From assembly GCA_001600815.1 (NCBI GenBank), contig BCKZ01000006.1, positions 964,137 to 1,028,136 of the forward strand: a DNA stretch of 64,000 nucleotides, given 5' to 3'. This document shows, piece by piece, positions 1 to 64,000 of the stretch. The translations under genes were made by a program, and so were the position numbers. The stretch is from Alloascoidea hylecoeti (lineage: Eukaryota). The notes beneath the pieces were generated by a model. That model was not told the origin of the DNA. It saw nothing but the letters and a program-made list of their open reading frames with translations, and did not search any database. Each line of letters starts with the position of its first letter. Position 1 is the stretch's first letter.

Positions 1-2263
1 CCAATTTGAAACCACCCCCATATTTATATTTTTTTCTTTCTTAAAAACAATAACCAGTTATTCAATTAAGAAGCATATAATAATGAGATAGAATAGATAG
101 AATAAAAGAATTTCTTCGAATATATATATTAATTAATTATAATAGTATCAACTGCCAAGAGATATTCGCTTGCATTAGCTCTAGATATCAATATCCTAGT
201 GAACATGTGCACACACTTATACATTTATTCAATAAAGAAGTGTTTATTACAATGAATTAGCATACTATTATTTTCTATTAATACAATACTTATAGAAAAA
301 CGTGTGTATATTTAGCGTATATATGAACTAATTAAATAGTAGCAATAACTTTAAATTATGTTCTCATTTATCTTCACAATAAAGCATATAACAGAAATAG
401 TGGGGGTTGGGACAGCAGTTTCATAGCGCGTCATTATTAAAGAGTACCACAATGATATAAAACTACAGTTACAATCTCAATTAACATTCCGATCTTCGCG
501 ATGGGATTTTAAAATACACATGAGGATAATAAATACAAGTATTTCAGTAATTAGATTCAAGATAACGCTTTAATTATTAGATTAAGAAGCGCTATGTTAT
601 ACATATGGCTACCAGCCCTATATTATCACTATACATGGTCAATAGCCCTACCTATTAATAATTCACCTCTTCCAGATTCTTAAATATTCTTACATAGTTA
701 AATATTTAACTATTTATCTATATAAGAAGAGGTTTTCCCTCATTTTCTAATAGAACAAGTTGATTTCGACTACATATCTTTCAGATAACAGTAGATTCGA
801 TCTTAAACAATATAACACGCTAAGTTTATATGGGATATATGGTGGTTTATCTTGAATACATGTAGGCAATAATGATATGTTACCCAGCTATATTTATAAT
901 AGTATAAGTTATATTATATATATGATGATGTTTTGCATAATTATTTTAAGTGAGCCGTTAGCCTAAATAGATTAAATTAAGTTTGATATCATATCGGTAA
1001 TACAATAAAACTACTGAGCGATGATTTTATTGACTAGCAACTGAGAGCTAGAATTTGTAACGTAACACTAATATATATTGATTTATTCTTGTTTTTCTAT
1101 CAGAGAGATATTTATTCAACATGTAATCCTTTTCAAAATAAAATAACCCACGATTGAGAGCAAAAATGGAATAATTTTCCCCTAGCTTACATGCTAATAT
1201 TTTAAAGTTCATATCTGTTGATCCCAGCTAGAAGTTTATAATTTAAACCGATTTAGCAGATTTTTCCCCAATTCATTTCATTCTAAAGTTAAATCTGTGA
1301 GTTAAGGTCCAATTAGGATAGAAGCAAATCTTTTCGTAAGCTTAACCCTTTTTTCTTTCATATCTCTTCTTTCATTTTTATAGGGAAAATCTTTAGCAAT
1401 ATTCAACGATGTATCCATTTTTTAATCTGCTGACTCATATCAATATATTCTACCATGTTAGCTCCGTAAATACCATCATCTTTGTCTCTTGATCGATAGT
1501 TTAATTCATATAATATATCTACAGTCATAATATCAGAGATTTTTAAAATAGCATATTATTGATATTCATAGAATTCTTTTTATGTGTATTTAGCCTAAGC
1601 TTCATTCTCCACTTTCATATTATACATGTTCTGTTTTCTCTTTATATTATCATTTATGGTTTTAGATCAATTCAGTTTATCTGTCTACTCTAATTCCGGC
1701 TCTAGTTGTGATAAGTTAGATTAAATTAATATAACTGGAGATTTAGTTATCTGGAATCTAGATATACTGGTAGATGATGATATGCACATACACTAATTAA
1801 TCATATATCGATATATCGAGAATTGACCTGCAGCTGCGTATATGTCCGTTATACGCTTGAAAGCATTATCTAACAATAATATATCTACACATGGTAATAA
1901 TTTTCTGCCTTAAGCTTATAACTTATAATTATAAGATAAGATAAAATCTATTTCTTTAACTCAAGTTCATTCAACACACCAAAAAAACTGCTTTAAAACT
2001 AGACAACATAGTCTATAAACCGATTCAAACATAATATGAAGAAGAAACTCGATAAACATCAAAACGCTTATAAATAAAAAACGAAATTCATACCTACAAT
2101 TGCAATGAGAAAATAAAATTTATAAAAATTGAAAGAAAAAATCAAATGTTATAAAGATAAATGAAGATAAAATCACAAAAATAGTTTTTAAAAAAAAACA
2201 AGGGACGGTATCCAATTTGATACATTTTTTGTAGAGTGTCAAGAATCATTAAAATTACTTTTG

Positions 2264-4942
2264 TTAAACACTACTAGGTTCCATACCCATGTTATCATCA
2301 TTATGATTTAGATCATTAACATCATTGAAATCATCGATAACCATTTCATTCTCATCAACATTAGGCTTCTGTACCTTATCATTTAGGGAAAAATTAAACT
2401 GTAAGAATGATTCTTTTTCTATGGCCCAAGTTAACCATTCATCAATCCAACAGCGGACTATCCACCAAGCACCAAATCCACTACCACCATTTAAAGTTAT
2501 ATCTCTTAATATACTGGTGACCAGATTATTTAAATATAGTATGACTATTCTAACATGAATATCAGAAAATCTTAATGGTATCGAGGATAAAAACTGAGCC
2601 CATTTAAGGATGACCTCTTCGGAAAATGACAAGCCAGGATGCGTTGAACTTAATTCCTTTTTAGTCTTAGAGGGTGATATTTGAGATATAATAAATGATG
2701 ACGATGACATTTTTCCATCGTGCATTGGTGAACCCAATCTTTTAATTGGGGCTTCCTTTGATTTTGGAGTAATTACGGGAGATTGATCTATTTCATTATC
2801 ATTATTGCTGTTATTACCATTTATTGAGTCCGTGGTATCATTATTAGTATCGCTCATACTTTCAACTACTGGCTTGTCTTCTGGAATACCATATTTTAAT
2901 AAATCAATAACATCTTTAGTTAAAAGTTCTAAAACAAGCTTTCTTTTTGCTTCTCCAAATTCACAATTGATTTCTCTATAAATTATCATATTAAAATCGA
3001 CCAATTTAACCCAATCTCCTAGCATAACTTCAAGATCAATTGGATTACTGAGAATCTTGCCAGCCGCCAAAGCAGTTTCATTTACCCTAACTAGACCAGA
3101 TATTAAATTTGCAAACTTTGAAATAGATTTTAACTTCATTTCCAAAAATTTATCCAACCTTTGTTTTATTCTTTCTGATGCTTCTTTATTATATCTTTCT
3201 TCTGTTTTATTAATCATCTGTTTAATCCAATTCTGTAAAATCTTTGTAAAGTTTTCAACTATGCAACATGATATGTTTTCAAGTGCCGTTAGAACCTGAG
3301 AAGGAACATTTTGCAATGCAAGAGGTGAAATCATTTTTAGCATTTCTTTATACATATCAAGATCTGAGCTAATGATCCATATATCAAATACATTTGTATT
3401 ACTATTGCAGTCACCAAACTGTTCCAAATCTTGAGCCCAAAACACTTGTTCTAAATTCCGGGTTAATGCTGAATCGGCTTTATGATATGATTCAACTAAC
3501 TGGAAAAACTTTTTAATATGTAAAAATCTTAACGCTTCTGCCAATTCATTGCAGTAGTTAGTATAAGATTCAATCAAACTTGATATTGTTGGTTGATTAT
3601 TTTGTAGTATGGTCTGTGATATAAAAGGCTCTATAGGTCGTAATACTATTTTCTGAATGACATGAGGGACCATACTGATGTTAGCAAACGCCTCAGTTAA
3701 TTTAACTTTAGGTGTCATAGAAATAAGAGGATCATATGATTTTTGAATGAATTCTCTATTGTTTAAATTCATTTGAGTAGCTAATGGTGGAGACGCAGAC
3801 CCTAATGGATTGATAAATAAACTATCGTATTGTGTACTGTCAATATAAGGTAAATCAAACAACGGCGTTATACTTCGTGTTGGTTTATGATTCTCTGGTT
3901 GGGCTTGAGGTGGTTCATTATCAATTAATCGTATTCCACAGTAATGGTATTTTGATTGCCCTCTCGTGCCCAATCTTCTAGTCGTTATATCAGGGAAAAT
4001 ACCTTTAACTAGTTTACCGAAAGCAGCCTGACCCAAAGGTTTTAGATGATTATTTGCACATATAGAAGCATATTTTGCAAATATTCGATTTCGTGGAACA
4101 GCCGAATCCATTGAAATTTGACAAGTTTTTAAAATAATGATGATTCCTAATAGTTGTTTACTTCTTTCAGTTTGATCTTGAAGGTCTATGTCATGTTTTA
4201 AGATATCCTGAACCGAATCATCAATTTTACCAAGAGCAAGATGCCGTAAGTCATCCATTGTTTCGTCATTACGGGTATTGGTGTTATGCCCGGGCGTGGT
4301 ATCATTTTTGCGATAGACCTTTCCATTAGGGGTTGTTATTATTCTTGGACTATTGCCATTGCTTATAGAACGCATAGAACCAGGCGAGTTTCCAGACAAA
4401 TGAGAAGGAATCATATGCAGTTGAATTGGGGTGTGAACAGAAGGAGAGCCAGAAGGTCCAGAAGAAGCCATGGGAGGAGAACCGTTAAAAGAAACATGAC
4501 GGGAGTGCAGTTGAAGCTGGTGGTACTCATTTGCTGTCACTGACTCCTGAATTTGGAGTTGTGAGCTGGCTGAATATGACTGGACCTGCGAAGGAACAAT
4601 ATTTATGTGCTGTTGGTGCCCTCCAACAGGAATATCCATGGACTTGTCCCGACCCCGTGGGTCATTCTGAATGCTGTCTAAATTGAAATTATATTGTTGA
4701 AGAGAAGAGACGCGAGGATCAGGACGGTTGTTGATGTCAATGTTGGTGTTAAAGTTTTCATTGGGATTCTCTTCATTATATGTGCGTTTCAATTGAGAAG
4801 TAGCGTTGTGATTGGAAGATGTGTCAATCTCCTTGGTGACATTATTGGCCATTTGGTAAATATTTGTTTCTTGCTTGTTTGGTTCTAAGTTGGCTCCTAA
4901 AGCCGGGTCTATTGCCATGCCATTTCGTAGAACTTGATCCAT
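2264..4942 (-). CDS. RFX1: RFX-family transcription factor (Rfx1/Crt1-like), 892 aa
   Basis: RFX DNA-binding domain signature AVPRNRIFAKY...LGQAAFGKLVKGIFPDITTRRLGTRGQSKYHYCGI; C-terminal dimerisation-type motif GSGFGAWWIVRCWIDEW. Confidence 0.93.
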   Translation of the reverse strand: MDQVLRNGMAIDPALGANLEPNKQETNIYQMANNVTKEIDTSSNHNATSQLKRTYNEENPNENFNTNIDINNRPDPRVSSLQQYNFNLDSIQNDPRGRDKSMDIPVGGHQQHINIVPSQVQSYSASSQLQIQESVTANEYHQLQLHSRHVSFNGSPPMASSGPSGSPSVHTPIQLHMIPSHLSGNSPGSMRSISNGNSPRIITTPNGKVYRKNDTTPGHNTNTRNDETMDDLRHLALGKIDDSVQDILKHDIDLQDQTERSKQLLGIIIILKTCQISMDSAVPRNRIFAKYASICANNHLKPLGQAAFGKLVKGIFPDITTRRLGTRGQSKYHYCGIRLIDNEPPQAQPENHKPTRSITPLFDLPYIDSTQYDSLFINPLGSASPPLATQMNLNNREFIQKSYDPLISMTPKVKLTEAFANISMVPHVIQKIVLRPIEPFISQTILQNNQPTISSLIESYTNYCNELAEALRFLHIKKFFQLVESYHKADSALTRNLEQVFWAQDLEQFGDCNSNTNVFDIWIISSDLDMYKEMLKMISPLALQNVPSQVLTALENISCCIVENFTKILQNWIKQMINKTEERYNKEASERIKQRLDKFLEMKLKSISKFANLISGLVRVNETALAAGKILSNPIDLEVMLGDWVKLVDFNMIIYREINCEFGEAKRKLVLELLTKDVIDLLKYGIPEDKPVVESMSDTNNDTTDSINGNNSNNDNEIDQSPVITPKSKEAPIKRLGSPMHDGKMSSSSFIISQISPSKTKKELSSTHPGLSFSEEVILKWAQFLSSIPLRFSDIHVRIVILYLNNLVTSILRDITLNGGSGFGAWWIVRCWIDEWLTWAIEKESFLQFNFSLNDKVQKPNVDENEMVIDDFNDVNDLNHNDDNMGMEPSSV

Positions 4943-5751
4943 ATTGTGTATGTCTTACAATTATCGTTTAATGGTCAATAAATAGTGCTCATACAGACTT
5001 GAAAAAAAAAATTGGAAAAGAAAACGAGAATAACAGCAAACGTTGCAATAGGGATTTCCTAATTATGTCCGAGACAACCTGAGATGGATGGATCGATGGA
5101 ATAATTAAGCTTCTAATGAGACTTTATGGATTATAAGGGTGAAGATTTGAAAAGTTTAAGATAACGTTAACGATACAGTTAATAGCAAAGTACAGCTTTC
5201 ATACCAAGATATATTCTTGATGGACAGCTTGAATACGTCCCCGAAAGTAATGTGAGAAAGTTGAAAAGACCTACTTTAAGCCTTGAAGGTGCTTTTGAGT
5301 AGATGTTCAGAAGATCTGGAAATGGTAAAGAGCGCGAGAAAAGCTTGGGCGGAGAGAAGTTATATACGCGTATGTTTAGTTTTTAAAATTCTTGAAAAAA
5401 AATTTGATCTTCAAATCAACAAATCAAATATCCATATAAATTCTATTTGCGCCACAATGCTGATTGAATTGAAATGCTAATTTCTACAATATATTGACAA
5501 GGAAAACTATTGCTTTCGTGCTCATGAAAATATACACTGGATGCGGAGATATCACGTGTAAAGGAAGCAAATAATATAAGGTTTAACAAAAAGTTCGTGC
5601 CTGAAATAAATCTACATGAGAATCAAAACAATTAATACTAATAACAAAATCAAAATACAGTATTATTTTTAAAATAAATTAAGCAAGTAAATCAACTTCA
5701 AAATAAAATATAATTTTTAGAACAAAAAAAAGGAATTAAAACAACTTCTTT

Positions 5752-8700
5752 TTACAATTTATTCATCTTATAATTTGGAACAGGCTTTAATAACCCTTCA
5801 TTAATCAGATCCTCAATAACTGATCTATTAATATGTGATCGCAATTGGCCATTGCTTATCACTCTGTTCGCTATTTTACAAATTTCCCGATCATGAAAAA
5901 TGTCCCATCCCATCCCATTGCTCGGCTCCGTTATCAAACTTAGTGCTCTCCCAAAATTTTGTGTAGCTGCCTCAAAATGCCCATCCAAGGCTTGATAGTA
6001 TCCTAAATATGAATAAACAACAGGATTATCTTCATCAATACTCAAAAACGTGTTAATTAATCTGCTCAATTTTTCACTTGGGTTAACTGCGACTTGTCTT
6101 CCGATTCCTGTTAATATTCCCCAAAAAATATCACTCATAACATAAATCTTTTTGGCTCTTTCATTAATATAACCAACCATGCTTAACGCCCTTTCAAATG
6201 CATTTAGCCCCTCCAAATCCCGCTTATTTGTATATAACACTTCACCATATAAAACATAATACATCGGATCCGGTCGTGTCATTTGTGAACGCAAAACTCT
6301 TTCAATAACATCAATTCTTTTAGCTGTATGCCACCTACTAACTTGAACATATAACGTCAAATATAATGACTCCTGTGGTTCTTCTTGGACCAACCTTTCG
6401 AGTATATCAGTAGCTTTCGCAAATTGTTCATTTTGATAATAGAATATAGCAAGGTACGCTTCAATTCTAACACCAGTCTCTGTTCTGCCAAATGTTGCAG
6501 CCAAATCTTCTAATTGTTTAGCTTTTTGATTCCATCGTTCTTTTAACGCTTTTTTGAAAATGACTTCACGTTTATTATTATCTTCAATATATTGTGTTGC
6601 AATTTCTCGATCGTAACTATTTAAAGCACTTAGTTCATTATTCATTGTAACTGGATCAGGCAAAATTTTGGGAAATAAATAACCTTTATATTTCTTCGTT
6701 TCTTTATTAACAATATTCCATTCCTTACAGGCTGAATCTCCTAATTGTTTAAATTCTAATTCGATACTATCACAGAGTACACTTTTAATAAAGCTTGATA
6801 AACGACTATGTTCATCGGCATAATTTAATGCAATTGCCTTTTCAATATCAAGTAAACCATCTTCCTTTTGCCCACTAAATATTTTTGAAACTCCTCTATA
6901 ATCATAAGCAATATAAGAATATTCAGAATCGAGATTGACTGCAGATGTGAAATGTCTAATTGCATCAGGTAAATATTTCGGTTCACAACGATCTAACATA
7001 TCAATACCTAACTTTAAATAATAACCAAATTTCCCAACATTTGATCTTTCTTCAACCAATAATTGTGGTAATTTTATAAATGGCCAAAAGTCAATTAAGA
7101 ATGATATTTGATATTTTGTCATTGGTTTTACATTAGTAATTTCAACTGATGAATTTTGTAACAATAATCTACTTTTCTTTTTAGATAATTCTGAAAAGTA
7201 ATCTTGTACTAATTTTAATCTAATTGATTTCAACCTAGTAATAATTTCTTTATTATGTGAATCCATGAAAAAAGCAGTTGCTATTGCATCATAAGCAGCA
7301 CCAAAATTTCTATTTTTGATTTGTAAACCAAATGCTCTTTTATAAAAATTAGATTTTGTTGGATCTAATTCAATTGCTTTTATAATATCTTCCAAAGATT
7401 TATCAAAATCATTTAATGATGCATAACAAATTGATCTATTGGAATATAATGATGGATTATTGAAATATCTTAAACCTTTTGAAAATTTAAGAATAGCATC
7501 CCTATATTTTCGTTTTTTCATTAATAAACATCCTTCAATTCTATACCTAACAGCAACAGTTTGTCTATCATTTACCGATAATGATTTAATATAATCTTCC
7601 CGACGAGCAGGACCTTCTTGTTGATGTCTTTCCTGTTTAAACTTCTTTTTCAAATTTGAATCATATTGCCTAAAAGGTATCAAAGAACTTTCACTAATCG
7701 ATTCATCTGAAGATCCGTAATAATCTTGATCGAAGATTTCAAGATTTGCTCCAAGTTTGGATTCCTCATCTAAAATATCGGCAGTTGAAATTCCATCACG
7801 ATCAAGACCACCACGATTATTACCATTTGCTATAATAGTATTTGGACTACTAGGTATGATTGTATTTTGTAGTATATTATGGTCATTAATATATTTCACA
7901 AGTTGATTTGTACTATATTTTTTATGTTTAATGATTTGTGGCTTTTTAGATGGTATTTGTTCCTCTCTAAGATTATTTGGATTTCCACCAGATGGTTCCA
8001 TTATTGAATTATATGTTAATTGTTTAAAAGACCATATCGAAGCATCATCGTCAATTTCTTCTTCTGAGCCTTCCTTTATACTTTGATTCGTTGTTCCTGA
8101 AGGTATCTTTTTATGTTTTCTACCTCGTATTTCAATACCGGAAAAAACACCAGCGCTTGAATCTAGATTATCATCAACACCAATATAAAATGAATCTGCA
8201 GATGATATCGATGCTTGAGATGCATTACTTCTTGTTGATTGCATTCTCATGATTTGTTTTGGTAATGGAGCAGGAACGCCCTTATCAAATGATACTTTTT
8301 TCTTATGATGCCTATCAATTTGTATACCAGAGAAAATATCACCAGTACCACCAATATTGTTTTCTAAATTATCATCCAAACCAATATATATCGATTCACC
8401 TGAAGTTGCAGAAGCCATGGAAGCCATCGATATTTGTGATGAACGTTTACGAAGTCTTTGACTTACTTGTCTTTGAGGAGTATCAGGAAGATGAAATGAT
8501 ATCCTTTTAGTACCAGGACCAGAACTTGGTGGCGATGTACTATTATTATTTCCATTTGGAGTTTTGGATCCTTCTTTCTTACTCTTTACAATCGAAGAAG
8601 GTCGTGCTATTGGAATATTCTGGGGATTTGCTATTTTGGCAGAAGGGGGTGATGTTGTGATCGATTCTGAAGGTGAAACTATGGCTGTATCGGGTGCAGG

Positions 8701-11700
8701 TGTTGACGTTGCCAATGGCCCTGCCGATTCAGGTGATTTTGATGTTTCCAATGTCGTTGCTTGTTCGGGTGTTTTTGCTGCTTCTAATTGTATAGATGAA
8801 GGTGAAGCATCGTCATGTAGTTGTAGTGGAGATGACTTTACATCAGGAGTCGATTGGATTATATTAGAGATGGGAGATTGGCGTGGAGGTTGTGGAGAGG
8901 GCCGAGAAGGAGGTATAAGATCTCGATTACTTTTAGTTTGAATTTTCACAGGGTCTGGATTTAAGCTTTCAGATAGTGGACCATCGACAATACCCAATTG
9001 AGACGGTTGAGACGGGAATTTATAAGGATGTTGTGGAGCATCTATTGGCGGTCGATATGGAGATTTGAATCTTTGGCCTATGGGACGTTCTGAAATTGGG
9101 TTCTTGAGAGGAAGTTTTCCAAGAGAAGGATTATCATTTGTAAGAACAGGAGCAGAAGCATTAATATTAATATTTTGTTCCAATCTTTGGCGGACGTCGA
9201 ACGGCAGTGGTGGATGAGATTGTGGTGATATTAGTGGCGAAGAAACAGCTGGAGAAGTATCCAGACGACGAGGATGGTATCTTTGACCCCTTGAAGGGTG
9301 CATCTGTGGTGTGTAAAAATTGCCGTACCGGTCCATTTCCGCAGGATTACTGTTACGTCGTTCATGAGGGTTTCGTTTATCAAGGATTTCGGTATCAGAT
9401 GCCACTGCCGTTGGAATAGGAACAGGCTTGCTGAAAATATACTCCTCGTGAGGGGCTGGCATCAGACTGCCATTAACCCCGGGATAAGGGCCATTAAGAC
9501 CAGGTCGTGGCGGAGCATCTCTTCTGAAAATACCATCTATCCGTTGTTCGTAGGATGGAGTGTGTGGATCTCCTCTTCTCAGGTTGATCTTGCTTGTCGT
9601 AGTATTTGTCGAGGCATTCGTGTTGTCGGATTGATAGCCAGACTTGTCTTGACTTTTAGCTACCTCGGTCTTGACCTTTTCCAACGCCAGGTTTCGGAAT
9701 TTCTTGGAGGACGCCACCAGGGAAGCCGCCCTGCGAATTTCATCCGCGAGATCGTTGGGGCCTCTTCCCGTTCCAGGTGTACGTTGGTTGCTATTTCCTG
9801 CTTTTCTCATTCCTTTTGGAATAAAATAAATAATTAGTGTTAATTAGTTGTCATAATCAAGAAAACAAAAACAAAAAAAAATAATATTGAAACATACCAT
9901 CAGTTGGCAGGGGGGATGCGTCGGATTGCCATGCTGAGACGGGAATGGGAACTTTCTGGCTCTCGCCTGAAAAGATGTTAGATAAAAACAACATTTATTC
10001 CCATAATTAAAGGATTTGATGGAGGTTTACAATTATTAATTGTGTAAACATACCTGACAGCATATCTTCCACGGTAACGGCAGTTTCAAAGAGTGGCTGT
10101 TTGTAGCCACTGCACGAATTTAGGTCGAAAGGATCATTCTTCAACGACCCCGTAGAATTGGAACTTTTGGAAGGAAAAATCTCGTATCCCTTTGCTGAAT
10201 ATTCTAGAAAATAAATCCTTGTTAGTGACATTTTTATAAGCTTGTTAAGCACTATTATTTAATAAATACCCGGGTGGCTCCAATTGCTACTTTTAGGTGA
10301 AACCTCTTCGTCGTAGTTTGGTGAAACAAATGAAAATTGTTCATTGGGCATCTGATAAGGAGTAATATGCTGGTTATTTGTTGCCATGTGCTCATTTTCC
10401 TTTAATGTCTCCGAAAATTTGAAAGCAGGCTTGAGACTTTCTTTCATTTTACCTGACCTATATTGTTTATTATGTCTTTCTATTGAAGGTACATGCGTAA
10501 CATATCGACTCTCAATATCTTGTAAATATTGCTCATCTAAATCTTCTTCAGGATATTTCGCTACTGTGGTGTGAAGTCTTCTAATTGATGTTTCGGCCTG
10601 GGGAGTTTCATTTATTGTATGTAAACCATGCGCTTTATTCTTTTCCTTTAATTGTTTTTCAAAATCAAAGATATTAAAATCAGATTCATCAGAACTGGGT
10701 TGATCAATATTTTCCTTTAATGGATTAAAGTTTAATCTAATTATTGTTCGGGAATTAAAGTTTGAAGATGATGGCCTTTTACCATGACCTGGTCGTTGTT
10801 TCCACGATCCATCTAGAAAAACAAAAAAAAAAGATTGTTAGTTCAGTTTATATATTTATATACTTAAAGGATAATGCTTACCCCTTGATGAGCTGGTCCG
10901 TAGAAGTTGTGAAACTTGTGGAAGTCTATGATCATCTGAATCACTAGAGATGCTATTATATCTGTTGCGAAGTGATGATGATCCTAATCCTATTCGAACA
11001 ATACTTGGAATATCTTCCATAGTAGTGGAAGAATCTTGTGATCTAGATTTAGATTTTGAAGTGCTCGATCTGTGTCTTCTAAAAATTAAACTTTCGGTTG
11101 TAGTAGTAGTACTCGGACTATTGGCGTTTCCTTTTTTAAAATATGGTTCATTATCATTAGTTTGCATATCATGATCTACTGTAACAAAAGGTGATTTTTT
11201 AGAATTCATCTTAGATTTATCTTCTTTTACAATAACAAGAGCAGGAGCAGGAGTCAAGTGGCTTGAATTGGGGGTCAAAGGCACGTTATACTTTTTACCA
11301 GCTAGTTCTTCAATATTAACATCTTTTGCATTTGGTAACTCTTGTTCATAATTAATTTCCTTTCTAGGGCTATCAGATTCTCCGATTAAAAGTTCACTTG
11401 TTGATTCTAACTCTTCAGTAATCAACTGTTCTAATGATTCTCTCATTTTTATTTTCAGAACACCAGGTTCTTCGGTATGCTGCTTCAAATCTTGAGCATA
11501 TTCTTCATAGGGTACAAGTTTTAAAACATATTTACCTCTATTTTCAGTAGTTGGGGAGTGAACAGCTTTTACTATTGATGTTCCGACTGGTAACTGTTTA
11601 GAGGTTTTGGGAGATTGTTTTTGTCTTTTGCTAATTTCATCTTTGGGGATAATTGAAGTTTGAGCAGGTATAAAAATTGCCTTTGGTGGTCTTCTTATTA

Positions 11701-14700
11701 AAGATTTATTTACTATATTTTTAATTGGTTAAGTTAGTCAAGAATAAAAATGATGTTCATTGAAATTGAATTCGTAAACTTACATCTTGTGATCGGGGAA
11801 TTAGGAGCAAAGGATGATATCCGTGGGGTCTCCGGTGTTTCCTGACTTTTTGCAGAGATAGCTGAGTTGAAGGTAGGGGTTGGAGTTGGAGTTGGAGGAG
11901 AAGCAAAAGTTACAGATTTTCTGGAGTATGGAGTATTAATGTTATCAGCACTTAATGGTGTTGGTATATTATTATCGTAATATTTGTCTGTGGGTGAATG
12001 TGGAGAACCTGGCTCTGTGATTATTTCTGGGTTCCCAACTTGCACGCCATAGTCATTACTTAATTGAACACCGGTAGAATTTTCATCTGTGTTTACACCT
12101 GTTTCAACCCTAATCACCTTTCCATTATCAGTTGTAATAGCTGGCGGTTCCTTCTCTTCATTTTCAAATTTCCGTGATGATAAAATAGAAGTATTTTTTA
12201 ATTTCAAATCTGAAAGAATAACGTCATCAATATTTTTATTAGTTGAGTTGTCAATTTCAAAACTATCACCCAATTTCGACCTCGACAAATCTATCGTTGA
12301 TCCACTACCAATCTCACTTAATTCTTTGATTTGAATATCTGATAAACCAGGAGATGATGCTAAGTTGATGACCGAGTCTGGGTCTAATAATGTATTTGGT
12401 GAAGCAGAACGGGCTAAACAGTGAATGTTAATGTTAGTGATTGCACTATAACTATATATTTGTTGTAACTTACCATCCAATTCATCAATCTTTTTAACAA
12501 TTGAACCATCTAATGGTTTTAATCCATTACTTTCTCTCATTATTTCTGACCTAGTGAATCCTCTTAAGTCAGCAACCGAAGATCTTCGTTTGATTTCTTT
12601 ACATATTTCATCGTCATTCTCATCCACTTTATCCAAATTTGATCCAATTTTCTTTCTTTTTTTATCAAAATCAGTTAAACTTCTAGTTAATCGGCGGTTA
12701 AAATTGGTTCGAGGTTTTGGTTCTGGAATGGATCTTTTCTTTTTTCGAGAAATAATTTCTTTGATATCTTCGGAATCAAGAAAAGTAACCATTGTATAGT
12801 TGTTTTTAGAATGTTTAGGATCAAAAGTAAGATTAGAATCAGATCTTCTAGGATTAATATTTGGCTTAAATAGTGGTTTATTCATTGATGGAAGAAACTG
12901 TAGTGATGTTGCTTTATTAACATGTTTCAACTTCGAAAAACCTCCTCCTTTTTGTTGTTCTTCACGACCTAGAGTGGTCTTTGAACTTTGTTTATCTAGT
13001 TGAAACTTTGGTGAATTTAATATAGCATCAGTTTTTATTGGTTTTATTTTATCAAATGCTTTAAATTCCTGTGTGATATCAGGATCAGGTTGTCTGGTAA
13101 TTTCCGTGACTTTTTCATTAGAAATCTCCAAAGAAGGCGCCAATGCTAGTGCATTACTTTCATTTGAATTTTGAATATTCTCAGTACCCTTTAGTGGTTT
13201 TGTCTCTACCAAGGATTCTGGAGAATTGTCTTTAACAGATTCATATTCATCTTCTACTGACATTTCAACATCATTATTTATGCTATTATCAATTCCGTCG
13301 CTCAGACCTTGATCAGTCATAGTGGAAATAGAATCGTTACGGAAACTTGATTGCCCAAACGAGCATATTGATCCAATGTCAGTAATCTTACCATCTGTTG
13401 AATCCACATCCAATATTGAATCAGGTTCTTGTAGCATCTCATTAGCTTCTTCAAAAAGATTATGTTCATTATTAATATCTTCATCGGAGTCATTTTCAAA
13501 TGGTGAAACGATTGAAACCATCGCAACTGAATTCATATTTTCAGAAACAATTGATTCAGGGCCAGAAAAATTATCTAAGTGATAGTCTTGGTTTCTTATA
13601 GATGAGAGACCATCACTTTGGTTTTCCAATAAAGGAGACTGGGCCTCATCAGTATACTTGTTATTATTTAGAAAACTCTTGGGCAACCCATCTAAGCCAG
13701 GTTGATGCTCCTCAAACTCGTGGTTATCGAAATAATTCAATTCATAAGGCCTATGATTATCATGGATAATTGATGATGTCTCACTATTATCAGAATTCTC
13801 AGATGGTGGAAGATTTAAAGAATGTTGTGATTTCAACCCCGTTTCTAATGATCCATATGATGAACGGTCATGTAATTTTGAAAAGTTTTTGAGAGTTTCT
13901 TCTTCAACTAACTTCGAAGGTTCTACTACAATTGGAGATGATAGTGAAGATGTTGATGATGACAGTATTTTATCATTATTCTTAAAGTGATTGTCGAGTG
14001 CCGTTTTAATCTTTAATTTTATTAATTCTTCTTGTGATAACGTTTCTGTTACTGGGGAATCAGAGTTTGAAATATCATTTATCATAGGGGTTTCAATTGT
14101 TTCTGGGTGCGATCCTTCAGAATCGGAATCAGAGCTAATAGGAAGAGCATAATTTATATCTACTGGTTGTAAAGCTTGGGATTCTGATGTTGAAGTTGAT
14201 AGATTCTGATGATTACTCGATGCTGTAGTTGTTGTTTCTGAATTTGAATCTGAATTCAACGGATCATCATTAATAGTACCAGATACTGTCACATTTTTAC
14301 CATTTTTCGTTCCTTCTTCTTCTGAGGCCGTTAAAGTATCCACTGAGGTTGTAGACTGTAATTGCTGCATATTACTGCTCAAGTATTCATCACTTGAATT
14401 AGTTATATCAGATGTTGACGGTCTCTTTTCCATTCTCATATTATTCTCTTTACCGTTTTTATCGTATGAATCAGAAAAAGTTGATTGAGCTGATAAATAT
14501 TTACTTGAATCTGAAGTTGAAGATGAAGTAGTTAAAGAATCTTCAATATTGGGTGAAATAAGGCTCTGAGAATTAGAATTATTGTTAACGGTAATTTCTT
14601 CCTGACTATTTCTTTTGGCAAGTTTGGGGAGATCTATGTGGGTATTAGCTCCATCTTCGCTATCTGTTAATCCTGTTTCAACCATTGTAGTACTTATATC

Positions 14701-16932
14701 TGATGGTTTGGAATCGCCATCTTCTATAACATGAGTTTCTTCCTTAAATACTTTGGTTTTATCAGTCAAACCAGAATTAGAGTTTAAAACATTAGATTCA
14801 TCTTTACTTGTAGGTTCATTATTCGCCATTGAATTAATATTATCTTCTATAGACGGCTCATCAGTATATTCTTCACTTGAACTATCAGTGCTTGTTTCAG
14901 AACGAGGTGAAGTAAAATGAATTTCTTCGACAGATTGTTGGTTTAATTTGATTAATGAAGTCGATTTTATATTATCACCATTATTTGTTGTATGTTCAGA
15001 TTTAGATGAGCTAGAAGCACTCCCTTCCGAGTCGAAATGTAATCTATTATCCACTATATCTTCATGGGTGTAATCATTAGTTGTTGCATTAAGATCAAAG
15101 ATACTCTTTCGTTCGTCCATAGATGGTAGCATTGGGATATTTGTATCCGTGGGCCCTACTTCCGGTGATGAATCAAACATAGATGCATCATCATCATCTG
15201 AATCAACTTCAATTCTAATTAACTTCGAAGTATGCTTTGCTGGAGGAACTTCAAAACTAATGGGTCTTTTACCTTTTCGAAATGTATCATAAATATCATC
15301 TTTAGATGATGTATTCGAATAAAAGGAATCAGTGGATGCCACAGAAAATTTTCTAGACCAGTCTGAGGATGAATTAGCAGTTTGATAAGAAGTATTAGTT
15401 TGAGGTGTACTATTATTAGGATCAAAACTAAAGTTCGTGTTTGGCGTGAAATTAAAAGATGACTGAGTTTTATATGATGAATTAGATGAAGTTGATGGTT
15501 GGGATCTGTGAAAATGGTTTTCAACTGGGGTACTTGGTTTTATTGTTTTATTAAGATTATTGGGTTCACCTTGATCAGAATCTGAGTCCGTCGCATCCGA
15601 CTCCATGTCAGAGTCAGAGTCTGTTTCAGCTTTTGTTCTTTTTAATGGAGATTCGTAATTCTCGTCATCTGAATTGGATATAGCAGGTCGTTTTTCCTTT
15701 GCTGAAAGAGATTTATTAACGTTAGTAATAGAATGTGAAGTCTCGGGAATATTCTCGTCCTCTAAAACATCTTGTCCTGATAATAAACTGTTTGTTAAAC
15801 CCTTTAGTTGATCATTTAATGCATTAAAATTTTCCAATCGAGTATTTTCACTTGTCTTTTCAATATTTCCTGCTTCATTGTCATCATTGTATGAATATCT
15901 TGACGACGGTGATAATTGAGTAGATTCAATTGTGGATGGTATACTTAAAATATCATAAGAATCATCTTCTTCATTTTCAACTGAGCTATCGTCATTATCA
16001 TCCTCATCAATAAAATTTTCAGAAGATGAGTTTGATAAAGCACTTGAATTAAGTACAGGTATAGCAGGTGCAGTTTGATTGTTTCTAAATTGTACCTGCG
16101 CATGTTCTTGTTCTAATTCTTCTGCTTGTGGTCCCATTGCTGAATTCATGAAATCTGCACTTGGTAATCCAACATTTTGTTGCTCACCCATCTCATCCGG
16201 ATACTCATCTTCATCATAATATATACCATCCTCGTCATCGTCTTCACCATCAACTGGTATATCTTCCATTGTTTCTTCAAACCAATTACTAGCCATTCGC
16301 CTTTCATTAGTAGGCGTAGATGTTGTCTCAGTTGATGTTTTACCATTTTTAATATTGTCAACAGTAGTTTTGATATTATTTATTGTTTTTGTATATTTTG
16401 CAAGTTTAGAAGCAGTTGAAGAAGAAGAAGATTGTTGTTCTAAGCTTTGTTGAATGGTAGTAAGCCAATTTCCCGCTCCTCCTGAACTAGCAACAGGGTT
16501 TTCGTGAACTTTAATATTATTAGCTGTAGCGTTATTATTAGGATTATTTAATGATGAAGATTTTAGATGTTTTCTCTGTTGTTTCTGTTGTTCTTTTAAA
16601 TATTTCTGAAGCTTTTTACGTGCTTTCTTTTCCGCTTTTTGTTTTGCTAATTGTAGGAGATTTGTATTATCAACATTCCTATTGTGTGTTTTCATATTGT
16701 TACTGAAAGATCGCGGAACTGAAGATGGTATAGATCTAGGAGCATTATTGTTACTAGTATTATCGGATGAAGTGATTAGTGCTGAGGTTGGGTTGAAACT
16801 TGTTCTCTTTGAATATATATTAGACGCGTATGGGGGTTGAGGCTGCGACAGAGTATTATGTTTATTGCGAGAGTCATCTTCATCTGAGCACTCTTTAATA
16901 GGCTCCAATAAATCGATAGTGTATCTTCTCAT
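5752..16932 (-). CDS. Giant six-exon gene (~3600 aa): long low-complexity N-terminus plus C-terminal Tom70-like TPR domain. Exons 16932-11784, 11712-10882, 10812-10270, 10203-10054, 9966-9898, 9812-5752
   Basis: Five introns (11783-11713, 10881-10813, 10269-10204, 10053-9967, 9897-9813). Donors GTAAGT/GTAAGC/GTATTT/GTATGT/GTATGT, CTAAC/CTAAT branch sites, TAG/TAG/TAG/CAG/AAG acceptors; an in-frame CAG at 9798 is an alternative last acceptor. Manual translation across the junctions stays open and joins ORF-track entries 11734-16932, 10856-11488, 10259-10447, 10007-10252 and 5752-9810. Confidence 0.85.
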
Positions 16933-17465
16933 ATTTTTGAATGGTATAATTTCACTAGTAGTGAATATGATTGTAGAAGAAGAAAATTCGAAGATTTATT
17001 AGGGGATATTCTATTTTTTTGTGTGTATATTATACCTACAGTCCAAGTTTAAGTGATGAAAAAGAGTCTGTGCATGTCATGAAATAATAAATATCATATC
17101 ATATTAATACATGTAAGACTCTATTTCGACTTCTCATTATTTTATACTATGATTATACACATTTATTATCTTATAATTAACTGTTTTATGATTAGACAGC
17201 GCACCATACATCTAGCTATTAAGTTGCTACCACAACCGCTCGCTTATAACTATATAATCAATAAATGAAAGCTTAAACAGCTTCGAAGCAGATAAAAAAC
17301 TGAGTAATTCTTACAATCCGAAACAATTCTTGAATATTCTTGATAGACTGGAATTTACAAAATTCAATTTGACGTGTATATTCATAATTATAATAACTTC
17401 GGGATCCATCAATATGCGCATACTGGACCAGCGTTAGGGGTATTTTACTACTCTAGGAAGCTTAA

Positions 17466-17975
17466 TTAATGGATTTTTAGAGGCCATGGACTAAAGTCAA
17501 TTGAAATGGCTTGTGAATGTCTATCTCTTAGTAACCGGCCTCTGACTATATGAACTTTCTCCTTCAATAATGTTAGGGTTGATGATTTTCTTTTTGTGTT
17601 TTTTAAACTCATATGCAGATTGCAATTGGAAGGAACAAACCTATGAAGCGTTTTTTTAAATCTTGAGTGATGACGAATTGATTTATCAGTGGCCTTAGGT
17701 TTATCGACTTGTTCTTTAAATCTATCATAAAATCTATGACTAGATGAAGTGTGCAAATCTTTAGATTTGTCAAAACTCAGAGCAGAACTGGCTATGGTAG
17801 AACTCGAGGGCGCTTGATCAAGAATAATGTGGAAAGGAGAAACTTTGGAGTTATAGTAGTCAGTGTCATAATCTGGATCATTATAGATATTATCTTCAAT
17901 TTTCAGATGTTCATTTCTCTTTTCAGACTTGTAATTTTTGCAATTGGTTTCACAGCTCTGTAAGTTTGAAAGCAT
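17466..17975 (-). CDS. Hypothetical protein, 169 aa, Ser/Lys-rich
   Basis: ATG-initiated 510-nt ORF in AT-rich DNA; no recognisable domain. Confidence 0.5.
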   Translation of the reverse strand: MLSNLQSCETNCKNYKSEKRNEHLKIEDNIYNDPDYDTDYYNSKVSPFHIILDQAPSSSTIASSALSFDKSKDLHTSSSHRFYDRFKEQVDKPKATDKSIRHHSRFKKTLHRFVPSNCNLHMSLKNTKRKSSTLTLLKEKVHIVRGRLLRDRHSQAISIDFSPWPLKIH

Positions 17976-19551
17976 TAAAAAAAAGGTTTGAATTGTAGTT
18001 AGCTTGTAGAAAAATATTCCTCCAAAATATTGTTAGAAAGGAAACATTTTTAATTAAATTTGAGAAGTATAATGTTAATCACATTCCAAATTCCACTTTT
18101 ATATACTTATCAATATTTATTCCTTTGTTCCAAGTGTAAAATTGTATGCACTACCTGTATTTGTTAGATTGTAATTTTCCTATCGAATAATTATCATCAT
18201 GAATGCTAAAGAATGTACGAAAAGTTGGATCTCAGGTCTCGCCAAAGAAGCAGCGTAATTTACTGTAATCCTACACGAATTCCGGGGTTTCACTAAATTC
18301 CCGTCCATACCATAAGACTTACAGACACAAACTTCTCGATGTTATATTTTTTTGGTTCAAGGGCTTGGTCTGGCTTTCGTAGAGCACATGCTTTCCCGGA
18401 CCCGGATCCGACCGAACCCCTCCACTCTATTGTTAGACCATATCATCCCATTCCTTTGGCTCTTCGCATTTTCAGATAAAGCTTTTGAGATGCAAAACAT
18501 ATTCTTTATTCATGCTTATTTAGAAGGGTTCTTACTTCTTAGGATTATAAAAAAACTTATAATTGTGCCGAGAGATAAGCGCCAGTTTAACCCGACCAGC
18601 AGTAATTTTACCCGGGCTTTAAAAGAAAAATAATTAGGCTTATAACTTACCAAACTAAAATAAAGGAATTTCTAGGCTCTAAGCTTTTTGACAGTACTTT
18701 CAGTACGTAATTGCTAAAACAGAATGACTAATTATAATAAATATGTTAACGTTGCAATTGGAGAATTCTTAATCAAGCCGCAAATAAGCCTAAGTCTAAT
18801 AATCCTGGTTGAATAGATTTCAGAAAAACCGTTTATATTATTAATTTCTGGACAAATAGCTAATTATATTTCCGGGATATTACTAATGAAATCTTTGAAA
18901 ATCGTTAAATATCTCCCTACTGGTTGACTAATTATTTTCAGACGTCTCCGTTAAACTTTAGCAACACCGACATTGTTTCCTTATTACAATACGTGAAGTC
19001 TGTCAATGTTGTGATCGGATGTTTAACTATGATAACTGCTTTACATTTACGGTTGATGTGGGGTAACAAGATAGTTCTGGATCTCCCTATATCAAAAGAT
19101 TACTACAAGCTTATGGATTCTATGGTATAAATGGTTTAGTTTCAATCGCAAGGAGGCTCTCTGGGAGGTTTGCAATTGATATCCTATTGACATTAATACT
19201 AACTTTGAAGATAACTTTTAACTTCAGATGTTGCAGTGCTAGCTATACGGTGGAGTAGTTGCGGCCTCGGAATGGAGGGAGTGGCGTAACTTTAGATCCA
19301 GGCGCACAAAATGTCAGACAACTTTTCTTTTTCTCCTTTTATCATTAGCTAGTTTAGTTGATCACAAAAATATCACTCTTTTTATTCGGTTTATAATTCG
19401 TTCCGGAGAGTTAATCAGAGGAAATTAAAGGCAATGGAACATTATAATTAAAACTAATACTATCCCAACAGAAATTCGAAGCTACTATAGCCACAACAGA
19501 AACTTCATGCCATTACAATGATCATCGATTCAAATTCAATGAAATTTTATT

Positions 19552-20517
19552 ATGGTATTTGGTTCAACTAGACAGATTTACCGTTTATTGAAATTACTTA
19601 AAGAGTTAAGATCTATAAAAAGGATAAGTCGACATGCGTATGGTTCTCCCCTTTTTACCGCAGTTTGCTCTCTGTCAATAGTGATCATTATAATCATCCC
19701 TACGTTACACATATATTGGAATGAACATAAGTCAAGGCAACCGAGAAGTAAATTCAAGATGGTCAAAACGGACAAATGCACAACAGTGGCTATAGCAGGC
19801 TATAAGTCTTCTCGTGATCGGCATCAATATAGTCCATTCTACCAGATTGATAATCACTATACAAGAAGATTCCAACCTCATAAAAGAACAAGAACTGTCT
19901 CCTATCATGATAATAACTACGACACCCTTTTAAATCAACCGCACTCTCTTAAAGTTAAACCAATATCAGTTGCAATTGCAAATAATAATTCTCACTCATG
20001 TTACATCTATGGAAATCCAAAAGTAACACCATTTGTTAAGATTAAAAATCATTGTTTAAAAAGAACAACAAATAGACTTAATAAGTTAACTCCAAATTCA
20101 AAAAGACTTTATTCCTTAAAACACATCGAGACTCTTCAAAAACTTTCATTACAAAAAATGGATAGTGAAAAAAAGCTACCGACAATAAAACAACTGGTTG
20201 CAGAAATTGATATAGATTTCGCAGACGAAAATATATCAAGCTTCCATTCTGATTCATTAATATCAACTTTTCCGATGGCCACTGTATATAATGTGATAAT
20301 ACTGCAACAAACCCATCAGGTGCAATCACAATTCAAAACTTATAATAGACCTAGGGCGGCTATATCTATACCCATATCAACTCATAAAAGGCCGATTTCA
20401 GAATTAACATTGGTAGATGATGCTGAACAGATATCCGCATCGTCCATAGCAGAAGTTGAATTTACTCCACGAACTGCAACTATTCCAGAAAATGAGAATA
20501 TGTGGTTCAAAGTCTAG
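19552..20517 (+). CDS. Hypothetical basic protein, up to 321 aa (start uncertain)
   Basis: 966-nt ORF, unlikely by chance at this AT content; one hydrophobic segment (AVCSLSIVIIIIIPTL); no family recognised. Confidence 0.55.
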   Translation: MVFGSTRQIYRLLKLLKELRSIKRISRHAYGSPLFTAVCSLSIVIIIIIPTLHIYWNEHKSRQPRSKFKMVKTDKCTTVAIAGYKSSRDRHQYSPFYQIDNHYTRRFQPHKRTRTVSYHDNNYDTLLNQPHSLKVKPISVAIANNNSHSCYIYGNPKVTPFVKIKNHCLKRTTNRLNKLTPNSKRLYSLKHIETLQKLSLQKMDSEKKLPTIKQLVAEIDIDFADENISSFHSDSLISTFPMATVYNVIILQQTHQVQSQFKTYNRPRAAISIPISTHKRPISELTLVDDAEQISASSIAEVEFTPRTATIPENENMWFKV

Positions 20518-21209
20518 ACATTAATCGTAATAAAACCTCATTATAAAGACATTATTAGAAATAGTTTGTTTAATTTCATCAAAAATACTGGTTAACCAAC
20601 GTTGGAAACTTCACCAGTAAAATGTACAGCATATTTAGTTATTTTTATATTTATTCATTTACATTTGTCTTTTATTCTCTTGTATCATACGCTATTTATA
20701 ATTATAAGCTTACGTGACATTTACTGATGTTTAGACTTTTCTGTTTTTGTCTTGTTCTATATTAATATTCACGACCTTATACCAACAAAAATGATATATC
20801 ATAAATTAAAAATTATTTAATCCAACTACCCAGATAATAATAAATTAAATGAAAAATAAATTAAATAGAATTAATAGAATAAAATATTAATACATATATA
20901 TATATATATATTGATATATAATGTAAAGAAGATATGCGTTTGAGCCTGTAATACACATAAGACCCATAGCTATCGGTATAGATATCTAGATCTAGATATC
21001 GATGGTAAAATTATAAAATTGTAACCTTTATCCTTATATATATGCATATCTAGAATCATGTTAAAGACTTCTTATATATAATTATGATTCAGAGCTCGTG
21101 ATATATCATTATGACTAATTGCAATCAAGTCCACTTATAGAACACTATAACTAATAATTATAACTATGTATATTCATATACATACTAACGTTAATGTTAA
21201 CTAGTGTTA

Positions 21210-21250
21210 GTAATAGGTAATAGGTAATAGGTAATAGGTAATAGGTAATA
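21210..21250. repeat. (TAATAGG)n tandem repeat, about 6 units
   Basis: gtaataggtaataggtaatagg... read directly. Confidence 0.9.
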
Positions 21251-22530
21251 AGAACTCACAAATAGTTCATATGAATGATTAAAGAATTCTCCAACAAAAT
21301 TGTAATTAATTCACAAAGATTTGGCTAAATTATATTTCACCGAGTGACTAATTAACTCACAAACACTAAGCTAACATATAAGCTATGATTTTCGGAAAAA
21401 CAACATTGTGCTTATAATTATAATAAAAAGGAGCAGAGGCGGAAAAGGTATTCTACCAATGGGGCCTGTCGGATATATAACAACTAGATGGCCGTGTGAG
21501 GTAATTAATCCATGGACAATGATATGTAATCATCATCATCACAATAAATATGAAGTGTATACATACTTTCAAGACAATTGGAAAGTTTTATAATTAAGGT
21601 TTAATTTTCTTTCTATAGTTACATCCTTTAGTTATATATTAGAGATTGAAACTAGAAGGAAGAAAATAGCTATATATACATAACATTAACCAGTGTATTA
21701 GGTTAACCACATTAAATGTAATTGTAAAATATATTTTAAACGGCTCATATTGATACGGCTTCCAATCGGTGATCCAAGATACATATTGCAGTTGAGATAC
21801 ATATCTCGGTTATATAGGTATAACATCTCGGTCTAATGATGTATATTGTCTCATATACGTAGTTAATAATTTCTGCCATGATAATTTAAACCGCTCCGCC
21901 TTCAACTATAACTTTAGCACTCTCTTTCAATTAACTTCAAATTGTTTGGCCTTTAAATTTGCTACCATCTTGAGTGGGTTCTGCTCAACGAACCGAAATT
22001 ACTTTTATTTCCCAACAAGATTTTATCTTATGGTACGGCTTACACAGGAGGTGATATTGAAGTTAATTGAACAGTCAATTGTAAACCATGCAAAAGTTAG
22101 TTAAACAGAAACGAGTTTATGGTCGCGGTGAAAGCGCCCGACAATAATATTAATGTAATGATTTTCTCTAAAAGCTGTCATATACATGCATATGAGAGAC
22201 AGTAATTATTAATCGACGTTAGTAGTTAATTATCACAATTTAACTGTGTTAAATAATTATAAATGATATTTCTAATAATAGTAAAGTAAGTCAACTTAAA
22301 TTAATATTGAAATTGATCACGATCATGATAACAAAGTTGGAAAAAGCAGTTGAAAATATTTCGAGATTTATCAATTTTTCCTATTTTCTAATATTGTAAT
22401 TGAAATATAAATAAGAAGCATTTTTCCACTTCTTCAATATTCTTCATCGGTTATTAATCTTTCTGAATCAGTAAATCTATTCAATCGTTCTCTCACTTAC
22501 ATTCTCTGAATACTTAATATCATAATTATA

Positions 22531-23427
22531 ATGAAATTTTCAACAATCTCTTCTCTTTTCCTTGCTGGATCTGCATTGGCCGATTTCTCTAATGTCACCG
22601 AATCTGCTCCTACCGCCACTTATACGACTGTCGTTAATGAGGTCGTTACCGAATATACTACTTACTGTCCAGCTGCCACTCACTTAACTATCAATAACAA
22701 GACTATCACTGTTACTGGCGAAACTACTTTAACTATTACAGACTGCCCATGTACTGTTCCAAAGACCACTGTCTTAACTACAACTGGTGTTCCAACAGTT
22801 ATCGCAACTACATCTAAATCTGTACCAGTACCTGCTTCTTCTACTACATATACCAGTACCTTTGAAACTGTTGTTACAAAATACACAACTTATTGCCCAT
22901 ACGCTACAACAATTGCTCACGGAAATAAAACTGTTACTGTTGCCACTCCTGGAACTGTTACCATCACAGACTGTCCTTGTACTATTAAAACAACATCTGT
23001 ATGCTCAGGTTATAATAGCACAATTGCAACCACACCAGTTACTACACCAGTCACTACACCAGTAACTACACCAGTTACTAAACCAGTCACTACACCAATC
23101 ACAAAGGTCGCATCTACTACACCAATCACAAAGGTCGCATCTACTACACCAACTTCAGTTAAAGCCACTCCAAAGTCCACTACACCAGCTTCAGTTGCTT
23201 CCACAACTGTTGTTCCTTCTACAACCGCCCAAGTATCTACAACCGTTGAGGTTTCTACTACCCCAGCAGTTGTAGCTTCAACCACTTCCGTGCCAATTGT
23301 TTCTGCTGCTACCTCTTCAGCTAGCGCTTCAGCTTCAATTGAGATTCAAGTCGGTAGTGGTGCAGCAGTTAATTCAATTGTTACACCATTGGCAGGTCTC
23401 GTTGCTCTTATTGCTTTTTTCATGTAA
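22531..23427 (+). CDS. GPI-anchored Thr-rich cell wall protein with two flocculin type 3 (Ccw12/Pga59/Pga62-like) repeats
   Basis: Signal peptide MKFSTISSLFLAGSALA; two YTTYCP...TITDCPCT repeats; TTPV tandem repeats; hydrophobic C-terminal GPI signal. Confidence 0.9.
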   Translation: MKFSTISSLFLAGSALADFSNVTESAPTATYTTVVNEVVTEYTTYCPAATHLTINNKTITVTGETTLTITDCPCTVPKTTVLTTTGVPTVIATTSKSVPVPASSTTYTSTFETVVTKYTTYCPYATTIAHGNKTVTVATPGTVTITDCPCTIKTTSVCSGYNSTIATTPVTTPVTTPVTTPVTKPVTTPITKVASTTPITKVASTTPTSVKATPKSTTPASVASTTVVPSTTAQVSTTVEVSTTPAVVASTTSVPIVSAATSSASASASIEIQVGSGAAVNSIVTPLAGLVALIAFFM

Positions 23428-26400
23428 TCACATTTACGCTAAACGTTATAATTACTAATTAATGAGACATTTAATTTTCGATTTTCTACAACACCATACT
23501 CTCTCTTATAATTCTTCAAGAGAAAGTGTTATATAATTTTTAATTTCTTTAAATGAACTATTGTAGGTCGATTTGGCCATAATGTCTGGTTAGGGGAGTT
23601 AACTACCCTGTTTCTGTTTGATCATGATATATAAAACTGTTTTTAATTGCATTTTTTTGCTTTTTCCTTTTATATAACATTTAATTTTATTAATATTGCA
23701 TAAACATTGATTCTATCTATGTCTTTATAATGAAGTAAAAAAAAGTTTGGTTTAATCCTTTGATTGTCTAAGTTTAAATTGTACGTAGATTATGTTACTG
23801 AATAAAATTTGTCGTTTATTAAACCATAAAAATGTTATTTAAAAATTCATTGAACTATCTTATTAAGATTAATATTATCGATATAGGTTTATTATTTATA
23901 TGAATTCCATATTTGAATATTCTGTAAGCTCTGCCATGTACCAAAAACTAAATGCTGTATAAATTGCAATTGTAGATATTCAGCTAAACTGAATACCAAT
24001 TGGTAGCTTTGTGTTAATATTAACTAAGTATAGACCTATCTATTCTGGGCTTATGATTTATAAAGAAAGGAAATTAATTATTAAACAGGTTAGGGCCTCG
24101 ATTATGAAAACATAAATTTTAATAATAGTTTATCTAATTGCACGAAATCTGGATATCTATCATTTGAATCTATTGAATAATCTTATGATTATTATTATTT
24201 TGATTATTTATTAGGGATGAGGGTGATAAGTATTTGTTTTTATATTCATTGTTTCTTAAATACTAGCTTTTTATTCCAGAGCAATAACCTTCTACTTTCT
24301 AATCTTTTCCTTAATATATCTTTATATTGGAAAATCTTCCTCCAAATTCTGTGTGCGTTTAGCTGATGTCAGGTAAATTGACGTGAACGTAGATTCTGAT
24401 AATACACCAAATATCCAACAATTAATATTAATACGGGATCTTTTGGTGGGAGAATAGAATGGCTTAAGACTCACGATATGCGTGTTAGCTGTATTTCCTT
24501 TTATAAAAGTTCTGATACATTATACATCTACGCACTCTTAAAAGACTACTTCTTTCATCAAAATGTAGTACTTAGGGTTATATGGTGCATATTTACATTG
24601 TATATAACTTGTAATTCTCATCAAAACTCATAACCAGCCAATAGATTGGTATAATAAATTGATAAATTTGAAGCCAATATTATAACTTTAAGTTTTCTAC
24701 AACCGCAACCGCAACCGCAAGCCGAAGCAGAAACAGAAACAGAAACAGAAACAGAGCTCGGGATGGGTGCAATTTCCTCTGACCATCCTCAAAAGGAAGG
24801 TTTACTGGTACAGTGCCCGCTTTGGAAAAGGACCAGAGAATATTCAAGAAGTTGATTAGAGGTACAATACACAACAGATTCCAATTACTCCTTTTTATGA
24901 TATGATAATTAATTGATTATTATGCATAATACCAAATTATTTCGCAACCTTTTTAACCAAAAATTTCCAATCATTGGCCCGGAGAAGAGAAAGTAGATGA
25001 TTATTTTGAACTAAGAAGAGATGATTGATATTGGAAAGACACCTTTGATCCAGTTGGAAGAGAAAAGAAAATTGGGAAATTGTAGCTTAGTCGTAGAATT
25101 CGAAAGGATTTGGGCGCCATTTGTTATGTTTGGCCGTAAAAATTGTAAGAAATTCAGGGACTAAACCCACCAAGAGTAGAAGCCAAAACATATAAATACA
25201 ATTCAAAAAGAAATGCCAAACCAAATTCAGACACAAACACAAACAATTCAAACACTAATACAAATACAAACACAAATGCATATACAATAAAGACACAAAC
25301 ACAAACATAAACACGAACACCTGTAAATATGATAAAGTCTTTGCCAATGGACTTAACTATCGTTTTGAGATTTGTTTTAATCGCTCCGTGTATTACAGAA
25401 GGTCCAGTAAAGCAAATGGTCGAAAAAATATCAATTTTCTGGCCAAAACCCCCCATTAGTGTGATTGAAAACCTAAAACATTAATTAAACAATAATCCAA
25501 TATAAATGCCTACAATGTATGACTATTAAGCTGGTAGCTAAGTGAATATTTTCTTTTTTGAAAATTATCATTAATATATCACATCACGTGATATACTTTT
25601 TAGCTTAAAATCTTAATAATGAGGTAGCTTAATAAAATAAACCTACGGAATAATATAAATTAAAATTAAAATATATTCTCTATCAAGATGATAGGTTGAT
25701 CAATAATTGAATATCTAATATCACGACTCTTCTGGCTATAAGCTGCAATGGTAACTTGTATAGACCAAAGCTTGATCTACTTAATTCTCTATTCAAATTG
25801 TACTCTCTAAGCACAACAGGAGCTTCCGATCAAACTATATATTCCATATATTCCGGTATTTGTTAGTTGCAAATTGCAATCTATTAGACTCATACAAAAC
25901 AATCAATGACTCGTACGGTAAGTATTACGTATACCTTGATATGCTCATGCCATGACGGAGACAGATTTAACAGTATGCTGTTCCACCATGTCATATATAT
26001 GCATTAATGTCCCTGATCATGATTAGGATCGGTAAACGAAATACAACATATGATATGATAATACTAAAATCAATATTAGTATGAAGAATGATATTTTATT
26101 CTTCGAATCCATGATCACAAAGAAAAACAAGAAAAAGAACAAATAACAGTTTTTTATTATATGATAGATTTAAATAATGACATTCTTAACTTGTTTATTA
26201 TAATTACCCTAAAAAAACTTAATCATGTAGGATATATCTGGGAAATTTAAATGATCTTTATCATGAATGACTTTTTTTAAAAGCTATTAACTCATTAAGC
26301 TAGTTATGGATCTTTATAAATGACAAGATGATCATGATTTAAGTAAGGTACACATTATAAAGAGAAAAAAAAAATAGCGTGTAATTCTAATTGTACGTAA

Positions 26401-26535
26401 TGATAATTGTAGATTAAAAGTCATTGTTGAAATTTTTGATTTGGAGTTTGGCATAATATATTATGATGTAACTTTGAATCCTATGTATTTTATACTTCAA
26501 AAAGTCTTCAATACATACTAATGGGAAAATATAAA

Positions 26536-28119
26536 TTATAGATTATAAATTTTTTTATAATCATCAAGACAGCCTAAACCAATATATTCTAAAAACCAAG
26601 TATTTAAATTTAAAGCAAATATTGCAACACCACTATAAACAATTAATCTTGCAATTACTTCAACATCATATTTATTTCTTTGAATTTTTAATTTTGATTT
26701 TAAATAATTTTCTTCATCTAAATCAGTTTTAAATTTTAATGATAATTTATCTAACTGTGGGAAATCTTGAAATTTATCATTTGAATTATCATTATCATTT
26801 GATTTATAACTTGAATTATTAACTAATGGAGATGAAGAAGAAGAAGAAGAAATTGATCTTTTTCTATATTCTCGATATGCCATTGTTTCATAAACATCAG
26901 CTTCTGATTCAGGACCAATACTAACAGCTCTTTTTCTTAAGATTAATTTTGGTACATTTGGAGTATTATCATAATCAACATTAACATCAATCTTCTTAAC
27001 ATCAACTAATTTATTATTATCATCATGATCATGGTTATGATTATGAATTGGTTTATTTAATTGATGAAAACCTTTTCTTGGTAATGAAACATTAAATTTT
27101 TCATCAAATATTTTATAAATTGGTGGTAAAATATAATGAATTAAAATTTTTTTTGAATAATGTTTCCAAATTATAATAATTATTATATTTATTAATAATC
27201 TTAAAAAAATTTTAAATGAACCAAATGATGAATATAAAAATGGAATTGTTGATGGAGTTGGGAAATTAATTAAATAATTTAAATTATGATTTGAACCATA
27301 CCAATGTGATAAATCAACACCAACTAAAACACCAAGAAAAGCAACGGCATCATCAAAACATGGACAATTATCAACAGGAACGGGATAAATGTTTAACATT
27401 AGTAAAACAATTGGGACGATTAAAAGAGCCAATGGAGAAGCAGAATATACCAAATTATCATATAAATCATGAGTTAAATATCTTAAAAACACAGTGAAAG
27501 TACCAATTAAAGCACCAACAATTATATCCAAAAAGCCATGCATACCACAATAAATTCGACCAAACATTAAACTGAAAGAATATAGAAAAATGATAAAATT
27601 GGCCAAAATTCGTAAAGTTGGAGATATTTGAGATTCGTCTAGTTGGTATAATTGAAGTAGTAATACCAAAGTAACAGCCATAGCATTTGCCGAATGACTA
27701 CTTGGAAATCCATATTCCAGCGCAGTGTAACCACTAAGGGTGATTCTCGCCAGTGGAGGAGATAAGGGCCTGGGCAAACACACGAAGTCTTTCAAAGCGC
27801 CCGAGAAGTAGATGCCAATCCCTAGGACGAAGATCAAAGTGCGGCCCAGGTCGGTGTAGCCCAACCACAGGGGTAGTGGAAGGAGCGTAACGTAGAAACC
27901 GTGGGATCCCAAGGAGGCAGACCATGCAAAATAGTAGTCCAGAAACGAGCATCTTGTCGAATGTTGGATGGCCGCCAGGAGCCTTGTTTCGCTCCTGACG
28001 AAGGGCAGCAGCCTTGATCTGATAGTGAACCTGAGGGGGGACAAGTGGGATCTGTAGTGCTGAGCGGGTTTGATGCCGGCATCTTGGGACGGGTCCGTGG
28101 AAACGGCGAAGTTGGACAT
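26536..28119 (-). CDS. LCB3: Long-chain base-1-phosphate phosphatase (PAP2 family, Lcb3/Ysr3-like)
   Basis: KDFVCLPRP, EYGFPSSHS and GRIYCGMHGFLD PAP2 motifs; multiple transmembrane segments; PVDNCPCFDD. Confidence 0.93.
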   Translation of the reverse strand: MSNFAVSTDPSQDAGIKPAQHYRSHLSPLRFTIRSRLLPFVRSETRLLAAIQHSTRCSFLDYYFAWSASLGSHGFYVTLLPLPLWLGYTDLGRTLIFVLGIGIYFSGALKDFVCLPRPLSPPLARITLSGYTALEYGFPSSHSANAMAVTLVLLLQLYQLDESQISPTLRILANFIIFLYSFSLMFGRIYCGMHGFLDIIVGALIGTFTVFLRYLTHDLYDNLVYSASPLALLIVPIVLLMLNIYPVPVDNCPCFDDAVAFLGVLVGVDLSHWYGSNHNLNYLINFPTPSTIPFLYSSFGSFKIFLRLLINIIIIIIWKHYSKKILIHYILPPIYKIFDEKFNVSLPRKGFHQLNKPIHNHNHDHDDNNKLVDVKKIDVNVDYDNTPNVPKLILRKRAVSIGPESEADVYETMAYREYRKRSISSSSSSSPLVNNSSYKSNDNDNSNDKFQDFPQLDKLSLKFKTDLDEENYLKSKLKIQRNKYDVEVIARLIVYSGVAIFALNLNTWFLEYIGLGCLDDYKKIYNL

Positions 28120-28239
28120 AAATATTACAGTAGTAAATCAGCACAGGTAAATAATTAATTAATACAGAGTACAGTGAGTGATGGTGGATATTATTATATA
28201 AAACAGAGCTCTCGCATTTTTACCACTCTCTGCGCAGAC

Positions 28240-30822
28240 ATGAACACTTTCCACCCAAACAGCGCCTTTTTCGCAGACGGCCCCCCCAACACCCAATCCT
28301 CCCCCCGAACACCCAGACACCCCCACGCCCACGCCTACCCTGCGGACCACGGCTTCTCCGGCGTCCCGGGCTCCGGGGCCATCACGGCGTCGGGCTCCAT
28401 GCGGCCCAGGCCCTACACGTACCCCCCCACCCCCACCCCGACCCGCGCGAGGGCGGCCCCGCCGAGACACAGCACGGACGCCCCCCGTCCGTCGCCGCCG
28501 CGGGGCGTCTGGGAGGATCAGCAGACGCAGCAGAAGCGGCCCAGGCCGTCCCACAGTCTCAAGAGCCTGAAGAGCTTGAAGAGTCTCAACAGCCTTAAAA
28601 AGTACATGAGCCCCAACCCCAGCCCCAACCCCAACCCCAACCCTCGCTCCCCCCACCCTAGCCGTCCGGACCCCCCTCTGCGTTCGCCACGTGAGCAGCA
28701 CACCCCCATAACTACGCATTACATACTGAAGAACAAGTCTCCCACACCTTCTAACAAATCAAACGTCCCCGAATATCGATTGGTTGATCAATCTGCCTAC
28801 ACCGAAAAGTTCACCAAATCTTATAATGGAAGATTATCCTTGGATTATAACACACCACCAAAACTGTCTCAGTCTCCTTCTCCATCTCCATCCCAGCCGC
28901 AGACAAGACGATCCCGCACAAAATCAAGATCAAAACCACAGACCCAATCAAAGTCAAAATCAAAGCAGAATTCGAAAAAGAAATCAAAACAAAAACAAAA
29001 ACAAAAAAAACTTCCTATAGCAATTCCACCAATAATATCAACTCCGCATTCATCTCCAAATTTTAATACTTTCAATACTTCAAAACTATCTTTTGAGCCT
29101 GATTATAAAATTAAAATCGTTCTTATTGGTGATCAATCATGTGGTAAAACAAATTTATTATCTTCTTATTTAAATCAATCATCAACAATTCCAAAATTAA
29201 ATTTAAATCCAAATTCCAAAATTTTTGAAAACTATATATCAAATGTTAAAACTCCAAAATCAAATAAATTAATTCAATTAGATCTTTGGGATACTGCTGG
29301 TAATCAACAATATGAAAGATTAAGACCATTAATTTATCCAAATGTTAATATTATATTAATATCTTTTGCAATTGATAATCCACAATCATTAATTAATACT
29401 TTAGATTATTGGTATCCTGAAATTTCTTTATTTTGTCCTGATATACCAATTATATTAATAGGTTTAAAATCGGATTTAAGGTATATGAATAATTTAATTG
29501 GTAATGAAATTGAAAATCAAAATCAAAATATTATATCAACTTTTGAATGTCAATTAATGGCTAAAAAATTAGGTGCAATTGCTTATTTAGAATGTTCATC
29601 TTTAAAAAATTTAAATATTAATAAAGTATTTAATTTAGCTATTACTATTGTTATTGAAGGTGAGAAATTTATTAATAAAATTAAACCAATTTTATATGGT
29701 AATTCAATTTCAAATACAAATACAAATACAAATACAAATAACAATTCAAATAAAGAAGGAAATGGAAATGGAAATGGAAATGGAAATGGAAATGGAAATC
29801 CAAAAATATTAATTCAAGATGTTGATGATAATACTGGTCATGATGGTGGGAAATTTTATGATTTTTTTAATGAAGATGAAATTAATAATGATGATGAAAA
29901 AGATAATGAAATTGATGAAATTGATGAAATTAATTCAAATATATCAAATAGTGATAGTGATGATAGTTTTAATGAAATTGAAGATGCTTGTGATTCAGAT
30001 ATGAATTCTTATTTGAATTTTAATCAACAAGGGAATAAAATTCATTATCAACGACAACATAAACACCATGAACAATATGAACAACGACGGATAATTAGAG
30101 GTGGTTTACCGACACCAAGTTTAACTCCAAGTCCTAATGGATCAGATAATTTAACATTAAATTCAAATTTAGATTCAAATCAAAAGTCAAATCAACGTTC
30201 AAGTAAAAATTCAAAAATTAGACCACATTCAGAAATAATTCAACAATCAACTAAAAAATTATCAATGGATACCACTAATCATAGACGTATTTCATCAGTA
30301 GATTCAAATTCAAATATATCATCATCAATTTCAAATCTTCCGATACCACCTTCAAATTTACAATTACATTATAAACAAAAGCAAAAACATTTACAAAATC
30401 AATTACAATTACAACAACAATTACAATTACAAAAGCAACAACAACAACAATTACAACTACAGAAACAACAACAATTACAACTACAGAAACAACAACAATT
30501 ACAAAAACAACAAATACAACTTCAACAACAGCAATATCACGAACAAATACAACAGCAGAAACAAATACAACCTAAATCATCTTCAAAATCCTTAAAATCT
30601 TTAAAATCTTTAAAATCTCTAAAATCTTTAAAATCAAATACATTATTACGTAAAAAAAGCAGAAGTTTAAAAGCTCATTTAAATTTAAATCATATGAATG
30701 ATCATTTAAATAATATTAATGATAATAACATCAAAGATTATGAATATGATTATGATGATGATGATGATTATTCATTATATGGTTATGATTATAAAGATAA
30801 GAAAGATTGTGTTATGTTATGA
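28240..30822 (+). CDS. Atypical Rho4-like GTPase with long N- and C-terminal extensions (860 aa from ATG 28240; the ORF track starts at GTG 28174)
   Basis: KIVLIGDQSCGKT, IFENY, LWDTAG, RLRPL, WYPEISLFCP, GLKSDLR, ECSS; C-terminal CAAX KDCVML; overall pattern closest to Rho4. Confidence 0.85.
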   Translation: MNTFHPNSAFFADGPPNTQSSPRTPRHPHAHAYPADHGFSGVPGSGAITASGSMRPRPYTYPPTPTPTRARAAPPRHSTDAPRPSPPRGVWEDQQTQQKRPRPSHSLKSLKSLKSLNSLKKYMSPNPSPNPNPNPRSPHPSRPDPPLRSPREQHTPITTHYILKNKSPTPSNKSNVPEYRLVDQSAYTEKFTKSYNGRLSLDYNTPPKLSQSPSPSPSQPQTRRSRTKSRSKPQTQSKSKSKQNSKKKSKQKQKQKKLPIAIPPIISTPHSSPNFNTFNTSKLSFEPDYKIKIVLIGDQSCGKTNLLSSYLNQSSTIPKLNLNPNSKIFENYISNVKTPKSNKLIQLDLWDTAGNQQYERLRPLIYPNVNIILISFAIDNPQSLINTLDYWYPEISLFCPDIPIILIGLKSDLRYMNNLIGNEIENQNQNIISTFECQLMAKKLGAIAYLECSSLKNLNINKVFNLAITIVIEGEKFINKIKPILYGNSISNTNTNTNTNNNSNKEGNGNGNGNGNGNGNPKILIQDVDDNTGHDGGKFYDFFNEDEINNDDEKDNEIDEIDEINSNISNSDSDDSFNEIEDACDSDMNSYLNFNQQGNKIHYQRQHKHHEQYEQRRIIRGGLPTPSLTPSPNGSDNLTLNSNLDSNQKSNQRSSKNSKIRPHSEIIQQSTKKLSMDTTNHRRISSVDSNSNISSSISNLPIPPSNLQLHYKQKQKHLQNQLQLQQQLQLQKQQQQQLQLQKQQQLQLQKQQQLQKQQIQLQQQQYHEQIQQQKQIQPKSSSKSLKSLKSLKSLKSLKSNTLLRKKSRSLKAHLNLNHMNDHLNNINDNNIKDYEYDYDDDDDYSLYGYDYKDKKDCVML

Positions 30823-31961
30823 AATTAATGTTATTAATTGGATTGGATTGAATTCAACAATGAACAATATTATTTGTTCTTTTTTTGTTTGTTGGAATCG
30901 ATATATATGTTGGGGGGGTTAATAATTTGCAAATTGATTGGATGATTGTTTTTAAAATTAGATCATTAGATCTTATTTTTTTGTTTCTTGACTTTTGATT
31001 TTTGTTCTAGAAATTTTGGTCTTTATTGTACTTGATTGTTTCCTTTATATTCAAAGTACATTGACATTAAACGGTAGATTAATATTCTTATCGGTATCTA
31101 TCTATCTATCTATCTGTCTTCTTGCCTTCTAATTATCATATCTTATGACGCGCTTACGTTTCCTTTACTCTCATTACATGTTTCATATCTTAATGGTTCT
31201 CGTTCATTCAATTTTATGTTTAAATTTTCATATTTTCTCACTTTAACTATTAATTAAAAAAATGACAATTGTTTATCTATAGTTTATCATAAACAAAAAT
31301 ATAAAAAAATACAAAAAATACAAAAAAAAAAAAAAAAGACATTCAACATTCGTGTTTTTATTATTATCATTATCAATGATTATAATCATGATTTTTTTTA
31401 TATAATTCACAATTAATATTAATATTTGATATGGAATTGAATTGAAAAATACTTTTATAGAAATTATAATTATAATTGCATTTGATTTGATTTTATTTAA
31501 ATTTAAGCTGAGACAATATTTGATTGCAAAGCTTGATCAAGATAATTTACCATAATATTATTATTTTCTATTTTTTTATTTTTTCTTATTTATTAACATT
31601 TAATTGTTATTTTTATGTTATGAATAAATCATGTTAACGCTTAAAACCTCGTTTAACATAATTATTGAAAATGTTTTAAATTTAAATTTTAAAAAGTAGA
31701 TAGCATTAACGATTTTTTTCCTTATGATTTTCTTTAGATCTAGATCTATAGATCTCTCTTATGTTTTTATTTATTGACTTTATTAGTCTTTAAATTTGTT
31801 TTTTTTTTTTGTTTTTGTTTTTTTTCATTATCATTATCATTAAAATTTTCATAAAATATTATTATTGATTATTAATATTAAACATTAATTTATAATTCTG
31901 TACTACTTTCTAACTATCGAACAACTTTATAATTAATATTATATAGTTGTAACATTCGTTC

Positions 31962-32003
31962 ATAATATAATATAATATAATATAATATAATATAATATAA
32001 TAT
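31962..32003. repeat. (ATAAT)n microsatellite
   Basis: Read directly. Confidence 0.9.
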
Positions 32004-34596
32004 CATAATCGGTATCATCTCAATTCAATTGCAACGTTAATGTTTATGTATTAATATTATGAATTTATGACTATCACTTATAAGCGCTTGTAATTGTAAT
32101 TAATTTGAGTATTCACCAATTACTCTTTATATATTTTTGTAAAGCTAATATTTAATAGCTATATAGTTTTATAAGATCTAGATAAGCTTAAGATTATTAA
32201 GTCCTATAAATTTAAATGTGCTCCCCTAAAGCCAATAATAGAAGTTTATAAAACCAACTTGATTATATCTCAGCTTTTGACATCTTTCGATTAAATTATA
32301 CTACCAATTATTATCATATGATCATTACATTCTATTAATATTAATTAAAGCGCTAGCTAACCATATGTTTGTGAATCTTGTGATAATTAGATATTTGAAA
32401 TAATTATGATCTGTTGGCATTTAGATGTTATAGATACACATTGTGTGATTTTCAAGCTTAGAGCATATCTAATAAAATTCTATATGATTCTACAACATTC
32501 AAATATCTTTAACAAGATGTAAGAATTCCATTTCAAGCCATTTAAGTTGATCATTTAATTAATAATCAATATTTGTCTTTCTTTTAACCTTGTTAGCTGG
32601 TATCGTTTCCCCTGACAGATGATACTTTTGTATGAACAATCATATGCATATGTAATTACATGTTGTGTTTCCTCAAATCACAACATTAAATATGCAATTG
32701 TTATTCAACTGCAGAATAGTTAACATTAATTTAAATCTGGTAAATATTCTTTGCTAGATCATAAGCGCCTTCTATACATATTCACTTATTTCTTACAACA
32801 AATTATCATCAATTCCAACAGTAATATTAAAATATGATAGTTAAAAATTAAATCATTCTTCATTAATATTTGATCCCAATTTCGACCTTAGACTTAAGAT
32901 GTCTTCTCTTTCGAATTACCAATTCTTTATTAGTATCCCCACACTATATTTCTTTGAATACGTGGCCATTTATAAAGTTTTTGCCAGCACTCCATCGTCC
33001 ATTACACTGTAATTAATTATACAGGTCTAAATAGCTACGACATGCAATGTTAAGAATTTATGAACGATCCAACAATTTCAGCTTTTTAATATTGTAGCAG
33101 TCACCTTTTAGCTTAGGATATGTAGTATAATATTAATGGATATATTATAAAATTGAAAATTTGGTCGCAATTGTATTTAATTACTTCAACTTATAATTAT
33201 GATCGCGAGCCTTAGTGCACAACTTGACAGGACCAGTAAGCGTTATTTGGGTACTTATACAGTTATTTGTAGCTTTTATATATTTAATAGAAAATAGACT
33301 AGCAGTTGATAATAATATCTAACGGCAACTATTGTATATGGAAGTTGACATTAATATTCACTGGCTTATTAAAAATGTAAAGAGATCTAATTGGTCCTAC
33401 TTAGAAGTTAGACTCCAATTTTGTAATAATAAATATTATCATCAGATAATTAAACTTTCTTCTTATCACAGATCTAGATTGTAGAGTGAACAATGAACAT
33501 TGAACAAGCATCTAGCCTAGGCCTAGGTAGTAGGTAGTAGTAAACAGTTATTATTACTTACAGTTAGTGCACTAATTATAGACCATGATGAACACCGGAA
33601 AGTGAACTCATCAATTAGCCGGCGGCGCGGTGGAAAACATAAAATTGGTCAATTGCAATAAACTTAAGTTTGGACTTCATTTACTGAACAATTGGTCTAA
33701 TAATACAATAATATAATTGATACATAGACGTAGAAATTATTTAAATTTTAGTACCATATCAGATTGTCAGTGTTTGTGTTAGTCATGGTCCATAATAAGT
33801 GCATCAACTATACCTTTTGTAATTGGTAGTTCATTTGTCTCTTGTAATATAGCTCTCCAATATCATATAATTATTTGTTATAACAATGCAAACATTTATT
33901 TTTTAGTTATAGATAATATAACAGTTTCAATGAATAGGTAATGAATAGCATAGAACTACTATGTCCTCCAACTGTTAATAGAGATTTTTTTTAACTTTTT
34001 ATACAATTCCCAATTAAAGTCTATATAACTACACCTAACTAGAAAATATGTAAATGCAGAGAAAGCTTAAGTCTCTTCTATAATTGTATATACTAGTGAT
34101 CAAGATAAAACCTCTATATCTATTTTGTCTATGTTCTTGACATATATCTTTCTTCTCTTTTATCTCTTCAAGAATTTTTTTTTACTTTACGTATAATTTC
34201 CGATTAAAACTTCCAAATAATTTAAATAGGAAATCACTCAAGTAAATTTTCTTTTTTTAACCTTTCATATATTTTCCTATTAAATTAAATAGCTAGAAAC
34301 TATGTAAATTCTGAGGAAATCTCTGAAATAAAAACCTCTTAGGTATATACTAATATAACGAGTAGAATCCACTTTCAGAATCGTATTGTAAAACTTTATA
34401 TTTACTTATGCCACTTTCCATTTACTTTTGCTATGCACTTATGCTACCAATATTATCATATGATCTATATATAACCCGGACATAGCTAGAACTATATAAA
34501 CCTTCGTTTCCAGCTATCTTGGGAGATAACTAACTTTAATAAGATTGAATACACTTTTCTTGTTCCTGTTTTGTGTCGCGGCACGTATAACACAAA

Positions 34597-34693
34597 GCCC
34601 GCGTAGCCTAATGGTTAGGGCGTCAGACTTCTATTAAAAGAGTTTCTTTGGGTTGCAATCTGAAGATTGTGGGTTCGACTCCCACCGTGGGTG
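34597..34693 (+). tRNA. tRNA-Arg(UCU) with a 24-nt intron (34634-34657)
   Basis: Acceptor stem GCCCGCG/CGTGGGT; A-box TAGCCTAATGG; anticodon stem TCAGA/TCTGA with CT-TCT-A; T-arm GTGGG-TTCGACT-CCCAC; T-runs downstream. Confidence 0.95.
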
Positions 34694-35314
34694 TTTATTT
34701 TTGTTAATTTTTTCACCTAGCTCAGGGCCTCATGGCTATGGAAAGTGATAGAACTAAAAGAAAAAGAAATTGAAGTGAAATTTTTCCTTGACTTTAATCA
34801 TAAGGAAAGAAAAGAATTAATATTAAGAGCGGTAACCGTTTTTTTGATTAGAAAATATCACAGAAGATACTATCAACAGGATGTTGTTTATCAGCATCTC
34901 AATGGAGTAAAATGATTGAAAGAGACTCCACAAGGCTTTGTTCTGAACCACTTAGGTGATATGGACAAAAAAAAAAAGAAAAATAGGAAAGATGTATACA
35001 TGACATCCTTTACTCGTATTAATTGAGTAAGAAGTTGGAAATGGTAACAATAATACTATAAAAAGTAACAACATTACTCAAAAAAGAGTGAACCTCTAAC
35101 ATTAGTAAGAGGTATTTTTGCCTAGTAATAGGTCTTTTTATTTTCACAAATTTTTGGTTGTTATGAATATAGTATTTATAGATAAAGCAGTTTAATATAG
35201 AGCCTTAATGGCCACTTGAAAAAAAAAATGGACACACTCTCTGTTTAACTGAGTATCGTTTAGGTGGTTTGCATGAGAGACCCTGAGCTAGGTGAAAAAA
35301 TTAACAAAAATAAA

Positions 35315-35411
35315 CACCCACGGTGGGAGTCGAACCCACAATCTTCAGATTGCAACCCAAAGAAACTCTTTTAATAGAAGTCTGACGCCCTAACCATTAG
35401 GCTACGCGGGC
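35315..35411 (-). tRNA. tRNA-Arg(UCU) with intron, identical inverted copy
   Basis: Reverse complement of 34597-34693, including the intron. Confidence 0.95.
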
Positions 35412-35932
35412 TTTGTGTTGTACAACTTTGAAATTGACTTCAACCCATTATATTCTACACGCTGTTTTAGCATGTGACCTAGGTTTGATTCTGATGACAC
35501 CCAAATTGACTATTTAGACGTTTGTCATTTGGCTGGGAAGCCATCACTAGAGTGCTTATGGAAAACATCTGGGGTTTTAGTGGGTATTGCCCGGGGTCCT
35601 GGATTTATCTAGAAGGGTTGAGTCTCCACACTGTTGTCTTAATTATGTAAGGCTTCGTCCGTGAATAGGATTTCCTCCTGATACTGTAAAGTTAAAAAAA
35701 AATGGGGCTTTTATCAAAAAGGCACTAGAGCTAAGAAAAAGTATTAGATTTACAGAGACACCACCACAAATATTAAATGAGATTGATTGAGGGGATTCTA
35801 ATATCTAAAAACTTGAAAAAGTAGTAAAAAAAATCTAATAAAAAAAAAATATAATTACTTTTAAGATGGTCTAGGTTCATAAGAGAAGAAAGAAGAGTGG
35901 CAAGAATACACAAAAATAAGAAGAATAGAAAA

Positions 35933-36697
35933 AGAGGCTTTTATTTCACTATATATAGTAGAGATTTCCTCAGAATTTACATAGTTTCTAGTTATATAAT
36001 TTAATTGGAAAATATATGAAAAGTTAAAAAAAAAAAGTCATCTTTTCCACTTTCAATGATTATATGAATGTTAATATTCATAATCCCTTTATTAGTTGTA
36101 TCAAATACAACATTTTCTTTTCGTTCTCTTTTTAATTTATCAAATTGATGTTGAAATATTTTAACAATATTTCCAAAATTGCCTGAATAGCCAAGTAGGT
36201 CTTTTTTGAGCAATAATATTGCAACTTATTTCGTATGTGATAAGATCCCCCGTAATTCCCGTTTTGATTGGTTCGAGATTGAAACGAACATATGGATTTT
36301 CCGGATCCACAAAGTCTTCAGTAACTAGATTGTTTTCATAAACAATCTCTTCATTACCATTCTCGAATGTCCCATCTGCATATGATAGGTACAATGCTGT
36401 TCTATTTCTATCAGTAAAGAAATCAATTCCTTCTTTATTAAGGAGCTTAGTTTAAGCTGCTTTTATGATATAATTCAAGTAGTTCTTATCGTTTAATAGT
36501 TCTGATTCTTTAATTTTGATCTTAAATCTCATTTTCTCAAGCATGGGATTTTCTAGGCCTGCAATGAAGTTGGTTACTTCATTCAAATATTTTCCTTCAT
36601 CCTCATTAATAGCTTTTTTAAAGATTTTTGGATTCAATTTTCTTTGTTGTGTATTAATTGATGATGCCGCAACAGCAGTGTACGATAAAGTGTTCAT
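35933..36697 (-). pseudogene. Degenerate ORF, possibly a non-LTR retrotransposon ORF1 relic
   Basis: ORFs 36452-36697 and 36161-36394 share a frame across one TAA, then frameshift into 36001-36213. Starts MNTLSYTAVAAS; ends in a decayed CKF*GNL zinc-knuckle-like motif; its 3' part recurs at 34251-34340 and ~33983-34113. Confidence 0.45.
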
Positions 36698-37566
36698 TTT
36701 ATTTTTGATTTTTTTTTGATATTTTTATCCGTGTATATTTATAGGATCTTATCAAGTATAAATTACTATTAATTTGAAATTCTTTCAGCAAAAGGAAACG
36801 TTGTAGTGAGCATATCTATTTAGTTATTTCTCCTGAATATTGATATATTAATAAATATTAATTGCTGTACCTATTCCCCTATTATCACAAAAAAAAAAAA
36901 AAAAACAATGTTGATATGAATAAATTGAATGATCAGTGGAATATCCTACTTAACTTCATAATAAATTTCTCCTATATCAGTAGATTAGTACTGGCATCGA
37001 TATTAATGGAGGAATAAGATATTTCGTATATACCGCAAAAGAAATAAGAAGCTTTTTCACATTAAATGGGCTTACGAATGAGAACGTGTCTCATTTCTTT
37101 TTCAATATCTTCAATTGGATTATTCACGCTACCAGAACTCATAATCTAATGATTTAATACTATAGACAGGTATAAATCAAAAATCCATTATAATTACATC
37201 ATTTATACCTTGAGATATAACTTATCAAGCAAGAAGTTTATCAAGTTTATTGGGATCAACTAATAAGTATGTGAATATCGGTAGTTTTAAATTTAATAAT
37301 AAACTGAATATCATCATTATGAAAGGGTTAAATAATAGAAATGAACTTACATATATAGACAGGATTGCAATCAATTAATTTAGAAAGAACTTTCAACTCC
37401 ATTTCCCCTTCAACCTGTGGTTGGATTTATAATTGAAAAAATATGGTATAAAATCATTAAATAAGAAGAACAACTTCTAATTAGAAAATAAAATAAATTT
37501 ATATAGACATGTCTTTTGATTGAAGTTATAAAATATTTGTTATCATGGCGGTAAACATTGAATGGC

Positions 37567-38142
37567 TTACCAGGAAAAAACGCCCTCTGTGACACTTCTA
37601 TCATTTTCATTTAATGCTTTCCATCTTTGATAGCCACCTTTTAGTATATAAATATTCGGGATGTTGGAAAACTCACCGGATTCCTTCTTCTCGTGCATTG
37701 TCTGAGCGTATTTGATTGCCGCTGCTGGACTTCTAATTTCTGAAGACATGCAATGAAAAATGACATTTTCCAGATCCTTGGTGTCTTTGGTAAGCGTTTC
37801 CATAAGAATCGAAAGTGAATTATAAGGATAATTGTGCGAATGAATGATATGTCCCTAGATAATGGATTGAAGGAAGTTAGCAAGTTGGTTTTGATCATGC
37901 AAAAGAAAATTAAAACATACACCATCATGATCAAGATCACGAACATCTATCACTTTAAAAGTGCCATAATCATCGGGGTGTGAAATCCAGACTTTTAATG
38001 TTTCCGGAGGAATTTCTTGGATATTAAAATTCTTTAGTTTTTCTTGTTGAAGTTTGCTCCTCTCTGCTTGTGTCAGCGCGGTATTGTTTCCATTTGTCTT
38101 TTTGGATGTAAAAGATGGGAAATGAAGGCCTGATTTTGCCAT
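37567..38142 (-). CDS. YCH1: Cdc25-like rhodanese-domain phosphatase/arsenate reductase (Ych1/Ibp1 family); exons 38142-37921 and 37854-37567
   Basis: Splicing intron 37920-37855 (GTATGT...GCTAAC...TAG) gives VIDVRDLDHDGGHIIHSHNYP; active site FHCMSSEIRSP (CX5R); ILKGGYQRW. Confidence 0.85.
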
Positions 38143-38595
38143 GGTGAGTAATTTATATGAGATTAAAAGAACTGTTATAAATGAAAGTTTTATATTGATT
38201 AGAAGCAAAAGCAAAAAATCTGTGGTAAATAAAAGTTTTATATCGATAGGAGTAAAAAATCAAGAAAGTATGTTTGTGTGCTAATGCAGATCTCAGTACA
38301 ATTATAATAAGTTGGGTGCCACCTATTTAGGAAACTCTGCACACGACAAACTTCCCTAAAAACTTAATAAAATATCAGAAGGATAAGTACATGTTCTAAT
38401 ATAGACTTGTTAACGTTAACGTTTTTTCTGGGCAATTTCAATTAATATTGAATATCAATATATCTCCTATGAAACCCTCTATTAGCTTGGAAAGTACACA
38501 AAAAAGATATCATAAATTTAAAAATAAATTAAATAAATTAAATAAATTAAAATAACGTAAAACATATTAATCATGATGCCGTCTCTTAAAAGTTT

Positions 38596-40320
38596 TTATT
38601 TGCCTTGGATCATATCGACAAACCTCCATGGAACATCTAATCTATCCATAACCAGCTCGATAAATTGAAGTCTATCTCCTTTTAAAAATTGTTCATTTGC
38701 AAATAGATTCTCTAATTCCTCCTTATTAGAGACTTTACTACTGAATACATTATCATCACCACCAAAAACATTCAAAAGCTCAGTCCATTTCCAATTTGGA
38801 CAAATATCATTGTATGAGCTGTTTTCACCCATAATAACTCTTTCGACGGAATAACCATCATTATTCAATAGGAAAATTGTAGGTGTGACTCCATTTCTAA
38901 TCATCGTTCCTAATTCCTGTATTGTCATCTGTGATGATCCATCACCTTCAAATAAAAATACTCTTCCTGGTTTATGATTTTCTCTACGTGCAATTGAAAC
39001 ACCAAGTGTAGATGGTAAAGCATAACCAATCGAAGCAAAATATGGTTGTGATACAACCTCATTATTCTCTTTCAATTTCATATCACCCATAGCAAATTGA
39101 AAACTGCATGTTTCAGTGATTATTGCGTCATTTGGTTTTAAAATTTTCTGAAATTCAAGTAACAAATCACTTTGAGCTAATCCAGATTTGGATTCTGTAT
39201 ATCTTGCTTCTGGAAACACTGGCCTTGTCAGATTCTTTTTAACATAGTCACCATTAAGTAGAAGTTCTTTTGTTATTCTCTTCAAGATATGTAAGAAATG
39301 TTCGACACAGAATACTTCACCTTTGATTGATATATAATCAGGTGTTAATGCAATCTTATTTTCTTCGGGGATATTTGTAGAAAATTGACCAGTATTTAAA
39401 TCTGAATCTAAGGCTCCAATATGAATAACCAAATCGGAAGATTCAATAAAATTTTTAACACCTGGAATCGATAGACGACCCATGTATGAACCACAGTAAT
39501 ATGGTCTTGATTGATTAATAATACTGATACCAGCATGTGTTGTAAAGGAATTAAACTGAGTTGCTTCTAAGAATTCAGTGATAATTGGTCTTCCATTATT
39601 TCTGGATCCTAACACATCGACAAGATTAACTGGATTAGTTGAAGACTTAATACATTCAATAATTCTTCTTGCGATAAATTCATCTGTATGAGACAGTTGG
39701 GGTAGTCCCAAATCCAAGGGCAAGTATAGCATATTACTACTTATGGGGAAGTCAACACTTGATGTTGGTAAGAATATGTAACCAGGTTGTGAATTCAAAT
39801 ATACCTGTTCAATGACTCTGTGAAACTCAGGAATTGCGGTTTTTGGATCGTCTAACCAAGCAGAAGCACATGAAATTGGTTCGATCATTTTAGCGTATAC
39901 CTTATGATCAGGGAAATTAAATTTTTTCCCAGGAATTAGATGGTGAATTTTCTTTTGAGTACCTTGGATATTTTTTGGAGAAACACCAACAATATGTAAA
40001 ATAGGAGATCGTTCAGCAAAAGCACCAGCGATTCCATTGATAGCGCTTAGTTCACCAACACCAAACGTCGTTATCAATACACCTGGTTTTCCAGCTGCTC
40101 TTCCATAGCCATCAGCAGCATAAGCAGCATTTAATTCATTGCAACATCCAATCCAATTTAAACCATCAACTCTGTAAATATTCTCCAAAAAACTCAGGTT
40201 GAAATCACCTGGAACACCAAATATATTATCAATACCTAGTGATTTAATTCTTCTAAAGATATATTCACCAAAACTAATGGTACTATCTTCATAGTCATCA
40301 TGTATTATAGAAGGAGCCAT
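38596..40320 (-). CDS. ARO10: ThDP-dependent 2-oxo-acid (phenylpyruvate) decarboxylase; ATG at 40320
   Basis: FGVPGDFNL, CCNELNAAYAADGY, TTFGVGELSA, FEGDGSSQMTIQEL...NNDGYSVER, SYND..WKWTEL; upstream CGG-N7 arrays support ARO10 over PDC1. Confidence 0.85.
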   Translation of the reverse strand: MAPSIIHDDYEDSTISFGEYIFRRIKSLGIDNIFGVPGDFNLSFLENIYRVDGLNWIGCCNELNAAYAADGYGRAAGKPGVLITTFGVGELSAINGIAGAFAERSPILHIVGVSPKNIQGTQKKIHHLIPGKKFNFPDHKVYAKMIEPISCASAWLDDPKTAIPEFHRVIEQVYLNSQPGYIFLPTSSVDFPISSNMLYLPLDLGLPQLSHTDEFIARRIIECIKSSTNPVNLVDVLGSRNNGRPIITEFLEATQFNSFTTHAGISIINQSRPYYCGSYMGRLSIPGVKNFIESSDLVIHIGALDSDLNTGQFSTNIPEENKIALTPDYISIKGEVFCVEHFLHILKRITKELLLNGDYVKKNLTRPVFPEARYTESKSGLAQSDLLLEFQKILKPNDAIITETCSFQFAMGDMKLKENNEVVSQPYFASIGYALPSTLGVSIARRENHKPGRVFLFEGDGSSQMTIQELGTMIRNGVTPTIFLLNNDGYSVERVIMGENSSYNDICPNWKWTELLNVFGGDDNVFSSKVSNKEELENLFANEQFLKGDRLQFIELVMDRLDVPWRFVDMIQGK

Positions 40321-40539
40321 TATTATTTGCGATCGCGTCAAGAAGTTAGGATAGCAAAGAATATACTAAATTTAAAAAAGTCGAAAAGTTGGAAATTGTT
40401 AATTATAAATTTAGAACAATTTGAAATTCCAAAATATTAATTTTTCAATAATCACTAAAAGTAGAGAAGGACATCCTTATATAAATTTATTTTTCCGCCG
40501 TTGTTTTTCTTTAGTACAACTTGTAGGAATCAACTGTCC

Positions 40540-40665
40540 CGGATATCGAAGGTTATAAACGGAAAACGGTCTTAAATATAACCTTGGGTTGCAATAGCCT
40601 AAAGCTTAAAATAATTGGGTTGTCGCCATATTCGGTTAGACACGGTTATCGAAGGTTGAAAACGG
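40540..40665. promoter_or_regulatory. Two Aro80-type CGG-N7 repeat arrays upstream of ARO10
   Basis: Triplets CGG/AGG/CGG at 40540, 40550, 40560 and CGG/CGG/AGG/CGG at 40633, 40643, 40653, 40663, all at 10-bp spacing. Confidence 0.7.
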
Positions 40666-42398
40666 CTCGAACCGTCTAACTAATTTTAATTTCTTAACGA
40701 TTCCTACATAATTATAAGGTATTATATGATAATTATAGCGGAAGTTGAGTAACTATGAATTCGAAAATTCTAAGTGAGGGTAACACCTCATAATTTGCTA
40801 ACTGATTGCAATTGCAAGTGAGATGTTTTATAGAGGTGGCACGCAATGTGCAGTTCGACACTTTTTACACGTTGTAAATCTTTACTAAGTTATTTAGTTT
40901 TTTCCTTAGAAGAAGGAAACCTGTTAAAATTTGATATTCTTTTACATTAAATTACATTTTTATTTCCAACCAATGGTGTAAATACTTATATTCTGAGTGA
41001 ATAGTTTCGTCTACAATTCATCTTCTGCCTGCCCTAGCCATTTTGCTATAAGGCTTATACACAACCGGTACCGTTAATCTTGTAAAGTGTCTCACTGAAG
41101 CCCTACTTATCCTTTTATGAGGAATTTCGGAAATATGATTTTAAATAGAGTTAACGTTATTATAGTTTTGTATTGTATCTCTATTGGTCTATCGTGACAA
41201 AACACCATCTTGCAATGGCAATTGCGAGCTTAATTAATTTAAAGAACCCACGCCATCTGCATATATTATCACCAAGTGGGGAGTATTTGAGGATTCTTTG
41301 AAAATTACGATGCGGTTCGATGCTATAGGTCACCGTCATGATCATCTTCTCTCTTTTTGATTTCGTAGTCTTTTCTTTTAGTTTTACATAGTTTTAGTTT
41401 TTCAATATAACATACATTATAATATACATTATAATTTAATTTTACGAATAGTTGTATATAATATATACTGATTTCATGATAATTGCTGGCGATGAAGGTT
41501 TTGAAATACTTTGTATATGTTTCTTAAAGATTTCTCAAACACTCCTTGCACAAGCTGCGGATATAGCTCAACACGGTAAATCGGTCCTTCCGTTCATGTA
41601 GTGGATTATAAATTCAGTCAAGTTATCCACAAATATTGCAATTGTGTTAAGACTTAATAAATTTGTAAACATTAAACTAACAATCTCAAGATGGAAATTC
41701 TAACTCTATCGATAATGTTAGCGAGGGAAAAAACACAGTAAACAATAACTTAACCAAACTTTGGAATTCAAAGTTTCAATAATCACGACTTATAATTTAT
41801 AGCTGCAATGATAATTTGTTATAAATCAAAGATTTTAAAATCACTTGTAGACCAAAACTTTACATATTGATTTCCCCATTCAAAGTATACAAATAGGTTC
41901 TTCTGATCAAACCGATATATCCCATAACTTATGTATTAAAGTTTGAAATAGGAGTTTTTGTATCCAGCTGGTTAGTTACTTTGGAATAAAGAAACCAAGT
42001 CATCAAGTTTTTGGTCTAATCAAGTGAAATCTTTAGTCAAATTACCCTTCGAGCCGAGCACAAGACAAGTCGTAAAAATAGACACGTTTGAAAGAGTTCT
42101 TCATTTTTGGATGAGTTACTAATTATTGTGCTTTCGACTATAGAGATATATTCTTGTTAGACTGTGCTTTTTCATATACTGGTAGTCACCAATCCAATAT
42201 TTCGAGTTCTGCATACCTGCATATACCAACAATGAAAATTTGAATAGTTTATCTAATTACAACACAAGCTACTAAAATTTTAAAAAGAATGACATTTACT
42301 TTATTTACTATTTATCTGTCGACTGGCTTCTTTAAAACCCCATTTATTATTGTTGGTGGTGCTGAGGAGTTTTAAAGAGGGAGTCGGACGAATACAAG

Positions 42399-42885
42399 TA
42401 TAAGTACATCCTGGTCTGTTCATATTGCGGTTGGTATGGTTGATCATCTGAAAATCCAAAATCCTCATTAACTAAATCTATCAAGCCTGAAGAATTTGAT
42501 AATTTCATCTTTTCTTTAAGTTGAATAGACGATTAGACAAAGAATTCAAATCAAATACAAATGCCTGATTAAACAAAATAATTATATAAATACTTTGGAT
42601 ATCCCTGTGTCTAAGAGATACGAATTGTTAGTAAAGTAATAAATGTACTGGAAATTATTAATGTAATTAAAAGTATATAAAGTATTGTATCTAGCTTCAC
42701 AAAGGAATACTAGGTAAATAATCGTAACCCATTGAGGACAAGACGATAAACTATTGCAACACAAAGGTAACACAATAAATGTTTGCCAACACAATATAAA
42801 CTCCGGATCCATCTTCAAAGAATGAGGCTTTATTCCATTTATAATCAGATGTGTAATCTACAGAACAGATCAGGATGTACTTATA
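42399..42885. mobile_element. Candidate MITE (~490 bp) with 23-bp terminal inverted repeats, TA at both ends
   Basis: tataagtacatcctggtctgttc (42399-42421) versus gaacagatcaggatgtacttata (42863-42885), 22/23 inverted match. Confidence 0.5.
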
Positions 42886-43966
42886 TCAAAGCACCAACGT
42901 CCTGCAGATTAATTCTCTGCATATCCATGTTGTTAACAGAATGATTCCACTCCCCGAGCCCATGATTATTTTAGATAAAGAAATGTCCAGAAGTCATGGT
43001 CTAAGTATCTAAAGGATGAAAAGAGGAAACAATGATTTGTTACTTTCTTACAAAGAGGTTATATTAGTATCGCTTCTCCTTGACAGGCCACAGAATAAGG
43101 AAAACATTCTGGATGAGAATAAAAAAATCCCCGGAGATGAATAGTTAGAAATTATTGCAATTGAAAGAGATGAAAATTTAAAAGGAAGTTTAAAAGATAC
43201 ATATATTTTAACATTAAACAATTATCAAATAAGTCTTATAGCTAGTAGTTATACCATCATGTCAGGACTCAGTAGTACCGGACCGAACCAATGGAACATG
43301 AAAAAGTTGTTATTCAACCACGATTTTCTAAACTAATAACAAACCTAATTCCCGGAGAGCTTATGGAGCACAAAAGAAGAGCTTACAGGAGAACCTATTG
43401 GGGAGCTTATGGAGAGCTTAATAGAAGAGGACTTCAATATTTTGATTGTTTGGACCTAGGGTGAATCGACTTCTGATGATGTAATATAAAAACCACTTAA
43501 ATTTAATTTATATATGGAAAGCCAAATAAATATAAATTAATTACATATAATCAAAAAAGTACAAACATTAATATTATTTGCATATAGTTAAAGATACTGA
43601 TTAATAATAATACTATATATATATATGTATTATTGACGATATTCAAGGTCTTGGAAGTTGGCTGTTTAAGTATGATATCTTATTGCATGTGCAATTCTTA
43701 AACAGTAATAACTGAGAACGTAGACTGTATCACACGACATTTCTTTTCTGTTTGACAAAACCGTTACAATGTCAGTAATAACAGAAGGATTAAACAATTT
43801 TAAAACAATTTTTTCCCAACATTCCAATTGGATCAGCAATGGTGTCGATTTGCTAACAGATTGTGACCTAAATGATAAAATATAAATTCTATACAGAATC
43901 AGGCTTTTCAAATTTTCAACTGGTTTTAAAAAAGAAAATAATTCATCGTTATCTTTCGCATTTATA

Positions 43967-44600
43967 ATGAGTTATCAACCTCGAGGATTCCTCTTCATGG
44001 AAGACTTAACAAGTAAATCAAAAGGAACTAAACCTACATCTACCATTAATAAAACTTGCGCAACACTACATCAGGTAAAGCCCAATAAGTGTTAAAAATT
44101 TGATTTTACAGAGGATATACAATTACTACCATTCAAATTACCACATTTGGATATTATCGAACTAAATGTTATTATTTTATCAACTTTAAAGCAACAAAAA
44201 ATAGTTAAAGTATGTGGGTCAATTAATGAAGCTCAAATTAATTCTATCCTAAAAGAAAGAATCTTCAACCTGTTAGAAATGGTAATACAGCTTCTTGATG
44301 GCTAGGACTAAGATACACTAGAATCTGTACAACATTCATTGAGATCACATTCTCTCGAATATAGAGTTATCCCAGATTTTCTACTAAAAACACCATACAA
44401 TAATTTATTTTGTATTGAACTGAAAAAACCGACCATTCGAATTTTAAACAAAGATGATTTACCTTTCGACAAAGATTTCAATAATATTTTCACTCAATCG
44501 GTTCATCAGTGTTTATTGAGTAGTATACCATTTGGATGGGTTTCCGATTACTATTCTACTGTATGATATCGACTTTGTTGAAAATGAAATAAATTATATT
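43967..44600 (+). pseudogene. Disrupted ORF with a PD-(D/E)XK nuclease-like motif
   Basis: VIPDFLL...CIELKKP...FTQSVHQCLLSSIPFGWVSDYYST in 44339-44566; flanked by stop-interrupted frames. Confidence 0.45.
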
Positions 44601-44843
44601 ATTATCCAACTATCTTTAATAATAAAATTGGAAAAGCAAAAGATTTTCAAAAATTAAATTTTATTTTATGATGATGATTAAATAATTTATTATTGTTGTT
44701 ATATTTTTGTCAACTTCTGATAATTTTGTGTAGTTTTTGATGTCATTTATACGTATATAAAATAAATAAATAATGTAACGGTGTTGATGGAATGTGTTTT
44801 TATTTAATATATTTCATTTTATATTAATTAACTATGATAGTAT

Positions 44844-45208
44844 GAGATTCACCACCTCTATATCTATATTCAAATTTATTATCATCACGAGTTATAAAAT
44901 CATCATGATCAGGGAATTTTTCTTCAACTTCATAAGTCATTGCATCGCAAACACCAAAATCTAATTTATCTAAAGCTTTCCATTGTAATTGAGGATATTT
45001 TAAATGTATTACAGTTCGTTGAGTTCTTTTTAATGTTGAAGACCAAACAGTTAATTCTTTGTCATTTTCAAGAGATCTCATAACTAATTCAGGTAAAACT
45101 TTTGAATATCGTAAACCTCTTTTTGATAAATCAGCATCACCGCCAATTTGACCAGTTAAATTAAACTTTGATTCACAATGTCTTGATAACCAAATTAATA
45201 CTTCTTGG
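44844..45208 (-). pseudogene. Fragment of fructose-2,6-bisphosphatase (Fbp26-like histidine phosphatase domain)
   Basis: IWLSRHCESKFNLTGQIGGDADLSKRG...LTVWSSTLKRTQ...LQWKALDKLDFGVCDAMTYE...RDDNKFEYRYRGGES; no kinase domain, truncated at both ends. Confidence 0.88.
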
Positions 45209-45877
45209 TAAAACCACGCATGAAAAAAGCTTGTAGTTAGTTAGGATATGTGCAATATGAAGGGAAAGAGATAGAGCAACTAAGACCCATCGTCAACTTA
45301 TGGGGGCTAGGGTGTAAACATGCGTAGCATTATTTACTTACCAGATCACAACCTGATCAGTGATTTATCTGAAAATATGATAAAGGCTTCAACAAGGAGC
45401 TTAACTATTGTTAAGACAATCGTTTGAAACGCTCTGTATATTACAGAAGGTCCAGCCAAGTAAAAGATCTAGCTAGGAAATAAAATCAATTTCAATTATT
45501 AGAATATGAATCAAGGAACATTGAAAATAATAGTAGCACCTGAAGAAGTCATGGATGAGACTCTCCACTTGGTTGTCTATAAAATTACCTAAGTTAATAT
45601 TTTGTGAAGTGTGCTTCTTTTCTTTTTTTTTTTGATTATCGGCCCTAACCTTCAGACCACCTTGTACAAAACACAAACACTTTTGCGATAATTCGACCAA
45701 GTTTTATAACCCTACCATAATTAAAGGATAATTGCCAAATATATGAAATATTCGCAATTGATAAGGAGAACGGTACAAAACCATCACTTTATTAATATTA
45801 ATGTTAACATATAGAATTCATAGATAATTGGAATATATAATTATATTATCATGAAACATTAATCATGAATAAATATA

Positions 45878-48800
45878 TCAAGCAATGATGCACTTCTCGT
45901 CTCTATATTTCTTTGCGCGCCTAGTTACTTTTTCATCGGGGAAATTGATAGAAGAGGAAACACTCAAATCCCCCGATTTTGATCCAAGTCCTTTTGAATG
46001 TCGATTATGTTGTCCTGTAAATGATTCACGTAACGCACTTCTATAATCTCTAACCTCTTTCTGATCATTTTCAGATTCTTTACCCTTCCCATTTGCATTT
46101 TTATTTCCTTTAAAACGAAAACTTAATGAACTTGAGCGACGGGGTGAAAAAGATAATCTTTTAAAATCTTTTAGTTTCTCCCGCTCAGTAGAACTTGTAG
46201 AAATTGCAGATGCAGAAGCAGAAGATTTTGCGGAATCTGAACTTAATTGCGGATGAATTGGCGTTGTGTTCGGATGAAGTAGGTGATATTCATGAGGACT
46301 TTGTGAGTTGATACTTAATTCATGTTTATGTGCAGGTGTTATATCATCCGATACTGTAGGTGCAGTTGTAGTAATCGTAATTGGGTTGGAATTGCTATGT
46401 GGTGAAGATGATATAGGCGTATCTCGATCCCTTGATCTTGAATCAACCTGTGATCTACTGCGATGAACTAGGTCTGCCATACTCTTTGGTCTCTTTTTTC
46501 CGGGTCTTCGTAATGATCTTCCTCTCTTCCAAAATGAATCTCTCTTGTCAAGTGAATCCGTTTTCTCAGACGAATCAGCCGGGTTATTATCTACAATAAA
46601 TGTGATTGTGGGCTCAGAATCTGTCTCGACAACACCTTGCTTCGTATGTTTTTGAATATATTGGTCTTGCTTTTCATTGGCATCAACTTCAACTTTCAAA
46701 TTGGGATGTGCCGTAGAATTGGACTCTTGTTTGGTTATCACCAAAGGAGCTTGTAAATGCCGTAATGATGAGTTACTGCTTCTTTTTTCAACCATAGGTG
46801 TAGCTGGTTCCTCGACCATAGTAGGTTCAGTATCTATTAAATATTCATCATTAATCAATGGTGTTGTATATGAAATATCTGTCTTGTCTCCAATGTTCTC
46901 TGTTTCTACTAATATTTCGCCATCTTCACGCGTTTTTATTAACCAAAAATATTTATCTCTTATATCAATATAACTCGAGTTTAGTACTGAAATTGAATTT
47001 GATGGCACTTGATCATTGAGTTTATCTCGAAATTTATTGATGAATTTCATTTTGTCCTTTGCCTTCTTTGGAGCGCTCGAAGGTTCAGCTAACGTATCTG
47101 CTGTTGTAATATGTGATTCGGTAGAAATTTCATTATGTAACAGTGGTAATTCCATTTCAGTATGATAACGAGGACTAGCATCTTTAATAATAATATCAGT
47201 TCCTAATTGTTTTGACTTCTGCATATACTCTGCTACCGATAAAGAGTTTGCACTGCTAAGTTCATAATCAGTATCATTATCCAAATCACTAATATAAGTG
47301 AACGAACTCTTCGATGAAAACCGCTCATCCGAAATATTTGGGTTTGTATCTGTGCCATACACAGGGGTACGGGGCGGTGTTGTGTCTGCCTCTGATATTG
47401 GACCATCATGATCGCCCATTGATTCTTGATCAGGTGCCACTGTGACTGTAGTAGTTGTAGTTTTTGAACTGATGTTATCAACCATTCTATAAAATAACAT
47501 GTATGGGGTCTCCTTTGTATTAATCCAATTAAAATCAACCTTCTTAACTTTGTCTTTATTATTTTTCATATCATCAAATAAAAGCCATTCCGTATTGTCA
47601 TTATCTCCTAGATCTCTATTTGCAATCATTGATACAAAATGGCCACTGTTTATTGATTTCCCTCTGTGACATACCGCACTTTCTAATATTAATCTGAAAT
47701 TCCCATATAAAGCTGGTTCATCATCTTGATCATCGTCTGCTACAAAATGAGGAAGATCAATTACACTAGGTATTATCACTCTTCTTCCATTTCGAACAGA
47801 TGTGCCATTTGCAGTCCAATTATAACGCTTTAAACATATAACAAGGACAGGTCGTCTAGAAGCAAAATATTGGGCGGATGAAATTTCAGGATCTAAGTCT
47901 GTATAAAATGGAAGAAGCTGCAAAAACATCCAAGCTGGAAGTAGAACTTCATTGTTTGTAGAAAAGATAGTTGAGGAACGACCTCGAGAGGTAGTGGTCA
48001 CTAATGTTTGATCTTTTGTCATTGAATCACTTCGGGCAAGGAAACCGGAGGGTGTGTATGGGGGTGGTGCTGACGCTGGATTATGAGATATGTCTGAACT
48101 ATTCATCAGATCAACACTATCTTGCACAATAACGGTTCCAAGATCATCAATATAATCAGGGATTTCACTGGTTGGAGTTATACTTCCGGACTCTATATCT
48201 TCATTTTCAACGGTTTCAACAACCGAGTCAAAAGGCTTATCATAATCATCAGACTCGGGTATTGTTTTAGAAGAAAGACTACCGGTCTTACTTGAATCAT
48301 AATACTGCACATCTGGGTTCAGTGAATCAGTTCTCCATCGAGGCCTTGTTACCGTTTTAATAGAATTACTGGTTGTATTGCGATCAAAAGGTGGAGGTGT
48401 TGGTAAATTTGATGAATCTTTTTGTAAACGCATTAAAGAATCTAAAGTTTTCCTTCTCTCAATATGTCTCATCACACTAACAGCATTAGAAAAATACTCC
48501 TCTAAGCATTCCTCTAATAAAATTGGTTCATCCTCAGCACCTTTATCTGCTTCTGGAATAGGAACATAAATCAGTCTTTCTTTAACGGTTTTATGATCAT
48601 CTTCTTGTTCTTCTTTGCCACCATGTTGAATATCTACTTTTAAAGTTAATAATGGCATATCAAGTTGTTCAGTTAAGAATATAAAGGCAGAAGCGGCATC
48701 TTGTTGCTGATATGACATGGCTTCCTTAAATCCAACTCTTGCTAAAACTTTGCATAGTAAATGTGTAATATCCGTAGTTATTAATTTTCCAGATCTTAAT

Positions 48801-49584
48801 AGACTAACATATAATCTTAATAAAACTATTAATAACTTTTTATCTTCGAAATGTTTATGACTATGATTATGATTATGATTATGATTAACCTCATCTGTTG
48901 GTTGGCATAATATTGGTTCAAATGAATTTAATCTGGCAAACATTGCAAAAAGTAAAGAATCAAGATAACACATTACTGTACCCCAATTATCCGGTCCAAT
49001 TAATTGTAGTTTCTCACCCATTTTGTCCCTTGATAAAGAACTAACTAATGTTTCTTGTGTGCATATTTGAAAATATCGTAGTAGTTCATAGGCTCTATCG
49101 GGATCTTTAGAACTGTATTTGGATGAAAGAAGTGAAAGTAATACATGATTAGGTATCTTTATATCTTTCCCTTGTTTTATAGTTATGTACTTTTTCAGTG
49201 TGAGGAGTTTTGGCTAAAAAATTGATAATTGCAAATTAGAGATATATTGGAAATCTGAAATGTTTCTGATATCGCTGGACAAGCATTAAAATTTAATGGC
49301 AAAAATGAATAACTATATCACTTACACTTGATGGCTTCACATGAACCCCTTCTTTTAAGAAAAATTCCCAGAATTTATAATCGAATAAACACCTTGACTG
49401 TTTAAAATAAACCATATTAATCGGTGAATTTCATGTTTAGGCCCACTGCAATGTCAGCTGTCTAGTAATGTAGACATACCTTTGAGACAGAAACATCTGT
49501 GTCTTTGGTCATTGAATGACCGATGCCTTTGGGCTCCTCGGTGTCTTTGGGATTGACTTCAGGACCCTTTGTCACACTTAACAT
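45878..49584 (-). CDS. Ubiquitin-specific protease (C19, CYLD-like) with C-terminal CAAX; predicted exons 49584-49480, 49397-49326, 49213-45878
   Basis: Cys box CYLDSLLFAMF, QQQDA, His box AVCHRGKSINSGHF, WLLFDD, PYMLFY; ends EKCIIA. The frame is open upstream of 49021 to a TTTTTTAG acceptor at 49214; two phase-0 GT-AG introns link to ATG 49584. Confidence 0.85.
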
Positions 49585-49937
49585 GAAAAAAGAGTGGAAA
49601 ATACAAGATTCGGGGTTGATTATAAAAACTATTATTATATCTACAATGTTGGCAATGTAATTATGCATCACGTGGCAAATCTTTTTGACTTATAAATTGA
49701 CATACGCCAGTTATTTATATCCGTTGAGCCGTTCCGAATATTTGGACACGTTTCTTCCGGGAAAAATGAAACAGGAGTTGACAACAGTCACAGCCAGGTT
49801 TCACATTTTTCGAAACCTCCTTTTACAACAAACGATTTCTTTTGTCTTTATTCATATAACAATCGATTAAAAGAACAGTTTATTATTTTTACACTATTTG
49901 TTTCTTTCTATAATTTCTTGATAACTTCTTATATACA

Positions 49938-50789
49938 ATGAGTTGGGCTGGTTTCAAAAAGGCAGTCAGTAGAGCCGGAACATCGGTATGTCCAAAATAT
50001 TTATAGGTCATTGTTTGATTTCAAACTAACTTTCAAATCATTAAAATTCAGGTTATGATGAAAGCCGGACATGTAGAAAAAACGATCGACAAAGTTTATG
50101 AAGCTGAAGAACGAAGATACAGAGTTATGGAAACCGCCGCAACCAAATTATCAAAGGAGGCAAAAGGTTATTTGGATTCTCTTCGTGCCATGACTGCGTC
50201 ACAAACTGCCATTGCCGAAACAATCGATGCATTTTATGGTGATGCTGGTACAAGAGATGGTGCTATTCAATATTACTTGCAAGCTGTTAAAGAGTTGGAT
50301 TCAGAAACCGTCAAGGCTTTAGATGGTCCTTATCGGGAAACAGTTTTAGAACCAATCACAAGGTTTGTTGCTTATTTCCAAGATATTAATGAAGCTATTA
50401 AAAAAAGAAGTCATAAGATGTTAGATTATGATGCTTTACGAGCTAAAACAAAAAGATTAGCCGAGAAACCAAGTGATGATGTATCAAAACTTCCACGTCT
50501 TGAAAAAGAATTATCAATGGCAAAGGAAGTTTATGAACAATTAAATACGCAACTGACTACGGAATTACCTCAATTGATTGACTTAAGGGTTCCATACTTA
50601 GATCCTTCTTTTGAGGCATTGGTTAAAATTCAATTGAGGTTTTGTACTGAGTCTTATACAAGATTAGCTCAAGTACAACAATATTTGGATGCTGAATCTA
50701 GAGATGCATATGCCAATGGTCAATTAGATGTTAAAGTTGATCAAGTTTTACAACAAATGAGAGAATTATCAATCACCCAATTAGGTTAA
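49938..50789 (+). CDS. RVS161: Amphiphysin N-BAR protein; exons 49938-49985 and 50052-50789
   Basis: MSWAGFKKAVSRAGTS exon; intron 49986-50051 (GTATGT...ACTAAC...CAG); LPQLIDLRVPYLDPSFEALVKIQLRFC. Confidence 0.96.
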
Positions 50790-52261
50790 TTAGCAGTCAT
50801 TGCTATTTTATTTTTGTTGTTCGTTTTATGCTATCCACCGGTAGTTCTTGGGATTTTATTTGATTTATGTCATTAACTGTGTCTATATATTGAAATAAAA
50901 ACTTTTAATGTTGAAATTAATATATTAACACTTATAATCAATTCACAAGAAGTCTTACTATAAAGTGTTTCTCAATGTAGATGTAGTGTGGGGTGTGAAT
51001 TTGTGATTAAGACTTGTGTTTAGCGCTTTTTACATATATTTAGATGCTTGTATTTTTGACCAATTTGAATCATAAGCCTGAAGTGGCTATAATTAAATAT
51101 TATCATAAAAGTTTAATTTTTAAAAAGCTTGTAATTATGATTAAAACCAAGTTAGGAATATCTAATAAGGTTTACATAGATAAAGAAATTTCAATAGTTC
51201 TATTATTAGCTAAATTTATTCTTTCAAGCTTATCAACAATTACAAGAACTTATCAGTTATAATTTATAATATAGCCAAATCATATTTTTCATTTACGATC
51301 AGAAAAGGGAATATAAGCTTGTACTAATTAAGAATAATTAAGATTATAATGCTATAAGGAGCCTTTCTTTTATCTGACTAATATTTATATAATGATAAAG
51401 AGCTAGAAAATAAAATTATTAATAATATTATGTGCTTATATTATATTATCAATGAAAACCTATTTAGTTTAGTGTTACATTTGTTAATTAATTATAAGCT
51501 TAGCTTTACGGTAATGGCAGTTATAATTTCGTATTAACAATTGAATAAAGAGCCGCAGCCATACAGATCAAGAGGTTTAAAATTTAAATGGATGTGAAAT
51601 ATTATGTATATGGATATAATTAATTAATATGATGATGATCATGATCATAAGTTTATAACAATAAATTCAATAATGGAACGGGAAACAAGAATTACGGTAT
51701 AATGATGTCTTAGAAATTTCAGCACGTGCATATATCGTTGCGTAATTAATGAATATATTGCAATTGGTATTAGGTGAGACTCTCCACTAATGTTGTAATT
51801 AGGTCGTACAAAATTTAAAGAAATAATCAGTCTGAAATTCTCTAAATCCTGCTCCACAATCCATATAGGGTGTAGCACTGTAGCTACATAGTTAATTTAT
51901 AGCTTTATCTTGCAATTGCCATGGGCTTGGGTCACGTAGTTAATCCATGGAACAAAAGTTATTCTAATTATAAAGTTTAATTTTCATAATGACAGATCCA
52001 TTAATTGTAATGACAACAATAAACCTCACTATAACTTATTCTATAGCTATAATAGAATATGAATATTAATCTCATAATTTGTAAAAGTTTAATTATAATA
52101 CTAATATTTTGATATATATCTGACCGAATGAAAACTTATATCTAGTTACTAATTATAATATTTGGATTATTAATATTAATCAACAAAAAGATCATCCCAA
52201 ATGAAGCTTCAAATGAATTTTAAAAATTTAAGGAAAGATAAACAAGTCATGTTAGCTTCAT

Positions 52262-53014
52262 TTAAGCCTCAATGGCTTGTAACGCATTCTCAAAAAAGTT
52301 TGGATCATCTTCTAAACCTTCCTTAACAATATCTAAACCACCTTGTAATTCACCACCGATATATAGTTGAGGGAAAGTAGGCCAATCTGAATATGTCTTC
52401 AAACCTTGTCTAACTTCATCGTCCTTTAGGATATCAAAGAAACCAAATTTGACTTTATGCTCCCTTAATATAGCTACCAATTGACGTGAAAACCCACATT
52501 TTGGAGACGCTGGTGTTCCCTTCATAAATAACATTATAGGAGCAGCCGATACCAATTTACCTAAACGGGTATTAAGATCATCGGGTGTTTCCTGTGTTGA
52601 TAGAATGTCTTTTACCACGGCATTGCTGTTGTTAGGGGGAGTATTTGTAGTAGTCGAATTGGAGTTATTATTGTCTATACTCTGACCATTTTGATTTGCC
52701 TCAGAAATAGCTGAGGCCAATTCTTTAGGATCTGCACCAGATAACTCTTTAATGATGGTACCATCTCTAACAAACACAAAGTAGGGAACAGCCGAAACAT
52801 CGAAAAGCTCGGCAATGTCGGCATGATCATCAGCGTTGATTGATAGAAACTGAGCCTGTGGATTAGCTTGCGCTAGAGCATCGAAAACAGAGCTCATTTG
52901 TTGACATGGAGCAGCCCATGGAGTATGAAAGTACAAAGCGATCAACTGTGTAGGATTGGCATTTCCTGTTAAAGACTGGAAATGGCTCTCTGAAGAGATT
53001 TGGACCACCGACAT
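52262..53014 (-). CDS. GRX3: Monothiol glutaredoxin with thioredoxin domain (Grx3/Grx4)
   Basis: WAAPC Trx-like domain; LFMKGTP..PKCGFS; WPTFPQLY; GGLDI. Confidence 0.95.
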   Translation of the reverse strand: MSVVQISSESHFQSLTGNANPTQLIALYFHTPWAAPCQQMSSVFDALAQANPQAQFLSINADDHADIAELFDVSAVPYFVFVRDGTIIKELSGADPKELASAISEANQNGQSIDNNNSNSTTTNTPPNNSNAVVKDILSTQETPDDLNTRLGKLVSAAPIMLFMKGTPASPKCGFSRQLVAILREHKVKFGFFDILKDDEVRQGLKTYSDWPTFPQLYIGGELQGGLDIVKEGLEDDPNFFENALQAIEA

Positions 53015-53348
53015 GAGTAATTATAGGAAAATAGTTGTTTTATTGTCAGTTAGAACATAACCCTAAAAATGATGACAGAAAAAAAGTCCAAGGTGATAGC
53101 ACGTGTCTGGTATTACGTAATCATGAGAATCAACTAATAATTATGTCACCTACTGCACAAATACGCAGATGCATAAGTGCATATATAGGTGCAGGAACCA
53201 TGCGCTTAAGGTATGCCAGGCTATTTTAGTATTTTTCTCCGTCACGCCTATACGCTTTTACTCTTTACTACTCTTTCTTTCCCTCTTCTTTCTCTTCTTT
53301 CTTTTCTAAAACTTCAGATTACTCTCGCTTCGCTTCAGATTCTCAGAA

Positions 53349-53990
53349 ATGGACACCTTGGTGCTTCAAAATGACGCTTGGAGCCCTTGTTCTTCCTGGC
53401 TATCACTAAACCTCGATCCTGCATTTCCCTTTACTCCCTCCACTATTCGGAACCGCAGGCTTTACACAATAAAAGAGGATGAAGAGGAGTTTGGCGTGGA
53501 TTATATAAGAAAACGGCAAGAACAGGAATTTGCCCGTCTTAACCAAAACAGAATACAACCGAAACCAATATTGGATCACCTGGACTCTTTTGACTCAATA
53601 TTGGAAAACCAACTGGAAAACAACAGCCTCAAAGATGAAGATCATCAACCATCTCTTCGCCACAACCGTTCTTTTGAATCATCAGATTCGGTACCCCAGC
53701 GGTCGCTTTCTTTGCCGAATTTAAACATGCATACACGAATAGTTATTAATAATAATAATAAATCATGGTCCAATTTAAAAACAAAACTTAATAAAATGAA
53801 GTTTAAATTAAAATTGCACAAATCTGATCACAATTCCGAACTTCCACATTTACAATTGCATATCTCAACATCTAGCGGTTCTTCCTCTAATGATTCATGT
53901 TCTGAAGAAGATGATAAAGAACTCTTCGATTTTGAAGAATGGTCCCCAAATAATAATTCATCTCCTCAAAATATCCACAATCCTATTTAA
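53349..53990 (+). CDS. Hypothetical protein, 213 aa, probably disordered
   Basis: ATG-initiated 642-nt ORF divergent from GRX3, preceded by a pyrimidine-rich leader. Confidence 0.65.
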   Translation: MDTLVLQNDAWSPCSSWLSLNLDPAFPFTPSTIRNRRLYTIKEDEEEFGVDYIRKRQEQEFARLNQNRIQPKPILDHLDSFDSILENQLENNSLKDEDHQPSLRHNRSFESSDSVPQRSLSLPNLNMHTRIVINNNNKSWSNLKTKLNKMKFKLKLHKSDHNSELPHLQLHISTSSGSSSNDSCSEEDDKELFDFEEWSPNNNSSPQNIHNPI

Positions 53991-56900
53991 ACTCGATATA
54001 ATGCACAATACCACTTCCGCTGAACTCCAACTTAGCTAGCTGACTAGTTAGCGAAAATTGCTATACTCACTACTTATTATATATCTCTCTTTCTCTTTCC
54101 TAAAAAAAATTATTAATCAATCAACTTGTTACAACATTTCCCCTCTTCCGAAAGCCACAAAATTGCATTGGCTACTCTCTAAGGATTTGGTTAGCTCAAT
54201 TACCCAAGCATTGTCTTTTTGGTTTTTCTATCACCACTACCAGTTTTAACGGTCCTTTCTAAAAAAAATTCATTACATTTCAGCATAATTGATCAAGCAT
54301 TATTTTTGCTAGATTCATATTCATACTCATATTTGATGTTATGTTCTTTTTTATTGTCTTATTTCCTTAATTATGTTTGTTCTTTGAATTCTTACTTAAT
54401 ACTCTTTCGACATCCATTTGATTTCTCTTCATTTATTCATATCTCTAGCTAGTGGTTTATTTGTTTTTGTGGTGCTTTTTATTCACTTGATGCCTCTCAT
54501 TATATTCTTTTTTTNATTGGAATTTAATTATCCGTCTAAGGAAAACATGACTTACCATAATTATAATTATAAATTACAATATTTCTATTAATTATGACGA
54601 TGTATTGTTTCATTTACTTTTATATTTTATATTTTATATTTTTATTTGTTTTAAAATCTATACCTATATCTCTCTCTCTATTAATGTCTAACTACTGTCT
54701 TACTTAAAATTTTTATTTATATTCTCAAATTGTGTCAATTAATTAATTTATATAATAAGGTTTTTATCGGAAACAAAAAAAAGATTCTCATGAAGTGGCA
54801 AAATTAAACAACATAACATGTGTTTCGTCGTAATATCAAAATATATGTAAAAGAAAAATTCCGATTACAAGCGGTTAATAATGTTTTAAAGTCAAGCCTA
54901 AGGCGAGTTGAAAAAAATCAAACTAAAATTTATCGAAGTTTAAAAAAAAGGCAAAGGCAAATTTAATGAGGAGGTCATTTTTGCGCACTGTATGAAAATA
55001 TTATGAATAGACGTTGTACTTTTACATGTTTTTTTAAAATATTATTGTTTTATATATACTGCCTGCTTTAACGATCTAGGATTATTGTAAATAAAGTATA
55101 CGTAATGTGCTTATATATTGCGATATTAAGTGTTCGGTAGATATTATGGTAAGCTATTATATATGGATGATCAACCACTAGTGTGCCCACCGTGATCACA
55201 TATTCACCATAAGAAACACAACGACTAAAACTTTTTATTTAACTATTTATTGCCTATGATAATAAAAGGTACTCATAGTAGGTAAGACAGGAGAATTTGG
55301 TAGTTTTTCTTATAATGATATCGATTGTATACGTAATACAATTGCAAGCATATGGCGTCTCAAAGGATGTATATAACTTATCCTATTTTATACTACTTCC
55401 ACTACCATGCCATGAATGTTTGACCCACATACATGGTAAAACTTCACCACTCAAGCATGTAGGCGTGTATGTATCTAATTGCAATTGATTTATGGATATT
55501 TTTATTCTCATGCAAGCGCTATATTCGTACAATTAATGATCTTATCCAGTTATTTAAGATGGAGGTTATATCGCGATCGAAATTCGATAAAGAATAATCT
55601 TAATTATAATTAATTAGATATTTTTAAAACGTTTAACTTTATCGTAGATATATATTTGTATATAAACCTTTTATAGGTCGAATATATAGATCAAGATCGT
55701 ATATATAAGAATTGCGTCCATAAAAACCGATTTGGATTCTTAAGGATATTAAATAATATTTAGTCTTCATCTATAAATAGAATACTTCAAAGGGCAACCT
55801 TCTGAAACGGTTGCAGGTCTACATGAGCAGAAACAATCGAAAAAGGAAGTCATATGTGATCTGCTTCTGCAGCCTCTGCAGCCTAATGAAAACGTACTAT
55901 AAAACAGAGATGATCCTGGATCTAACCAAATATTATGTATTCTTAGTAATATATTACTAAGAATGCTTATTAACGCGGGGAAATGTCCCAAGTGTGATTG
56001 TGTATGTTTCAACCTTTTAGGACATCGTCCACACCATATTTGGGGCGATGTTTCGGTTACGCTGGTAACTTGGTATCAATTCCGATCTGGATGAGTAATG
56101 ATTGGGGGAAATAGGGTTATCAGCTTACCATCAAAATTCAATTTAGCGACTTGGCATGAAATGATAACGATAAAGCCAAAAATAGAAACAGAAACAGAAA
56201 CGTAGCAAAGCAGAAGAGATAAATGATTTATATGGCAAATGTGCAATTTTGACTTTTGAGATAGAAATGTATTGAAATAGTCATTCACTTGATTGGTGGT
56301 CGGGATAAAGTTAAGTCCATATTTTGGAGGGATAGCTTTTAATTGTTTGGGATAGGTGGATGTATCGCCAACTCTTCCTTCGATGATAATTGCATTATAA
56401 TCAAATATAATCATATGAGACATATAAAAAAGATACGGACATATGGTATTTGCAATTGTATAATATTATTTTAGAACAAAAAAAAGACTTTAATTAAAGA
56501 ATATTAACATTACTTCCTATACGTATTCGGAAGTCTTATATATAACATATGAGACAAATTCAAAGCTAACAATTCTCAGGTTATCTTTTCTTTTTAAAAG
56601 TCATATTATATTGTTACACATATAATTAATATTTATCAAAATGCTGGCGCAATTAAGCTCATTATTAAATAACTTACACACTATATATAAAGCTAGTAAC
56701 AAAAACTTACTACCTAATGATAGTATTTTTGGACCTTAGAGAGAAAAAAAAGGAGCCGATGAAGTAGAGCTTGAGGTATACTAAGTTTAATTATTAATGA
56801 TATATTACTTATTGGCTTAGCTGTAAGTGGTTATATGACAGCAATTTCCCTACCTGCCGAGGCTCTATATCTGCTGAACGTTGACGAGGGTGATTGATAT

Positions 56901-58516
56901 ATTGGCTTTCTAAGCCCATTTTTTTTTGTATTGCATTAATCCAACCTGGGCTTGACCTCTGAAAAAATGAATCATGAACTCTACGTCACAATGGAAAAAT
57001 ACTGACGAAAATTCCTAGTAAATATTACTCTGATTCCTCCTAATGTGATTGATGTCGACTACATTTTGCACGGTGAAAAAAACAAAATCCAAATCCTAAA
57101 AGTAAGATCACTCCACACCGTATATCTTCACTTTGGCGAACTCATACGATTCAGTAGGGAAATTATATATATGGACTTGTATGCCCACTTTATATCCTAT
57201 GAGGTCATGGAGCCAAATAGAGACAATAGAAGAAGCAACTGCTAAGACCTTCACAGTCCTTTTGATCATCCAACTTCTAAGTTATAATTTTAAAGAATTT
57301 CTTTACACGCGCATCCACAGATATTAGTGTTGTAACCGTTTCCACTAGAGGTAAAGGAATATTGTTATTTTAGCAACATACGAAGCTTGTTATTTTTACT
57401 CATTTTGTAGTAGAAAAACCTTTACACAACTGTGGTATTGTTTAATAGCTTAATACTTCATTATAAAATACTCCTATATAATATGTTAGCTAATAGCTAT
57501 AGGACTGTCAGTTCTTAGCATTTGAGAATCGATCGATAATATAGTTAAAGCTGATTAATAGTAAGCCATGAGTATATTATTTGTAAAGGGTGAGTTTCGC
57601 GATATCCGCCAGTATAACTGCTAAAATACACTTTAAAATTTACAAATACTAAACTTTTTTCCTGATTCTTTAAAGTTTAAACAAGCATTTGGCGTCTTTC
57701 AGCTGATTAGATTTTCTGAACTCGCGACTGCTACGAAACTTACCCTTTATGAGAACTGTAAATGAAAAAAATGATATACAACAAAGTATTTTGTTGACCT
57801 AATATAAGTTATACCTGGACAAATTTAACATCAATCCAATTGAGATTTATAATTAATTGGTTTCATGCCATCATTATTATGATCATAATATATAAGGTTC
57901 AATATTCTAATATTAATTGTACCTGCATTTTCATCAGTCTGAAGTCATGATTTATTGAGTGATAAAATTTAAATATCTTATAATCAATTAAAATCAGATC
58001 TAGAGGCCCAGAAGTTGAGATATCCACACTGATTCCACATAGACCTATAATTAAATTATACATATGAATTGATCCAAAATGTAATTAAAATTAATAAAAA
58101 TTTAAGATTTGAAACACAATCTGAATCATTTATTCTTTAAATGAGACTGAGTCGGTCATTCCACTTAATTTCGGCCATGCATTGTTTACTTTCAAGATTC
58201 AAGTGGATTTATTCCGTTAGAATTCACATCAAGTACTGTACTTCCAAAAGTGGTCGAGATTAAATAAAAAGACTTTAATTTTGGTGTTTTCGATAAATTT
58301 TGACAACATAATTAACAGTTTTGGCTATCATGGAGACACATAATTAGTATTACCATTTACATTAACATTTTATTAGGGTCACCAGGTATTCGCAAATAGC
58401 TTAAAATGATTCAAAAGTAAGTGTATAGAATATTCGTTATCTGTAACTATTATTTTCGTCACCTGCGCAATGAATCTTCACTAAGATCTTACACAATGAG
58501 TCGAACTATCATAATA

Positions 58517-58528
58517 CATCACGTGATG
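58517..58528. promoter_or_regulatory. Palindromic E-box CATCACGTGATG (Cbf1/Tye7-type) upstream of the CCA1-like gene
   Basis: 12-bp palindrome 70 bp upstream of ATG 58598; TCACGTG also at 5552, 25584 and 49668. Confidence 0.4.
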
Positions 58529-58597
58529 CTGCATCTTAATTAATAATTGAACTACACCCTTAAATTTTTCTTAATTAGATTTATATACAGATTCCTT

Positions 58598-60346
58598 ATG
58601 ATAAAGAGGTGCCATTTCATAAAACCTACACGCATTCTTTCTACTTTATCACCTATAATAATTTCCAAAATAACAGCCATCAAAAGTTTGAAAAACAAAC
58701 GGGATTTTTCTGCTTCAAACTTCTTGGATCAGTTACCACAATTCAAAAAGTCCAAAATAAACATGGATTTTAGGAAATTGTCACAACCTCCAATTAAGGA
58801 AGTCAATACAAATATTGTACTTACAAAAACCGAAGAGAGTATTAAATCTCTATTATTGGACTTTGCAAATAATTTTAAAAATAATGACAATTGCAATAAC
58901 AATGACAATAACAATGACAATAAAAATGAAAATGAAGATGAAGAGAAAACACCTTTGGAATTACGTATTAGTGGTGGATGGGTTCGAGATAAATTACTTG
59001 GTTTAGAATCCACTGATATTGATATAGCTATAAATATAATGTCAGGTAAAGATCTGGTGAAATTTTTACTCGAATACATTGAACAAAATGAAATTAAGTA
59101 TCCAAAAGTAGTTGAAAAAGGAAAATCGTTTTATACGATAGCACAAAATCATGAGAGGTCAAAACATTTAGAAACAACAACAGCTAAATTATACGGAATA
59201 TCAATTGATTTTGTTAATTTAAGATCTAAAGGTTATAATGCTGCAGATGAAACCTCTAATCTCAAAATTGGAACCCCAGAGGAGGATGCCCTAAGACGAG
59301 ATGCAACATTAAATGCTCTATTTTATAATTTAAACACCTCTAATATTGAAGACTATACAGGAAAGGGAATCAATGATCTAAAAAATGGAATATTAAGAAC
59401 CCCCTTACCACCCATCGAGACATTCCGTGATGATCCTTTGAGGATCTTAAGACTAATTCGTTTTGCTTCTAAATATAATTTCCAGATTAGTGAGGATACG
59501 CTGAATGCAATGGCTCAACCCGAAATGAGAGATTACATAAAATCAAAGATAAGTAGGGAAAGAATTGGAACTGAATTTCAAAAGATTTTAACAAGTCAAA
59601 ATCCAGCTTTGGGACTTTCATTAGTTGAAGAGGTTGGATTATATAACTCAGTTTTCACTTTGAGCCCTAAATCATTAGCAACTTCTGAATCAATAATCTC
59701 TGAAACAGCACTAAGGGATATTATACAAGTCACTAAGAAAGTATTCGAATCTAGTTCATTGCCAACCGGGTTTGAGATTTTCAAAACAGATGCAGAATAT
59801 AAAAAACTTTTATGGTTTTTACTTGCTTTACAACCTTGGGGTTCAAAAGTTCCAGATAAAAATATTCAAATGGAGTTTGATTTGCTCAAACGATCATTAC
59901 CTTCAAGTAAACATGAGTATGAGTTCATTCGTACTGCAATGATCCTACAACCTCAGATTTCAAATCTTGTTACTAGAGCAGATGATAAATTCGAAAGAAA
60001 ACCAATAGCCAGAGCCATCAAAACAGCTGGCGAGAAATGGTTGATTAGTATTGCTTATAGCGCTATAATCGACATCCTACAAGGACCAAGCAATGGCAAA
60101 GATTTAGACAATATTTTATCAATATATAAATTATTTCTAGAATATGTCAACGGTCAGAAACTTGGTGACAGTTGGAAATTAAAACCATTAATTGATGGTA
60201 AATTTATTTCAAAAACTGTTGGCAGAAAGCCTGGGCCATGGTTAAATGTAACATTGAATAAGGTATTGGATTGGCAATTTGAGAATCCGGATGCGACTAG
60301 AGAGGATTGCATCTCAAACATAAACTTATTTGTCGATGAATTATAG
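58598..60346 (+). CDS. CCA1: Class II tRNA nucleotidyltransferase (Cca1 family), possibly CC-adding only; in-frame ATGs at 58598 and 58763
   Basis: Motif A GGWVRDKLLG..STDIDIAI; SKHLET; GTPEEDALRRDATLNALFYN; DDPLRILRLIRFA; KISRERIG; KPLIDG..KPGPW. Confidence 0.92.
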   Translation: MIKRCHFIKPTRILSTLSPIIISKITAIKSLKNKRDFSASNFLDQLPQFKKSKINMDFRKLSQPPIKEVNTNIVLTKTEESIKSLLLDFANNFKNNDNCNNNDNNNDNKNENEDEEKTPLELRISGGWVRDKLLGLESTDIDIAINIMSGKDLVKFLLEYIEQNEIKYPKVVEKGKSFYTIAQNHERSKHLETTTAKLYGISIDFVNLRSKGYNAADETSNLKIGTPEEDALRRDATLNALFYNLNTSNIEDYTGKGINDLKNGILRTPLPPIETFRDDPLRILRLIRFASKYNFQISEDTLNAMAQPEMRDYIKSKISRERIGTEFQKILTSQNPALGLSLVEEVGLYNSVFTLSPKSLATSESIISETALRDIIQVTKKVFESSSLPTGFEIFKTDAEYKKLLWFLLALQPWGSKVPDKNIQMEFDLLKRSLPSSKHEYEFIRTAMILQPQISNLVTRADDKFERKPIARAIKTAGEKWLISIAYSAIIDILQGPSNGKDLDNILSIYKLFLEYVNGQKLGDSWKLKPLIDGKFISKTVGRKPGPWLNVTLNKVLDWQFENPDATREDCISNINLFVDEL

Positions 60347-62339
60347 GTAGTGTAGAATTTCTTTCCATTCAATTATTATTATATACACCGTTATATCGTC
60401 AAACCATGTTACCGAATAGAATTAATTTATCGGGCACCCCAAAAATAGACTCCTATAATCTACGTAATCTCATAATTCTGATAATATAGTTGTATGTTCG
60501 ATATAATTTTGTAAATCTTGTTGGGTGTGAACTTTCTTCTAAGATTTAAAGTATCCAACACATATCTCTCTTTTTATCTCAAGATAATTGTATTAATTCC
60601 ACTTAGGGAATATTAGATGTTGATTTATGCCCTTAAACAAATATCCTCAAGGGGTGTAGGATACTTTATTAGCTCATATTTCCACCACGGTACTCAAAGA
60701 TCCTCTAAAAACTATTCTAGGTGTAATTGAGACTTCTAAGAGGGGAAAGGCATTAATTATACACAATTATTTGGTTACAACAAAGAGAGATGGGCGTCGG
60801 AAGCTTGGAGCTAGTGAACTCAATATACCCTGCATGACGACCACACCTTGGCCACAAGATTTAAAAAATTAAATATCGAACATGTATATTACCAGAATTA
60901 TGAGATCAAATGGATGTTAGCAATGCTATTTTCAATAATTTATAAGGCCTTATATATTTCTAGTTTTGCAATTCGTGGTTGAAATGTAATAATTTTGGAT
61001 GCACTATACATATGCGGATAACCTTTCTGTCTTTCTGACGGACTGAAAAATAGTTGTAAGATCAAAAAAGTATTCATACAATAATACTCTACGAGATATC
61101 AAATTTCGTGATAAACTTTAATCAGTTTAAATTTAGTAATTATAATAACCAATTTATTAATTTCTAAAACGGGTATCACTTTTTCTTTGTTCAAATGAGA
61201 TGCTACTGTTATATATTTTGATGTTAAAGGGTCATGTTGCAGCTTTATCTTGTATTTGGTAATTAGAGTGTCAATCATGCATGATTGCAAAGCTTGATAT
61301 TATGTTGACTGTAGATATTTATGTACCTTTATATATGAGAATTTCAAATCTGCAGAAATCAAATTTATAAAATATAACTTATAGTTGAGGGTATAAATAC
61401 CCCATAACCGGTGAGTGAGACTGCCACAACATATATATCATTCGTGACCAACCAAAACTATATCTTCACAAATATGCATATAATTAATAATTAATATGAT
61501 CATAATAGACTATTGATGTAATTATAACTTTGCACGATATTTCAAAAATTTCAGAAGCATTTACACTCCAAAATATTTTAAACTATCTCAAATGATGATC
61601 TTTTCATCTTCAATAAGAAACTGTATATTGATAATTTTTCATTTTCTAGGTTATTTTATAAATTTTATATGTCAATCTGATCTGGTTCATAGCACATCCA
61701 ATTTGAGATCTAAATGTCGGCTCAATTCTTAATGCCCGCCATTGAGATTTGTAAAAATTCGCACATACGGTTCCAGCATCTATAAATAATACTTCTATGA
61801 AGATAAAAAGGTACAAATCTAATTATATTTTTCCATTTAAGGTGCATATAACAGTATACATAAATGCTACTTGACTGACTGTCCTTATCTACGTTATAAT
61901 TACAGAATTAATGATCTGGTAGCTAGTCATAAATGAGAGTGACGTTTATAATGTGGTATATAATGATTCCATCTATAATGTAGATGGTGATATATCTGAG
62001 TAGTTTTAGTAACATGGTATTTGTACCATTGTAAAATTATGATAACGATCGCAACTAATATACTATACATAATTATAACCTCATACAGGTATACAATTCT
62101 GTAATGACTGTTATTATTAATAATATAATATATTATAACTATGTACTTGTATCCCATAATAATGATGAAAAAACGTTTTATTTCTTTTAAATACAATCAA
62201 TTTTCAATTATGATATCGCTACTCATATATGATTATAACATTCCATATTTGACATGAGTTGAGTTTAAGCGTAAAAGAGGACTGCTTCCGAGATTTAATA
62301 GCTATACTTGGACGGGTTTGGGCAGAATCAGAAAGCAAG

Positions 62340-62367
62340 TCGGATCGGATCGGATCGGATCGGATCG
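62340..62367. repeat. (CGGAT)n pentamer repeat, about 5 units
   Basis: Read directly. Confidence 0.85.
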
Positions 62368-62961
62368 ACTATCGATGCGACCGATTATATTATCAGTTTA
62401 GATTGTAAGCCACCGTTAAATCTAATCTTTCCATGTATCTACTCATTAAAATATTTGTAGTTAATTTAAGTCCTGATTGAGAGCATTGTTTCGCATTCGT
62501 TTTACCCCGTGATTATAAATTTAAATTTATGCCTAATTTGATGATCCAGCAAGCAAGATATTTTCCGTAACAATATCAGCAAATTAGATAGTTATATATA
62601 ATCCTGTAACTGATGTAATATTTTATTGGTAATCGTATCTTCGTATGAGGCTTACTCCTTTTTAAGAATTTTAGTCAGTTACTTCATCATAAATTTAAAG
62701 CTTATATAAGACCTTAAAGAGTCACAATATTGCAATACACATATTTATAAATTTATGCATTATTACAAGTAAATAGTTATTATAAACAACAGTTTACCAG
62801 CTGTCTTGTTTACAACAGGTCCTAATATGTAATATATATGCATTGAAACTATGAGAGATTATGAAGTTTAAGTTTATAAAATAATAATACAGTAATAAAT
62901 GTAAATAAGAGTTATAAATTTAAACTTAACAACTATGATTAATTAATGTTGAATAAATGGC

Positions 62962-64000
62962 TTATGGATATGATGTAAATGATCCATATTCATTATCTTC
63001 GTATCCATATTGAATGGGTCCCATATAGTCTATATGACTAGTATCATGCAGCCCATTAAAAAAGGTTCCATTAAGATTTGAGTCTTCCAGAGTATTCAAT
63101 TCATAATTGGCGCTTAAACTTGTGGTCTCTATAGGTGTTGAGGGAAACAATCGGGAAGGATCAATATCTGTGATGCTATCTAATGGATTGTGTTGAATAT
63201 CAAAATCATTCTGATAGTTCAAACTTGTACCGAACGTATGATTCTCGGCTGTAGGTGTGGTAGTGAAGTTCTTCATCTCTTTTTTGGGTTGTAAATTAAC
63301 CTCTTGTTGTGTATGAGCGTAAGGTACTTCAGTCTCTGAAAAATAACCATTAAACCCATTAGAGGGAGATCTCATTTGCAATTGAAATTCATTCATATAT
63401 ATATGATTACTAGACGTTGAATCTTCGTCATAGGAGTTATTTCTAGTGCCATGTGAACTATCAACTGCTATATATTTTGGTGGGAATTTTGGTTTCATCC
63501 GGGCTTTGTTGTTGACATCTCGTCTTGAACTACCATAGCTACGGCTAGTACTGGAACCTCTGGATAAAGGAGGCCTTTTAGAAATACAACAATTTGTATG
63601 ATGACCAAGAAAATTAGGTACATCTGATGGTGAGAACGAAATGGAATTGGAATTGGAATGAACATTCATACAACCCTCAAGTACAGCTGGATCTGTTAAA
63701 CTAATACTATCAGATCTTGGGTCATTTGAAAAGGTTGGTGTTATTGGTGATATCAGTAACCCTTTTGAGTAGTTATTAAGATTTGAATCAAAGGATGAAA
63801 TGCGATTAACCGATAATGGCACTATATGATCCAAGTCCTTCCCATTGTGTATGCTAGCTTGTGATTCTTCAAACTCTTGTTTCAAAGATCCTGCAATTGA
63901 ATGACTATCAGGTTTATAATTATGATTGAATTTATTTAGGTTGTTGGAAAAACTTGTTTCTGTTCCATGTCTTGGGGAGATATTTTCGTTCCCAATTATC
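62962..64000 (-). CDS. 3' part of a gene running off the window end; Ser/Asn-rich, unassigned
   Basis: The frame of ORF 62962-63885 stays open to the window edge; no start in the window. Confidence 0.75.
   Translation of the reverse strand, partial: IIGNENISPRHGTETSFSNNLNKFNHNYKPDSHSIAGSLKQEFEESQASIHNGKDLDHIVPLSVNRISSFDSNLNNYSKGLLISPITPTFSNDPRSDSISLTDPAVLEGCMNVHSNSNSISFSPSDVPNFLGHHTNCCISKRPPLSRGSSTSRSYGSSRRDVNNKARMKPKFPPKYIAVDSSHGTRNNSYDEDSTSSNHIYMNEFQLQMRSPSNGFNGYFSETEVPYAHTQQEVNLQPKKEMKNFTTTPTAENHTFGTSLNYQNDFDIQHNPLDSITDIDPSRLFPSTPIETTSLSANYELNTLEDSNLNGTFFNGLHDTSHIDYMGPIQYGYEDNEYGSFTSYP

Follow-up and report, generated by a model that had tools for sequence, protein, structure and literature searches.

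A 3,600-residue protein with a long, probably disordered arm and an anchorless, partly Tom70-related TPR domain, predicted from a six-exon gene

Background

Tom70 is an anchored receptor of about 600 residues, and in PMC7583919 and PMC3097184 the described paralogs and 'Tom70-like' genes retain the anchor. From stramenopiles a diverged 'Tom70-like' second gene has been described beside a canonical one (Esi0007_0019 in Ectocarpus), and for such products PMC3097184 records eleven TPRs and an N-terminal transmembrane (TM) segment. Pex5 is presented in PMC7583919 as a cytosolic TPR receptor. Among the literature matches listed by full-text searching, none concerned an anchorless giant Tom70-like protein. 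Clamp-type TPR domains are also found in Hop/STIP1, SPAG1, RPAP3, SGT and CNS1, and the canonical carboxylate-clamp set for EEVD binding is K, N, N, K and R.

In this study, we analysed a gene located in a window of 64,000 nucleotides (the whole stretch of DNA under analysis) and compared its product with these systems. The window protein resembles Tom70/Tom71 (PDB 2gw1 and 3fp2; TIGR00990) in its all-helical TPR solenoid of about 600 residues, in which clamp-type TPR1-3 retain the clamp-aligned Arg, and the linker and first core TPR come next at the spacing seen in Tom70, the core TPR with an 'EYSY-AY' stretch common to both. Unlike Tom70/Tom71, it has no TM anchor, carries about 2,960 extra upstream residues and an inserted helical stretch, cannot be aligned over its C-terminal ~350 residues, reads R, C, N, N and R at the clamp positions, and reaches 57 bits where the family cut-off is 757. 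The Hop/STIP1, SPAG1, RPAP3, SGT and CNS1 domains gave the strongest local matches to the clamp (7e-14 to 1e-6), but these matches end after about 100 residues and the accessory domains of those proteins are missing here. The stramenopile proteins offer a parallel in being diverged Tom70-like products beside canonical ones, whereas the window protein lacks the anchor that they keep. The N-terminal part of Pex5 is long and disordered, and in architecture only the window protein may be likened to it, in that a disordered chain precedes a TPR peptide receptor at the C-terminus and a membrane anchor is absent; no specific sequence match to Pex5 was found, and the arm of the window protein is roughly ten times longer.

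Results and discussion

Gene model and splice structure

The sequence-only reading had proposed a single hidden gene of ~3600 aa, assembled by five short introns into a 10,803-nt frame, and our rebuilt model matches it exactly. Its components are listed below.

5752..16932, minus strand: whole gene; six exons, 10,803-nt CDS, 3,600 aa
11784..16932, minus strand: exon 1; aa 1-1716, Ser/Asn/Thr/Asp/Glu-rich arm, predicted to be disordered, with basic clusters at aa 1396 and 1424
11713..11783, minus strand: intron 1; 71 nt, GTAAGT..GACTAAC..TAG, shifts the frame
10882..11712, minus strand: exon 2; aa 1717-1993
10813..10881, minus strand: intron 2; 69 nt, GTAAGC..AACTAAC..TAG, in-frame stop inside
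10270..10812, minus strand: exon 3; aa 1994-2174
10204..10269, minus strand: intron 3; 66 nt, GTATTT..CACTAAC..TAG, in-frame stop inside
10054..10203, minus strand: exon 4; aa 2175-2224, 150 nt
9967..10053, minus strand: intron 4; 87 nt, GTATGT..ATCTAAC..CAG, in-frame stop inside
9898..9966, minus strand: exon 5; aa 2225-2247, 69 nt, the weakest support of the six exons
9813..9897, minus strand: intron 5; 85 nt, GTATGT..ACTAAT..AAG, returns the frame
5752..9812, minus strand: exon 6; from aa 2248 to the C-terminus, stop included

The start codon was placed at 16932, the earliest ATG in the ORF; position -3 is an A, and roughly 100 nt further upstream lies a TATA-like run. All five introns (66-87 nt) are of the GT..AG type and in phase 1, and a branch-point-like element is present in each (CTAAC in four, CTAAT in intron 5). 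The spliced CDS is free of internal stops. Because introns 1 and 5 shift the frame and introns 2-4 hold in-frame stops, splicing is needed and read-through would not suffice. An alternative genetic code was considered for the in-frame stops and ruled out on account of the frame shifts at two junctions and the splice signals at all five. When three metatranscriptome runs, all of the same study, were compared with the stretch, only chance fragments of 18-33 nt were obtained, with no splice joints.

Stops occur in the whole window at a frequency of 0.071 per codon (six frames), and the chance probabilities of the open runs of 1,753 and 1,363 codons are near 1e-56 and 1e-44, respectively. Exon 4 (50 codons) and exon 5 (23 codons) would be open by chance with P~0.03 and P~0.18, and support for these two exons comes mainly from the splice signals. 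Every part of the gene has a GC3 of 0.20-0.25 against a GC1 of 0.40-0.50, and codon usage correlates with that of four neighbouring genes at r 0.50-0.92. Public automated ORF collections list the locus as separate pieces of 1,352 aa and 1,732 aa, so that the full architecture is invisible there, which makes the locus a lesson for annotation.

Disordered arm and YIG motifs

The arm, comprising everything on the N-terminal side of the last 640 residues, is about 2,960 aa long and is composed of 14.6% S, 8.3% N, 14.5% D+E, 0.2% W and 0.2% C, with an acidic protein N-terminus. Tandem arrays were not detected in it by TRF, nor internal repeats by self-BLAST, nor any Pfam family at E<=0.01, and a search for relatives of the 1,716-aa exon-1 product in the size range of 943-3003 aa returned only the product itself. 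The arm is probably intrinsically disordered and fast-evolving. It had been described from the sequence as a "~3000 aa low-complexity arm"; corrected to about 2,960 aa, the arm has a biased, Ser/Asn-rich composition and is not repetitive. The supposed absence of an N-terminal anchor was borne out: the whole protein contains no TM-like segment, and the best 19-residue Kyte-Doolittle mean is 1.16, located in the TPR domain.

In the comparison with the ortholog (P0025), one conserved island, the YIG motif, was found upstream of the TPR domain; it occurs once in P0025 and twice in the window protein.

7675..9812, minus strand: first part of exon 6; aa 2248-2960, Pro/Ser-rich and disordered, containing both YIG motifs
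8296..8403, minus strand: YIG motif copy 1; aa 2718-2753, matches the sole P0025 copy (pairwise E 3e-4)
8107..8202, minus strand: YIG motif copy 2; aa 2785-2816, matches P0025 (pairwise E 4e-6)

When the 712 aa preceding the TPR domain were submitted to the Atlas search, the top cluster was 'Factor interacting with REF2' (0.86, low recognition), which was taken as compositional likeness.

C-terminal TPR domain

The TPR domain occupies the last 640 aa of the protein, and the following parts were distinguished (residues counted within these 640).

7240..7590, minus strand: clamp-type TPR1-3; aa 29-145, Pfam TPR_2 7e-14 and TPR_1 1e-7
6817..7596, minus strand: Tom70-collinear stretch; aa 27-286, clamp, linker and first core TPR, translation checked
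6538..6816, minus strand: helical stretch; aa 287-379, matches the ortholog only and is strongly conserved in P0025
5800..6537, minus strand: C-terminal TPR-like helical solenoid; aa 380-625, about 14 predicted helices

TPR_2 scored 51.1 bits against a gathering cut-off of 27 and TPR_1 31.9 against 27.8, which places the domain in the TPR superfamily; TPR_19, TPR_14 and, weakly, TPR_17 were recognized in the C-terminal solenoid. The predicted helices are compatible with ~10-12 hairpins, as judged on a poor model. Sequence matches of the clamp in the PDB were STIP1 (7e-14), SPAG1 (1.7e-11, or 7.4e-21 with a two-sequence profile), Tom70 2gw1 (1.5e-8) and Tom71 (1.7e-7), and on the clamp alone STIP1/Hop, SPAG1 and RPAP3 outscore Tom70. 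Pfam revealed no STI1/DP, PIH, U-box, phosphatase or J domain in the protein, and a single clamp-type module was counted, where Hop/STI1 proteins are recognized by more than one clamp TPR domain together with DP/STI1 domains. Query residues 40-293 are also aligned by P0044, a multi-TPR protein of bacterial origin.

Relationship to Tom70

TIGR00990 (TOM70) was the top NCBIfam match of the window protein (1.1e-15, a single stretch over profile positions 113-363 of 615) and also of P0025 (2.5e-16, positions 113-373). The score of 57.3 bits lies far under the cut-off of 757 bits, below which Geotrichum Tom70 (412 bits) falls as well, and it is not in itself specific, since generic multi-TPR proteins reach 90-284 bits on this profile via short stretches. 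BLASTP aligned 259 aa with Geotrichum TOM70 at 27% identity (pairwise E 1e-20), and hhalign against a yeast Tom70 gave a probability of 98.8 (E 1.2e-16, 262 columns), compared with 95.5 (E 1.5e-8, 108 columns) for the control Hop. Over aa 27-286 of the last 640, the collinear order of Tom70 is preserved from clamp TPR1-3 through the helix A7/linker to the first core TPR. When the non-clamp piece was compared with 193 proteins, six Tom70 sequences had the best single-stretch scores after the ortholog; the Tom70 match without the clamp amounts to 21-25 bits, which is not significant at library scale and hardly higher than the 19-23 bits of generic TPR proteins. Past residue ~286 no significant alignment was obtained, residues 300-640 being alignable to the ortholog only, and sub-optimal hhalign alignments of the C-terminal half to Tom70 had probabilities of 1% or less. 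In the Atlas feature search TOM70 clusters ranked 2 and 4, and TTC34 and DNAJC7 clusters were in the list too.

By alignment, the five clamp positions given above for the window protein read K, T, N, K and R in P0025; the Arg at the position of the Tom70 clamp Arg is retained in both proteins, and both have lost the first-helix Asn. The carboxylate clamp of the window protein is partly replaced, with two of the five residues counted as replaced.

AlphaFold2 models of the last 640 aa were poor, with a mean pLDDT of 43.9 from the single sequence and 45.4 from a two-sequence alignment (55-72 in the C-terminal solenoid), too low in either case to assign a fold. Seven of the nine best Foldseek rows on the poor model were Tom70/Tom71 (TM 0.25-0.31), and the human PEX5 TPR domain came at rank 39, a ranking that is weak because both models are poor. 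A wide search with VIA-align retrieved only generic TPR/HAT solenoids, all tied at Z 9-11, with Tom70 at rank 36 (Z 9.2).

Tom70 is the best overall match by four routes (NCBIfam, hhalign, Atlas features and Foldseek), the last of which depends on a poor model. The protein is not a Tom70, given the missing anchor, the far-below-family score and the partly replaced clamp. Seen against these results, the C-terminal TPR domain of the sequence-only reading is confirmed by Pfam TPR families above their gathering scores, and the two peptides it had likened to Tom70 fall in clamp-type TPR1-3 and in the piece aligning with the first core TPR of Tom70. Its statement that the last ~600 aa follow the Tom70/Tom71 layout applies to the first ~260 residues, collinear by TIGR00990 and hhalign, and is not supported for the last ~350, which match the ortholog only. 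A top match to Tom70 had been named as support; hhalign gave Tom70 a higher probability than the control Hop, and Tom70/Tom71 led the Foldseek rows on the poor model. The outcome named as refuting, a better match to other TPR families, was observed locally, for the clamp alone (Hop, SPAG1), with Tom70 best overall.

Ortholog and distribution

P0025, a fragment known solely as a 747-aa ORF of an 8.9-kb contig, was the sole ortholog found among 1.84 billion representatives searched with no length limit. It shows 54% identity over query residues 23-460, with conservation stronger in the linker and insert than in the clamp. Between 1,121 and 3,200 aa the search for longer forms yielded, apart from generic TPR proteins, nothing but the 1,352-aa ORF of the window itself, and no full-length form above 3,200 aa was present in the length-free search. 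A metagenome scan for relatives produced 488 pattern matches, two of which were confirmed, both weak and clamp-only (29-32% identity).

Possible explanations of the locus

In our judgement the gene is real and lineage-restricted, and its domain is Tom70-related but not that of a Tom70. The explanation that we favour, by a modest degree of confidence, is a lineage-restricted gene for a disordered chain of ~2,960 aa joined to a TPR domain of ~640 aa, the first ~260 residues of which are Tom70-homologous, the whole possibly serving as a soluble peptide-docking platform. The host would be an AT-rich, fungus-like eukaryote in which one protein-coding gene specifies a product of two parts: an acidic, Ser/Asn-rich, non-repetitive chain, and an all-helical TPR domain whose N-terminal end would share ancestry and collinear order with the N-terminal domain of Tom70, and whose remainder would be a diverged, TPR-like solenoid into which a helical stretch is inserted. 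Such a protein would be soluble; its solenoid may dock a chaperone tail or another short acidic/hydrophobic peptide, and the long chain may form a flexible platform with short linear motifs, the conserved YIG element being the clearest candidate. The tether or scaffold role that the sequence-only reading had proposed for a putative Tom70 paralog is speculation.

Alternatively, the C-terminal domain could belong to a different or independent lineage of clamp-type TPR modules from Hsp70/Hsp90 co-chaperones (Hop, SGT, RPAP3, SPAG1, TTC-like), with unrelated TPRs after it; the longer Tom70 alignment would then reflect generic TPR periodicity only. We regard this as the less probable account, yet one of some weight: STIP1 and SPAG1 lead Tom70 in the PDB, TTC34 and DNAJC7 clusters appear in the Atlas list, the bacterial P0044 also aligns, and the non-clamp Tom70 signal is marginal. 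Against it, co-chaperone matches span ~100 residues whereas those to Tom70 extend over 240-262 columns with the spacing from clamp to next TPR matched, the accessory domains looked for by Pfam are absent, and the Foldseek list is headed by Tom70/Tom71. That the organism's true Tom70 receptor is encoded here, targeted to mitochondria without an N-terminal anchor, is highly improbable; Tom70 is the best overall match, but a TM segment is absent throughout the protein, the 27% identity to a yeast Tom70 is confined to the first 260 residues, TIGR00990 gives 57 bits against 412 for a genuine Tom70, the clamp is partly replaced, and one ortholog among 1.84 billion representatives contrasts with the widespread Tom70.

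We consider it unlikely that the gene model is wrong, that is, that the arm ORFs and the TPR ORF are separate genes or a decaying locus with a coincidental splice pattern. In favour of this view, the metatranscriptome runs gave no splice joints, exons 4 and 5 are short, public ORF calls split the locus, and the ortholog was seen only as a 747-aa ORF. On the other hand, each gap between ORFs has GT..AG ends and a CTAAC-like branch site and, at 66-87 nt, is too short to accommodate both a terminator and a promoter; intron removal restores a single frame across two frame shifts, codon bias is uniform, and 10.8 kb run without frame disruption despite the stop frequency of the window.

If the favoured explanation is true, a disordered protein of 3,600 aa that ends in a Tom70-related domain without an anchor would mean that the receptor module is redeployable off the membrane, and the locus would provide a natural test case for the role of the Tom70 N-domain outside the TOM context. 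The finding carries limited weight, as judged from sequence: two members of the family are known, and likeness to Tom70 can be demonstrated for no more than half of the domain. A more far-reaching proposal, which we hold to be doubtful, is that in one small fungal lineage a Tom70-derived domain was freed from the membrane and fused to a disordered chain of ~3,000 residues, giving a soluble giant adaptor. Chaperone tails or precursors of the mitochondrial type would be bound at its TPR end, and the chain, by way of conserved short motifs such as the YIG element with its two copies, would serve as a long tether or as a scaffold for condensates.

As to the YIG element itself, its core, Y-x-x-[LVI] flanked by acidic/Ser residues, would be compatible with an Atg8-binding motif as well, a resemblance that belongs with the proposal of a membrane-freed adaptor.

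Gene structure and splicing

The minus strand from 16995 to 5752 carries a chain of open frames of 1,753, 290, 192, 83, 60 and 1,363 codons (stop to stop), the first and last of which share one genomic frame while the middle ones lie in another. Five short gaps separate these frames in the region 9600-11900, all of them starting with GT and ending with AG, and each contains a branch-point-like element (CTAAC in four, CTAAT in the fifth). The following exons and introns were derived from the open frames and splice signals.

16932-11784, minus strand, exon 1
11712-10882, minus strand, exon 2
10812-10270, minus strand, exon 3
10203-10054, minus strand, exon 4
9966-9898, minus strand, exon 5
9812-5752, minus strand, exon 6
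Introns 1 to 5, minus strand: 71, 69, 66, 87 and 85 nt, all phase 1

The spliced coding sequence comprises 10,803 nt and encodes 3,600 aa without internal stops (the window protein), identical to the model of five short introns and one 10,803-nt frame proposed by the sequence-only reading. Splicing is needed because two of the introns (1 and 5) shift the frame and the other three carry in-frame stops, by which read-through or another genetic code was ruled out. Since stops occur at 0.071 per codon (six frames, whole window), the two large open frames are improbable by chance (~1e-56 and ~1e-44); exons 4 and 5 could be open by chance with P~0.03 and P~0.18, and both lean mainly on their splice signals. 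GC3 was 0.20-0.25 in all four coding parts, and synonymous codon usage was correlated (r 0.50-0.92) with that of four genes nearby. The open frame of exon 1 has its first ATG at 16932, with A at -3 and a TATA-like run ~100 nt upstream. The intron style and the neighbouring genes are fungus-like. The locus is very likely a single gene. Public protein collections show it solely in two pieces, the prokaryote-style ORF calls P0001 and P0195 (1,352 aa and 1,732 aa), and its full architecture is therefore hidden there.

Predicted disordered arm and relatives

In the arm (residues 1 to ~2,960), Ser makes up 14.6% of residues, Asn 8.3%, Thr 7.2%, Asp 7.2% and Glu 7.3%, whereas Trp and Cys account for 0.2% each. 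Its hydrophobic fraction of 0.15-0.28 compares with 0.36-0.41 for the TPR domain (the last 640 aa, numbered separately below). The arm had been described as low-complexity; this holds for its compositional bias but not in the sense of repeats, as searches for tandem repeats in the DNA and, by self-BLAST, for internal repeats in the protein were both negative. Pfam returned no family in the arm at E<=0.01, and the search with the 1,716-aa exon-1 product recovered only itself. Basic residues cluster at two sites, aa 1396 and aa 1424. No TM-like segment was detected anywhere in the 3,600 aa, the highest 19-residue hydropathy mean being 1.16, in agreement with the earlier remark that no N-terminal anchor is visible.

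Among 1.84 billion representatives, one true relative was identified, the ortholog P0025, a 747-aa ORF call on an 8.9-kb NCBI contig that is 54% identical over TPR-domain residues 23-460 and may stop at an intron or at the contig end; a metagenome scan added nothing useful. Conservation peaks in the linker after the three-TPR clamp module, the first core TPR and an inserted helical stretch. Upstream of the TPR domain, the sole conserved island is a YIG element of ~32 aa, with two copies in the window protein (aa 2718-2753 and 2785-2816) and one in P0025 (pairwise E against the two copies, 3e-4 and 4e-6 respectively). Its core (Y-x-x-[LVI], Ser/acidic flank) would fit a candidate Atg8-interacting motif.

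Clamp module

Pfam analysis of the TPR domain gave TPR_2 (7e-14), TPR_1 (1e-7) and weaker TPR models further downstream. The PDB sequence search matched the three-TPR module only (residues ~29-145), with STIP1/Hop at 7e-14, SPAG1 at 1.7e-11, yeast Tom70 2gw1 at 1.5e-8 and Tom71 at 1.7e-7, together with CNS1, SGT, RPAP3, PP5 and CHIP; a two-sequence profile left this picture unchanged. The PDB and profile matches assign the clamp, by sequence, to the Hsp70/Hsp90-tail-binding type. The Tom70 resemblance claimed for these TPRs was thus recovered in part: Tom70 and Tom71 are among the matches, but the clamp alone is closer to STIP1/Hop and SPAG1.

The canonical carboxylate-clamp set is K, N, N, K and R. 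The aligned positions are R, C, N, N, R in the window protein and K, T, N, K, R in P0025; the first-helix Asn is absent in both, and the Arg aligned with the Tom70 clamp Arg is retained. A figure legend of PMC7583919 gives Tom70 R171 as the residue defining the chaperone site. Because the clamp residues are partly replaced, EEVD binding by the TPR domain would be possible but doubtful.

Relationship to Tom70

TIGR00990, the NCBIfam TOM70 model, was the top NCBIfam match of both proteins, each in a single stretch (window protein, 1.1e-15, aa 27-286 against profile 113-363 of 615; P0025, 2.5e-16, profile 113-373). As to the Tom70 family criteria, the window protein fails two: the anchor is absent and it scores 57 bits, far under the 757-bit cut-off (genuine Tom70, 412). 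Generic multi-TPR proteins reach 90-284 bits via short stretches, and the Tom70 argument therefore stands on collinearity, not score. Among the 150 best library matches, the sole ~600-aa protein spanning residues 28-284 was P0168, named Geotrichum candidum TOM70 by its sources (BLASTP, 27% identity over 259 residues, pairwise E 1e-20). The window-P0025 alignment matched it in hhalign with probability 98.8 and E 1.2e-16 over 262 columns, compared with 95.5 and 1.5e-8 over 108 columns, clamp only, for the Plasmodium Hop control. In the ESM Atlas feature search, TOM70 clusters ranked second and fourth (scores 0.94-0.95).

Common descent with Tom70 is probable for the TPR domain; the main rival, an independent clamp-type TPR lineage, is less likely. 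With the clamp removed, Tom70 sequences came next to the ortholog in single-stretch score (aa 213-284 against Tom70 273-344), at 21-25 bits. Scores of this size lack significance for a search of the whole library and hardly exceed those of generic TPR proteins (19-23 bits). Residues 300-640 matched nothing except the ortholog, so that the proposed Tom70 layout of the last ~600 aa is borne out for aa 27-286 only, and half of the Tom70-like domain assignment is weak.

Two AlphaFold2 runs on the TPR domain were poor (mean pLDDT 43.9 and 45.4), reaching 55-72 at residues ~380-630 only. Foldseek with the second model placed yeast Tom70 first (E 1.1e-4) and Tom70/Tom71 in seven of the nine top rows, the outcome named beforehand as favouring Tom70, but TM-scores were only 0.19-0.31, and a Foldseek-independent search returned only generic TPR/HAT solenoids (Z 9-11), with Tom70 at rank 36 (Z 9.2). 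As the models are poor and the matches generic, the structural evidence goes no further than a predicted all-helical TPR-like solenoid.

Passages of the review PMC7583919 describe Tom70 as a protein of 617 aa and 26 helices that has 11 TPRs, of which TPR1-3 form the clamp. Stramenopile "Tom70-like" second genes, in passages of PMC3097184, keep eleven TPRs and an N-terminal TM segment; the window protein has no such segment. Among the matches listed in full-text literature searches there was no anchorless giant Tom70-like protein. The window protein has an unusual architecture and belongs to a tiny family. Judged from this architecture by itself, the window protein is most likely a soluble adaptor, in which the TPR end would be a peptide-docking module on a long disordered chain that would bear short motifs; the tether role suggested earlier is speculation.

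Neighbouring features

The following features were observed around the gene, the last four being ordinary eukaryotic genes.

2264-4954, minus strand, 896-codon ORF with RFX DNA-binding (7e-29) and RFX BCD domains, directly downstream, ~800 nt past the giant-gene stop
17466-18032, minus strand, 188-codon open frame ~470 nt upstream of the giant-gene ATG
28159-30822, plus strand, 887-codon ORF with a Ras/Roc GTPase domain
26536-28137, minus strand, PAP2 phosphatase
38596-40365, minus strand, thiamine-pyrophosphate enzyme with three TPP domains
45878-49213, minus strand, UCH deubiquitinase
58547-60346, plus strand, poly(A)-polymerase/CCA-adding-type nucleotidyltransferase

No splice link was evident between the 188-codon frame and exon 1, and this frame may be either a small gene of its own or open by chance. 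The Ras/Roc domain occupies aa 319-496 of its ORF, which therefore extends far beyond the domain at both ends. Within the window, G+C peaks at 0.416 (8001-10000), coinciding with the Pro/Arg/Gly-rich start of exon 6 (GC1 0.50, GC2 0.48), and is lowest (0.215, 30001-32000, against ~0.31 elsewhere) right after the Ras-like ORF.

Follow-up and report, generated by a model that had tools for sequence, protein, structure and literature searches.

The locus described here raises the question of whether a budding yeast can build the 3' CCA end of its tRNAs with an enzyme that appears to have given up the last of the three additions. Budding yeasts are regarded as having one such enzyme, Cca1, which is essential. 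The DNA analysed (hereafter the window) is a stretch of 64,000 nt from Alloascoidea hylecoeti, contig BCKZ01000006.1, positions 964,137 to 1,028,136 of the forward strand (assembly GCA_001600815.1), and it carries one tRNA nucleotidyltransferase gene, whose product we call P0002. An earlier note on this sequence had proposed a CC-adding enzyme in a budding yeast. The assignment to budding yeasts holds, the best named matches being from Saccharomycotina and the trees agreeing, and the functional proposal gains support at the level of sequence, where both elements linked to A-addition are lost and the remainder is intact. We give about an even chance to the reading that P0002 is a CC-adding enzyme dependent on a second enzyme.

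The 582-residue open reading frame is uninterrupted, counted from its first ATG. The segment 59207-59275, read on the plus strand, translates to DFVNLRSKGYNAADETSNLKIGT, residues 204-226 of P0002, and its minus strand contains a stop codon. Pfam recognizes a PolyA_pol head domain (PF01743, 9.5e-27, 94.3 bits against a cut-off of 23) and a neck RNA-binding domain (PolyA_pol_RNAbd, PF12627, 2.5e-09), and among PDB sequences both S. pombe enzymes are matched (cca1 at 5e-81, cca2 at 1e-80); together with motifs A-E, the head and neck domains identify P0002 as a class II tRNA nucleotidyltransferase. The AlphaFold model (pLDDT 83.4, pTM 0.83) has the head-neck-body-tail fold of that class. Its best Foldseek match is the CCA-adding enzyme of A. 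thaliana, 9kma (E 1.8e-25, TM 0.67/0.75), and CCA-adding enzymes from bacteria and human come next; the S. pombe structures 9ns2 and 9ns4 are absent among the Foldseek matches listed. The earlier note had described motifs A, B and D as intact, and the alignment extends this to motifs C and E; motifs C and D remain compatible with catalysis. The N-terminal extension looks like a mitochondrial targeting sequence: the first 35 residues hold nine K/R and no D/E, the only methionines within the first 130 residues are at positions 1 and 56, and a basic N-terminus with an internal methionine is common to the canonical yeast homologs and P0002. At the site of the N/D/E-rich insert an insert is also carried by P0003, a database protein discussed below.

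Features of the window that bear on CCA addition, with positions counted from the first letter of the window
Feature	Position	Strand	Basis or state
Gene encoding P0002, a tRNA nucleotidyltransferase of class II (ancestral eukaryotic type), 582 aa, no intron needed	58598..60346	+	ORF, Pfam
N-terminal 55-residue extension, mitochondrial presequence-like, up to second in-frame ATG (58763, Met56)	58598..58762	+	
N/D/E-rich low-complexity insert NNFKNNDNCNNNDNNNDNKNENEDEE, just upstream of motif A	58868..58945	+	translation
Motif A GGWVRDKLLGLESTDID, two catalytic Asp	58973..59023	+	all conserved columns canonical
Basic/acidic (B/A) motif position, R209-S210-K211 replacing R-x-E	59222..59230	+	alignment
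Flexible loop GYNAADETSNLKI, Y213 retained, D217-E218-T219-S220 in place of S-R-x-P	59231..59269	+	
Motif B RRD, then fungal A-T	59294..59302	+	canonical
Motif C (hinge) EDYTGKGINDLKNGILRTP	59348..59404	+	all conserved columns canonical
Motif D, amino-acid template DDPLR	59429..59443	+	canonical
Motif E KISRERIGTEFQK	59546..59584	+	canonical
tRNA gene, anticodon read as TCT, with intron	34597..34693	+	Rfam RF00005, 60.3 bits
Second, identical tRNA gene, inverted, without encoded CCA	35315..35411	-	Rfam

An unusual sequence might stem from an error of sequencing or assembly, or belong to a pseudogene, and we regard this as very improbable here, having found no evidence in its favour. The same loop-coding sequence occurs in contigs of runs X1, X3 and X4, which belong to three studies, and in part in X5, from the study of X3. 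Contigs of X4, a second isolate with the same organism label but from another sample and study, cover 59063-60483 with no differences, and a single 6123-base contig of the metagenome run X3 covers 58400-58880 and 58952-60500 with three differences in 2101 bases, the comparison tool having skipped the N-rich repeat at 58881-58951. Only one X3 difference falls within the reading frame, a synonymous C>T at 59077 (TAC>TAT, Tyr160). X4 has no cover over approximately 58881-59062 and X5 covers two short parts only, gaps that we treated as the product of fragmented contigs. The gene appears to be maintained: its 582 codons run on without interruption, motifs A-E conform to the canon, the fold is modelled with confidence and the one coding variant is synonymous.

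What sets P0002 apart is its B/A motif, together with the flexible loop behind it. In a MAFFT alignment of 163 fungal homologs with P0002 and P0003, the acidic E of the B/A motif is present in 163/163 homologs and is K211 in P0002; the loop S (163/163) is D217, the loop R (162/163) is E218 and the loop P (163/163) is S220. The changes from RxE to RxK and from SRxP to DETS that the earlier note had read are confirmed by the translation and by this alignment, and the loop length is, as it said, unchanged, with 13 residues between R-x-[E/K] and GT in P0002 and homologs alike. The loop string that it gave for S. cerevisiae is the one carried by the Saccharomyces arboricola homolog P0121. Among the best 120 matches, a regular expression matched 118 of the 119 non-query sequences, the unmatched one being P0004, a fused plant protein; all 118 carry both R-x-E and S-R-x-P, leaving P0002 as the sole deviant, and even the plant enzyme 9kma, when aligned with P0002, retains SRIP.

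Overall, P0002 shares 35-42% identity with its fungal homologs. When a conserved column is defined as one at least 93% conserved in the 163-homolog alignment, there are 107 such columns, and P0002 departs from the consensus at 11 of them. Four of these departures, at the B/A acid and at S, R and P of the loop, are clustered within 10 residues, and only these four affect residues that are invariant or nearly invariant across the 163 homologs; the remaining seven lie in columns retained in 154-160 of the 163, and several are conservative (T>S, K>R, F>L). Such clustering of four losses appears to be more than chance. Residues 211-220 are modelled by AlphaFold as coil with a mean pLDDT of 56. For the loop of S. 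pombe Cca1 a predicted beta-hairpin has been suggested, according to PMC7014341; the P0002 model shows none, its loop being low-confidence coil.

These positions are the ones to which published work attaches the addition of the terminal A. Fungal CCA-adding enzymes of the ancestral type share the loop consensus Yxxx(x)SRxP, and S. pombe Cca1 is without it and has RHH at the B/A motif; A-addition was restored only once both elements had been swapped in (PMC7014341). Similarly, Acanthamoeba Ntr3 was predicted to be CC-adding from its B/A and loop deviations, a prediction confirmed in vitro according to the excerpted text of PMC7947759. The earlier note's account of the determinants of A-addition, and of CC-adding enzymes arising through their loss, agrees with PMC7014341 and with what the excerpt of PMC7947759 states. 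P0002 departs from both features expected of a fungal CCA-adding enzyme, the B/A motif R-x-[D/E] and the loop consensus, and instead carries the kind of signature seen in S. pombe Cca1, in which loop length is retained and the conserved loop residues and the B/A acid are gone.

By analogy with the published enzymes, we propose that P0002 is a functional class II tRNA nucleotidyltransferase that would add C74 and C75 and no longer A76. The core of motifs A-E would bind CTP and the 3' end of the tRNA in the normal way, the B/A acidic residue would ordinarily position the tRNA-CC end, and the loop S-R-x-P would turn the template of motif D from accepting CTP to accepting ATP; with the B/A and loop residues replaced (E211K; S217D, R218E, P220S), that switch would be expected to fail. 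The terminal A would then be supplied by a second nucleotidyltransferase in the same cell. Addition of the A is required for the tRNAs of the window, as neither of its two tRNA genes encodes CCA: the one at 34597..34693 ends in ...GGGTG followed by TTTATTTTT, and its identical inverted copy sits within an inverted repeat whose 147-nt arms show 99% complementarity. ARAGORN offered tRNA-Asn (att) here, which we rejected on the Rfam alignment, where a 26-base insert follows the start of the anticodon loop and we read the anticodon as TCT.

For the partner, the best candidate would be a paralog of the P0003 type. In a search of approximately 15 billion proteins, P0003 was the only clade-mate of P0002, at 43% identity; the two are reciprocal best matches, no further clade member occurs among the best 120 matches of either, and the tree pairs them as sisters (SH-aLRT 98 by a quick method). 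P0003 retains the canonical elements, with RFE at the B/A motif and SRIP in the loop. It deviates at 13 conserved columns, which overlap with the 11 of P0002 at two, weakly conserved ones. Read by eye over few columns, nine of these 13 also deviate in the A-adding S. pombe Cca2 (PDB 9ns4), five of the nine are deviant in Cca2 but not in Cca1, I>L and RRDA>RRDF being the identical changes, and none is shared with S. pombe Cca1 only. These changes in P0003 may, however, reflect AT pressure, which by itself would give several of the A-adder-like replacements (G>N, R>K, P>T, A>S). We set aside as uninformative the bit-score preference for one S. pombe enzyme over the other (Cca2 minus Cca1), which is -1.4 for P0002 and +52 for P0003 (296 versus 244), since four canonical controls also favour Cca2 (+1.9, +13.8, +33.2 and +63.2).

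Whether P0003 belongs to the same genome as P0002 is, in our estimation, close to a coin toss. The FYMINK fraction is 0.463 and the GARP fraction 0.095 in P0003, against 0.354 and 0.177 in P0002; for the 14 proteins of the window FYMINK reaches at most 0.354 and GARP falls no lower than 0.136. At the sites where P0002 and P0003 differ, the residue with AT-rich codons is in P0003 124 times and the reverse holds 59 times. P0003 is thus far more AT-driven than the window proteins and may come from another organism. As proof of a foreign origin this is weakened by P0290, a protein with the same database signature and a normal composition (0.315/0.167), so that P0003 would stand out by its composition in any genome that also encodes P0290. 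P0290 is the stand-out full-length partner of the RFX protein encoded in the window, at 43% identity and 577.6 bits versus 302.2 for the next match. With this partner also at 43%, the simplest explanation would be that a related species is in the database, in which case P0003 would be an ortholog, with one gene per species.

The N-termini of P0003 and P0122 are not presequence-like, their first 35 residues holding three K/R and two D/E. Were the partner confined to the cytosol, the tRNAs of the mitochondria would lack A76, which counts against the split reading. JGI metagenome scans with P0003 and with P0002 gave no confirmed locus for either. As to database sources, P0002, P0289, P0290 and P0440 are in both NCBI and Logan, P0003 and P0439 in NCBI only, and P0122 and P0123 in Logan only; a one-residue difference separates the NCBI copy from the Logan copy in the Rvs161 of the window organism and likewise in P0003/P0122. 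These labels fit one common source without proving it and were not counted as evidence.

Another gene of the window, that for Rvs161, serves as a control for rate. The window Rvs161 shares 82-84% identity with its counterparts in Trichomonascus ciferrii and Nadsonia, and these two share 81% between them, whereas P0002 is 36.5-36.6% identical to the tRNA nucleotidyltransferases of the same two yeasts, themselves 48.5% identical to each other. In the tree, the end branches are 1.0 for P0002 and 0.97 for P0003 against a median of 0.48. The acceleration thus appears to be specific to the tRNA nucleotidyltransferase gene. The database search gave no Rvs161 match between 84% and 100% identity, the Rvs161 tree places no close neighbour beside the window sequence, and the 90% cluster holds two strain variants of the window organism and nothing else; with neither such a match nor a close neighbour, Rvs161 gives no sign of a sister species.

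It is possible, though distinctly less probable, that P0002 is the sole tRNA nucleotidyltransferase of its organism and makes complete CCA through a rewired loop and B/A motif, P0003 being the single ortholog of a related species. P0002 has the layout of a sole yeast Cca1, with a presequence-like N-terminus and a second in-frame ATG, and is well conserved outside the B/A motif and loop; the one candidate second gene, that for P0003, may belong to another organism, P0003 being strongly unlike P0002 in composition, and the comparable partner of the RFX protein is what the presence of a related species among the database sequences would lead one to expect. Each phylum is known to have its own loop family, incompatible with the others, and how the loop communicates with the template is not understood (PMC7014341, section 3.4). 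A compensating charge swap could conceivably underlie the exchanges E>K and R>E, which are separated by seven residues. For the human enzyme, however, a pairing of the arginine in the loop with motif D's acidic template position has been proposed (PMC7014341), and since motif D is unchanged in P0002 (DDPLR), R218E would be expected to repel the template rather than compensate. Moreover, 163 fungal homologs offer no precedent for a change of the E, S or P and a single one for the R, and both eukaryotic double losses tested in vitro, S. pombe Cca1 and Ntr3, proved CC-only (PMC7014341; PMC7947759, excerpt), as did the Salpingoeca rosetta enzyme with loop changes alone (PMC7014341). Nor would one expect a sole, essential enzyme to change at about twice the rate of its homologs when the Rvs161 of that organism shows no such acceleration, and the Rvs161 of a sister species is not seen. 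This less probable explanation has two variants, that a sole enzyme adds A76 by means of a new loop stripped of all the residues held to be needed in fungi and plants (perhaps through the E211K/R218E swap) or that the A comes from an enzyme outside the family. If a sole enzyme were nevertheless at work, the B/A and SRxP rule for A-addition would not be obligatory in ancestral-type enzymes, and P0002 would be a counter-example to the current model.

Alternatively, P0002 might be a CC-only copy beside a complete CCA paralog, possibly P0003, and be either dispensable or confined to a side role such as repair, as has been proposed for Acanthamoeba Ntr3 (PMC7947759, excerpt). Paired enzymes do not always form a split system: Dictyostelium has two bona fide, complete CCA-adding enzymes, as given in the excerpt of PMC7432833, and in Acanthamoeba CC- and A-adding enzymes coexist with two complete ones (PMC7947759, excerpt). 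We nonetheless consider this improbable. P0002 does not look like a decaying gene, given that outside the B/A motif and loop it deviates only in the less strictly kept columns, that it keeps its dual-start N-terminus and that its sole coding polymorphism is synonymous; compositional drift and substitutions at near-invariant positions of the catalytic domain belong to P0003 and not to P0002.

Returning to the favoured reading of a CC-adding enzyme with a partner, we infer three things separately: the CC-only activity, the presence of a partner in the genome of P0002, and the identity of that partner with P0003. If confirmed, this would apparently be the first CC-adding enzyme with a partner in budding yeasts, and an independent natural replicate of the S. 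pombe event, with four identical positions and different replacements, that would narrow the loop positions truly required for the switch from CTP to ATP. P0003 would in turn offer candidate positions for A-adding specificity, namely the I>L before the partner strand of motif A, the RRDA>RRDF change and the last part of motif C; Erber et al. list the determinants of an A-adding enzyme among the questions still open (PMC7014341, at the close of section 3.4).

In eukaryotes, split CC- and A-adding systems are described in Schizosaccharomyces and choanoflagellates, and the S. pombe duplication was reported as restricted to Schizosaccharomyces (PMC7014341, sections 2.1 and 3.3 for the latter). Acanthamoeba adds its CC- and A-adding pair beside two complete enzymes (PMC7947759, excerpt), and no split system in budding yeasts is described in the titles and abstract openings of the literature surveyed. 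The closest parallel is S. pombe Cca1 (PDB 9ns2, 9ns3), like P0002 an ancestral eukaryotic-type class II enzyme with a full-length loop that is without S-R-x-P and with motifs A-E intact. In the alignment, inspected by eye, the four columns changed in P0002 are all deviant in S. pombe Cca1 and none of them is in Cca2. The B/A acid is lost in both, but as RHH in S. pombe, with H at the column of K211 in the PDB-search alignment, and as RSK in P0002, and the loop replacements are NSSN versus DETS. The two also differ in origin, P0002 grouping with budding-yeast sequences in the tree, and in that activity and partner are proven for S. pombe Cca1, where for P0002 both would follow by inference. 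Acanthamoeba castellanii Ntr3 is likewise CC-adding with changed loop and B/A motif, but its loop is deleted and it is thought to be decaying beside complete enzymes (PMC7947759, excerpt). The CC-adding enzyme of S. rosetta was recognized by its loop changes and confirmed in vitro; unlike P0002, it is of the alphaproteobacterial type and retains the B/A motif (PMC7014341). S. cerevisiae Cca1 and the 163 fungal homologs share with P0002 their family, domain order, length class and catalytic motifs, and S. cerevisiae Cca1 and fungal CCA-adding enzymes have alternative in-frame starts as P0002 does, yet those homologs keep R-x-E and S-R-x-P, of whose four residues P0002 keeps none.

We note that the forward strand of the stretch singled out in the earlier note translates to the loop peptide claimed there, DFVNLRSKGYNAADETSNLKIGT, which corresponds to residues 204-226 of P0002, while translation of the opposite strand meets a stop. 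P0002 matches the Pfam families PolyA_pol (9.5e-27) and PolyA_pol_RNAbd (2.5e-09), and the solved structures that it best matches by sequence are S. pombe cca1 (9ns2, 5.1e-81) and cca2 (9ns4, 1.4e-80), with the Arabidopsis CCA-adding enzyme third. For an AlphaFold model built on 65 input sequences (mean pLDDT 83.4, pTM 0.83), Foldseek ranked the Arabidopsis enzyme first (E 1.8e-25), ahead of CCA-adding enzymes from bacteria and human. P0002 belongs, at full length, to the class II tRNA nucleotidyltransferases of ancestral eukaryotic type.

Features of the window and the key substitutions in P0002
Feature	Position	Strand	Remark
P0002 ORF	58598-60346	+	582 aa, counted from first ATG
Loop-bearing stretch	59207-59275	+	within P0002
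E211K	P0002 residue 211		consensus E kept in 163/163 homologs
S217D	P0002 residue 217		consensus S kept in 163/163 homologs
R218E	P0002 residue 218		consensus R kept in 162/163 homologs
P220S	P0002 residue 220		consensus P kept in 163/163 homologs
tRNA gene	34597-34693	+	Rfam, 60.3 bits
Identical tRNA gene, inverted	35315-35411	-	Rfam, 60.3 bits
Rvs161 ORF (BAR domain)	50055-50789	+	starts MMKAG...
RFX-family DNA-binding gene	2264-4942	-

The best 120 matches listed for P0002 include 119 that are not the query; a regular expression for the loop matched 118 of these, all with R-x-E and then Y-x-x-x-S-R-x-P, the sole non-match being P0004, a fused plant protein. When 163 homologs (the stored matches of the P0002 and P0003 searches, minus P0004) were aligned with P0002 and P0003, its database relative, 107 columns were at least 93% conserved, and P0002 is off consensus at 11 of them. 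Four of the 11 fall within ten residues and bear out the proposed changes of RxE to RxK and SRxP to DETS; at the remaining seven, just 154-160 of the 163 homologs share the consensus residue, and several of the replacements (T>S, F>L, K>R, G>A) are conservative. The loop has the same length as in homologs, as had been claimed, and motifs A, B and D are intact as stated, with C and E canonical as well. The string given there for S. cerevisiae Cca1 is that of P0121, a Saccharomyces arboricola homolog. The model shows residues 211-220 as coil (mean pLDDT 56), consistent with a flexible loop.

It is very improbable that the gene is an artefact or a pseudogene. Contigs of run X4, from another sample and study with the same organism code, cover 59063-60483 with 0 differences, and in X3, a wood-decay metagenome run, one contig of 6123 bases spans 58400-58880 and 58952-60500 (the N-rich repeat between them was skipped) with 3 differences in 2101 bases, only one of them inside the ORF and synonymous (Tyr160, TAC>TAT). 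The P0002 sequence, with its deviation, is no artefact. About 110 bases 3' of its stop codon lies a short dispersed repeat (60453-60493), of which six or seven more contigs per run match just ~30-40 bases; summed contig depth in run X1 goes from 60 to 431 at this last bin, with loose contig ends on both sides. The flanks of the gene, 53990-58598 (4.6 kb) and 60346-62962 (2.6 kb), hold no ATG-started ORF of at least 200 aa, and the lone one of at least 100 aa has 115 aa (56076-56423, minus strand). The 64 kb, at ~31% GC, hold just 14 distinct ORFs of at least 200 aa, a looser spacing than is usual in budding yeasts; the runs of this organism have contigs totalling ~25 million bases.

Both tRNA genes of the window end in ...GGGTG followed by TTTATTTTT, so neither encodes CCA, and with no encoded CCA in either of the two the cell must have some A-adding activity. 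They sit in inverted arms (34585-34731 and 35277-35423; 147 nt, 99% complementary, 545 nt apart), and each has a 26-base intron and an anticodon read as TCT (Arg) from the Rfam alignment, in view of which ARAGORN's label of tRNA-Asn (att) for both was set aside.

There is about an even chance, in our judgement, that P0002 adds CC, its A-adding elements having been lost independently of S. pombe Cca1. The loss would have come by point substitution, in the same manner as in S. pombe, and a partner enzyme, probably a paralog of the P0003 type, would supply the terminal A. Alternatively, P0002 might have a rewired loop and be the only such enzyme of this yeast, a possibility we consider doubtful but to be taken seriously.

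P0003 is the closest relative of P0002 in the protein collection, at 43% identity, the next among the best 120 matches listed being at most 42%; the reverse search gave P0002 as closest, with nothing nearer among the matches listed. A maximum-likelihood tree of 41 sequences, built by a quick method, makes the two sisters (SH-aLRT 98, support on quick trees with long rows being less trustworthy), with end branches of 1.0 for P0002 and 0.97 for P0003 against a median of 0.48. Both have an N/D-rich low-complexity insert at the same site, after the first helix and ahead of motif A (58868-58945 in P0002, residues ~52-105 in P0003); canonical homologs are without it, and the pair share it as a derived character. 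P0003 retains RFE and KSRIP and is off consensus at 13 other columns, overlapping with P0002's 11 at two weak columns only. By eye, nine of the 13 are also off consensus in Cca2, the A-adding enzyme of S. pombe, five of them in Cca2 only (A144, I181, A236, R267 and T275 in P0002 numbering) and 0 of the 13 in Cca1 only; the changes I>L and RRDA>RRDF are the same in P0003 and Cca2. P0002, again by eye, has four deviating columns in common with Cca1 only and one with Cca2 only. Such a reciprocal pattern, in these few, hand-counted columns, is expected from two independent subfunctionalisations, and AT pressure on P0003 could be a partial source of its Cca2-like columns. That P0002 is instead a CC-only copy alongside a complete paralog seems unlikely to us.

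We lean slightly towards P0003 being a paralog within this yeast's genome; alternatively, it would belong to another, related species. Its composition suggests the latter: residues of AT-rich codons (FYMINK) make up 0.463 and GARP 0.095, against 0.354 and 0.177 in P0002, which places it outside the range of 14 window proteins (FYMINK highest 0.354, GARP lowest 0.136), and its catalytic domain reaches FYMINK 0.475 against a homolog maximum of 0.374. Furthermore, the window RFX protein, an unrelated test gene, has one stand-out full-length relative, P0290 (43% identity, 577.6 bits versus 302.2 for the next), which is most simply explained by a related species in the database. P0290, however, is ordinary in composition (0.315/0.167), so that P0003 is an outlier wherever it is located, pointing to relaxed constraint on its gene and not to a different genome. 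A species pair with full-length RFX proteins 43% identical is expected to have Rvs161 more than 84% identical, but the best non-self match of the window Rvs161 is at 84%, with named Dipodascales species level with it; its 90% cluster holds two strain variants of this organism only, and its tree shows no close neighbour. Split systems in both species would also mean four proteins, and two are in the collection among the matches listed. Also in favour of one genome is an acceleration confined to the nucleotidyltransferase gene: the window Rvs161 shares 82-84% identity with its counterparts in T. ciferrii and Nadsonia (81% between those two), P0002 36.5-36.6% with their enzymes (48.5% between those two). 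The RFX pair reflects either a related species in the database or old duplicates of several genes kept by this yeast. P0290 has 818 aa and the same N-terminal motif. The Rvs161 ORF starts at about residue 18 of homologs beginning MSW(N/A)GFKKA..., which makes it likely that a 5' intron follows a short first exon. Scans of JGI metagenomes with P0003 and P0002 gave no confirmed locus.

P0122, a longer form of P0003, differs from it in called start and in the C-terminal ENPxGT motif (A in P0003, P in P0122; P is canonical in 159/163), which looks like strain-level polymorphism, akin to the lone Q/K difference between the organism's two Rvs161 forms. The isoforms of S. cerevisiae Cca1 are products of alternative ATGs. 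The first 35 residues of P0002 include 9 K/R and 0 D/E, with the second in-frame Met at position 56, a layout also present in canonical yeast homologs. S. cerevisiae Cca1 works in nucleus, cytoplasm and mitochondria (Wolfe et al. 1996, as cited in PMC10275265). The N-terminus of P0122, whose gene model comes from an ORF call and could be incomplete, is unlike this basic layout; a partner unable to enter mitochondria, if such it is, would be a problem for a split between CC- and A-adding enzymes.

Titles and abstract openings listed by the literature searches describe no split system in budding yeasts, nor do passages of Betat et al. 2015 (PMC4538823) mention one. As outlined by Erber et al. 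2020 (PMC7014341), the B/A motif places the tRNA-CC end for the final addition and the flexible loop, whose consensus Yxxx(x)SRxP is common to fungal ancestral-type enzymes, switches the template in motif D from CTP to ATP; restoration of RHE by itself was no help (Reid et al., as cited there). The need of both elements for A-addition, asserted in the earlier note, agrees with these roles and with the case of Acanthamoeba Ntr3, an enzyme with a deleted loop, whose B/A and loop deviations led to the prediction of CC addition that the assay then confirmed (Erber et al. 2020b, PMC7947759). In S. pombe, read by eye from printed alignments, Cca1 is off consensus at all four key P0002 columns (H, N, S, N), whereas Cca2 has the consensus residue at each (E, S, R, P).
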